This document shows, in pieces, positions 1 through 64,000 of a stretch of DNA of 64,000 bases. Numbering within the stretch: the stretch's first letter is position 1; each line of letters opens with the position of its first letter. This DNA is from Eledone cirrhosa (Eukaryota): contig OZ024743.1 of the NCBI GenBank assembly GCA_964016885.1, forward strand, positions 134,726,001 through 134,790,000, given 5' to 3'. The position numbers and the translations under genes were made by a program. Under the pieces are notes generated by a model that saw only the letters and a program-made list of their open reading frames with translations, did no database searches and was not told the origin of the DNA.

Positions 1-327
1 TGTTTGGTGCTTGGTGTTTGGTGCTTGGTGCTTGGTGATTGGTGTTTGCTGCTTGGTGCTTGGTGTTTGGTGTTTGGTGCTTGGAGCTTGGTGTTTGGTG
101 TTTGGTGCTTGGTGCTTGGTGTTTGGTGCTTGGTGCTTGGTGTTGTTGTTTGGTGCTTGGTACTTGGTGCTTGGTGTTTGGTGTTTGGTGTTTGCTGTTT
201 GCTGTTTGGTGTTTGCTGTTTGGTGTTTGCTGTTTGGTGTTTGGTGTTTGGTGTTTGGTGTTTGGTGCTTGGTGCTTTGTTTTTGCTCTTTGGTGCTTTG
301 TGCTTGGTGTTTGGTGTTTGGTGCTTA

Positions 328-953
328 GTGCTTGGTGTTTGGTGTTTGGTGCTTGGTGCTTGGTGCTTGGTGCTTGCTGCTTGGTGCTTGGTGCCTGGTG
401 TCTGGTGTTTGGTGTTTGGTGCTTGGTGCTTCGTGCTTTGTGTTTTTTGCTTGGTGCTTGGTGATTGGTGCTTGGTGCCTGGTGTTTGGTGTTTGGTGTT
501 TGGTGCTTGGTGCTTGGTGTTTGGTATTTGGTGATTGGTGCTTCGTGTCTGGTGCTTGGTATTTGGTGCTTGGTGTTTGGTGCTTGGTGCTTGGTGCTTG
601 GTGTTTGGTGCTTGGTGCTTGGTGCTTGGTGTTTGGTGTTTGGTGCTTGGTGCTTGGTGCTTGGTGCTTGCTGCTTGGTGCTTGGTGCCTGGTGTCTGGT
701 GTTTGGTGTTTGGTGCTTGGTGCTTCGTGCTTTGTGTTTTTTGCTTGGTGCTTGGTGATTGGTGCTTGGTGCCTGGTGTTTGGTGTTTGGTGTTTGGTGC
801 TTGGTGCTTGGTGTTTGGTATTTGGTGATTGGTGCTTCGTGTCTGGTGCTTGGTATTTGGTGCTTGGTGTTTGGTGCTTGGTGCTTGGTGCTTGGTGTTT
901 GGTGCTTGGTGCTTGGTGCTTGGTGTTTGGTGTTTGGTGCTTGGTGCTTGGTG
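328..953 (+). repeat. 294-bp (42-monomer) local tandem duplication
   Basis: The rare motif CTTCGTGCTTTGTGTTTTTTGCTTGG occurs at ~429 and ~723. ORF starts 465/759 and 535/829 are offset by 294. The homologous segment at ~2100-2470 has only one copy. Confidence 0.8.
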
Positions 954-3900
954 TTTGGTATTTGGTGCTTCGTGCTTGGTGTTTGGTGATTTGTGCTTGG
1001 TGTTTGGTGCTTGGTGTCTGGTGCTTGGTGCTTGGTGTTTGGTGTTTGGTGCTTGGTGCTTGGTGTTTGGTGTTTGGTGTTTGGTGCTTGGTGCTTGGTA
1101 CTTGGTGTTTGGTGCTTGGTGCTTGGTGTTTGGTGCTTGGTGCTTGGTGTTTGGTGTTTGGTGATTGGTGCTTGGTGTTTGGTGCTTGGGGTTTGGTGCT
1201 TGGTGCTTGGTGATTGGTGTTTGGTGCTTGGAGCTTGGTATTTGGTGTTTGGTGCTTGGTGCTTGGTGTTTGGTGTTTGGTGTTTGGTGCTTGGTGCTTG
1301 GTACTTGGTGTTTTGTGTTTGGTGCTTGGTGCTTGGTGCTTGGTGCTTGGTGTTTGGTGCTTGGTGCTTGATGCTTGGTGCTTGGTGCTTGGTGTTTGGT
1401 GTTTAGTGCTTGGTGCTTGGTATTTGGTGTTTGGTGCTTGGTTCTTGGTGTTTGGTGTTTGGTGCTTGGTGCTAGGTGTTTGGTGTTTGGTGTTTGGTGC
1501 TTGGTGCTTGGTGTTTGGTGATTGGTGCTTGGTACTTGGTGTTTGGTGCTCGGTGCTTGGTGCTTGGTGTTTTGTGCTTGGTGCTTGGTGTTTGGTGCTT
1601 GGTGCTTGGTGTTTGTTGCTTGGTGCTTGGTGCTTGGTGTTTGGTGCTAGGTGCTTGGTGTTTGGTGTTTGGTGTTTGGTGCTTGGTGCTTGGTGCTTGG
1701 TGTTTGGTGCTTGGTGCTTGGTGTTTTGTGTTTGGTGCTTGGTTCTTGGTGTTTGGTGTTTGGTGATTGGTGCTTGGTGTTTGGTGCTTGGTGTTTGGTG
1801 CTTGGTGCTTGGTGATTGGTGTTTGCTGCTTGGTGCTTGGTGTTTGGTGTTTGGTGCTTGGAGCTTGGTGTTTGGTGTTTGGTGCTTGGTGCTTGGTGTT
1901 TGGTGCTTGGTGCTTGGTGTTGTTGTTTGGTGCTTGGTACTTGGTGCTTGGTGTTTGGTGTTTGGTGTTTGCTGTTTGCTGTTTGGTGTTTGCTGTTTGG
2001 TGTTTGCTGTTTGGTGTTTGGTGTTTGGTGTTTGGTGTTTGGTGCTTGGTGCTTTGTTTTTGCTCTTTGGTGCTTTGTGCTTGGTGTTTGGTGTTTGGTG
2101 CTTAGTGCTTGGTGTTTGGTGTTTGGTGCTTGGTGCTTGGTGCTTGGTGCTTGCTGCTTGGTGCTTGGTGCCTGGTGTCTGGTGTTTGGTGTTTGGTGCT
2201 TGGTGCTTCGTGCTTTGTGTTTTTTGCTTGGTGCTTGGTGATTGGTGCTTGGTGCCTGGTGTTTGGTGTTTGGTGTTTGGTGCTTGGTGCTTGGTGTTTG
2301 GTATTTGGTGATTGGTGCTTCGTGTCTGGTGCTTGGTATTTGGTGCTTGGTGTTTGGTGCTTGGTGCTTGGTGCTTGGTGTTTGGTGCTTGGTGCTTGGT
2401 GCTTGGTGTTTGGTGTTTGGTGCTTGGTGCTTGGTGTTTGGTATTTGGTGCTTCGTGCTTGGTGTTTGGTGATTTGTGCTTGGTGTTTGGTGCTTGGTGT
2501 CTGGTGCTTGGTGCTTGGTGTTTGGTGTTTGGTGCTTGGTGCTTGGTGTTTGGTGTTTGGTGTTTGGTGCTTGGTGCTTGGTACTTGGTGTTTGGTGCTT
2601 GGTGCTTGGTGCTTGGTGTTTGGTGTTTGGTGCTTGGTGCTTGGTGTTTGGTGTTTGGTGCTTCGTGCTTGGTGTTTGGTGATTGGTGCTTGGTGCTTGG
2701 TGCTTGGTGTCTGGTGCTTGGTGCTTGGTGTTTGGTGTTTGGTGCTTGGTGCTTGGTGTTTGGTGTTTGGTGTTTGGTACTTGGTGCTTGGTACTTGGTG
2801 TTTTGTGTTTGGTGCTTGGTGCTTGGTGCTTGGTGCTTGGTGTTTGGTGCTTGGTGCTTGATGCTTGGTGCTTGGTGCTTGGTGTTTGGTGTTTAGTGCT
2901 TGGTGCTTGGTATTTGGTGTTTGGCGCTTGGTGATTGGTGTTTGGTGTTTGGTGCTTGGTGTTTGGTGCTTGGTGCTTGGTGTTTGGTGTTTGGCGCTTG
3001 GTGCTTGGTGTTTTGTGCTTGGTGCTTGGTGCTTGGTGTTTGGTGTTTACTGTTTGGTGTTCGCTGTTTGGTGTTTGGTGTTTCCTGTTTGGTGTTTGGT
3101 GTTTGCGGTTTGGTGTTTGCTATTTGGTGTTTGGTGTTTGGCGTTTGAAGTTTGGCATTTGTTGTTTGTTGTTTGCTGTTTGGTGTTTGATGTTTGGTGT
3201 TTGGTGTTTGGTGTTTGCTGTTTGATGTTTGGTGATTGGTGTTTGATGTTTGGTGTTTGGTGCTTGGTGCTTGGTGCTTGGTGCTTAGTGTTTTATGTTT
3301 AGCGCTTGGTGCTTGGTGTTTTGTGCTTGGTGCTTGGTGCTTGGTGTTTGGTGCTTGGTTCTTGGTGTTTGGTGTTTGGTGATTGGTGCTTGGTGTTTGG
3401 TGCTTGGGGTTTGGTGCTTGGTGCTTGGTGATTGGTGTTTGTTGCTTGGTGCTTGGTATTTGGTGTTTGGTGCTTGGAGCTTGGTATTTGGTGTTTGGTG
3501 CTTGGTGCTTGGTGTTTGGTGTTTGGTGTTTGGTGCTTGGTGCTTGGTACTTGGTGTTTTGTGTTTGGTGCTTGGTGCTTGGTGCTTGGTGCTTGGTGTT
3601 TGGTGCTTGGTGCTTGATGCTTGGTGCTTGGTGCTTGGTTTTTGGTGTTTAGTGCTTGGTGCTTGGTATTTGGTGTTTGGTGCTTGGTTCTTGGTGTTTG
3701 GTGTTTGCTTCTTGGTGCTAGGTGTTTGGTGTTTGGTGTTTGGTGCTTGGTGCTTGGTGTTTGGTGATTGGTGCTTGGTACTTGGTGTTTGGTGCTCGGT
3801 GCTTGGTGCTTGGTGTTTTGTGCTTGGTGCTTGGTGTTTGGTGCTTGGTGCTGGGTGTTTGTTGCTTGGTGCTTGGTGCTTGGTGTTTGGTGCTAGGTGC

Positions 3901-6689
3901 TTGGTGTTTGGTGTTTGGTGTTTGGTGCTTGGTGCTTGGTGCTTGGTGTTTGGTGCTTGGTGCTTGGTGTTTTGTGTTTGGTGCTTGGTTCTTGGTGTTT
4001 GGTGTTTGGTGATTGGTGCTTGGTGTTTGGTGCTTGGTGTTTGGTGCTTGGTGCTTGGTGATTGGTGTTTGCTGCTTGGTGCTTGGTGTTTGGTGTTTGG
4101 TGCTTGGAGCTTGGTGTTTGGTGTTTGGTGCTTGGTGCTTGGTGTTTGGTGCTTGGTGCTTGGTGTTGTTGTTTGGTGCTTGGTACTTGGTGCTTGGTGT
4201 TTGGTGTTTGGTGTTTGCTGTTTGCTGTTTGGTGTTTGCTCTTTGGTGTTTGCTGTTTGGTGTTTGGTGTTTGGTGTTTGGTGTTTGGTGCTTGGTGCTT
4301 TGTTTTTGCTCTTTGGTGCTTTGTGCTTGGTGTTTGGTGTTTGGTGCTTAGTGCTTGGTGTTTGGTGTTTGGTGCTTGGTGCTTGGTGCTTGGTGCTTGC
4401 TGCTTGGTGCTTGGTGCCTGGTGTTTGGTGTTTGGTGTTTGGTGCTTGGTGCTTGGTGCTTTGTGTTTTGCTTGGTGCTTGGTGATTGGTGCTTGGTGCC
4501 TGGTGTTTGGTGTTTGGTGTTTGGTGCTTGGTGCTTGGTGTTTGGTATTTGGTGATTGGTGCTTCGTGTCTGGTGCTTGGTATTTGGTGCTTGGTTCTTG
4601 GTGCTTGGTGCTTGGTGCTTGGTGTTTGGTGCTTGGTGCTTGGTGCTTGGTATTTGGTGTTTGGTGCTTGGTGCTTGGTGTTTGGTGTTTGGTGCTTGGT
4701 GCTTGGTGTTTGGTATTTGGTGCTTCGTGCTTGGTGTTTGGTGATTGGTGCTTGGTGTTTGGTGCTTGGTGTCTGGTGCTTGGTTCTTGGTGTTTGGTGT
4801 TTGGTGCTTGGTGCTTGGTGTTTGGTGTTTCATGTTTGGTGCTTGGTGCTTGGTACTTGGTGTTTGGTGCTTGGTGCTTGGTGCTTGGTGTTTGGTGTTT
4901 GGTGCTTGGTGCTTGGTGTTTGGTGTTTGGTGCTTTGTGCTTGGTGTTTGGTGATTGGTGCTTGGTGCTTGGTGCTTGGTGTCTGGTGCTTGGTGCTTGG
5001 TGTTTGGTGTTTGGTGCTTGGTGCTTGGTGTTTGGTGTTTGGTGTTTGGTGCTTGGTGCTTGGTACTTGGTGTTTTGTGTTTGGTGCTTGGTGCTTGGTG
5101 CTTGGTGCTTGGTGTTTGGTGCTTGGTGCTTGATGCTTGGTGCTTGGTGCTTGGTGTTTGGTGTTTAGTGCTTGGTGCTTGGTATTTGGTGTTTGGCGCT
5201 TGGTGATTGGTGTTTGGTGTTTGGTGCTTGGTGTTTGGTGCTTGGTGCTTGGTGTTTGGTGTTTGGCGCTTGGTGCTTGGTGTTTTGTGCTTGGTGCTTG
5301 GTGCTTGGTGTTTGGTGTTTGCTGTTTGGTGTTCGCTGTTTTGTGTTTGGTGTTTCCTGTTTGGTGTTTGGTGTTTGCGGTTTGGTGTTTGCTATTTGGT
5401 GTTTGGTGTTTGGCGTTTGAAGTTTGGCATTTGTTGTTTGTTGTTTGCTGTTTGGTGTTTGATGTTTGGTGTTTGGTGTTTGGTGTTTGCTGTTTGATGT
5501 TTGGTGATTGGTGTTTGATGTTTGGTGTTTGGTGCTTGGTGCTTGGTGCTTGGTGCTTAGTGTTTTATGTTTAGCGCTTGGTGCTTGGTGTTTTGTGCTT
5601 GGTGCTTGGTGCTTGGTGTTTGGTGCTTGGTTCTTGGTGTTTGGTGTTTGGTGATTGGTGCTTGGTGTTTGGTGCTTGGGGTTTGGTGCTTGGTGCTTGG
5701 TGATTGGTGTTTGTTGCTTGGTGCTTGGTATTTGGTGTTTGGTGCTTGGAGCTTGGTATTTGGTGTTTGGTGCTTGGTGCTTGGTGTTTGGTGTTTGGTG
5801 TTTGGTGCTTGGTGCTTGGTACTTGGTGTTTTGTGTTTGGTGCTTGGTGCTTGGTGCTTGGTGCTTGGTGTTTGGTGCTTGGTGCTTGATGCTTGGTGCT
5901 TGGTGCTTGGTGTTTGGTGTTTAGTGCTTGGTGCTTGGTATTTGGTGTTTGGTGCTTGGTTCTTGGTGTTTGGTGTTTGGTGCTTGGTGCTAGGTGTTTG
6001 GTGTTTGGTGTTTGGTGCTTGGTGCTTGGTGTTTGGTGATTGGTGCTTGGTACTTGGTGTTTGGTGCTCGGTGCTTGGTGCTTGGTGTTTCGTGCTTGGT
6101 GCTTGGTGTTTGGTGCTTGGTGCTTGGTGTTTGTTGCTTGGTGCTTGGTGCTTGGTGTTTGGTGCTAGGTGCTTGGTGTTTGGTGTTTGGTGTTTGGTGT
6201 TTGGTGTTTGCGGTTTGGTGTTTGCTATTTGGTGTTTGGTGTTTGGCGTTTGATGTTTGGCGTTTGTTGTTTGTTTTTTGCTGTTTGGTGTTTGATGTTT
6301 GGTGTTTGGTGCTTGGTGCTTGGTGTTTTGTGCTTGGTGTTTGGTGCTTGGGGTTTGGTGCTTGGTGCTTGGTGATTGGTGTTTGGTGCTTGGTGCTTGG
6401 TGTTTGGTGTTTGGTGCTTGGAGCTTGGTGTTTGGTGTTTGGTGCTTGGTGCTTGGTGTTTGGTGCTTGGTGCTTGGTGTTGGTGTTTGGTGCTTGGTGC
6501 TTGGTGCTTGGTGTTTGGTGTTTGGTGTTTGCTGTTTGCTCTTTGGTGTTTGCTGTTTGTTGTTTGCTGTTTGGTGTTTTGTGTTTGCTGTTTGGTGTTT
6601 GGAGTTTGCCCTTTGGTGTTTGCTATTTGGTGTTTGGTGTTTGCTGTTTGGTGTTTGCTGTTTGGTGTTTGGTGTTTGGTGTTTGCTGT

Positions 6690-7180
6690 TTGGTGTTTGC
6701 TCTTTGGTGCTTTGTGCTTGGTCTTTGGTTTTTGGTGCTTGGTGCTTGGTGTTTGGTGCTTTGTGCCTGGTGTTTGGTGTTTGGTGTTTGGTGTTTGGTC
6801 CTTGGTGCTTGTTGCTTGGTGCTTGGTGTCTGGTGCTTGGTGCTTGGTGTTTGGTGTTTGGTGCTTGGTGCTTGGTGTTTGGTGTTTGGTGTTTGCTGTT
6901 TGGTGTTTGCTCTTTGGTGCTTTGTGCTTGGTCTTTGGTTTTTGGTGCTTGGTGCTTGGTGTTTGGTGCTTTGTGCCTGGTGTTTGGTGTTTGGTGTTTG
7001 GTGTTTGGTCCTTGGTGCTTGTTGCTTGGTGCTTGGTGTCTGGTGCTTGGTGCTTGGTGCTTGGTGTTTGGTGCTTTGTGCCTGGTGTTTGGTGTTTGGT
7101 GTTTGGTGTTTGGTCCTTGGTGCTTGTTGCTTGGTGCTTGGTGTCTGGTGCTTGGTGCTTGGTGCTTGGTGTTTGGTGCT
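6690..7180 (+). repeat. Nested 210-bp and 105-bp local duplications (30 and 15 monomers)
   Basis: GCTCTTTGGTGCTTTGTGCTTGGTCTTTGGTTTTTGG occurs at ~6699 and ~6909. TTTGTGCCTGG...GGTCCTTGGTGCTTGTTGC occurs at ~6760, ~6970 and ~7075. Confidence 0.75.
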
Positions 7181-10100
7181 TGGTGCTTGGTGTTTGGTGT
7201 TTGGCGTATGGTGTTTGGTGCTTGGTGCTTGGTGCTTGGTTTTTGGTGTTTGGTGCTTGGTGCTTGGTGTTTGGTGTTTGGTGATTGGTGCTTGGTGTTT
7301 GGTGCTTGGTATTTGGTGCTTGGTGCTTGGTGTTTGGTGTTTGGAGTTTGCTGTTTGGTGTTTGCTGTTTGGTGTTTTGTGTTTGCTGTTTGGTGTTTGG
7401 AGTTTGCTCTTTGGTTTTTGCTATTTGGTGTTTGGTGTTTGCTGTTTGGTGTTGGCTGTTTGGTGTTTGGTGCTTGGTGTTTGGTGTTTGGTGCTTGGTG
7501 TTTTGTTTCTGCTCTTTGGTGCTTTGGGCTTGGTGTTTGGTGTTTGGTGCTTGGAGCTTGGTGTTTGGTGTTTGGTGCTTGGTGCTTGGTGCTTGGTGTT
7601 TGGTGCTCGGTGCTTGGTGTTTGGTGTTTGGTGTTTGGTGCTTGGTGTTTGGTGTTTGGTGCTTGGTGCTTGGTGTTTGGTGTTTGGTGCTTCGTGCTTG
7701 GTGTTTGGTGATTGGTGCTTGGTGCTTGGTGCTTGGTGTCTGGTGCTTGGTGCTTGGTGTTTGGTGTTTGGTGCTTGGTGCTTGGTGTTTGGTGTTTGGT
7801 GTTTGGTGCTTGGTGCTTGGTGCTTGGTGCTTGGTGTTTGGTGCTTGGTGCTTGATGCTTGGTGCCTGTTGCTTGGTGTTTGGTGTTTAGTGCTTGGTGC
7901 TTGGTATTTGGTGTTTGGCGCTTGGTGATTGGTGTTTGGTGTTTGGTGCTTGGTGTTTGGTGCTTGGTGCTTGGTGTTTGGTGTTTGGCGCTTGGTGCTT
8001 GGTGTTTTGTGCTTGGTGCTTGGTGCTTGGTGTTTGGTGTTTGCTGTTTGGTGTTCGCTATTTGGTGTTTGCTGTTTCCTGTTTGGTGTTTGGTGTTTGC
8101 GGTTTGGTGTTTGCTATTTGGTGTTTGGTGTTTGGCGTTTGATGTTTGGCATTTGTTGTTTGTTGTTTGCTGTTTGCTGTTTGATGTCTGGTGTTTGGTG
8201 TTTGGTGTTTGCTGTTTGATGTTTGGTGATTGGTGTTTGATGTTTGGTGTTTGGTGCTTGGTGCTTGGTGCTTGTTGCTTAGTGTTTTATGTTTAGCGCT
8301 TGGTGCTTGGTGTTTTGTGCTTGGTGCTTGGTGCTTGGTGTTTGGTGCTTGGTTCTTGGTGTTTGGTGTTTGGTGATTGGTGCTTGGTGTTTGGTGCTTG
8401 GGGTTTGGTGCTTGGTGCTTGGTGATTGGTGTTTGTTGCTTGGTGCTTGGTATTTGGTGTTTGGTGCTTGGAGCTTGGTATTTGGTGTTTGGTGCTTGGT
8501 GCTTGGTGTTTGGTGTTTGGTGTTTGGTGCTTGGTGCTTGGTACTTGGTGTTTTGTGTTTGGTGCTTGGTGCTTGGTGCTTGGTGCTTGGTGTTTGGTGC
8601 TTGGTGCTTGATGCTTGGTGCTTGCTGCTTGGTGTTTGGTGTTTAGTGCTTGGTGCTTGGTATTTGGTGTTTGGTGCTTGGTTCTTGGTGTTTGGTGTTT
8701 GGTGCTTGGTGCTAGGTGTTTGGTGTTTGGTGTTTGGTGCTTGGTGCTTGGTGTTTGGTGATTGGTGCTTGGTACTTGGTGTTTGGTGCTCGGTGCTTGG
8801 TGCTTGGTGTTTTGTGCTTGGTGCTTGGTGTTTGGTGTTTGGTGCTTGGTGTTTGTTGCTTGGTGCTTGGTGCTTGGTGTTTGGTGCTAGGTGCTTGGTG
8901 TTTGGTGTTTGGTGTTTGGTGCTTGGTGCTTGGTGCTTGGTGTTTGGTGCTTGGTGCTTGGTGTTTTGTGTTTGGTGCTTGGTTCTTGGTGTTTGGTGTT
9001 TGGTGATTGGTGCTTGGTGTTTGGTGCTTGGTGTTTGGTGCTTGGTGCTTGGTGATTGGTGTTTGCTGCTTGGTGCTTGGTGTTTGGTGTTTGGTGCTTG
9101 GAGCTTGGTGTTTGGTGTTTGGTGCTTGGTGCTTGGTGTTTGGTGCTTGGTGCTTGGTGTTGTTGTTTGGTGCTTGGTACTTGGTGCTTGGTGTTTGGTG
9201 TTTGGTGTTTGCTGTTTGCTGTTTGGTGTTTGCTGTTTGGTGTTTGCTGTTTGGTGTTTGGTGTTTGGTGTTTGGTGTTTGGTGCTTGGTGCTTTGTTTT
9301 TGCTCTTTGGTGCTTTGTGCTTGGTGTTTGGTGTTTGGTGCTTAGTGCTTGGTGTTTGGTGTTTGGTGCTTGGTGCTTGGTGCTTGGTGCTTGCTGCTTG
9401 GTGCTTGGTGCCTGGTGTTTGGTGTTTGGTGTTTGGTGCTTGGTGCTTGGTGCTTTGTGTTTTTTGCTTGGTGCTTGGTGATTGGTGCTTGGTGCCTGGT
9501 GTTTGGTGTTTGGTGTTTGGTGCTTGGTGCTTGGTGTTTGGTATTTGGTGATTGGTGCTTCGTGTCTGGTGCTTGGTATTTGGTGCTTGGTGTTTGGTGC
9601 TTGGTGCTTGGTGCTTGGTGTTTGGTGCTTGGTGCTTGGTGCTTGGTGTTTGGTGTTTGGTGCTTGGTGCTTGGTGTTTGGTATTTGGTGCTTCGTGCTT
9701 GGTGTTTGGTGTTTGGTGCTTCGTGCTTGGTGTTTGGTGATTGGTGCTTGGTGCTTGGTGCTTGGTGTCTGGTGCTTGGTGCTTGGTGTTTGGTGTTTGG
9801 TGCTTGGTGCTTGGTGTTTGGTGTTTGGTGTTTGGTGCTTGGTGCTTGGTACTTGGTGTTTTGTGTTTGGTGCTTGGTGCTTGGTGCTTGGTGCTTGGTG
9901 TTTGGTGCTTGGTGCTTGATGCTTGGTGCTTGGTGCTTGGTGTTTGGTGTTTAGTGCTTGGTGCTTGGTATTTGGTTCTTGGCGCTTGGTGATTGGTGTT
10001 TGGTGTTTGGTGCTTGGTGTTTGGTGCTTGGTGCTTGGTGTTTGGTGTTTGGCGCTTGGTGCTTGGTGTTTTGTGCTTGGTGCTTGGTGCTTGGTGTTTG

Positions 10101-10749
10101 GTGTTTGCTGTTTGGTGTTCGCTGTTTGGTGTTTGGTGTTTCCTGTTTGGTGTTTGGTGTTTGCGGTTTGGTGTTTGGTGTTTGGCGTTTGAAGTTTGGC
10201 ATTTGTTGTTTGTTGTTTGCTGTTTGGTGTTTGATGTTTGGTGTTTGGTGTTTGGTGTTTGCTGTTTGATGTTTGGTGATTGGTGTTTGATGTTTGGTGT
10301 TTGGTGCTTGGTGCTTGGTGCTTGGTGCTTAGTGTTTTATGTTTAGCGCTTGGTGCTTGGTGTTTTGTGCTTGGTGCTTGGTGCTTGGTGTTTGGTGCTT
10401 GGTTCTTGGTGTTTGGTGTTTGGTGATTGGTGCTTGGTGTTTGGTGCTTGGGGTTTGGTGCTTGGTGCTTGGTGATTGGTGTTTGTTGCTTGGTGCTTGG
10501 TATTTGGTGTTTGGTGCTTGGAGCTTGGTATTTGGTGTTTGGTGCTTGGTGCTTGGTGTTTGGTGTTTGGTGTTTGGTGCTTGGTGCTTGGTACTTGGTG
10601 TTTTGTGTTTGGTGCTTGGTGCTTGGTGCTTGGTGCTTGGTGTTTGGTGCTTGGTGCTTGATGCTTGGTGATTGGTGCTTGGTGTTTGGTGTTTAGTGCT
10701 TGGTGCTTGGTATTTGGTGTTTGGTGCTTGGTTCTTGGTGTTTGGTGTT

Positions 10750-13700
10750 TGGTGCTTGGTGCTAGGTGTTTGGTGTTTGGTGTTTGGTGCTTGGTGCTTG
10801 GTGTTTGGTGATTAGTGCTTGGTACTTGGTGTTTAGTGCTCGGTGCTTGGTGCTTGGTGTTTCGTGCTTGGTGCTTGGTGTTTGGTGCTTGGTGCTTGGT
10901 GTTTGTTGCTTGGTGCTTGGTGGTTGGTGTTTGGTGCTAGGTGCTTGGTGTTTGGTGTTTGGTGTTTGGTGCTTGGTGCTTGGTGCTTGGTGTTTGGTGC
11001 TTGGTGCTTGGTGTTTTGTGTTTGGTGTTTGGTTCTTGGTGTTTGGTGTTTGGTGATTGGTGCTTGGTGTTTGGTGTTTGGCGCTTGGTGCTTGGTGTTT
11101 TGTGCTTGGTGCTTGGTGTTTGGTGTTTGCTGTTTGCTGTTCGCTGTTTGGTGTTTGGTGTTTCCTGTTTGGTGTTTGGTGTTTGCGGTTTGGTGTTTGC
11201 TATTTGGTGTTTGATGTTTGGTGTTTGGTGTTTGGTGTTTGCTGTTTGATGTTTGGTGATTGGTGTTTGATGTTTGGTGTTTGGTGCTTGGTGCTTGGTG
11301 CTTGGTGCTTAGTGTTTTATGTTTAGCGCTTGGTGCTTGGTGTTTTGTGCTTGGTGCTTGGTGCTTGGTGTTTGGTGCTTGGTTCTTGGTGTTTGGTGTT
11401 TGGTGATTGGTGCTTGGTGTTTGGTGCTTGGGGTTTGGTGCTTGGTGCTTGGTGATTGGTGCTTGGTGCTTGGTGTTTGGTGTTTGGTGTTTGGTGCTTG
11501 GTGCTTGGTACTTGGTGTTTTGTGTTTGGTGCTTGGTGCTTGGTGCTTGGTGCTTGGTGTTTGGTGCTTGGTGCTTGATGCTTGGTGCTTGGTGCTTGGT
11601 GTTTGGTGCTTAGTGCTTGGTGCTTGGTATTTGGTGTTTGGTGCTTGGTGCTTGGTGTTTGGTGTTTGGTGTTTGGTGCTTGGTGCTTGGTGTTTGGTGA
11701 TTGGTGCTTGGTACTTGGTGTTTGGTGCTCGGTGCTTGGTGCTTGGTGTTTCGTGCTTGCTGCTTGGTGTTTGGTGCTTGGTGCTTGGTGTTTGTTGCTT
11801 GGTGCTTGGTGCTTGGTGTTTGGTGCTTGGTGCTTGGTGTTTGGTGTTTGGTGTTTGGTGCTTGGTGCTTGGTGCTTGGTGCTTGGTGTTTTGTGCTTGG
11901 AGCCTGGTGTTTGGTGTTTGGTGCTTGGTGCTTGGTGTTTGGTGTTTGGTGCTTGGTGCTTGGTGTTTGGTGTTTGGTGCTTCATGCTTGGTGTTTGGTG
12001 CTTGGTGCTTGGTGTTGTTGTTTGGTGCTTGGTGCTTGGTGCTTGGTGTTTGGTGTTTGGTGTTTGCTGTTTGCTGTTTGGTGTTTGCTGTTTGGTGTTT
12101 GCTGTTTGGTGTTTGGTGTTTGGTGTTTGGTGTTTGCTGCTTGGTGCTTTGTTTTTGCTCTTTGGTGCTTTGTGCTTGGTGTTTGGTGTTTGGTGCTTAG
12201 TGCTTGGTGTTTGGTGTTTGGTGCTTGGTGCTTGGTGCTTGGTGCTTGCTGCTTGGTGCTTGGTGCCTGGTGTTTGGTGTTTGGTGTTTGGTGCTTGGTG
12301 CTTGGTGATTTGTGTTTTTTGCTTGGTGCTTGGTGATTGGTGCTTGGTGCCTGGTGTTTTGTGTTTGGTGTTTGGTGCTTGGTGCTTGGTGTTTGGAGTT
12401 TTGTGCTTGGTGCTAGGTGTTTGGTGTTTGGTGCTTGGCGTTTGCTGTTTGGCATTTGGGGTTTGGCATTTGCTGTTTGGCGTTTGGGGTTTGGCGTTTG
12501 CTTTTTGGCGTTTGCTGTTTGGTGTTTGGTGTTTGCTGTTTGCTGTTTGGTGTTTGCTGTTTGGTGTTTGCTGTTTGGTGTTTGCTGTTTGGTGTTTGCT
12601 GTTTGGTGCTTGGTGCTTGGTGTTTGGTGCATGGTGCTTGGTGCTTGGTGCTTGGTGTTTGGGGCTTGGTGCTTGGTGTTGGGTGCTTGGGACTTGGTGC
12701 TTGGTGTTTGGTGCTTGGTGTTTGGTGTTTGGTGCTTGGTGCTTGGTGTTTGGTGTTTGGTGCTTGGTATTTGCTGTTTGGTGCTTGGTGCTTGGTGTTT
12801 GGTGCTTGGTGCTTGGTGCTTGGTGTTTGGTGCTTGGTGCTTGGTGCTTGGTGCTTGATGCTTGGTGCTTGTTGCTTGGTGTTTAGTGCTTGGTGCTTGG
12901 TGTTTGGTGCTTGGTGCTTGGTGCTTGGTGTTTGGTGATTGGTGCTTGGTGTTTGGTGCTTGGTACTTGGTGGTTGGTGTTTGGTGTTTGGTGCTTGGTG
13001 CTTGGTGCTTGGTGTCTGGTGCTTGGTGCTTGGTGTTTGGTGTTTGGTGCTTGGTGCTTGGTGTTTGGTGTTTGGTGTTTGGTGCTTGGTGCTTGGTACT
13101 TGGTGTTTTGTGTTTGGTGCTTGGTGTTTGGTGCTTGGTGCTTGCTGCTTGGTGTTTGGTGTTTGGTGTTTGGTGCTTGGTGCTTGGTGTTTGGTGTTTA
13201 GTGCTTGGTGCTTGGTATTTGGTGTTTGGCGGTTGGTGATTGGTGTTTGGTGTTTGGTGCTTGGTGTTTGGTGCTTGGTGCTTGGTGTTTGGTGTTTGGC
13301 GCTTGGTGCTTGGTCTTTTGTGCTTGGTGCTTGGTGCTTGGTGTTTGGTGTTTGCTGTTTGTTGTTCGCTGTTTGGTGTTTGGTGTTTCCTGTTTGGTGT
13401 TTGGTGTTTGCGGTTTGGTGTTTGCTATTTGGTGTTTGGTGTTTGGCGTTTGATGTTTGGCATTTGTTGTTTGTTGTTTGCTGTTTGGTGTTTGATGTTT
13501 GGTGTTTGGTGTTTGGTGTTTGCTGTTTGATGTTTGGTGATTGGTGTTTGATGTTTGGTGTTTGGTGCTTGGTGCTTGGTGCTTGGTGCTTAGTGTTTTA
13601 TGTTTAGCGCTTGGTGCTTGGTGTTTTGTGCTTGGTGCTTGGTGCTTGGTGTTTGGTGCTTGGTGCTTGGTATTTGGTGTTTGGTGCTTGGTTCTTGGTG

Positions 13701-16700
13701 TTTGGTGTTTGGTGCTTGGTGCTTGGTGTTTGGTGTTTGGTGTTTGGTGCTTGGTGCTTGGTGTTTGGTGATTGGTGCTTGGTACTTGTGTTTGGTGCTC
13801 GGTGCTTGGTGCTTGGTGTTTCGTGCTTGGTGCTTGGTGTTTGGTGCTTGGTGCTTGGTGTTTGTTGCTTGGTGCTTGGTGCTTGGTGTTTGGTGCTAGG
13901 TGCTTGGTGTTTGGTGTTTGGTGTTTGGTGCTTGGTGCTTGGTGCTTGGTGTTTGGTGCTTGGTGCTTGGTGTTTTGTGTTTGGTGCTTGGTTCTTGGTG
14001 TTTGGTGTTTGGTGATTGGTGCTTGGTGTTTGGTGCTTGGTGTTTGGTGCTTGGTGCTTGGTGATTGGTGTTTGCTGCTTGGTGCTTGGTGTTTGGTGTT
14101 TGGTGCTTGGAGCTTGGTGTTTGGTGTTTGGTGCTTGGTGCTTGGTGTTTGGTGCTTGGTGCTTGGTGTTGTTGTTTGATGCTTGGTACTTGGTGCTTGG
14201 TGTTTGGTGTTTGGTGTTTGCTGTTTGCTGTTTGGTGTTTGCCGTTTGGTGTTTGCTGTTTGGTGTTTGGTGTTTGGTGTTTGGTGTTTGGTGCTTTGTG
14301 CTTGGTGCTTGGTGCTTGCTGCTTGGTGCTTGGTGCCTGGTGTTTGGTGTTTGGTGTTTGGTGCTTGGTGCTTGGTGCTTTGTGTTTTTTGCTTGGTGCT
14401 TGGTGCTTGGTCCTTGGTGCCTGGTGTTTGGTGTTTGGTGCTTGGTTCTTGGTGTTTGGTGTTTGGTGCTTGGTGCTTGGTGTTTGGTGTTTGGTGTTTG
14501 GTGCTTGGTGCTTGGTGTTTGGTGATTGGTGCTTGGTACTTGGTGTTTGGTGCTCGGTGCTTGGTGCTTGGTGTTTAGTGCTTGGTGCTTGGTTTTTGGT
14601 GTTTGGTGCTTGGTGCTTGGTGTTTGGTGCTTGGTGCTTGGTGCTTGGTGTTTGGTGTTTGCTGTTTGGTGTTCGCTGTTTGGTGTTTGGTGTTTCCTGT
14701 TTGGTGTTTGGTGTTTGCGGTTTGGTGTTTGCTATTTGGTGTTTGGTGTTTGGCGTTTGATGTTTGGCATTTGTTGTTTGTTGTTTGCTGTTTGATGTTT
14801 GGTGTTTGGTGTTTGGTGTTTGCTGTTTGATGTTTGGTGATTGGTGTTTGATGTTTGGTGTTTGGTGCTTGGTGCTTGGTGCTTGGTGCTTAGTGTTTTA
14901 TGTTTAGCGCTTGGTGTTTGGTGCTTTGTGCTTGGTGTTTGGTGTTTGGTGCTTAGTGCTTGGTGTTTGGTGTTTGGTGCTTTGTGCTTGGTGCTTGGTG
15001 CTTGCTGCTTGGTGCTTGGTGCCTGGTGTTTGGTGTTTGGTGTTTGGTGCTTGGTGCTTGGTGCTTTGTGTTTTTTGCTTGGTGCTTGGTGCTTGGTGCT
15101 TGGTGCCTGGTGTTTGGTGTTTGGTGTTTGGTGCTTGTTGCTTGGTGTTTGGTATTTGGTGCTTGGTGCTTGGTGCTTCGTGCTTGGTATTTGGTGTTTG
15201 GTGCTTGGTGCTTGGTGTTTGGTGTTTGGTGCTTCGTGCTTGGTGTTTCGTGATTGGTGCTTGGTGCTTGGTGCTTGGTGTCTGGTGCTTGGTGCTTGGT
15301 GTTTGGTGTTTGGTGCTTGGTGCTTGGTGTTTGGTGTTTGGTGTTTGGTGCTTGGTGCTTGGTACTTGGTGTTTGGTGCTTGGTGCTTGGTGCTTGGTGC
15401 TTGGTGCTTGCTGTTTGGTGTTTAGTGCTTGGTGCTTGGTATTTGGTGTTTGGCGCTTGGCGCTTGGTGTTTGGTGTTTGGTGCTTGGTGCTTGGTGCTT
15501 GTGTTTGGTGCTTGGTGCTTGGTGCTTGGTGTTTTGTGCTTGGTGGTTGGTGCTTGGTGTTTGGTACTTTGTTCTTGGTGTTTGGTGTTTGGCGCTTGGT
15601 GCTTGGTGTTTGGTGCTTGGTGCTTGGTGTTTGGTGTTTGGTGCTTGGTGCTTGGTGCTTGGAGCTTGGTGCTTGGTGCTTGGTTCTGGGTGCTTGGTGC
15701 TTGGTGCTTGTTATTTGGTGCTTGGGGCTTGGTGATTGGTGTTTGGTGCTTGGTGCTTGGTGCTTGGTGCTTGGTGTTTGGTGCTTGGTGTTTGGTGCTT
15801 GGTGCTTGGTGCTAGGAGTTTGGTGTTTGGTGTTTGGCGATTGGTGCTTGGTGTTTGGTGATTGGTGCTTGGTGTTTGGTGTTTGGTGCTTGGTGCTTGG
15901 TGTTTGGTGTTTGGTGCTTGGCGCTTGGTGTTTGGTGTTTGGCGCTTGGCGTTTGCTGTTTGGCGTTTGCTGGTTGGTGTTTTGTGTTTTCTGTTTGCTG
16001 TTTGGTGTTTGCTGGTTGGTGTTTGATATTTGGTGTTTGGTGTTTGCTGTTTGGAGTTTGGTGTTTAGTGTTTGCTGTTTGGTGTTTGGTGTTTGGTGTT
16101 TGGTACTTGGGGCTTGGTGTTTGCTCTTTGGTGCTTGGTGATTGGTTTTTGGTGTTTGGTGCTTCGTGCTTGGTGTATGGTGCTTGGTGCTAGGTGTTTG
16201 GTGTTTGGTGTTTGGTGCTTGGTGCTTGGTGTTTGGTGATTAGTGCTTGGTACTTGGTGTTTAGTGCTCGGTGCTTGGTGCTTGGTGTTTCGTGCTTGGT
16301 GCTTGGTGTTTGGTGCTTGGTGCTTGGTGTTTGTTGCTTGGTGCTTGGTGGTTGGTGTTTGGTGCTAGGTGCTTGGTGTTTGGTGTTTGGTGTTTGGTGC
16401 TTGGTGCTTGGTGCTTGGTGTTTGGTGCTTGGTGCTTGGTGTTTTGTGTTTGGTGTTTGGTTCTTGGTGTTTGGTGTTTGGTGATTGGTGCTTGGTGTTT
16501 GGTGTTTGGCGCTTGGTGCTTGGTGTTTTGTGCTTGGTGCTTGGTGTTTGGTGTTTGCTGTTTGCTGTTCGCTGTTTGGTGTTTGGTGTTTCCTGTTTGG
16601 TGTTTGGTGTTTGCGGTTTGGTGTTTGCTATTTGGTGTTTGATGTTTGGTGTTTGGTGTTTGGTGTTTGCTGTTTGATGTTTGGTGATTGGTGTTTGATG

Positions 16701-19700
16701 TTTGGTGTTTGGTGCTTGGTGCTTGGTGCTTGGTGCTTAGTGTTTTATGTTTAGCGCTTGGTGCTTGGTGTTTTGTGCTTGGTGCTTGGTGCTTGGTGTT
16801 TGGTGCTTGGTTCTTGGTGTTTGGTGTTTGGTGATTGGTGCTTGGTGTTTGGTGCTTGGGGTTTGGTGCTTGGTGCTTGGTGATTGGTGCTTGGTGCTTG
16901 GTGTTTGGTGTTTGGTGTTTGGTGCTTGGTGCTTGGTACTTGGTGTTTTGTGTTTGGTGCTTGGTGCTTGGTGCTTGGTGCTTGGTGTTTGGTGCTTGGT
17001 GCTTGATGCTTGGTGCTTGGTGCTTGGTGTTTGGTGCTTAGTGCTTGGTGCTTGGTATTTGGTGTTTGGTGCTTGGTGCTTGGTGTTTGGTGTTTGGTGT
17101 TTGGTGCTTGGTGCTTGGTGTTTGGTGATTGGTGCTTGGTACTTGGTGTTTGGTGCTCGGTGCTTGGTGCTTGGTGTTTCGTGCTTGCTGCTTGGTGTTT
17201 GGTGCTTGGTGCTTGGTGTTTGTTGCTTGGTGCTTGGTGCTTGGTGTTTGGTGCTTGGTGCTTGGTGTTTGGTGTTTGGTGTTTGGTGCTTGGTGCTTGG
17301 TGCTTGGTGCTTGGTGTTTTGTGCTTGGAGCCTGGTGTTTGGTGTTTGGTGCTTGGTGCTTGGTGTTTGGTGTTTGGTGCTTGGTGCTTGGTGTTTGGTG
17401 TTTGGTGCTTCATGCTTGGTGTTTGGTGCTTGGTGCTTGGTGTTGTTGTTTGGTGCTTGGTGCTTGGTGCTTGGTGTTTGGTGTTTGGTGTTTGCTGTTT
17501 GCTGTTTGGTGTTTGCTGTTTGGTGTTTGCTGTTTGGTGTTTGGTGTTTGGTGTTTGGTGTTTGCTGCTTGGTGCTTTGTTTTTGCTCTTTGGTGCTTTG
17601 TGCTTGGTGTTTGGTGTTTGGTGCTTAGTGCTTGGTGTTTGGTGTTTGGTGCTTGGTGCTTGGTGCTTGGTGCTTGCTGCTTGGTGCTTGGTGCCTGGTG
17701 TTTGGTGTTTGGTGTTTGGTGCTTGGTGCTTGGTGATTTGTGTTTTTTGCTTGGTGCTTGGTGATTGGTGCTTGGTGCCTGGTGTTTTGTGTTTGGTGTT
17801 TGGTGCTTGGTGCTTGGTGTTTGGAGTTTTGTGCTTGGTGCTAGGTGTTTGGTGTTTGGTGCTTGGCGTTTGCTGTTTGGCATTTGGGGTTTGGCATTTG
17901 CTGTTTGGCGTTTGGGGTTTGGCGTTTGCTTTTTGGCGTTTGCTGTTTGGTGTTTGGTGTTTGCTGTTTGCTGTTTGGTGTTTGCTGTTTGGTGTTTGCT
18001 GTTTGGTGTTTGCTGTTTGGTGTTTGCTGTTTGGTGCTTGGTGCTTGGTGTTTGGTGCATGGTGCTTGGTGCTTGGTGCTTGGTGTTTGGGGCTTGGTGC
18101 TTGGTGTTGGGTGCTTGGGACTTGGTGCTTGGTGTTTGGTGCTTGGTGTTTGGTGTTTGGTGCTTGGTGCTTGGTGTTTGGTGTTTGGTGCTTGGTATTT
18201 GCTGTTTGGTGCTTGGTGCTTGGTGTTTGGTGCTTGGTGCTTGGTGCTTGGTGTTTGGTGCTTGGTGCTTGGTGCTTGGTGCTTGATGCTTGGTGCTTGT
18301 TGCTTGGTGTTTAGTGCTTGGTGCTTGGTGTTTGGTGCTTGGTGCTTGGTGCTTGGTGTTTGGTGATTGGTGCTTGGTGTTTGGTGCTTGGTACTTGGTG
18401 GTTGGTGTTTGGTGTTTGGTGCTTGGTGCTTGGTGCTTGGTGTCTGGTGCTTGGTGCTTGGTGTTTGGTGTTTGGTGCTTGGTGCTTGGTGTTTGGTGTT
18501 TGGTGTTTGGTGCTTGGTGCTTGGTACTTGGTGTTTTGTGTTTGGTGCTTGGTGTTTGGTGCTTGGTGCTTGCTGCTTGGTGTTTGGTGTTTGGTGTTTG
18601 GTGCTTGGTGCTTGGTGTTTGGTGTTTAGTGCTTGGTGCTTGGTATTTGGTGTTTGGCGGTTGGTGATTGGTGTTTGGTGTTTGGTGCTTGGTGTTTGGT
18701 GCTTGGTGCTTGGTGTTTGGTGTTTGGCGCTTGGTGCTTGGTCTTTTGTGCTTGGTGCTTGGTGCTTGGTGTTTGGTGTTTGCTGTTTGTTGTTCGCTGT
18801 TTGGTGTTTGGTGTTTCCTGTTTGGTGTTTGGTGTTTGCGGTTTGGTGTTTGCTATTTGGTGTTTGGTGTTTGGCGTTTGATGTTTGGCATTTGTTGTTT
18901 GTTGTTTGCTGTTTGGTGTTTGATGTTTGGTGTTTGGTGTTTGGTGTTTGCTGTTTGATGTTTGGTGATTGGTGTTTGATGTTTGGTGTTTGGTGCTTGG
19001 TGCTTGGTGCTTGGTGCTTAGTGTTTTATGTTTAGCGCTTGGTGCTTGGTGTTTTGTGCTTGGTGCTTGGTGCTTGGTGTTTGGTGCTTGGTGCTTGGTA
19101 TTTGGTGTTTGGTGCTTGGTTCTTGGTGTTTGGTGTTTGGTGCTTGGTGCTTGGTGTTTGGTGTTTGGTGTTTGGTGCTTGGTGCTTGGTGTTTGGTGAT
19201 TGGTGCTTGGTACTTGTGTTTGGTGCTCGGTGCTTGGTGCTTGGTGTTTCGTGCTTGGTGCTTGGTGTTTGGTGCTTGGTGCTTGGTGTTTGTTGCTTGG
19301 TGCTTGGTGCTTGGTGTTTGGTGCTAGGTGCTTGGTGTTTGGTGTTTGGTGTTTGGTGCTTGGTGCTTGGTGCTTGGTGTTTGGTGCTTGGTGCTTGGTG
19401 TTTTGTGTTTGGTGCTTGGTTCTTGGTGTTTGGTGTTTGGTGATTGGTGCTTGGTGTTTGGTGCTTGGTGTTTGGTGCTTGGTGCTTGGTGATTGGTGTT
19501 TGCTGCTTGGTGCTTGGTGTTTGGTGTTTGGTGCTTGGAGCTTGGTGTTTGGTGTTTGGTGCTTGGTGCTTGGTGTTTGGTGCTTGGTGCTTGGTGTTGT
19601 TGTTTGATGCTTGGTACTTGGTGCTTGGTGTTTGGTGTTTGGTGTTTGCTGTTTGCTGTTTGGTGTTTGCCGTTTGGTGTTTGCTGTTTGGTGTTTGGTG

Positions 19701-21610
19701 TTTGGTGTTTGGTGTTTGGTGCTTTGTGCTTGGTGCTTGGTGCTTGCTGCTTGGTGCTTGGTGCCTGGTGTTTGGTGTTTGGTGTTTGGTGCTTGGTGCT
19801 TGGTGCTTTGTGTTTTTTGCTTGGTGCTTGGTGCTTGGTCCTTGGTGCCTGGTGTTTGGTGTTTGGTGCTTGGTTCTTGGTGTTTGGTGTTTGGTGCTTG
19901 GTGCTTGGTGTTTGGTGTTTGGTGTTTGGTGCTTGGTGCTTGGTGTTTGGTGATTGGTGCTTGGTACTTGGTGTTTGGTGCTCGGTGCTTGGTGCTTGGT
20001 GTTTAGTGCTTGGTGCTTGGTTTTTGGTGTTTGGTGCTTGGTGCTTGGTGTTTGGTGCTTGGTGCTTGGTGCTTGGTGTTTGGTGTTTGCTGTTTGGTGT
20101 TCGCTGTTTGGTGTTTGGTGTTTCCTGTTTGGTGTTTGGTGTTTGCGGTTTGGTGTTTGCTATTTGGTGTTTGGTGTTTGGCGTTTGATGTTTGGCATTT
20201 GTTGTTTGTTGTTTGCTGTTTGATGTTTGGTGTTTGGTGTTTGGTGTTTGCTGTTTGATGTTTGGTGATTGGTGTTTGATGTTTGGTGTTTGGTGCTTGG
20301 TGCTTGGTGCTTGGTGCTTAGTGTTTTATGTTTAGCGCTTGGTGTTTGGTGCTTTGTGCTTGGTGTTTGGTGTTTGGTGCTTAGTGCTTGGTGTTTGGTG
20401 TTTGGTGCTTTGTGCTTGGTGCTTGGTGCTTGCTGCTTGGTGCTTGGTGCCTGGTGTTTGGTGTTTGGTGTTTGGTGCTTGGTGCTTGGTGCTTTGTGTT
20501 TTTTGCTTGGTGCTTGGTGCTTGGTGCTTGGTGCCTGGTGTTTGGTGTTTGGTGTTTGGTGCTTGTTGCTTGGTGTTTGGTATTTGGTGCTTGGTGCTTG
20601 GTGCTTCGTGCTTGGTATTTGGTGTTTGGTGCTTGGTGCTTGGTGTTTGGTGTTTGGTGCTTCGTGCTTGGTGTTTCGTGATTGGTGCTTGGTGCTTGGT
20701 GCTTGGTGTCTGGTGCTTGGTGCTTGGTGTTTGGTGTTTGGTGCTTGGTGCTTGGTGTTTGGTGTTTGGTGTTTGGTGCTTGGTGCTTGGTACTTGGTGT
20801 TTGGTGCTTGGTGCTTGGTGCTTGGTGCTTGGTGCTTGCTGTTTGGTGTTTAGTGCTTGGTGCTTGGTATTTGGTGTTTGGCGCTTGGCGCTTGGTGTTT
20901 GGTGTTTGGTGCTTGGTGCTTGGTGCTTGTGTTTGGTGCTTGGTGCTTGGTGCTTGGTGTTTTGTGCTTGGTGGTTGGTGCTTGGTGTTTGGTACTTTGT
21001 TCTTGGTGTTTGGTGTTTGGCGCTTGGTGCTTGGTGTTTGGTGCTTGGTGCTTGGTGTTTGGTGTTTGGTGCTTGGTGCTTGGTGCTTGGAGCTTGGTGC
21101 TTGGTGCTTGGTTCTGGGTGCTTGGTGCTTGGTGCTTGTTATTTGGTGCTTGGGGCTTGGTGATTGGTGTTTGGTGCTTGGTGCTTGGTGCTTGGTGCTT
21201 GGTGTTTGGTGCTTGGTGTTTGGTGCTTGGTGCTTGGTGCTAGGAGTTTGGTGTTTGGTGTTTGGCGATTGGTGCTTGGTGTTTGGTGATTGGTGCTTGG
21301 TGTTTGGTGTTTGGTGCTTGGTGCTTGGTGTTTGGTGTTTGGTGCTTGGCGCTTGGTGTTTGGTGTTTGGCGCTTGGCGTTTGCTGTTTGGCGTTTGCTG
21401 GTTGGTGTTTTGTGTTTTCTGTTTGCTGTTTGGTGTTTGCTGGTTGGTGTTTGATATTTGGTGTTTGGTGTTTGCTGTTTGGAGTTTGGTGTTTAGTGTT
21501 TGCTGTTTGGTGTTTGGTGTTTGGTGTTTGGTACTTGGGGCTTGGTGTTTGCTCTTTGGTGCTTGGTGATTGGTTTTTGGTGTTTGGTGCTTCGTGCTTG
21601 GTGTATGGTG
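10750..21610 (+). repeat. 5428-bp tandem segmental duplication, two apparently identical copies
   Basis: ORFs across 10766-15834 recur at +5428 with the same translation (10766/16194, 11582/17010, 12939/18367, 14911/20339, 15254/20682). The match begins at ~10750/16178 and ends at ~16182/21610, just after GGTGTATGGTG. Confidence 0.9.
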
Positions 21611-23439
21611 TTTGGTGCTTGGTGCTTGCTGCTTGGTGCTTGGTGTTTGGTGTTTGGTGCTTGGTGCTTGGTGTTTGGTGTTTGTTGCTTGGTTCTGGGT
21701 GCTTGGTGCTTGGTGCTTGGTGTTTGGTGCGTGGGGCTTGGTGATTGGTGTTTGGTGCTTGGTGCTTGGTGCTTGGTGCTTGGTGTTTGGTGCTTGGTGT
21801 TTGGTGCTTAGTGCTTGGTGCTAGGAGTTTGGTGTTTGGTGTTTGGCGCTTGGTGCTTGGTGTTTGGTGATTGGTGCTTGGTGTTTGGTGTTTGGTGCTT
21901 GGCGCTTGGTGTTTGGTGTTTGGTGCTTGGCGTTTGCTGTTTGGCGTTTGGGGTTTGGCATTTGCTGTTTGAAGTATGGGGTTTGGCATTTGCTTTTTGG
22001 CGTTTGCTGTTTGGTGTTTGGTGTTTGCTGTTTGCTGTTTGGTGTTTGCTGTTTGGTGTTTGTGGTTTGGTGTTTGGTGCTTGGTGCTTGGTGTTTGGTG
22101 TTTGGTGCTTGGTGCTTGGTGTTTGGTGTTTGGTGCCTGGTGCTTGGTGCTTGGTGTTTGGTGCTTGGTGCTTGGTGCTTGGTGCTTGATGCTTGGTGTT
22201 TGGTGCTTGGTGTTTGCTGTTTGGTGCTTGATGCTTGGTGTTTGGGGCTTGGTGCCTGGTGCTTGGTGCTTGGTGTTTGGTGCTTGGTGCTTGGTGCTTG
22301 GTGTTTGATGCTTGGTGCTTGGTGCTTGGTGTTTAGTGCTTGGTGCTTGGTTTTTGGTGTTTTGGTGCTTGGTGCTTGGTGTTTGGTGCTTGCTGTTTGG
22401 TGCTTGGTGTTTGGTGCTTGGTGCTTGGTGCTTGGTGTTTGGTGCTTCGTGTTTGGTGCTTGGTGCTTGGTGTTTGGTGCTTGGTGCTTGGTGCTTGGTG
22501 TTTGGTGCTTGGTGCTTGGTGCTTGGTGTTTGGTGTTTGGTGCTTGGTGCTTGGTGTTTTGTGTTTGGTGCTTGGTGTTTGGTGCTTGGAGCTTGGTGCT
22601 TGGTTTTTGGTGCTTGGTGCTTGGTGCTTGGTGCTTGGTGTCTGGTGCTTGGTGCTTGGTGTTTGGTGTTTGGTGCTTGGTGCTTGGTGTTTGGTGCTTG
22701 GGATTTGGTGCTTGGTGCTTGGTGTTTGGTGTTTGGAGTTTGGTGCTTGGTGCTTGGTGTTTGGTGTTTAGTGATTGGTGCTTAATTCTTGGTGTTTGGT
22801 GCTTGGGGCTTGGTGATTGGTGTTTGGTGCTTGGTGCTTGGTATTTGGTGCTTGGTCTTTGGTGCTTGGTGTTTGGTGCTTGGTGCTTGGTGCTTGGTGC
22901 TTGGTGTTTGTTGCTTGGTGCTTGGCGTTTGGTGCTTGGTGCTTCATGCTTGGTGTTTGGTGCATGGTGCTTGGTGCTTGGTGTTTGGTGTTTAGTGCTT
23001 GCTGCTTACTGATTGGTGCTTGTTGCTTGGTGCTTGGTGTTTGGTGCTTGGTGTTTGGTGTTTGGTGTTTGCTGTTTGCTGTTTGCTGTTTGGTGTTTGC
23101 TGTTTGGTGTTTGGTGCTTGGTGCTTGGCGCTTGGTGCTTGGTGTTTGGTGTTTGGCGCTTGGTGCTTGGTGTTTTGTGCTTGGTGCTTGGTGCTTGGTG
23201 TTTGGTGTTTGGTGTTTGTGTTTGCTGTTTGGCGTTTGCTGTTTGGTGTTTGCTGTTTGGTGTTTGCTGGTTGGTGTTTGGTGTTTGCTGTTTGCTGTTT
23301 GGTGTTTGCTGTTTGGTGTTTGATATTTGGTGTTTGGTGTTTGCTGTTTGGTGTTTGGTGTTTAGTGTTTGCTGTTTGGTGTTTGGTGTTTGGTGTTTGG
23401 TGCTTGGGGCTTGGTGTTTGCTCTTTGGTGCTTGGTGAT

Positions 23440-25000
23440 TGGTTTTTGGTGTTTGGTGCTTCGTGCTTGGTGCATGGTGTTTGGTGCTTGGTGCTTGGTG
23501 CTTGGTGCTTGGTGTTTGGTGTTTGGTGCTTGGTGCTTGGTGTTTGGTCTTTGGTGCTTGGTGCTTGGTTCTGGGTGCTTGGTGCTTGGTGCTTGGTGTT
23601 TGGTGCTTGGGGCTTGGTGATTGGTGTTTGGTGTTTGCTGTTTGGTGTTTGCTGTTTGGTGTTTGTGGTTTGGTGTTTGGTGTTTGCTGGTTGGTGTTTG
23701 GTGTTTGGTGTTTGCTGTTTGGTGTTTGCTGTTTGGTGTTTGGTGTTTGGTGTTTGGTGCTTGGTGCTTGGTGTTTGGTGTTTGGTGCTTGGTGTTTGCT
23801 GTTTGGTGCTTGATGATTGGTGTTTGGTGCTTGGTGCTTGGTGCTTGGTGCTTGATGCTTGGTGCTTGGTGCTTGGTGTTTAGTGCTTGGTGCTTGGTTT
23901 TTGGTGTTTTGGTGCTTGGTTCTTGGTTTTTGGTGTTTTGGTGATTGGTTCTTGGTGTTTGGTGCTTCGTGCTTGGTGCATGGTGTTTGGTGCTTGGTGC
24001 TTGGTGCTTGGTGTTTGGTGTTTGGTGCTTGGTGCTTGGTGTTTGGTCTTTGGTGCTTGGTGCTTGGTTCTGGGTGCTTGGTGCTTGGTGCTTGGTGTTT
24101 GGTGCTTGGGGCTTGGTGATTGGTGTTTGGTGTTTGCTGTTTGGTGTTTGCTGTTTGGTGTTTGTGGTTTGGTGTTTGGTGTTTGGTGTTTGCTGGTTGG
24201 TGTTTGGTGTTTGGTGTTTGCTGTTTGGTGTTTGCTGTTTGGTGCTTGGTGTTTGGTGTTTGGTGCTTGGTGCTTGGTGTTTGGTGTTTGGTGCTTGGTG
24301 CTTGGTGTTTGGTGTTTGGTGCTTGGTGTTTGCTGTTTGGTGCTTGATGATTGGTGTTTGGTGCTTGGTGCTTGGTGCTTGGTGCTTGATGCTTGCTGTT
24401 TGGTGCTTGGTGTTTGGTGTTTGGTGCTTGGTGCTTGGTGTTTGGTGTTTTGGTGCTTGGTTCTTGGTTTTTGGTGTTTTGGTGCTTGGTTCTTGGTGTT
24501 TGGTGCTTCGTGCTTGGTGCATGGTGTTTGGTGCTTGGTGCTTGGTGCTTGGTGCTAGGTGTTTGGTGTTTGGTGCTTGGTGCTTGGTGTTTGGTCTTTG
24601 GTGCTTGGTGCTTGGTTCTGGGTGCTTGGTGCTTGGTGCTTGGTGTTTGGTGCTTGGGGCTTGGTGATTGGTGTTTGGTGTTTGCTGTTTGGTGTTTGCT
24701 GTTTGGTGTTTGTGGTTTGGTGTTTGGTGTTTGGTGTTTGCTGGTTGGTGTTTGGTGTTTGGTGTTTGCTGTTTGGTGTTTGCTGTTTGGTGCTTGGTGT
24801 TTGGTGTTTGGTGCTTGGTGCTTGGTGTTTGGTGTTTGGTGCTTGGTGCTTGGTGTTTGGTGCTTGGTGTTTGCTGTTTGGTGCCTGGTGCTTGGTGCTT
24901 CGTGTTTGGTGCTTGGTGCTTGGTGCTTGGTGCTTGATGCTTGGTGCTTGGTGCTTGGTGTTTAGTGCTTGGTGCTTGGTTTTTGGTGTTTTGGTGCTTG
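23440..25000 (+). repeat. Three-copy ~500-550 bp local repeat
   Basis: GGTCTTTGG...GTTCTGGGTGC...GGGGCTTGGTGATTGG...TTTGTGGTTTGG recurs three times. ORF starts at 23621, 24120 and 24668 give offsets of 499 and 548. Confidence 0.75.
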
Positions 25001-28000
25001 GTTCTTGGTGTTTGGTGCTTGGGGCTTGGTGATTGGTGTTTAGGGCTTGGTGCTTGGTATTTGGTGCTTGGTCTTTGGTGCTTGGTGTCTGGTGCTTGGT
25101 GCTTGGTGCTTGGTGTTTGGTGCTTGGTGCTTGGCGTTTGGTGCTTGGTGCTTCATGCTTGGTGTTTGGTGCTTGGTGCTTGGTGTTTGGTGTTTAGTGC
25201 TTGGTGCTTGCTGATTGGCGCTTGTTGCTTGGTGCTTGGTGTTTGGTGCTTGGTGTTTGGTGTTTGCTGTTTGCTGTTTGCTGTTTGCTGTTTGGTGTTT
25301 GCTGTTTGGTGTTTGCTGTTTGGTGTTTGCTGTTTGGTGTTTGCTGTTTGGTGTTTGGTGTTTGGTGTTTGCTGTTTGGTGTTTGGTGTTTGGTGTTTGG
25401 TGTTTGCTGTTTGGTGTTTCGTGTTTGGTGTTTGGTGATTGGTGTTTGCTGTTTGGTGTTTGGTATTTGGTGTTTGGTGCTTGGTGCTTGGTGCTTGGTG
25501 CTTGGTGTTTGGTGTTTGGCGCTTGGTGCTTGGTGTTTTGTGCTTGGTGCTTGGTGCTTGGTGTTTGGTGTTTGGTGTTTGTGTTTGCTGTTTGGCGTTT
25601 GCTGTTTGGTGTTTGCTGTTTGGTGTTTGCTGGTTGGTGTTTGGTGTTTGCTGTTTGCTGTTTGGTGTTTGCTGTTTGGTGTTTGATATTTGGTGTTTGG
25701 TGTTTGCTGTTTGGAGTTTGTTGTTTAGTGTTTGCTGTTTGGTGTTTGGTGCTTGGTGTTTGGTACTTGGGGCTTGGTGATTGGTTTTTGGTGTTTGGTG
25801 CTTCGTGCTTGGTGTTTGGTGTCTGGTGCTTGGTGCTTGGTGCTTGGTGCTTGGTGTTTGGTGTTTGTTGCTTGGGGCTTGGTGATTGGTGTTTGGTGCT
25901 TGGTGCTTTGTGCTTGGTGCTTGGTGTTTGGTGCTTGGTGTTTGGTGCTTGGTGCTTGGTGCTAGGAGTTTGGTGTTTGGTGTTTGGCGCTTGGTGCTTG
26001 GTGTTTGGTGATTGCTGCTTGGTGTTTGGTGTTTGGTGCTTGGTGCTTGGTGTTTGGTGTTTGGTGCTTGGCACTTGGTGTTTGGTGTTTGGTGCTTGGC
26101 GTTTGCTGTTTGGCGTTTGGGGTTTGGCATTTCCTGTTTGGCGTATGGGGTTTGGCATTTGCTTTTTGGCGTTTGCTGTTTGGTGTTTGGTGCTTGGTGG
26201 TTGGTGTTTTGTACTTGGTGTTTGGTGTTTGGGGTTTGGTGCTTGGTGCTAGGTGTTTGGTGTTTGGTGCTTGGCGTTTGCTGTTTGGCATTTGGGGTTT
26301 GGCATTTGCTGTTTGGCGTTTGGGGTTTGGCGTTTGCTTTTTGGCGTTTGCTGTTTGGTGTTTGGTGTTTGGTCTTTGCTGTTTGGTGTTTGCTGTTTGG
26401 TGTTTGTGGTTTGGTGTTTGGTGTTTGGTGTTTGCTGGTTGGTGTTTGGTGTTTGGTGTTTGCTGTTTGGTGTTTGCTGTTTGGTCCTTGGTGTTTGGTG
26501 CTTGGTGCCTGCTTCTTGGTGCTTGGTGTTTGGTGCTTGGTGCTTGGTGCTTGGTGCTTGATGCTTGGTGCTTGGTGCTTGGTGTTTAGTGCTTGGTGCT
26601 TGGTTTTTGGTGTTTTGGTGCTTGGTGCTTGGTGTTTGGTGCTTGGTGTTTGGTGCTTGGTGTTTGGTGTTTGGTGCGTGGTACTTGGTGCTTGGTGTTT
26701 GGTGTTTGGTGCTTGGTGCTTGGTGCTTGGTATCTGGTGCTTGGTGCTTGGTGCTTGGTGTTTGGTGCTTGTTGTTTGGTGCTTGGTTTTTGGTGTCTGG
26801 TGCTTGGTGCTTGGTGTTTGGTGCCTGGTGCTTGGTGCTTGGTGTTTGGTGCTTGGTGCTTGCTGCTTGGTGTTTGGTGTTTAGTGCTTGGTGCTTGGTG
26901 TTTGGTGTTTGGTGCTTGGTGCTTGGTGTTTGGTGTTTGGTGCTTGGTGCTTGGTGTTTGGTGTTTGGTGTTTGGTGTTTTCTGTTTGCTGTTTGGTGAT
27001 TCGTGATTGGTGTTTGATGTTTGGTGTTTGGTGTTGGGTGTTTGGTGCTTGGGGCTTGGTGTTTGCTCTTTGGTGCTTGGTGCTTGGTGTTTGGTGTTTG
27101 GTGCTTGGTGCTTGGTGTTTGGTGTTTGGTGCTTGGCGCTTGGTGTTTGGTGTTTGGTGCTTGGCGTTTGCTGTTTGGCGTTTGGGGCTTGGCGTTTGCT
27201 TTTTGGCGTTTGCTATTTGGTGTTTGGTGTTTGGTGTTTGCTGTTTGGTGTTTGGTGTTTGGTGTTTGCTGGTTGGTGTTTGGTGCTTGGTGCTTGGTGT
27301 TTGGTGCTTGGTGCTTGGTGCTTGGTGCTTGGTGTTTGGTGCTTGGTGTTTGGTGCTTGGTGTTTGGTGCTTGGTGCTTGGTGCTTGGTGTTTGGTGTTT
27401 AGTGCTTGGTGCTTGGTGTTTGGTGCTTGGTGCTTGGTGTTTGGTGTTTGGTGCTTGGTGCTTGGTGTTTGGTGTTTGGTGCTTGGTGCTTGGTGTTTGG
27501 TGTTTGGTGCTTGGTGCTTACTGTTTGGCGTTTGGTGTTTGGCGTTTGCTGTTTGGCGTTTGGTGTTTGGCGTTTGATGTTTGGCGTTTGCTGTTTGGTG
27601 TTTGGTGTTTGGTGTTTGCTGGTTGGTGTTTGGTGTTTGCTGTTTGGTGTTTGCTGTTTGGTGTTTGGTGTTTGCTGTTTGGTGTTTGGTGTTTGGAGTT
27701 TGCTGTTTGCTGTTTGGTGTTTGGTGTTTGGTGTTTGGTGTTTGGTGCTTGGTGCTTGGTGCTTGGTGCTTGGTATTTGGTGCTTGGTGCTTGGTGTTTG
27801 GTGTTTGGCGCTTGGTGCTTGGTGTTTCAGGCTTGGTGCTTGGTGTTTGGTGTTTGGTGCTTGGTGTTTGGTCCTTGGAGCTTGGTGCTTGGTTTTTGGT
27901 GCTTGGTATTTGGTGCTTGGTGCTTTGTGTCTGGTGCTTGGTGTTTGGTGCTTGGTGTTTGGGGCTTGGTGCTTGGTGCTTGGTGTTTGGTGCTTGGTGC

Positions 28001-31000
28001 TTGGTGCTTGGTGCTAGGTGCTAGGTGTTTGGTGTTTGGTGCTTGGTGCTTAGTGTTTGGTCTTTGGTGCTTGGTGCTTGGTGTTTGGTGATTGGTGCAT
28101 GGTGCTTGGTGCTTGGTGTTTGGTGTTTGGTGCTTGGTGCTTGGTGTTTGGTGCTTGCGATTTGGTGCTTGGTGCTTGGTGTTTGGTGTTTGGAGTTTGG
28201 TACTTGGTGCTTGGTGCTTGGTGTTTGGTGTTTAGTGATTGGTGCTGGGTTCTTGGTGTTTGGTGCTTGGTGCTTGGTGATTGGTGTTTGGTGCTTGGTG
28301 CTTGGTATTTGCTGCTTGGTCTTTGGTGCTTGGTGTTTGGTGCATGGTGCTTGGTGCTTGGTGTTTGGTGCTTGGTGCTTGGCGTTTGGTGCTTGGTGCT
28401 TGATGCTTGGTGTTTGGTCCATGGTGCTTGGTGCTTGGTGTTTGGTGTTTAGTGCTTGGTGCTTGGTGATTGGTGCTTGTTGCTTGGTGCTTGGTGTTTG
28501 GTGCTTGGTGTTTGCTGGTTGGTGTTTGGTGTTTGCTGTTTGCTGTTTTGTGTTTGCTGTTTGGTGTTTGGTGTTTGCTGTTTGGTGTTTGGTGTTTGGA
28601 GTTTGCTGTTTGCTGTTTAGTGTTTGGTGTTTGGTGTTTGCTGGTTGGTGTTTGGTGTTTGGTGTTTGCTGTTTGGTGTTTGCTGTTTGGTGCTTGGTGT
28701 TTGGTGTTTGGTGCTTGGTGCTTGGTGTTTGGTGTTTGGTGCTTGGTGCTTGGTGTTTGGTGTTTGGTGCTTGGTGTTTGCTGTTTGGTGCTTGATGATT
28801 GGTGTTTGGTGCTTGGTGCTTGGTGCTTGGTGCTTGATGCTTGCTGTTTGGTGCTTGGTGTTTGGTGTTTGGTGCTTGGTGCTTGGTGTTTGGTGTTTTG
28901 GTGCTTGGTTCTTGGTTTTTGGTGTTTTGGTGCTTGGTTCTTGGTGTTTGGTGCTTCGTGCTTGGTGCATGGTGTTTGGTGCTTGGTGCTTGGTGCTTGG
29001 TGCTAGGTGTTTGGTGTTTGGTGCTTGGTGCTTGGTGTTTGGTCTTTGGTGCTTGGTGCTTGGTTCTGGGTGCTTGGTGCTTGGTGCTTGGTGTTTGGTG
29101 CTTGGGGCTTGGTGATTGGTGTTTGGTGTTTGCTGTTTGGTGTTTGCTGTTTGGTGTTTGTGGTTTGGTGTTTGGTGTTTGGTGTTTGCTGGTTGGTGTT
29201 TGGTGTTTGGTGTTTGCTGTTTGGTGTTTGCTGTTTGGTGCTTGGTGTTTGGTGTTTGGTGCTTGGTGCTTGGTGTTTGGTGTTTGGTGCTTGGTGCTTG
29301 GTGTTTGGTGCTTGGTGTTTGCTGTTTGGTGCCTGGTGCTTGGTGCTTCGTGTTTGGTGCTTGGTGCTTGGTGCTTGGTGCTTGATGCTTGGTGCTTGGT
29401 GCTTGGTGTTTAGTGCTTGGTGCTTGGTTTTTGGTGTTTTGGTGCTTGGTTCTTGGTGTTTGGTGCTTGGGGCTTGGTGATTGGTGTTTAGGGCTTGGTG
29501 CTTGGTATTTGGTGCTTGGTCTTTGGTGCTTGGTGTCTGGTGCTTGGTGCTTGGTGCTTGGTGTTTGGTGCTTGGTGCTTGGCGTTTGGTGCTTGGTGCT
29601 TCATGCTTGGTGTTTGGTGCTTGGTGCTTGGTGTTTGGTGTTTAGTGCTTGGTGCTTGCTGATTGGCGCTTGTTGCTTGGTGCTTGGTGTTTGGTGCTTG
29701 GTGTTTGGTGTTTGCTGTTTGCTGTTTGCTGTTTGCTGTTTGGTGTTTGCTGTTTGGTGTTTGCTGTTTGGTGTTTGCTGTTTGGTGTTTGCTGTTTGGT
29801 GTTTGGTGTTTGGTGTTTGCTGTTTGGTGTTTGGTGTTTGGTGTTTGGTGTTTGCTGTTTGGTGTTTCGTGTTTGGTGTTTGGTGATTGGTGTTTGCTGT
29901 TTGGTGTTTGGTGTTTGGTGTTTGGTGCTTGGTGCTTGGTGCTTGGTGCTTGGTGTTTGGTGTTTGGCGCTTGGTGCTTGGTGTTTTGTGCTTGGTGCTT
30001 GGTGCTTGGTGTTTGGTGTTTGGTGTTTGTGTTTGCTGTTTGGCGTTTGCTGTTTGGTGTTTGCTGTTTGGTGTTTGCTGGTTGGTGTTTGGTGTTTGCT
30101 GTTTGCTGTTTGGTGTTTGCTGTTTGGTGTTTGATATTTGGTGTTTGGTGTTTGCTGTTTGGAGTTTGTTGTTTAGTGTTTGCTGTTTGGTGTTTGGTGC
30201 TTGGTGTTTGGTACTTGGGGCTTGGTGATTGGTTTTTGGTGTTTGGTGCTTCGTGCTTGGTGTTTGGTGTCTGGTGCTTGGTGCTTGGTGCTTGGTGCTT
30301 GGTGTTTGGTGTTTGTTGCTTGGGGCTTGGTGATTGGTGTTTGGTGCTTGGTGCTTTGTGCTTGGTGCTTGGTGTTTTGTGCTTGGTGTTTGGTGCTTGG
30401 TGCTTGGTGCTAGGAGTTTGGTGTTTGGTGTTTGGCGCTTGGTGCTTGGTGTTTGGTGATTGCTGCTTGGTGTTTGGTGTTTGGTGCTTGGTGCTTGGTG
30501 TTTGGTGTTTGGTGCTTGGCACTTGGTGTTTGGTGTTTGGTGCTTGGCGTTTGCTGTTTGGCGTTTGGGGTTTGGCATTTCCTGTTTGGCGTATGGGGTT
30601 TGGCATTTGCTTTTTGGCGTTTGCTGTTTGGTGTTTGGTGCTTGGTGGTTGGTGTTTTGTACTTGGTGTTTGGTGTTTGGGGTTTGGTGCTTGGTGCTAG
30701 GTGTTTGGTGTTTGGTGCTTGGCGTTTGCTGTTTGGCATTTGGGGTTTGGCATTTGCTGTTTGGCGTTTGGGGTTTGGCGTTTGCTTTTTGGCGTTTGCT
30801 GTTTGGTGTTTGGTGTTTGGTCTTTGCTGTTTGGTGTTTGCTGTTTGGTGTTTGTGGTTTGGTGTTTGGTGTTTGGTGTTTGCTGGTTGGTGTTTGGTGT
30901 TTGGTGTTTGCTGTTTGGTGTTTGCTGTTTGGTCCTTGGTGTTTGGTGCTTGGTGCCTGCTTCTTGGTGCTTGGTGTTTGGTGCTTGGTGCTTGGTGCTT

Positions 31001-33060
31001 GGTGCTTGATGCTTGGTGCTTGGTGCTTGGTGTTTAGTGCTTGGTGCTTGGTTTTTGGTGTTTTGGTGCTTGGTGCTTGGTGTTTGGTGCTTGGTGTTTG
31101 GTGCTTGGTGTTTGGTGTTTGGTGCGTGGTACTTGGTGCTTGGTGTTTGGTGTTTGGTGCTTGGTGCTTGGTGCTTGGTATCTGGTGCTTGGTACTTGGT
31201 GCTTGGTGTTTGGTGCTTGTTGTTTGGTGCTTGGTTTTTGGTGTCTGGTGCTTGGTGCTTGGTGTTTGGTGCCTGGTGCTTGGTGCTTGGTGTTTGGTGC
31301 TTGGTGCTTGCTGCTTGGTGTTTGGTGTTTAGTGCTTGGTGCTTGGTGTTTGGTGTTTGGTGCTTGGTGCTTGGTGTTTGGTGTTTGGTGCTTGGTGCTT
31401 GGTGTTTGGTGTTTGGTGTTTTCTGTTTGCTGTTTGGTGATTCGTGATTGGTGTTTGATGTTTGGTGTTTGGTGTTGGGTGTTTGGTGCTTGGGGCTTGG
31501 TGTTTGCTCTTTGGTGCTTGGTGCTTGGTGTTTGGTGTTTGGTGCTTGGTGCTTGGTGTTTGGTGTTTGGTGCTTGGCGCTTGGTGTTTGGTGTTTGGTG
31601 CTTGGCGTTTGCTGTTTGGCGTTTGGGGCTTGGCGTTTGCTTTTTGGCGTTTGCTATTTGGTGTTTGGTGTTTGGTGTTTGCTGTTTGGTGTTTGGTGTT
31701 TGGTGTTTGCTGGTTGGTGTTTGGTGCTTGGTGCTTGGTGTTTGGTGCTTGGTGCTTGGTGCTTGGTGCTTGGTGTTTGGTGCTTGGTGTTTGGTGCTTG
31801 GTGTTTGGTGCTTGGTGCTTGGTGCTTGGTGTTTGGTGTTTAGTGCTTGGTGCTTGGTGTTTGGTGCTTGGTGCTCGGTGTTTGGTGTTTGGTGCTTGGT
31901 GCTTGGTGTTTGGTGTTTGGTGCTTGGTGCTTGGTGTTTGGTGTTTGGTGCTTGGTGCTTACTGTTTGGCGTTTGGTGTTTGGCGTTTGCTGTTTGGCGT
32001 TTGGTGTTTGGCGTTTGATGTTTGGCGTTTGCTGTTTGGTGTTTGGTGTTTGGTGTTTGCTGGTTGGTGTTTGGTGTTTGCTGTTTGGTGTTTGCTGTTT
32101 GGTGTTTGGTGTTTGCTGTTTGGTGTTTGGTGTTTGGAGTTTGCTGTTTGCTGTTTGGTGTTTGGTGTTTGGTGTTTGGTGTTTGGTGCTTGGTGCTTGG
32201 TGCTTGGTGCTTGGTATTTGGTGCTTGGTGCTTGGTGTTTGGTGTTTGGCGCTTGGTGCTTGGTGTTTCAGGCTTGGTGCTTGGTGTTTGGTGTTTGGTG
32301 CTTGGTGTTTGGTCCTTGGAGCTTGGTGCTTGGTTTTTGGTGCTTGGTATTTGGTGCTTGGTGCTTCGTGTCTGGTGCTTGGTGTTTGGTGCTTGGTGTT
32401 TGGGGCTTGGTGCTTGGTGCTTGGTGTTTGGTGCTTGGTGCTTGGTGCTTGGTGCTAGGTGCTTGGTGTTTGGTGTTTGGTGCTTGGTGCTTAGTGTTTG
32501 GTCTTTGGTGCTTGGTGCTTGGTGTTTGGTGATTGGTGCATGGTGCTTGGTGCTTGGTGTTTGGTGTTTGGTGCTTGGTGCTTGGTGTTTGGTGCTTGCG
32601 ATTTGGTGCTTGGTGCTTGGTGTTTGGTGTTTGGAGTTTGGTACTTGGTGCTTGGTGCTTGGTGTTTGGTGTTTAGTGATTGGTGCTGGGTTCTTGGTGT
32701 TTGGTGCTTGGTGCTTGGTGATTGGTGTTTGGTGCTTGGTGCTTGGTATTTGCTGCTTGGTCTTTGGTGCTTGGTGTTTGGTGCATGGTGCTTGGTGCTT
32801 GGTGTTTGGTGCTTGGTGCTTGGCGTTTGGTGCTTGGTGCTTGATGCTTGGTGTTTGGTCCATGGTGCTTGGTGCTTGGTGTTTGGTGTTTAGTGCTTGG
32901 TGCTTGGTGATTGGTGCTTGTTGCTTGGTGCTTGGTGTTTGGTGCTTGGTGTTTGCTGGTTGGTGTTTGGTGTTTGCTGTTTGCTGTTTTGTGTTTGCTG
33001 TTTGGTGTTTGGTGTTTGCTGTTTGGTGTTTGGTTTTTGGAGTTTGTGTTTGCTGTTTAG
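24170..33060 (+). repeat. 4448-bp tandem segmental duplication (two copies, a few SNPs and one 7-bp indel)
   Basis: ORF pairs 24393/28841, 25040/29488, 25984/30432 and 26593/31041 are offset by 4448. Pairs 27007/31448, 27406/31847 and 28057/32498 are offset by 4441. Confidence 0.88.
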
Positions 33061-35365
33061 TGTTTGGTGTTTGGTGTTTGGTGCTTGGTGCTTGGTGCTT
33101 GGTGCTTGGTATTTGGTGCTTGGTGCTTGGTGTTTGGTGTTTGGCGCTTGGTGCTTGGTGTTTCATGCTTGGTGCTTGGTGTTTGGTGTTTGGTGCTTGG
33201 TGTTTGGTCCTTGGAGCTTGGTGCTTGGTTTTTGGTGCTTGGTATTTGGTGCTTGGTGCTTCGTGTCTGGTGCTTGGTGCTTGGTATTTGGTGTTTGGTG
33301 CTTGGTGCTTGGTGTTTGGTGTTTGGTGCTTGGTGCTTGGTGTTTGGTGTTTGGTGTTTGGTGTTTGCTGTTTGCTGTTTGGTGATTCGTGATTGGTGTT
33401 TGATGTTTGGTGTTTGGTGTTGGGTGTTTGGTGCTTGGGGCTTGGTGTTTGCTCTTTGGTGCTAGGTGCTTGGTGTTTGGTGTTTGGTGCTTGGTGCTTG
33501 GTGTTTGGTGTTTGGTGCTTGGCGCTTGGTGTTTGGTGTTTGGTGCTTGGCGTTTGCTGTTTGGCGTTTGGGGTTTGGCGTTTGCTTTTTGGCGTTTGCT
33601 ATTTGGTGTTTGGTGTTTTGTGTTTGCTGTTTGGTGTTTGGTGTTTGGTGTTTGCTGGTTCGTGTTTAGTGCTTGGTGCTTGGTGTTTGGTGCTTGGTGC
33701 TTGGTGCTTGGTGTTTGGGGCTTGGTGCTTGGTGCTTGGTGTTTGGTGTTTAGTGCTTGGTGCTTGGTGTTTGGTGTTTGGTGCTTGGTGCTTGGTGTTT
33801 GGTGTTTGGTGCTTGGTGCTTGGTGTTTGGTGTTTGGTGCTTGGTGCTTACTGTTTGGCGTTTGGTGTTTGGCGTTTGCTGTTTGGCGTTTGCTGTTTGG
33901 TGTTTGGTGTTTGGTGTTTGCTGGTTGGTGTTTGGTGTTTGCTGTTTGGTGTTTGCTGTTTGGTGTTTGGTGTTTGCTGTTTGGTGTTTGGTGTTTGGAG
34001 TTTGCTGTTTGCTGTTTTGTGTTTGGTGTTTGGTGTTTGGTGTTTGGTGCTTGGTGCTTGGTGCTTGGTGCTTGGTATTTGGTGCTTGGTGCTTGGTGTT
34101 TGGTGTTTGGCGCTTGGTGCTTGGTGTTTCATGCTTGGTGCTTGGTGTTTGGTGTTTGGTGCTTGGTGTTTGGTCCTTGGAGCTTGGTGCTTGGTTTTTG
34201 GTGCTTGGTATTTGGTGCTTGGTGCTTCGTGTCTGGTGCTTGGTGTTTGGTGCTTGGTGTTTGGGGCTTGGTGCTTGGTGCTTGGTGTTTGGTGCTTGGT
34301 GCTTGGTGCTTGGTGCTGGGTGCTTGGTGTTTGGTGTTTGGTGCTTGGTGCTTAGTGTTTGGTGTTTGGTGCTTGGTGCTTGGTGTTTGGTGATTGGTGC
34401 ATGGTGCTTGGTGCTTGGTGTTTGGTGTTTGGTGCTTGGTGCTTGGTGTTTGGTGCTTGCGATTTGGTGCTTGGTGCTTGGTGTTTGGTGTTTGGAGTTT
34501 GGTACTTGGTGCTTGGTGCTTGGTGCTTGGTGTTTGGTGTTTAGTGATTGGTGCTGGGTTCTTGGTGTTTGGTGCTTGGTGCTTGGTGATTGGTGTTTGG
34601 TGCTTGGTGCTTGGTATTTGGTGCTTGGTCTTTGGTGCTTGGTGTTTGGTGCATGGTGCTTGGTGCTTGGTGTTTGGTGCTTGGTGCTTGGCGTTTGGTG
34701 CTTGGTGCTTGATGCTTGGTGTTTGGTCCATGGTGCTTGGTGCTTGGTGTTTGGTGTTTAGTGCTTGGTGCTTGGTGATTGGTGCTTGTTGCTTGGTGCT
34801 TGGTGTTTGGTGCTTGGTGTTTGCTGGTTGGTGTTTGGTGTTTGCTGTTTGCTGTTTGGTGTTTGCTGTTTGGTGTTTGGTGTTTGCTGTTTGGTGTTTG
34901 GTGTTTGGAGTTTGCTGTTTGCTGTTTGGTGTTTGGTGTTTGGTGTTTGGTGCTTGGTGCTTGGTGCTTGGTGCTTGGTATTTGGTGCTTGGTGCTTGGT
35001 GTTTGGTGTTTGGCGCTTGGTGCTTGGTGTTTCATGCTTGGTGCTTGGTGTTTGGTGTTTGGTGCTTGGTGTTTGGTCCTTGGAGCTTGGTGCTTGGTTT
35101 TTGGTGCTTGGTATTTGGTGCTTGGTGCTTCGTGTCTGGTGCTTGGTGTTTGGTGCTTGGAGTTTGGTGCTTGGTGCTTGGTGCTTGGTGTTTGGTGCTT
35201 GGTGCTTGGTGCTTGGTGCTTGGTATTTGGTGTTTGGTGCTTGGTGCTTGGTGTTTGGTGTTTGGTGCTTGGTGCTTGGTGTTTGGTGTTTGGTGTTTGG
35301 TGTTTGCTGTTTGCTGTTTGGTGATTCGTGATTGGTGTTTGATGTTTGGTGTTTGGTGTTGGGTG
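31438..35365 (+). repeat. ~1.94 kb higher-order repeat next to the junction
   Basis: The marker GTGATTCGTGATTGG occurs at ~26996, ~31437, ~33382 and ~35321. ORF starts 31448, 33393 and 35332 give offsets of 1945 and 1939. The last copy is cut by the junction. Confidence 0.75.
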
Positions 35366-35400
35366 CAAACACCAAACACGAAACAGCAAACACCATACAG
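35341..35400. other. Orientation-switch junction between the two satellite arms
   Basis: ...GATGTTTGGTGTTTGGTGTTGGGT[G]CAAACACCAAACACGAAACAGC... The left flank matches the left-arm motif GTGTTGGGTG|TTTGG (~27031, ~31473, ~33417). The right flank matches the right-arm motif AAACA|GCAAACACCAAACACGAAACAGCAAACACCATACAG (~38971, ~42052). Only G35365 is shared and no bases are inserted. Confidence 0.95.
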
Positions 35401-37789
35401 CAAACACTAAACACCAAAAAGCAGACACCAGACAGCAAAACCAAACACCAAACACCAAACTCCAAACAGCAAACACCAAACACCAAGCACCAAACACGAA
35501 GCACCAAGCACCAAATACCTAACACCAAGCACCAAGCACCAAGCACCAAGTACCAAACACCAAGAACTAAGAACCAAACACCAAACACCAAGCACCAAGT
35601 ACAAACACCAAGCACCAAGCACCAAGCACCAAACACCAAGCACCAAGCACCAAACACAAAACACCAAGCACCAAGCATCAAACACCAAGCAGCAAACACC
35701 AAACACCAAGCACCAATCACCAAACACAAAGCACCCAGCACCAAACACCAAGCACCAAGCACCAAGCACCAAACACCAAACTCCAAGCACCAAGCCCCAA
35801 ACACCAAACACCAAGCACCAAGCACCAAGCACCAGGCACCAAACACCAAGCACCAAGCACCAAACACCAAGCACCAAGCACCAAACACCAAATGCCAAAC
35901 ACCAAACACCAAGAACCAAGAACCAAACACCAAGCACCAAGCACCAAGTACAAACATCAAGCACCAAGCACCAAGCACCAAACACCAAGCATCAAGCACC
36001 AAGCAGCAAACACCAAACACCAAGCACCAAGCACCAAACACAAAGCACCCACCACCTAACACCAAGGACCAAGCACCAAGCACCAAGCACCAAAAACCAA
36101 ACACGAAACACAAAACACCAAGCACCAAGCACCAAACACCAAACACCAAGCACCAAGCACCAAGCACCAAACTCCAAACACCAAGCACCAAGCACCAAGC
36201 ACCAGGCACCAAACACCAAGCACCAAGCACCAAACACCAAACACCAAACACCAAACAGCAAACAACATACAGCAAACACCAAACACCAAAAAGCAAACAC
36301 CAAACACCAAACAGCAAACACCAAACAACAAACACCAAACAACAAACACCAAACAGCAAACAGCAAACACCAAGCACCAAGCACCAAACACCAAGCACCA
36401 AGCACCAAACACCAAGCACCAAGCACCAAGCACCAAACACCAAGCACCAAAGACCAAGCACCAAGCACCAAACACCAAGCACCCAGCACCAAACACCAAG
36501 CACCCAGCACCAAACACCAAGCACCAAACACCAACCACTCAGCACCAAGCACCAAACACCAAGCACCAAGCACCAAACACCAAACACCCAGCACCAAACA
36601 CCAAGCACCAAGCACCAAACATCAAGCACCAAGCAACAAGCACCAAACACCAAACACCAAGCACCAAACACCAAACACCAAGCACCAAGCACCAAACACC
36701 AAACACCAAGCACCAAACACCAAACACCAAGCACCAGACACCAAGCACCAAACACCAAACACCAAACACCAAGCACCAAGCACCAAACACCAAACACCAA
36801 GCACCAAGCACCAAACACCAAACACCAAAGACCAAACACCAAACAGCAAACACCAAACACCAAACAGCAAACACCAAACACCAAACACCAAACACCAAAC
36901 AGCAAACACCAAACACCAAGCACCAAACACCAAGCACCAAGCACCAAATACCTAACACCAAGCACCAAGCACCAAGCACCAACCACCAAGCACCAAACAC
37001 CAAGCACCAAACACCAAACATCAAGCACCAAGCACCAAGCACCAAGTACCAAACACCAAGAACCAAGAACCAAACACCAAGCACCAAGCACCAAGTAGAA
37101 ACACCAAGCACCAAGCACCAAGCACCAAACACCAAGCACCAAGCACCAAATACAAAACACCAAGCATCAAACACCAAGCAGCAAACACCAAACACCAAGC
37201 ACCAATCACCAAACACAAAGCACCCAGCACCAAACACCAAGGACCAAGCACCAAGCACCAAGCACCAAACACCAAACTCCAAGCACCAAGCACCAAACAC
37301 CAAACACCAAGCACCAAGCACCAAGCACCAGGCACCAAACACCAAGCACCAAGCACCAAACACCAAGCACCAAACACCAAACGCAAAACACCAAACACCA
37401 AGAACCAAGAACCAAACACCAAGCACCAAGCACCAAGTACAAACACCAAGCACCAAGCACCAAGCACCAAACACCAAGCACCAAGCACCAAACACCAAGG
37501 ACCATGCACCAAGCACCAAGCACCAAAAACCAAACACCAAGTATCAAGCACCAAGCACCAGGCACCAAACACCAAGCACCAAGCACCAAACACCAAGCAC
37601 CAAACACCAAACACCAAACACCAAACACCAAACACCAAACACCAAACAGCAAACAACATACAGCAAACACCAAACACCAAATAGCAAACACCAAACAGCA
37701 AACAGCAAGCACCAAGCACCAAACACCAAACACCAAACACCAAACACCAAGCACCAAGCACCAAACACCAAGCACCAAACACCAAGCAC

Positions 37790-38340
37790 CTAGCACCTAG
37801 CACCAAACACTAAGCACCAAGCACCAAACACCAAGCACCAAGCACCAAACACCAAGCACCAAGCACCAAGCACCAAACACCAAGCACCCAGGACCATAAA
37901 CCAAGCACCCAGCACCAAACACCAAGCACCAAACACCAACCACTCAGCACCAAGCACCAAACACCAAGCACCAAGCACCAAACACCAAACACCAAACACC
38001 AAGCACCAAGCACCAAGCACCAAACACCAAACACCAAGCACCAAGCACCAAACACCAAGCACCAAACACCAAACACCAAACACCAAGCACCAAGCACCAA
38101 ACACCAAGCACCAAACACCAAGCACCTAGCACCAAACACTAAGCACCAAGCACCAAACACCAAGCACCAAGCACCAAACACCAAGCACCAAGCACCAAGC
38201 ACCAAACACCAAGCACCCAGGACCAAAAACCAAGCACCCAGCACCAAACACCAAGCACCAAACACCAACCACTCAGCACCAAGCACCAAACACCAAGCAC
38301 CAAGCACCAAACACCAAACACCAAACACCAAGCACCAAGC
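37790..38340 (-). repeat. 329-bp (47-monomer) tandem doublet recurring in right-arm units
   Basis: The module CCTAGCACCAAACACTAAG...CCCAGGACC...CCACTCAGC is repeated at +329: ORF boundaries 37810/38139, 40765/41094, 47963/48292 and 61261/61590. Confidence 0.8.
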
Positions 38341-41300
38341 ACCAAGCACCAAACACCAAACACCAAACACCAAACACCAAGCACCAGACACCAAGCACCA
38401 AACACCAAACACCAAACACCAAGCACCAAACACCAAGCACCAAGCACCGAATACCAAACACCAAGCACCGAGCACCAAACACCAAGCACCAAAGACCAAA
38501 CACGAAACAGCAAACACCAAACACCATACAGCAAACACTAAACACCAAAAAGCAGACACCAAACAGCAAACACCAAACACCAAACACCAAACACCAAACA
38601 GCAAACACCAAACACCAAGCACCAAGTACCAAACACCAAGAACCAAGAACCAAACACCAAGCACCAAGCACCAAGTTCAAACACCAAGCACCAAGCACCA
38701 AGCACCAAACACCAAGCACCAAACACCAAACAAAAAACACCAAGCACCAAGCATCAAACACCAAGCAGCAAACACCAAACACCAAGCACCAATCACCAAA
38801 CACCAAACACCAAGCACCAAACACCAAACACCAAGCACCAGACACCAAGCACCAAACACTAAACACCAAACACCAAGCACCAAGCACCAAACACCAAACA
38901 CCAAGCAGCAAGCACCAAACACCAAACACCAAGCACCAAACACCAAGCACCAAAGACCAAACACCAAACAGCAAACACCAAACACGAAACAGCAAACACC
39001 ATACAGCAAACACTAAACACCAAAAAGCAGACACCAGACAGCAAAACCAAACACCAAACACCAAACTCCAAACAGCAAACACCAAACACCAAGCACCAAA
39101 CACGAAGCACCAAGCACCAAATACCTAACACCAAGCACCAAGCACCAAGCACCAAGTACCAAACACCAAGAACCAAGAACCAAACACCAAACACCAAGCA
39201 CCAAGTACAAACACCAAGCACCAAGCACCAAGCACCAAACACCAAGCACCAAGCACCAAACACAAAACACCAAGCACCAAGCATCAAACACCAAGCAGCA
39301 AACACCAAACACCAAGCACCAATCACCAAACACAAAGCACCCAGCACCAAACACCAAGGACCAAGCACGAAGCACCAAGCACCAAACACCAAACTCCAAA
39401 CACCAAGCACCAAGCACCAAGCACCAGGCACCAAACACCAAGCACCAAGCACCAAACACCAAGCACCAAGCACCAAACACCAAATGCCAAGCACCAAACA
39501 CCAAGAACCAAGAACCAAACACCAAGCACTAAGCACCAAGTACAAACACCAAGCACCAAGCACCAAGCACCAAACACCAAGCATCAAGCACCAAGCAGCA
39601 AACACCAAACACCAAGCACCAAGCACCAAACACAAAGCACCCAGCACCTAACACCAAGGACCAAGCACCAAGCACCAAGCACCAAAAACCAAACACGAAA
39701 CACAAAACACCAAGCACCAAGCACCAAACACCAAGCACCAAGCACCAAGCACCAAACACCAAACACCAAGCACCAAACACCAAGCACCAAAGACCAAACA
39801 CCAAACAGCAAACACCAAACACCAAACAGCAAACACCAAACAGCAAACACCAAACACCAAACAGCAAACACCAAACACCAAGCACCAAACACCAAGCACC
39901 AAGCACCAAATACCTAACACCAAGCACCAAGCACCAAGCACCAACCACCAAGCACCAAACACCAAGCACCAAACACCAAACATCAAGCACCAAGCACCAA
40001 GCACCAAGTACCAAACACCAAGAACCAAGAACCAAACACCAAGCACCAAGCACCAAGTAGAAACACCAAGCACCAAGCACCAAGCAGCAAACACCAAACA
40101 CCAAGCACCAATCACCAAACACAAAGCACCCTGCACCAAACACCAAGGACCAAGCACCAAGCACCAAGCACCAAACACCAAACACCAAGCACCAAACACC
40201 AAACGCAAAACACCAAACACCAAGAACCAAGAACCAAACACCAAGCACCAAGCACCAAGTACAAACACCAAGCACCAAGCACCAAACACCAAACACCAAG
40301 CACCAAGCACCAAACACAAAACACCAAGCACCAAGCACCAAGCATCAAACACCAAGCAGCAAACACCAAACACCAAGCACCAAGCACCAAGCACCAAACA
40401 CAAAGCACCCAGCACCAAACACCAAGGACCAAGCACCAAGCACCAAGCACCAAAAACCAAACACCAAGCATCAAGCACCAAGCACCAGGCACCAAACACC
40501 AAGCACCAAGCACCAAACACCAAGCACCAAACACCAAACACCAAACACCAAACACCAAACACCAAACACCAAACAGCAAACAACATACAGCAAACACCAA
40601 ACACCAAATAGCAAACACCAAACACCAAACAGCAAACACCAAACAACAAACACCAAACAGCAAACAGCAAACACCAAGCACCAAGCACCAAACATCAAAC
40701 ACCAAACACCAAGCACCAAGCACCAAACACCAAGCACCAAACACCAAGCACCTAGCACCAAACACTAAGCACCAAGCACCAAACACCAAGCACCAAGCAC
40801 CAAACACCAAGCACCAAGCACCAAGCACCAAACACCAAGCACCCAGGACCAAAAACCAAGCACCCAGCACCAAACACCAAGCACCAAACACCAACCACTC
40901 AGCACCAAGCACCAAACACCAAGCACCAAGCACCAAACACCAAACACCAAACACCAAGCACCAAGCACCAAGCACCAAACACCAAACACCAAGCACCAAG
41001 CACCAAACACCAAGCACCAAACACCAAACACCAAACACCAAGCACCAAGCACCAAACACCAAGCACCAAACACCAAGCACCTAGCACCAAACACTAAGCA
41101 CCAAGCACCAAACACCAAGCACCAAGCACCAAACACCAAGCACCAAGCACCAAGCACCAAACACCAAGCACCCAGGACCAAAAACCAAGCACCCAGCACC
41201 AAACACCAAGCACCAAACACCAACCACTCAGCACCAAGCACCAAACACCAAGCACCAAGCACCAAACACCAAACACCAAACACCAAGCACCAAGCACCAA

Positions 41301-43979
41301 GCAACAAACACCAAACACCAAACACCAAGCACCAAACACCAAACACCAAGCACCAGACACCAAGCACCAAACACCAAACACCAAACACCAAGCACCAAGC
41401 ACCAAACACCAAACACCAAACACCAAGCACCAAACACCAAACACCAAGCACCAAACACCAAGCACCAGACACCAAGCACCAAACACCAAACACCAAACAC
41501 CAAGCACCAAACACCAAGCAGCAAGCACCGAATACCAAACACCAAGCACCGAGCACCAAACACCAAGCACCAAAGACCAAACACCAAACAGCAAACACCA
41601 AACACCATACAGCAAACACTAAACACCAAAAAGCAGACACCAAACAGCAAACACCAAACACCAAACACCAAACACCAAACAGCAAACACCAAACACCAAG
41701 CACCAAGTACCAAACACCAAGAACCAAGAACCAAACACCAAGCACCAAGCACCAAGTACAAACACCAAGCACCAAGAAACAAGCACCAAACACCAAGCAC
41801 CAAGCACCAAACACAAAACACCAAGCACCAAGCATCAAACACCAAGCAGCAAACACCAAACACCAAGCACCAATCACCAAACACCAAACACCAAGCACCA
41901 AACACCAAACACCAAGCACCAGACACCAAGCACCAAACACTAAACACCAAACACCAAGCACCAAGCACCAAACACCAAACACCAAGCAGCAAGCACCAAA
42001 CACCAAACACCAAGCACCAAACACCAAGCACCAAAGACCAAACACCAAACAGCAAACACCAAACACGAAACAGCAAACACCATACAGCAAACACTAAACA
42101 CCAAAAAGCAGACACCAGACAGCAAAACCAAACACCAAACACCAAACTCCAAACAGCAAACACCAAACACCAAGCACCAAACACGAAGCACCAAGCACCA
42201 AATACCTAACACCAAGCACCAAGCACCAAGCACCAAGTACCAAACACCAAGAACCAAGAACCAAACACCAAACACCAAGCACCAAGTACAAACACCAAGC
42301 ACCAAGCACCAAGCACCAAACACCAAGCACCAAGCACCAAACACAAAACACCAAGCACCAAGCATCAACACCAAGCAGCAAACACCAAACACCAAGCACC
42401 AATCACCAAACACAAAGCACCCAGCACCAAACACCAAGGACCAAGCACCAAGCACCAAGCACCAAACACCAAACTCCAAACACCAAGCACCAAGCACCAA
42501 GCACCAGGCACCAAACACCAAGCACCAAGCACCAAACACCAAGCACCAAGCACCAAACACCAAATGCCAAACACCAAACACCAAGAACCAAGAACCAAAC
42601 ACCAAGCACCAAGCACCAAGTACAAACACCAAGCACCAAGCACCAAGCACCAAACACCAAGCATCAAGCACCAAGCAGCAAACACCAAACACCAAGCACC
42701 AAGCACCAAACACAAAGCACCCAGCACCTAACACCAAGGACCAAGCACCAAGCACCAAGCACCAAAAACCAAACACGAAACACAAAACACCAAGCACCAA
42801 GCACCAAACACCAAGCACCAAGCACCAAGCACCAAACACCAAACACCAAGCACCAAGCACCAAGCACCAGGCACCAAACACCAAATACCAAACAGCAAAC
42901 AACATACAGCAAACACCAAACACCAAAAAGCAAACACCAAACACCAAACAGCAAACACCAAACAACAAACACCAAACAACAAACACCAAACAGCAAACAG
43001 CAAACACCAAGCACCAAGCACCAAACACCAAGCACCAAGCACCAAACACCAAGCACCAAGCACCAAGCACCAAACACCAAGCACCAAAGACCAAGCACCA
43101 AGCACCAAACACCAAGCACCCAGCACCAAACACCAAGCACCCAGCACCAAACACCAAGCACCAAACACCAACCACTCAGCACCAAGCACCAAACACCAAG
43201 CACCAAGCACCAAACACCAAACACCAAACACCAAGCACCAAGCACCAAGCATCAAACACCAAGCATATAACACCAAACACCAAACACCAAGCACCAAGCA
43301 CCAAAAACCAAATAACAAGCACCAAGCACCCAGCACCAAACACCAAGCACCAAGCACCAAACATCAAGCACCAAGCAACAAGCACCAAACACCAAACACC
43401 AAGCACCAAACACCAAACACCAAGCACCAAGCACCAAACACCAAACACCAAGCACCAAACACCAAGCACCAGACACCAAGCACCAAACACCAAACACCAA
43501 ACACCAGGCACCAAGCACCAAACACAAAGCACCCAGCACCTAACACCAAGGACCAAGCACCAAGCACCAAGCACCAAAAACCAAACACGAAACACAAAAC
43601 ACCAAGCACCAAGCACCAAACACCAAGCACCAAGCACCAAGCACCAAACACCAGACACCAAGCACCAAACACCAAGCACCAAAGACCAAACACCAAACAG
43701 CAAACACCAAACACCAAACAGCAAACACCAAACAGCAAACACCAAACACCAAACAGCAAACACCAAACACCAAGCACCAAACACCAAGCACCAAGCACCA
43801 AATACCTAACACCAAGCACCAAGCACCAAGCACCAACCACCAAGCACCAAACACCAAGCACCAAACACCAAACATCAAGCACCAAGCACCAAGCACCAAG
43901 TACCAAACACCAAGAACCAAGAACCAAACACCAAGCACCAAGCACCAAGTAGAAACACCAAGCACCAAGCACCAAGCAC

Positions 43980-46900
43980 CAAACACCAAGCACCAAGCAC
44001 CAAACACCAAGCACCAAGCACCAAGCACCAAACACCAAGCACCCAGGACCAAAAACCAAGCACCCAGCACCAAACACCAAGCACCAAACACCAACCACTC
44101 AGCACCAAGCACCAAACACCAAGCACCAAGCACCAAACACCAAACACCAAACACCAAGCACCAAGCACCAAGCACCAAACACCAAACACCAAGCACCAAG
44201 CACCAAACACCAAGCACCAAACACCAAACACCAAACACCAAGCACCAAGCACCAAACACCAAGCACCAAACACCAAGCACCTAGCACCAAACACTAAGCA
44301 CCAAGCACCAAACACCAAGCACCAAGCACCAAACACCAAGCACCAAGCACCAAGCACCAAACACCAAGCACCCAGGACCAAAAACCAAGCACCCAGCACC
44401 AAACACCAAGCACCAAACACCAACCACTCAGCACCAAGCACCAAACACCAAGCACCAAGCACCAAACACCAAACACCAAACACCAAGCACCAAGCACCAA
44501 GCAACAAACACCAAACACCAAACACCAAGCACCAAACACCAAACACCAAGCACCAGACACCAAGCACCAAACACCAAACACCAAACACCAAGCACCAAGC
44601 ACCAAACACCAAACACCAAACACCAAGCACCAAACACCAAACACCAAGCACCAAACACCAAGCACCAGACACCAAGCACCAAGCACCAAACACCAAACAC
44701 CAAACACCAAGCACCAAACACCAAGCAGCAAGCACCGAATACCAAACACCAAGCACCGAGCACCAAACACCAAGCACCAAAGACCAAACACCAAACAGCA
44801 AACACCAAACACCATACAGCAAACACTAAACACCAAAAAGCAGACACCAAACAGCAAACACCAAACACCAAACACCAAACACCAAACAGCAAACACCAAA
44901 CACCAAGCACCAAGTACCAAACACCAAGAACCAAGAACCAAACACCAAGCACCAAGCACCAAGTACAAACACCAAGCACCAAGAAACAAGCACCAAACAC
45001 CAAGCACCAAGCACCAAACACAAAACACCAAGCACCAAGCATCAAACACCAAGCAGCAAACACCAAACACCAAGCACCAATCACCAAACACCAAACACCA
45101 AGCACCAAACACCAAACACCAAGCACCAGACACCAAGCACCAAACACTAAACACCAAACACCAAGCACCAAGCACCAAACACCAAACACCAAGCAGCAAG
45201 CACCAAACACCAAACACCAAGCACCAAACACCAAGCACCAAAGACCAAACACCAAACAGCAAACACCAAACACGAAACAGCAAACACCATACAGCAAACA
45301 CTAAACACCAAAAAGCAGACACCAGACAGCAAAACCAAACACCAAACACCAAACTCCAAACAGCAAACACCAAACACCAAGCACCAAACACGAAGCACCA
45401 AGCACCAAATACCTAACACCAAGCACCAAGCACCAAGCACCAAGTACCAAACACCAAGAACCAAGAACCAAACACCAAACACCAAGCACCAAGTACAAAC
45501 ACCAAGCACCAAGCACCAAGCACCAAACACCAAGCACCAAGCACCAAACACAAAACACCAAGCACCAAGCATCAAACACCAAGCAGCAAACACCAAACAC
45601 CAAGCACCAATCACCAAACACAAAGCACCCAGCACCAAACACCAAGGACCAAGCACCAAGCACCAAGCACCAAACACCAAACTCCAAACACCAAGCACCA
45701 AGCACCAAGCACCAGGCACCAAACACCAAGCACCAAGCACCAAACACCAAGCACCAAGCACCAAACACCAAATGCCAAACACCAAACACCAAGAACCAAG
45801 AACCAAACACCAAGCACCAAGCACCAAGTACAAACACCAAGCACCAAGCACCAAGCACCAAACACCAAGCATCAAGCACCAAGCAGCAAACACCAAACAC
45901 CAAGCACCAAGCACCAAACACAAAGCACCCAGCACCTAACACCAAGGACCAAGCACCAAGCACCAAGCACCAAAAACCAAACACGAAACACAAAACACCA
46001 AGCACCAAGCACCAAACACCAAGCACCAAGCACCAAGCACCAAACACCAAACACCAAGCACCAAGCACCAAGCACCAGGCACCAAACACCAAATACCAAA
46101 CAGCAAACAACATACAGCAAACACCAAACACCAAAAAGCAAACACCAAACACCAAACAGCAAACACCAAACAACAAACACCAAACAACAAACACCAAACA
46201 GCAAACAGCAAACACCAAGCACCAAGCACCAAACACCAAGCACCAAGCACCAAACACCAAGCACCAAGCACCAAGCACCAAACACCAAGCACCAAAGACC
46301 AAGCACCAAGCACCAAACACCAAGCACCCAGCACCAAACACCAAGCACCCAGCACCAAACACCAAGCACCAAACACCAACCACTCAGCACCAAGCACCAA
46401 CCACCAAGCACCAAGCACCAAACACCAAACACCAAACACCAAGCACCAAGCACCAAGCATCAAACACCAAGCATATAACACCAAACACCAAACACCAAGC
46501 ACCAAGCACCAAAAACCAAATAACAAGCACCAAGCACCCAGCACCAAACACCAAGCACCAAGCACCAAACATCAAGCACCAAGCAACAAGCACCAAACAC
46601 CAAACACCAAGCACCAAACACCAAACACCAAGCACCATGCACCAAACACCAAACACCAAGCACCAAACACCAAGCACCAGACACCAAGCACCAAACACCA
46701 AACACCAAACACCAGGCACCAAGCACCAAACACAAAGCACCCAGCACCTAACACCAAGGACCAAGCACCAAGCACCAAGCACCAAAAACCAAACACGAAA
46801 CACAAAACACCAAGCACCAAGCACCAAACACCAAGCACCAAGCACCAAGCACCAAACACCAAACACCAAGCACCAAACACCAAGCACCAAAGACCAAACA

Positions 46901-49900
46901 CCAAACAGCAAACACCAAACACCAAACAGCAAACACCAAACAGCAAACACCAAACACCAAACAGCAAACACCAAACACCAAGCACCAAACACCAAGCACC
47001 AAGCACCAAATACCTAACACCAAGCACCAAGCACCAAGCACCAACCACCAAGCACCAAACACCAAGCACCAAACACCAAACATCAAGCACCAAGCACCAA
47101 GCACCAAGTACCAAACACCAAGAACCAAGAACCAAACACCAAGCACCAAGCACCAAGTAGAAACACCAAGCACCAAGCACCAAGCAGCAAACACCAAACA
47201 CCAAGCACCAATCACCAAACACAAAGCACCCTGCACCAAACACCAAGGACCAAGCACCAAGCACCAAGCACCAAACACCAAACTCCAAGCACCAAGCACC
47301 AAACACCAAACACCAAGCACCAAGCACCAAGCACCAGGCACCAAACACCAAGCACCAAGCACCAAACACCAAGCACCAAACACCAAACGCAAAACACCAA
47401 ACACCAAGAACCAAGAACCAAACACCAAGCACCAAGCACCAAGTACAAACACCAAGCACCAAGCACCAAACACCAAACACCAAGCACCAAGCACCAAACA
47501 CAAAACACCAAGCACCAAGCACCAAGCATCAAACACCAAGCAGCAAACACCAAACACCAAGCACCAAGCACCAAGCACCAAACACAAAGCACCCAGCACC
47601 AAACACCAAGGACCAAGCACCAAGCACCAAGCACCAAAAACCAAACACCAAGCATCAAGCACCAAGCACCAGGCACCAAACACCAAGCACCAAGCACCAA
47701 ACACCAAGCACCAAACACCAAACACCAAACACCAAACACCAAACACCAAACACCAAACAGCAAACAACATACAGCAAACACCAAACACCAAATAGCAAAC
47801 ACCAAACACCAAACAGCAAACACCAAACAACAAACACCAAACAACAAACACCAAACAGCAAACAGCAAACACCAAGCACCAAGCACCAAACACCAAACAC
47901 CAAACACCAAGCACCAAGCACCAAACACCAAGCACCAAACACCAAGCACCTAGCACCAAACACTAAGCACCAAGCACCAAACACCAAGCACCAAGCACCA
48001 AACACCAAGCACCAAGCACCAAGCACCAAACACCAAGCACCCAGGACCAAAAACCAAGCACCCAGCACCAAACACCAAGCACCAAACACCAACCACTCAG
48101 CACCAAGCACCAAACAACAAGCACCAAGCACCAAACACCAAACACCAAACACCAAGCACCAAGCACCAAGCACCAAACACCAAACACCAAGCACCAAGCA
48201 CCAAACACCAAGCACCAAACACCAAACACCAAACACCAAGCACCAAGCACCAAACACCAAGCACCAAACACCAAGCACCTAGCACCAAACACTAAGCACC
48301 AGGCACCAAACACCAAGCACCAAGCACCAAACACCAAGCACCAAGCACCAAGCACCAAACACCAAGCACCCAGGACCAAAAACCAGGCACCCAGCACCAA
48401 ACACCAAGCACCAAACACCAACCACTCAGCACCAAGCACCAAACACCAAGCACCAAGCACCAAACACCAAACACCAAACACCAAGCACCAAGCACCAAGC
48501 AACAAACACCAAACACCAAACACCAAGCACCAAACACCAAACACCAAGCACCAGACACCAAGCACCAAACACCAAACACCAAACACCAAGCACCAAGCAC
48601 CAAACACCAAACACCAAACACCAAGCACCAAACACCAAACACCAAGCACCAAACACCAAGCACCAGACACCAAGCACCAAGCACCAAACACCAAACACCA
48701 AACACCAAGCACCAAACACCAAGCAGCAAGCACCGAATACCAAACACCAAGCACCGAGCACCAAACACCAAGCACCAAAGACCAAACACCAAACATAAAA
48801 CACCAAACACCATACAGCAAACACTAAACACCAAAAAGCAGACACCAAACAGCAAACACCAAACACCAAACACCAAACACCAAACAGCAAACACCAAACA
48901 CCAAGCACCAAGTACCAAACACCAAGAACCAAGAACCAAACACCAAGCACCAAGCACCAAGTACAAACACCAAGCACCAAGAAACAAGCACCAAACACCA
49001 AGCACCAAGCACCAAACACAAAACACCAAGCACCAAGCATCAAACACCAAGCAGCAAACACCAAACACCAAGCACCAATCACCAAACACCAAACACCAAG
49101 CACCAAACACCAAACACCAAGCACCAGACACCAAGCACCAAACACTAAACACCAAACACCAAGCACCAAGCACCAAACACCAAACACCAAGCAGCAAGCA
49201 CCAAACACCAAACACCAAGCACCAAACACCAAGCACCAAAGACCAAACACCAAACAGCAAACACCAAACACGAAACAGCAAACACCATACAGCAAACACT
49301 AAACACCAAAAAGCAGACACCAGACAGCAAAACCAAACACCAAACACCAAACTCCAAACAGCAAACACCAAACACCAAGCACCAAACACGAAGCACCAAG
49401 CACCAAATACCTAACACCAAGCACCAAGCACCAAGCACCAAGTACCAAACACCAAGAACCAAGAACCAAACACCAAACACCAAGCACCAAGTACAAACAC
49501 CAAGCACCAAGCACCAAGCACCAAACACCAAGCACCAAGCACCAAACACAAAACACCAAGCACCAAGCATCAAACACCAAGCAGCAAACACCAAACACCA
49601 AGCACCAATCACCAAACACAAAGCACCCAGCACCAAACACCAAGGACCAAGCACCAAGCACCAAGCACCAAACACCAAACTCCAAACACCAAGCACCAAG
49701 CACCAAGCACCAGGCACCAAACACCAAGCACCAAGCACCAAACACCAAGCACCAAGCACCAAACACCAAATGCCAAACACCAAACACCAAGAACCAAGAA
49801 CCAAACACCAAGCACCAAGCACCAAGTACAAACACCAAGCACCAAGCACCAAGCACCAAACACCAAGCATCAAGCACCAAGCAGCAAACACCAAACACCA

Positions 49901-50720
49901 AGCACCAAGCACCAAACACAAAGCACCCAGCACCTAACACCAAGGACCAAGCACCAAGCACCAAGCACCAAAAACCAAACACGAAACACAAAACACCAAG
50001 CACCAAGCACCAAACACCAAGCACCAAGCACCAAGCACCAAACACCAAACACCAAGCACCAAGCACCAAGCACCAGGCACCAAACACCAAACACCAAACA
50101 GCAAACAACATACAGCAAACACCAAACACCAAAAAGCAAACACCAAACACCAAACAGCAAACACCAGACAACAAACACCAAACAACAAACACCAAACAGC
50201 AAACAGCAAACACCAAGCACCAAGCACCAAACACCAAGCACCAAGCACCAAACACCAAGCACCAAGCACCAAGCACCAAACACCAAGCACCAAAGACCAA
50301 GCACCAAGCACCAAACACCAAGCACCCAGCACCAAACACCAAGCACCCAGCACCAAACACCAAGCACCAAACACCAACCACTCAGCACCAAGCACCAAAC
50401 ACCAAGCACCAAGCACCAAACACCAAACACCAAACACCAAGCACCAAGCACCAAGCATCAAACACCAAGCATATAACACCAAACACCAAACACCAAGCAC
50501 CAAGCACCAAAAACCAAATAACAAGCACCAAGCACCCAGCACCAAACACCAAGCACCAAGCACCAAACATCAAGCACCAAGCAACAAGCACCAAACACCA
50601 AACACCAAGCACCAAACACCAAACACCAAGCACCAAGCACCAAACACCAAACACCAAGCACCAAACACCAAGCACCAGACACCAAGCACCAAACACCAAA
50701 CACCAAACACCAGGCACCAA
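43980..50720 (-). repeat. Near-identical duplication with 3998-bp offset (~43980-46720 vs ~47980-50720)
   Basis: ORF pairs 44099/48097, 44294/48292, 44826/48824, 45147/49145 and 45872/49870 are all offset by 3998 with near-identical translations. Confidence 0.85.
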
Positions 50721-53700
50721 GCACCAATCACCAAACACCAAGCACCAAGCACCAAACACCAAACACCAAGCACCAAACACCAAGCACCAAAGACCAAACA
50801 CCAAACAGCAAACACCAAACACCAAACAGCAAACACCAAACAGCAAACACCAAACACCAAACAGCAAACACCAAACACCAAGCACCAAACACCAAGCACC
50901 AAGCACCAAATACCTAACACCAAGCACCAAGCACCAAGCACCAAGCACCAAGCACCAAGCACCAAACACCAAGCACCAAACACCAAACATCAAGCACCAA
51001 ACACCAAGCACCAAGCACCAAACACAAAACACCTAGCACCAAGCATCAAACACCAAGCAGCAAACACCAAACACCAAGCACCAATCACCAAACACCAAAC
51101 ACCAAGCACCAAACACCAAACACCAAGCACCAGACTCCAAGCACCAAACACTAAACACCAAACACCAAGCACCAAGCACCAAACACCAAACACCAAGCAG
51201 CAAGCACCAAACACCAAACACCAAGCACCAAACACCAAGCACCAAAGACCAAACACCAAACAGCAAACACCAAACACGAAACAGCAAACACCATACAGCA
51301 AACACTAAACACCAAAAAGCAGACACCAGACAGCAAAACCAAACGCCAAACACCAAACTCCAAACAGCAAACACCAAACACCAAGCACCAAACACGAAGC
51401 ACCAAGCACCAAATACCTAACACCAAGCACCAAGCACCAAGCACCAAGTACCAAACACCAAGAACCAAGAACCAAACACCAAACACCAAGCACCAAGTAC
51501 AAACACCAAGCACCAAGCACCAAGCAGCAAACACCAAGCACCAAGCACCAAACACAAAACACCAAGCACCAAGCATCAAACACCAAGCAGCAAACACCAA
51601 ACACCAAGCACCAATCACCAAACACAAAGCACCCAGCACCAAACACCAAGGACCAAGCACCAAACACCAAGCACCAAACACCAAACTCCAAACACCAAGC
51701 ACCAAGCACCAAGCACCAGGCACCAAACACCAAGCACCAAGCACCAAACACCAAGCACCAAGCACCAAACACCAAATGCCAAGCACCAAACACCAAGAAC
51801 CAAGAACCAAACACCAAGCACTAAGCACCAAGTACAAACACCAAGCACCAAGCACCAAGCACCAAACACCAAGCATCAAGCACCAAGCAGCAAACACCAA
51901 ACACCAAGCACCAAGCACCAAACACAAAGCACCCAGCACCTAACACCAAGGACCAAGCACCAAGCACCAAGCACCAAAAACCAAACACGAAACACAAAAC
52001 ACCAAGCACCAAGCACCAAACACCAAGCACCAAGCACCAATCACCAAACACCAAACACCAAGCACCAAACACCAAGCACCAAAGACCAAACACCAAACAG
52101 CAAACACCAAACACCAAACAGCAAACACCAAACAGCAAACACCAAACACCAAACAGCAAACACCAACCACCAAGCACCAAACACCAAGCACCAAACACCA
52201 AACATCAAGCACCAAGGACCAAGCACCAAGTACCAAACACCAAGAACCAAGAACCAGACACCAAGCACCAAGCACCAAGTAGAAACACCAAGCACCAAGC
52301 ACCAAGCAGCAAACACCAAACACCAAGCAACAATCACCAAACACAAAGCACCCTGCACCAAACACCAAGGACCAAGCACCAAGCACCAAGCACCAAACAC
52401 CAAACTCCAAGCACCAAGCACCAAACACCAAACACCAAGCACCAAGCACCAAGCACCAGGCACCAAACACCAAGCACCAAGCACCAAACACCAAGCACCA
52501 AACACCAAACGCAAAACACCAAACACCAAGAACCAAGAACCAAACACCAAGCACCAAGCACCAAGTACAAACACCAAGCACCAAGCACCAAGCACCAAAC
52601 ACCAAGCACCAAGCACCAAACACAAAACACCAAGCACCAAGCACCAAGCATCAAACACCAAGCAGCAAACACCAAACACCAAGCACCAAGCACCAAGCAC
52701 CAAACACAAAGCACCCAGCACCAAACACCAAGGACCAAGCACCAAGCACCAAGCACCAAAAACCAAACACCAAGCATCAAGCACCAAGCACCAGGCACCA
52801 AACACCAAGCACCAAGCACCAAACACCAAGCACCAAACACCAAACACCAAACACCAAACACCAAACACCAAACACCAAACAGCAAACAACATAGAGCAAA
52901 CACCAAACACCAAATAGCAAACACCAAACACCAAACAGCAAACACCAAACAACAAACACCAAACAGCAAACAGCAAACACCAAGCACCAAGCACCAAACA
53001 CCAAACACCAAACACCAAGCACCAAGCACCAAACACCAAGCACCAAACACCAAGCACCTAGCACCAAACACTAAGCACCAAGCACCAAACACCAAGCACC
53101 AAGCACCAAACACCAAGCACCAAGCACCAAGCACCAAACACCAAGCACCCAGGACCAAAAACCAAGCACCCAGCACCAAACACCAAGCACCAAACACCAA
53201 CCACTCAGCACCAAGCACCAAACACCAAGCACCCAGCACCAAACACCAAGCACCAAACACCAACCACTCAGCACCAAGCACCAAACACCAAGCACCAAGC
53301 ACCAAACACCAAACACCAAACACCAAGCACCAAGCACCAAGCATCAAACACCAAGCATATAACACCAAACACCAAACACCAAGCACCAAGCACCAAAAAG
53401 CAGACACCAAACAGCAAACACCAAACACCAAACACCAAACACCAAACAGCAAACACCAAACACCAAGCACCAAGTACCAAACACCAAGCACCAAGCACCA
53501 AACACCAAACACCAAACACCAAGCACCAAGCACCAAGCAACAAACACCAAACACCAAACACCAAGCACCAAACACCAAACACCAAGCACCAGACACCAAG
53601 CACCAAACACCAAATACCAAACACCAAGCACCAAGCACCAAACACCAAACACCAAACACCAAGCACCAAACACCAAACACCAAGCACCAAACACCAAGCA

Positions 53701-56700
53701 CCAGACACCAAGCACCAAACACCAAACACCAAACACCAAGCACCAAACACCAAGCAGCAAGCACCGAATACCAAACACCAAGCACCGAGCACCAAACACC
53801 AGGCACCAAAGACCAAACACCAAACAGCAAACACCAAACACCATACAGCAAACACTAAACACCAAAAAGCAGACACCAAACAGCAAACACCAAACACCAA
53901 ACACCAAACACCAAACAGCAAACACCAAACACCAAGCACCAAGTACCAAACACCAAGAACCAAGAACCAAACACCAAGCACCAAGCACCAAGTACAAACA
54001 CCAAGCACCAAGAACCAAGCACCAAACACCAAGCACCAAGCACCAAACACAAAACACCAAGCACCAAGCATCAAACACCAAGCAGCAAACACCAAACACC
54101 AAGCACCAATCACCAAACACCAAACACCAAGCACCAAACACCAAACACCAAGCACCAGACACCAAGCACCAAACACTAAACACCAAACACCAAGCACCAA
54201 GCACCAAACACCAAACACCAAGCAGCAAGCACCAAACACCAAACACCAAGCACCAAACACCAAGCACCAAAGACCAAACACCAAATAGCAAACACCAAAC
54301 ACGAAACAGCAAACACCATACAGCAAACACTAAACACCAAAAAGCAGACACCAGACAGCAAAACCAAACACCAAACACCAAACTCCAAACAGCAAACACC
54401 AAACACCAAGCACCAAACACGAAGCACCAAGCACCAAATACCTAACACCAAGCACCAAGCACCAAGCACCAAGTACCAAACACCATGAACCAAGAACCAA
54501 ACACCAAACACCAAGCACCAAGTACAAACACCAAGCACCAAGCACCAAGCACCAAACACCAAGCACCAAGCACCAAACACAAAACACCAAGCACCAAGCA
54601 GCAAACACCAAACACCAAGCACCAATCACCAAACACAAAGCACCCAGCACCAAACACCAAGGACCAAGCACCAAGCACCAAGCACCAAACACCAAACTCC
54701 AAACACCAAGCACCAAGCACCAAGCACCAGGCACCAAACACCAAGCACCAAGCACCAAACACCAAGCACCAAGCACCAAACACCAAATGCCAAACACCAA
54801 ACACCAAGAACCAAGAACCAAACACCAAGCACCAAGCACCAAGTACAAACACCAAGCACCAAGCACCAAGCACCAAACACCAAGCATCAAGCACCAAGCA
54901 GCAAACACCAAACACCAAGCACCAAGCACCAAACACAAAGCACCCAGCACCTAACACCAAGGACCAAGCACCAAGCACCAAGCACCAAAAACCAAACACG
55001 AAACACAAAACACCAAGCACCAAGCACCAAACACCAAGCACCAAGCACCAAGCACCAAAAACCAAACACGAAACACAAAACACCAAGCACCAAGCACCAA
55101 ACACCAAACTCCAAGCACCAAGCACCAAGCACCAAACACCAAACAGCAAACACCAAACACCAAGCACCAAGTACCAAACACCAAGAACCAAGAACCAAAC
55201 ACCAAGCACCAAGCATCAAGTACAAACACCAAGCACCAAGCACCAAGCACCAAGCACCAAGCACCAAACACAAAACACCAAGCACCAAGCACCAAGCACC
55301 AAACACAAAGCACCCAGCACCAAACACCAAGGACCAAGCACCAAGCACCAAGCACCAAAAACCAAACACGAAACACAAAACACCAAGCACCAAGCACCAA
55401 ACACCAAACTCCAAGCACCAAGCACCAAGCACCAAACACCAAACACCAAGCACCAAGCACCAAGCACCAGGCACGAACACCAAGCACCAAGCACCAAACA
55501 CCAAGCACCAAGCACCAAAGACCAAACACCAAACACCAAACAGCAAACAACATACAGCAAACACCAAACACCAAAAAGCAAACACCAAACACCAAACAGC
55601 AAACACCAAACAACAAACACCAAACAACAAACACCAAACAGCAAACAGCAAACAGCAAACACCAAGCACCAAGCACCAAACACCAAGCACCAGGCACCAA
55701 ACACCAAGCCCCAAGCACCAAACACCAAGCACCTAGCACCAAACACTAAGCACCAAGCACCAAACACTAAGCACCAAGCACCAAACACCAAGCACCAAGC
55801 ACCAAACACCAAGCACCAAGCACCAAGCACCAAACACCAAACACCAAGCACCAAAGACCAAGCACCAAGCACCAAACACCAAGCACCAAGCACCAAGCAC
55901 CAAACACCAAGCACCTAGCACCAAACACCAAACACCAAGCACCAAACACCAAGCACCAATCACCAAGCATCAAACACCAAGCAGCCAGCAGCAAGCACCA
56001 AACACCAAGCACCAAGCACCAAAAACCAAACACCAAACACCAAGCACCAAACACCTAACACCAAGCACCAAACACCAAGCACCAAACACCAAGCACCAAG
56101 CACCAAGCACCAAGCACCAAACACCAAGCACCAAACACCAAGCACCAAACACCAAGCACCAAGCACCAAACACCAAGCACCAAGCACCAAACACCAAGAA
56201 CCAAGCACCAAGCACCAAGTACAAACACCAAGCACCAAGCACCAAACACCAAGCACCAAGCACCAAGCATCAAACACCAAGCACCAAACACCAAGCACCA
56301 AGCACCAAGCATCAAACACCAAGCATATAACACCAAACACCAAACACCAAGCACCAAACACCAAACACCAAGCACCAAGCACCAAACACCAAACACCAAG
56401 CACCAAGCACCAAACACCTAACACCAAGCACCAAACACCGAGCACCAAGCACCAAGCACCAAACACCAAGCACCAAGCACCAAACACCAAGCACCAAGCA
56501 CCAAACACAAAGAACCAAGCACCAAGCACCAAGTACAAACACCAAACACCAAGCACCAAACACCAAGCACCTAGCACCAAACACCAAACACCAAGCCCCA
56601 AATACCAAGCACCAATCATCAAGCACCAAACACCAAGCAACCAGCAGCAAGCACCAAACACCAAACACCAAGCACCAAGCACAAAAACCAGACACCAAGC

Positions 56701-59700
56701 ACCAAGCACCAAACACCTAACACCAAGCACCAAGCACCAAGTTCCAAGCACCAAACACCAACAACCAAACACCAAACACCAAGCACCAAACACCAAACAC
56801 CAAGCACCAAGCACCAAACACCTAACACCAAGCACCAAGCACCAACCACCAAACACCAAGCACCAAGCACCAAGCATCAATCACCAAGCACCAAGCACCA
56901 AACACCAAACACCAAGCACCAAGCACCAAACACCAAGCATCAAGCACCAAGCATCAAACACCAAGCACCAAACACCAAACACCAAACACCAAGCACCAAG
57001 CATCAAACACCAAGCATATAACACCAAACACCAAACACCAAGCACCAAGCACCAAACACCAAACACCAAGCACCAAGCACCCAACACCAAACACCAAGCA
57101 CCAAGCACCAAACAACAAGCACCAAGCACCAAGCAAAAAGCACCAAACACCAAGCACCAAACACCAAACACCAAGCACCAAACACCAAACACCAAGCACC
57201 AAGCACCAAACACCTAACACCAAGCACCAAACACCAACCACCAAACACCAAGCACCAAGCACCAAGCACCAAGCACCAAACACCAAGCACCAAACACCAA
57301 GCACCAAACACCTAACACCAAGCACCAAGCACCAAGTACCAAGCACCAAACACCAAGCACCAAGCACCAAACACCAAGCACTAAACACCAAACACCAAGC
57401 ACCAAGCACCAAACACCTAACACCAAGCACCAAACACCAACCACCAAACACCAAGCACCAAGCACCAAGCACCAAGCACCAAACACCAAGCACCAAGCAC
57501 CAAACACCAAGCACCAAACACCAAGCACGAAGCACCAAGCACCAAGTACAAACACCAAGCACCAAGCACCAAACACCAAGCACCAAGCATCAAACACCAA
57601 ACACCAAACACCAAGCACCAAGCACCAAGCATCAAACACCAAGCATATATAACACCAAGCACCAAGCACCAAGCACCAAAGACCAAACACCAAACAGCAA
57701 ACACCAAACACCATACAGCAAACACTAAACACCAAAAAGCAGACACCAAACAGCAAACATCAAACACCAAACACCAAACACCAAACAGCAAACACCAAAC
57801 ACCAAGCACCAAACACCAAGGACCAAGCACCAAACACCTAACACCAAGCACCAAGCACCAAGCACCAAACACCAAACTCCAAACACCAAGCACCAAGCAC
57901 CAAGCACCAGGCACCAAACACCAAGCACTAAGCACCAAACACCAAGCACCAAGCACCAAACACCAAATGCCAAACACCAAACACCAAGAACCAAGAACCA
58001 AACACCAAGCACCAAGCACCAAGTACAAACACCAAGCACCAAGCACCAAGCACCAAACACCAAGCCTCAAGCACCAAGCAGCAAACACCAAACACCAAGC
58101 ACCAAGCACCAAACACAAAGCACCCAGCACCTAACACCAAGGACCAAGCACCAAGCACCAAGCACCAAAAACCAAACACGAAACACAAAACACCAAGCAC
58201 CAAGCACCAAACACCAAGCACCAAGCACCAAGCACCAAACACCAAACACCAAGCACCAAGCACCAAGCACCAGGCACCAAACACCAAACACCAAACAGCA
58301 AACAACATACAGCAAACACCAAACACCAAAAAGCAAACACCAAACACCAAACAGCAAACACCAAACAACAAACACCAAACAACAAACACCAAACAGCAAA
58401 CAGCAAACACCAAGCACCAAGCACCAAAGACCAAGCACCAAGCACCAAACACCAAGCACCAAGCACCAAGCACCAAACACCAAGCACCAAAGACCAAGCA
58501 CCAAGCACCAAACACCAAGCACCCAGCACCAAACACCAAGCACCCAGCACCAAACACCAAGCACCAAACACCAACCACTCAGCACCAAGCACCAAACACC
58601 AAGCACCAAGCACCAAACACCAAACACCAAACACCAAGCACCAAGCACCAAGCATCAAACACCAAGCATATAACACCAAACACCAAACACCAAGCACCAA
58701 GCACCAAAAACCAAATAACAAGCACCAAGCACCCAGCACCAAACACCAAGCACCAAGCACCAAACATCAAGCACCAAGCAACAAGCACCAAACACCAAAC
58801 ACCAAGCACCAAACACCAAACACCAAGCACCAAGCACCAAACACCAAACACCAAGCACCAAACACCAAGCACCAGACACCAAGCACCAAACACCAAACAC
58901 CAAACACCAGGCACCAAGCACCAAACACCAAACACCAAGCACCAAGCACCAAACACCAAACACCAAGCACCAAACACCAAGCACCAAAGACCAAACACCA
59001 AACAGCAAACACCAAACACCAAACAGCAAACACCAAACACCAAGCACCAAACACCAAGCACCAAGCACCAAATACCTAACACCAAGCACCAAGCACCAAG
59101 CACCAAGCACCAAGCACCAAACACCAAGCACCAAACACCAAACATCAAGCACCAAACACCAAGCACCAAGCACCAAACACAAAACACCTAGCACCAAGCA
59201 TCAAACACCAAGCAGCAAACACCAAACACCAAGCACCAATCACCAAACACCAAACACCAAGCACTAAACACCAAACACCAAGCACCAGACACCAAGCACC
59301 AAACACTAAACACCAAACACCAAGCACCAAGCACCAAACACCAAACACCAAGCAGCAAGCACCAAACACCAAACACCAAGCACCAAACACCAAGCACCAA
59401 AGACCAAACACCAAACAGCAAACACCAAACACGAAACAGCAAACACCATACAGCAAACACTAAACACCAAAAAGCAGACACCAGACAGCAAAACCAAACG
59501 CCAAACACCAAACTCCAAACAGCAAACACCAAACACCAAGCACCAAACACGAAGCACCAAGCACCAAATACCTAACACCAAGCACCAAGCACCAAGCACC
59601 AAGTACCAAACACCAAGAACCAAGAACCAAACACCAAACACCAAGCACCAAGTACAAACACCAAGCACCAAGCACCAAGCACCAAACACCAAGCACCAAG

Positions 59701-62700
59701 CACCAAACACAAAACACCAAGCACCAAGCATCAAACACCAAGCAGCAAACACCAAACACCAAGCACCAATCACCAAACACAAAGCACCCAGCACCAAACA
59801 CCAAGGACCAAGCACCAAGCACCAAGCACCAAACACCAAACTCCAAACACCAAGCACCAAGCACCAAGCACCAGGCACCAAACACCAAGCACCAAGCACC
59901 AAACACCAAGCACCAAGCACCAAACACCAAATGCCAAGCACCAAACACCAAGAACCAAGAACCAAACACCAAGCACTAAGCACCAAGTACAAACACCAAG
60001 CACCAAGCACCAAGCACCAAACACCAAGCATCAAGCACCAAGCAGCAAACACCAAACACCAAGCACCAAGCACCAAACACAAAGCACCCAGCACCTAACA
60101 CCAAGGACCAAGCACCAAGCACCAAGCACCAAAAACCAAACACGAAACACAAAACACCAAGCACCAAGCACCAAACACCAAGCACCAAGCACCAATCACC
60201 AAACACCAAACACCAAGCACCAAACACCAAGCAGCAAAGACCAAACACCAAACAGCAAACACCAAACACCAAACAGCAAACACCAAACAGCAAACACCAA
60301 ACACCAAACAGCAAACACCAACCACCAAGCACCAAACACCAAGCACCAAACACCAAACATCAAGCACCAAGGACCAAGCACCAAGTACCAAACACCAAGA
60401 ACCAAGAACCAAACACCAAGCACCAAGCACCAAGTAGAAACACCAAGCACCAAGCACCAAGCAGCAAACACCAAACACCAAGCAACAATCACCAAACACA
60501 AAGCACCCTGCACCAAACACCAAGGACCAAGCACCAAGCACCAAGAACCAAACACCAAACTCCAAGCACCAAGCACCAAACACCAAACACCAAGCACCAA
60601 GCACCAAGCACCAGGCACCAAACACCAAGCACCAAGCACCAAACACCAAGCACCAAACACCAAACGCAAAACACCAAACACCAAGAACCAAGAACCAAAC
60701 ACCAAGCACCAAGCACCAAGTACAAACACCAAGCACCAAGCACCAAGCACCAAACACCAAGCACCAAGCACCAAACACAAAACACCAAGCACCAAGCACC
60801 AAGCATCAAACACCAAGCAGCAAACACCAAACACCAAGCACCAAGCACCAAGCACCAAACACAAAGCACCCAGCACCAAACACCAAGGACCAAGCACCAA
60901 GCACCAAGCACCAAAAACCAAACACCAAGCATCAAGCACCAAGCACCAGGCACCAAACACCAAGCACCAAGCACCAAACACCAAGCACCAAACACCAAAC
61001 ACCAAACACCAAACACCAAACACCAAACACCAAACAGCAAACAACATAGAGCAAACACCAAACACCAAATAGCAAACACCAAACACCAAATAGCAAACAC
61101 CAAACACCAAACAGCAAACACCAAACAACAAACACCAAACAACAAACACCAAACAGCAAACAGCAAACACCAAGCACCAAGCACCAAACACCAAACACCA
61201 AACACCAAGCACCAAGCACCAAACACCAAGCACCAAACACCAAGCACCTAGCACCAAACACTAAGCACCAAGCACCAAACACCAAGCACCAAGCACCAAA
61301 CACCAAGCACCAAGCACCAAGCACCAAACACCAAGCACCCAGGACCAAAAACCAAGCACCCAGCACCAAACACCAAGCACCAAACACCAACCACTCAGCA
61401 CCAAGCACCAAACACCAAGCACCAAGCACCAAACACCAAACACCAAACACCAAGCACCAAGCACCAAGCACCAAACACCAAACACCAAGCACCAAGCACC
61501 AAACACCAAGCACCAAACACCAAACACCAAACACCAAGCACCAAGCACCAAACACCAAGCACCAAACACCAAGCACCTAGCACCAAACACTAAGCACCAA
61601 GCACCAAACACCAAGCACCAAGCACCAAGCACCAAACACCAAGCACCCAGGACCAAAAAGCAAGCACCCAGCACCAAACACCAAGCACCAAACACCAACC
61701 ACTCAGCACCAAGCACCAAACACCAAGCACCAAGCACCAAACACCAAACACCAAACACCAAGCACCAAGCACCAAGCAACAAACACCAAACACCAAACAC
61801 CAAGCACCAAACACCAAACACCAAGTACCAGACACCAAGCACCAAACACCAAATACCAAACACCAAGCACCAAGCACCAAACACCAAACACCAAACACCA
61901 AGCACCAAACACCAAACACCAAGCACCAAACACCAAGCACCAGACACCAAGCACCAAACACCAAACACCAAACACCAAGCACCAAACACCAAGCAGCAAG
62001 CACCGAATACCAAACACCAAGCACCGAGCACCAAACACCAGGCACCAAAGACCAAACACCAAACAGCAAACACCAAACACCATACAGCAAACACTAAACA
62101 CCAAAAAGCAGACACCAAACAGCAAACACCAAACACCAAACACCAAACACCAAACAGCAAACACCAAACACCAAGCACCAAGTACCAAACACCAAGAACC
62201 AAGAACCAAACACCAAGCACCAAGCACCAAGTACAAACACCAAGCACCAAGAACCAAGCACCAAACACCAAGCACCAAGCACCAAACACAAAACACCAAG
62301 CACCAAGCATCAAACACCAAGCAGCAAACACCAAACACCAAGCACCAATCACCAAACACCAAACACCAAGCACCAAACACCAAACAGCAAACACCAAACA
62401 CCAAGCACCAAACACGAAGCACCAAGCACCAAATACCTAACACCAAGCACCAAGCACCAAGCACCAAGTACCAAACACCATGAACCAAGAACCAAACACC
62501 AAACACCAAGCACCAAGTACAAACACCAAGCACCAAGCACCAAGCACCAAACACCAAGCACCAAGCACCAAACACAAAACACCAAGCACCAAGCAGCAAA
62601 CACCAAACACCAAGCACCAATCACCAAACACAAAGCACCCAGCACCAAACACCAAGGACCAAGCACCAAGCACCAAGCACCAAACACCAAACTCCAAACA

Positions 62701-64000
62701 CCAAGCACCAAGCACCAAGCACCAGGCACCAAACACCAAGCACCAAGCACCAAACACCAAGCACCAAGCACCAAACACCAAATGCCAAACACCAAACACC
62801 AAGAACCAAGAACCAAACACCAAGCACCAAGCACCAAGTACAAACACCAAGCACCAAGCACCAAGCACCAAACACCAAGCATCAAGCACCAAGCAGCAAA
62901 CACCAAACACCAAGCACCAAGCACCAAACACAAAGCACCCAGCACCTAACACCAAGGACCAAGCACCAAGCACCAAGCACCAAAAACCAAACACGACACA
63001 CAAAACACCAAGCACCAAGCACCAAACACCAAGCACCAAGCACCAAGCACCAAACACCAAACACCAAGCACCAAGGACCAAGCACCAGGCACCAAACACC
63101 AAACACCAAACAGCAAACAACATACAGCAAACACCAAACACCAAAAAGCAAACACCAAACACCAAACAGCAAACACCAAACAACAAACACCAAACAACAA
63201 ACACCAAACAGCAAACAGCAAACACCAAGCACCAATCACCAAACACCAAGCACCAAGCACCAAACACCAAGCACCAAGCACCAAGCACCAAACACCAAGC
63301 ACCAAAGACCAAGCACCGAGCACCAAACACCAAGCACCCAGCACCAAACACCAAGCACCCAGCACCAAACACCAAGCACCAAACACCAACCACTCAGCAC
63401 CAAGCACCAAACACCAAGCACCAAGCACCAAACACCAAACACCAAACACCAAGCACCAAGCACCAAGCATCAAACACCAAGCATATAACACCAAACACCA
63501 AACACCAAGCACCAAGCACCAAAAAGCAGACACCAAACAGCAAACACCAAACACCAAACACCAAACACCAAACAGCAAACACCAAACACCAAGCACCAAG
63601 TACCAAACACCAAGAACCAAGAACCAAACACCAAGCACCAAGCATCAAGTACAAACACCAAGCACCAAGCACCAAGCACCAAGCACCAAGCACCAAACAC
63701 AAAACACCAAGCACCAAGCACCAAGCACCAAACACAAAGCACCCAGCACCAAACACCAAGGACCAAGCACCAAGCACCAAGCACCAAAAACCAAACACGA
63801 AACACAAAACACCAAGCACCAAGCACCAAACACCAAACTCCAAGCACCAAGCACCAAGCACCAAACACCAAACACCAAGCACCAAGCACCAAGCACCAGG
63901 CACGAACACCAAGCACCAAGCACCAAACACCAAGCACCAAGCACCAAAGACCAAACACCAAACACCAAACAGCAAACAACATACAGCAAACACCAAACAC
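49650..64000 (-). repeat. ~8.0-8.4 kb higher-order duplication; second copy runs off the window end
   Basis: Offsets: 49870/58067 (8197), 51033/59188 and 51940/60095 (8155), 53855/62094 (8239), 54626/62621 (7995). The rare motif GGCACGAACACC occurs at ~55470 and ~63899. Shared private variants: AAACGCC (~51341/~59496), ACATAGAGC (~52889/~61044), CCATGAACC (~54483/~62478). Confidence 0.8.

Follow-up and report, generated by a model that had tools for sequence, protein, structure and literature searches.

A spacer-free strand switch in a heptamer satellite of Eledone cirrhosa: very probably one of ten copies of an inversion end multiplied within a 14.6-Mb interstitial array

The window, i.e. 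the whole 64,000-nucleotide stretch analysed here (C4:134,726,001-134,790,000, on a contig of 378.8 Mb in an assembly of 2.996 Gb), consists throughout of a single satellite, (TTGGTGY)n, which is G-rich on the + strand up to position 35365 and C-rich thereafter. Word counts over the whole window gave ~100 TTGGTG per kb over positions 1-35365 and ~100 CACCAA per kb from 35365 to 64000, with zero mixing, and the GC skew switched from +0.64 to -0.65 across the junction. At position 35365, 35.4 kb of (TTGGTGY)n gives way to the reverse complement of the same repeat (28.6 kb); a single base is shared between the two, and nothing is inserted. The features referred to below are as follows:

1..35365, + strand: left arm, (TTGGTGY)n, with the G-rich strand on +
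10750..21610, + strand: left-arm tandem duplication of 5.4 kb, exact over 5433 bp at an offset of 5428
35331..35364, + strand: truncated motif of the left arm (found whole from 27006, 31447 and 33392)
35351..35380, no strand assigned: junction class A, a spacer-free G-to-C switch with shared base G35365 (10 copies on C4)
35366..35413, - strand: truncated motif of the right arm (found whole from 38972, 42053, 45260, 49258, 51264, 54289 and 59419)
35365..64000, - strand: right arm, the same satellite in another variant subfamily, with the G-rich strand on -

The units TTGGTGC and TTGGTGT, present in near-equal numbers, made up 3442 of the 5054 left-arm units (~68%); in the right arm these two units accounted for 2952 of 4099 (~72%). 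The units departing from TTGGTGY were recurring variants, and the sets of variants differed between the arms. The 34 bases to the left of the junction were found intact three times in the left arm, there running on into GTTT, and the 48 bases to its right had seven intact copies in the right arm, with ACAG (six copies) or ATAG (one copy) in front of them; neither motif had a copy in the opposite arm of the window. Since these intact copies part from the junction sequence right after G35365, exactly one base is shared and nothing was inserted. The word counts and the motif comparison therefore bore out the original prediction of a G-rich-to-C-rich switch at this position, with one shared base, no filler, and each flank a shortened form of a motif that its own arm contains in full. 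A fold-back, in which the arms would be mirror images, was rejected, since exact matches extend to 5433 bp inside the left arm and to 1294 bp inside the right one, but to no more than 83 bp between the two. The satellite of the window showed nested periods of 3.2-8.2 kb, and the 5.4-kb tandem duplication in the left arm is a recent local amplification. No match to the canonical G-quadruplex motif was found in the left arm. Long hairpins were predicted at junctions of both polarities; they were discounted as evidence, since any inverted satellite folds in that way.

The original prediction treated the junction as the site of a single event, a view that did not survive an assembly-wide pattern search with the 30 bases that span it. 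This rendered nine exact sites, all on C4 (130.21-141.03 Mb), and a tenth copy with one mismatch in the 30 bases was located at C4:134.33 Mb. Neighbouring copies lay 0.4-1.9 Mb apart, and that of the window was the only one of the ten on the + strand. Pairwise differences among the ten amounted to 0-15 substitutions per 700 bp (mean 6.8, ~1%), most of them private to single copies; the sole pair with no substitutions still differed by a 35-bp indel, and the ungapped identity of the other copies to that of the window was lost within 0.1-2 kb of flank. Private variants together with diverging flanks form a pattern that a misjoin would not produce. An assembly artefact, be it a misjoin, a fold-back read or the false duplication of one locus, might still be considered since the locus is pure satellite and the three runs containing most of the window's words (0.70-0.76) are of one sample, which may be the source. 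Against this stand the lack of mirror symmetry between the arms, the ten copies with their private substitutions, and the finding of no N in the 82 satellite-rich loci examined, and an artefact is accordingly extremely improbable. The order and number of the class A copies could be partly wrong in the assembly. Sequencing runs of other organisms and marine metagenomes contained 0.13-0.25 of the window's words, which was discounted as evidence.

The array to which the window belongs extends from C4:128,822,8xx, where it opens on the C-strand, to 143,422,3xx, where it closes on the G-strand, its edges being 14.60 Mb apart. Every sample fetched between the edges, ~0.4 of the 14.6 Mb in all, was pure satellite, and the array is presumably continuous. 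The array thus starts C-rich and finishes G-rich, with its outer G-strands facing away from the middle, so that its net polarity is the opposite of that of a telomere fusion. Pattern searches located 27 strand switches, all spacer-free and falling into seven classes: 13 G-to-C switches (ten of class A and one each of classes D, E and F) and 14 C-to-G switches (ten of class B, three of class H and one of class C). Copies of three junctions made up 23 of these 27, and the density of located switches was ~2 per Mb. The block containing the left arm extends leftwards to a class B C-to-G switch at C4:134.526 Mb, 235 kb away (the strand in between being taken from the switch map), and that containing the right arm reaches a class H C-to-G switch at C4:134.981 Mb, 219 kb away. 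A 63-base motif of pure units had 92 matches in the genome, all inside the C4 array, and 91 of them were on the strand expected from the switch map; the single off-strand match exposed an extra inverted block running from about 139.64 to beyond 139.90 Mb. The counts of 27 switches and seven classes are lower bounds, with at least two more switches bounding this block, and these may hold filler or an assembly gap. Clusters of the motif reappeared 0.1-0.2 Mb beyond most class B copies.

Outside C4, the only satellite among the matches listed was in small blocks at C2:250.86-250.93 Mb and about 251.14-251.15 Mb; these matches cover the contigs up to C4, the later contigs being covered by the searches with the 63-base motif and for switches. 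On this evidence the satellite is not common to the other chromosomes. Both ends of the array have sequence in common with the subfamily of the window's right arm (0.29-0.30 at 128.95-129.05 Mb and 0.20 at 143.3 Mb). A gene search covering 40 windows of 10 kb beside the array, together with ten samples of 3 kb, found transposon ORFs only, and among the 150 of 690 flank ORFs scanned only transposon domains were present, a figure that stands without a genome-wide control. No description of a TTGGTGY satellite was found in the open-access literature searched.

The polarity of the junction had suggested the end-to-end fusion of two chromosomes capped by the satellite, which would then be a candidate non-canonical telomeric or subtelomeric repeat. 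The ends of the contigs gave a different picture. TTAGGG has been suggested as the octopus telomere repeat, according to a passage of PMC6160780 that cites Adachi 2014, and (TTAGGG)10 had 35,072 overlapping matches in the genome. TTAGGG arrays with the G-strand outward were found at six of the 27 contig ends fetched (the ends of C5 and C6, and the starts of C7, C9, C10 and C13), and the TTGGTGY satellite at none of the 27. None of the eight ends of contigs C1-C4 reaches a telomere. The start of C2 carries a different C/A-rich repeat, which has one heptamer in common with the satellite. With the satellite absent from the 27 ends fetched and all 92 motif matches interstitial, its reading as a non-canonical telomere fails, since it does not occupy a terminal position with the G-strand outward. 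Its derivation from the telomeric repeat, though conceivable, is unsupported. An interstitial block on C1 carries TTAGTG and TTAGCTG variants, with only two TTGGTG in 23 kb. Junctions of TTAGGG to CCCTAA occur at 16 sites in the genome; the two that were read were rejected as fusions, being the centres of a short inverted-repeat element. No (TTAGGG)2 was present in the 40 10-kb windows flanking the array.

Synteny was examined using GPCR markers obtained by family search, the Octopus protein matches of which showed 87-92% identity, a level that puts the genome within the octopods. Four of the seven C4 markers searched gave Octopus orthologues (those at 59.9, 103.8, 176.6 and 341 Mb); those at 44.2, 274.6 and 327.8 Mb, and two markers on C2, gave none in the homologue searches. 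The markers at C4:103.8 Mb (pyrokinin-1 receptor-like) and 176.6 Mb lie on the same 84,198,933-bp contig of O. vulgaris (CAI9731935.1 and CAI9731780.1) and on the same 65,066,837-bp contig of O. bimaculoides. They are the two markers that define synteny across the array, 25 Mb to the left and 33 Mb to the right of its edges, which makes the comparison a coarse one; family searches for closer markers found none between 104 and 176 Mb. The markers at 59.9 and 341 Mb match other Octopus chromosomes (of 174/168 Mb and 135.6 Mb, respectively). C4 thus combines three or more Octopus chromosomes, and the array lies between two markers of one of them. As a control break, the C1 markers at 198.1 Mb and 269.0 Mb were found on different O. 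bimaculoides chromosomes, although the orthology of the former is less sure (75% identity); a degenerate TTAGGG block is present within the 71-Mb interval between them.

These data bear on two ways in which a join between chromosomes might have left its mark. The first is that the junction is the scar of a fusion between two TTGGTGY-capped ends, amplified afterwards. The G-strand does point inward at this junction, the two arms belong to different subfamilies, and C4 is a composite, with the markers at 59.9, 103.8/176.6 and 341 Mb on different Octopus chromosomes; moreover, the ends sampled number 27, and none of the eight from C1-C4 is telomeric. However, the real ends are capped by TTAGGG and none by the satellite, which is limited to the C4 array and the small C2 blocks; the net polarity of the array is the reverse of that of a telomere fusion; junctions of the opposite polarity are equally common (14 versus 13); the 40 flanking windows are free of (TTAGGG)2; and the flanking markers, few and distant as they are, fall on one chromosome in both Octopus species, so that the expected descent of the flanks from two ancestral chromosomes was not seen. 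A fusion of satellite-capped ends is therefore very unlikely. Three of these observations, namely the absence of the satellite from the ends sampled, the presence of TTAGGG and the single Octopus chromosome on both flanks, are those that the original prediction had named as speaking against a fusion. The second takes the entire array as the mark of a centric (Robertsonian-type) join, or of the boundary of an internal block of the fused chromosome, with its net C-to-G polarity recording the join and junction A being a secondary inversion end. The array opens on one strand and closes on the other, its two ends have right-arm subfamily sequence in common, and C4 is a fusion product; satellite polarity reportedly flips at Robertsonian fusion points in the mouse. 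Yet the 103.8 and 176.6 Mb markers share a contig in O. vulgaris and in O. bimaculoides, and the same net flip would follow from an inversion of which one breakpoint lay in the array, all of which leaves a centric join decidedly unlikely.

The remaining reading, that of an intra-satellite inversion whose breakpoint was closed by near-blunt joining, had been offered as the second alternative in the original prediction, and it fits the evidence. We propose, with a probability of about 0.88, that the junction is one of ten near-identical copies, within an interstitial array of ~14.6 Mb, of an old intra-array inversion end multiplied by megabase-scale duplications. For nine of the ten class A copies, a class B switch, of opposite polarity, lies at a distance of 105-235 kb, and the block in between belongs to the left-arm subfamily. 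The partner of the tenth A copy is the class C switch, 256 kb from it, and the B copy at 142.89 Mb stands without an A. From this co-occurrence we infer that A and B are the two ends of one inversion. The intact continuations of the arms of A fail to match the arms of B, so the two are not exact reciprocal products, and the sharing of 35-mers does not pair the outer with the inner arms of A and B; turnover since the inversion could account for the mismatch. The order B-A-H at 134.53-134.98 Mb is the mirror image of the order H-A-B at 130.02-130.44 Mb, and over 700 bases the mirrored copies show 3 (H), 4 (A) and 1 (B) differences. The A copy of the window therefore probably forms part of an inverted duplicate that is 455 kb or more in length.

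When the joins were scored with a 21-base anchor, the overlaps of the seven classes were 2, 4, 4, 4, 3, 2 and 3 bases, with no filler, exceeding those of random joins scored identically (null mean near 1.5; P about 0.001). This result depends on the anchor, since 28 bases gave values of 1 for class A and -5 for class F, and longer anchors yielded no intact copy for four of the classes (C, E, F and H) in the sequence examined. Near-blunt end joining or microhomology-mediated template switching would both fit as the joining route. A break-and-join event of either type might have inverted 0.1-0.25 Mb of the array. A unit of 0.4-1.9 Mb that included both ends could then have been copied, either by unequal exchange or by break-induced replication, and classes C, D, E, F and H would stem from later inversions. 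The junction requires no function, and is likely a neutral passenger of array expansion.

The human 2q13 site is a single fusion of two ancestral chromosomes, made of the species' own telomere repeat. As at 2q13, a G-rich strand meets its complement at junction A; in contrast, the repeat on C4 is not telomeric, the junction is present in ten copies, and, as judged by two coarse markers, both of its sides lie on one ancestral chromosome. Closer parallels are found in human satellites. Passages of Altemose et al. (bioRxiv 10.1101/2021.07.12.452052) report >200 inversion breakpoints in HSat3B5 (chr9) and beta-satellite arrays, as well as a 1.7-Mb inversion in the active alpha-satellite array of chromosome 1. 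Like the HSat3 and beta-satellite arrays described there, that of C4 is a multi-megabase array of short units with nested kilobase periodicity and many switches of both polarities. It differs from them in being built of an unrelated 7-bp unit, in a mollusc, with ~2 switches per Mb, and also, compared with those passages (the supplements of the papers may describe duplicated breakpoints), in that 23 of its 27 switches copy three junctions, the copying being shown directly. With the chromosome 1 alpha-satellite it would share a large inversion that has both ends in one array and one switch per polarity; there, however, a single polymorphic inversion lies in a proven centromere, whereas on C4 the ends have been multiplied about ten times and the array is only a candidate centromere. 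The C4 junction belongs with the switches of the HSat3/beta-satellite type, now in a mollusc, and does not behave as a fusion of the 2q13 type. In a further study (bioRxiv 10.64898/2026.07.22.740206), switch number scales with array length and switches are read as by-products of expansion.

The strand switch is real, its mechanism is ordinary, and the fusion headline is wrong. This removes a tempting claim of a non-canonical telomere with a fusion scar, and indicates that 'fusion geometry' observed locally in a satellite means little unless copy number and whole-array polarity are taken into account. What has emerged instead is an apparently undescribed, chromosome-specific satellite of 14.6 Mb in an octopod with four giant fused chromosomes, most of the strand switches of which are demonstrably copies of a few old junctions. 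These results lend support, from a distant lineage, to the idea that switches are passively carried along and multiplied as an array expands. The array is also a candidate centromere and FISH marker for a group with little centromere sequence data. Octopod C-bands are chiefly centromeric, although interstitial bands also occur (passages of PMC6160780), and it is possible, if rather doubtful, that the array serves one of the giant fused chromosomes of this octopod as its centromere, having grown by the repeated megabase duplication of a unit with two spacer-free inverted junctions. If so, the ~23 junction copies would be built-in barcodes with which to order the expansion of a cephalopod centromere at the sequence level, and palindromes with perfect centres and arms hundreds of kb long would be able to persist and spread in such an array.

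Inside the C4 array, the class B junction (the recurrent switch from the C-rich to the G-rich strand; locus L013 and nine copies, e.g. at C4:130,435,60x) forms a perfectly palindromic centre that bears a HindIII site. More than 100 kb of inverted satellite lies on each side of this centre; ten copies are nonetheless retained. Past the last B copy, at C4:142.89–143.3 Mb (loci L025 and L083–L085), the right-arm subfamily replaces the left-arm one, and no strand switch was found at this change, which is possibly the A boundary un-inverted or re-inverted. Two further switches, at C4:139.60–139.64 and beyond 139.90 Mb, were matched by none of the switch-search patterns; filler, degenerate units or an assembly gap may be present there. 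The window itself carries an exact 5.4-kb tandem duplication (10750–21610) that either arose very recently or reflects a local duplication in the assembly. Immediately left of the array edge lie three tRNA-Arg(TCG) genes spaced 1.47 kb apart (L056:1013–4037; C4:128.819–128.822 Mb), accompanied by more, decayed copies.

The TTGGTGY satellite is also present on C2, as small blocks at 250.86–250.93 and about 251.14–251.153 Mb (L112 and L192–L194), embedded in a different short satellite, which is GA-rich; of the two, the second block terminates at an assembly gap. The C2 satellite and the C4 samples had 35% of diagnostic 42-mers in common.

Pattern searches for telomere fusions also met a dispersed, MITE-like inverted-repeat element (L173, L174 and 14 further sites, C1–C6), which mimics a fusion in that a few TTAGGG units oppose CCCTAA units at its centre.

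C1–C4 are four giants (443, 416, 379 and 379 Mb), the other chromosomes seen being ≤137 Mb. By marker synteny, C4 combines three or more Octopus chromosomes and C1 two or more. Mid-chromosome on C1, at 217.85–218.10+ Mb (L184–L186), a degenerate TTAGGG satellite occupies an interstitial block of at least 250 kb, with TTAGCTG, TTAGTG and TTAATG variant units and, at the sampled points, a single orientation. Lying between markers that map to different Octopus chromosomes, this block makes a stronger candidate than junction A of the window for a genuine fusion scar.
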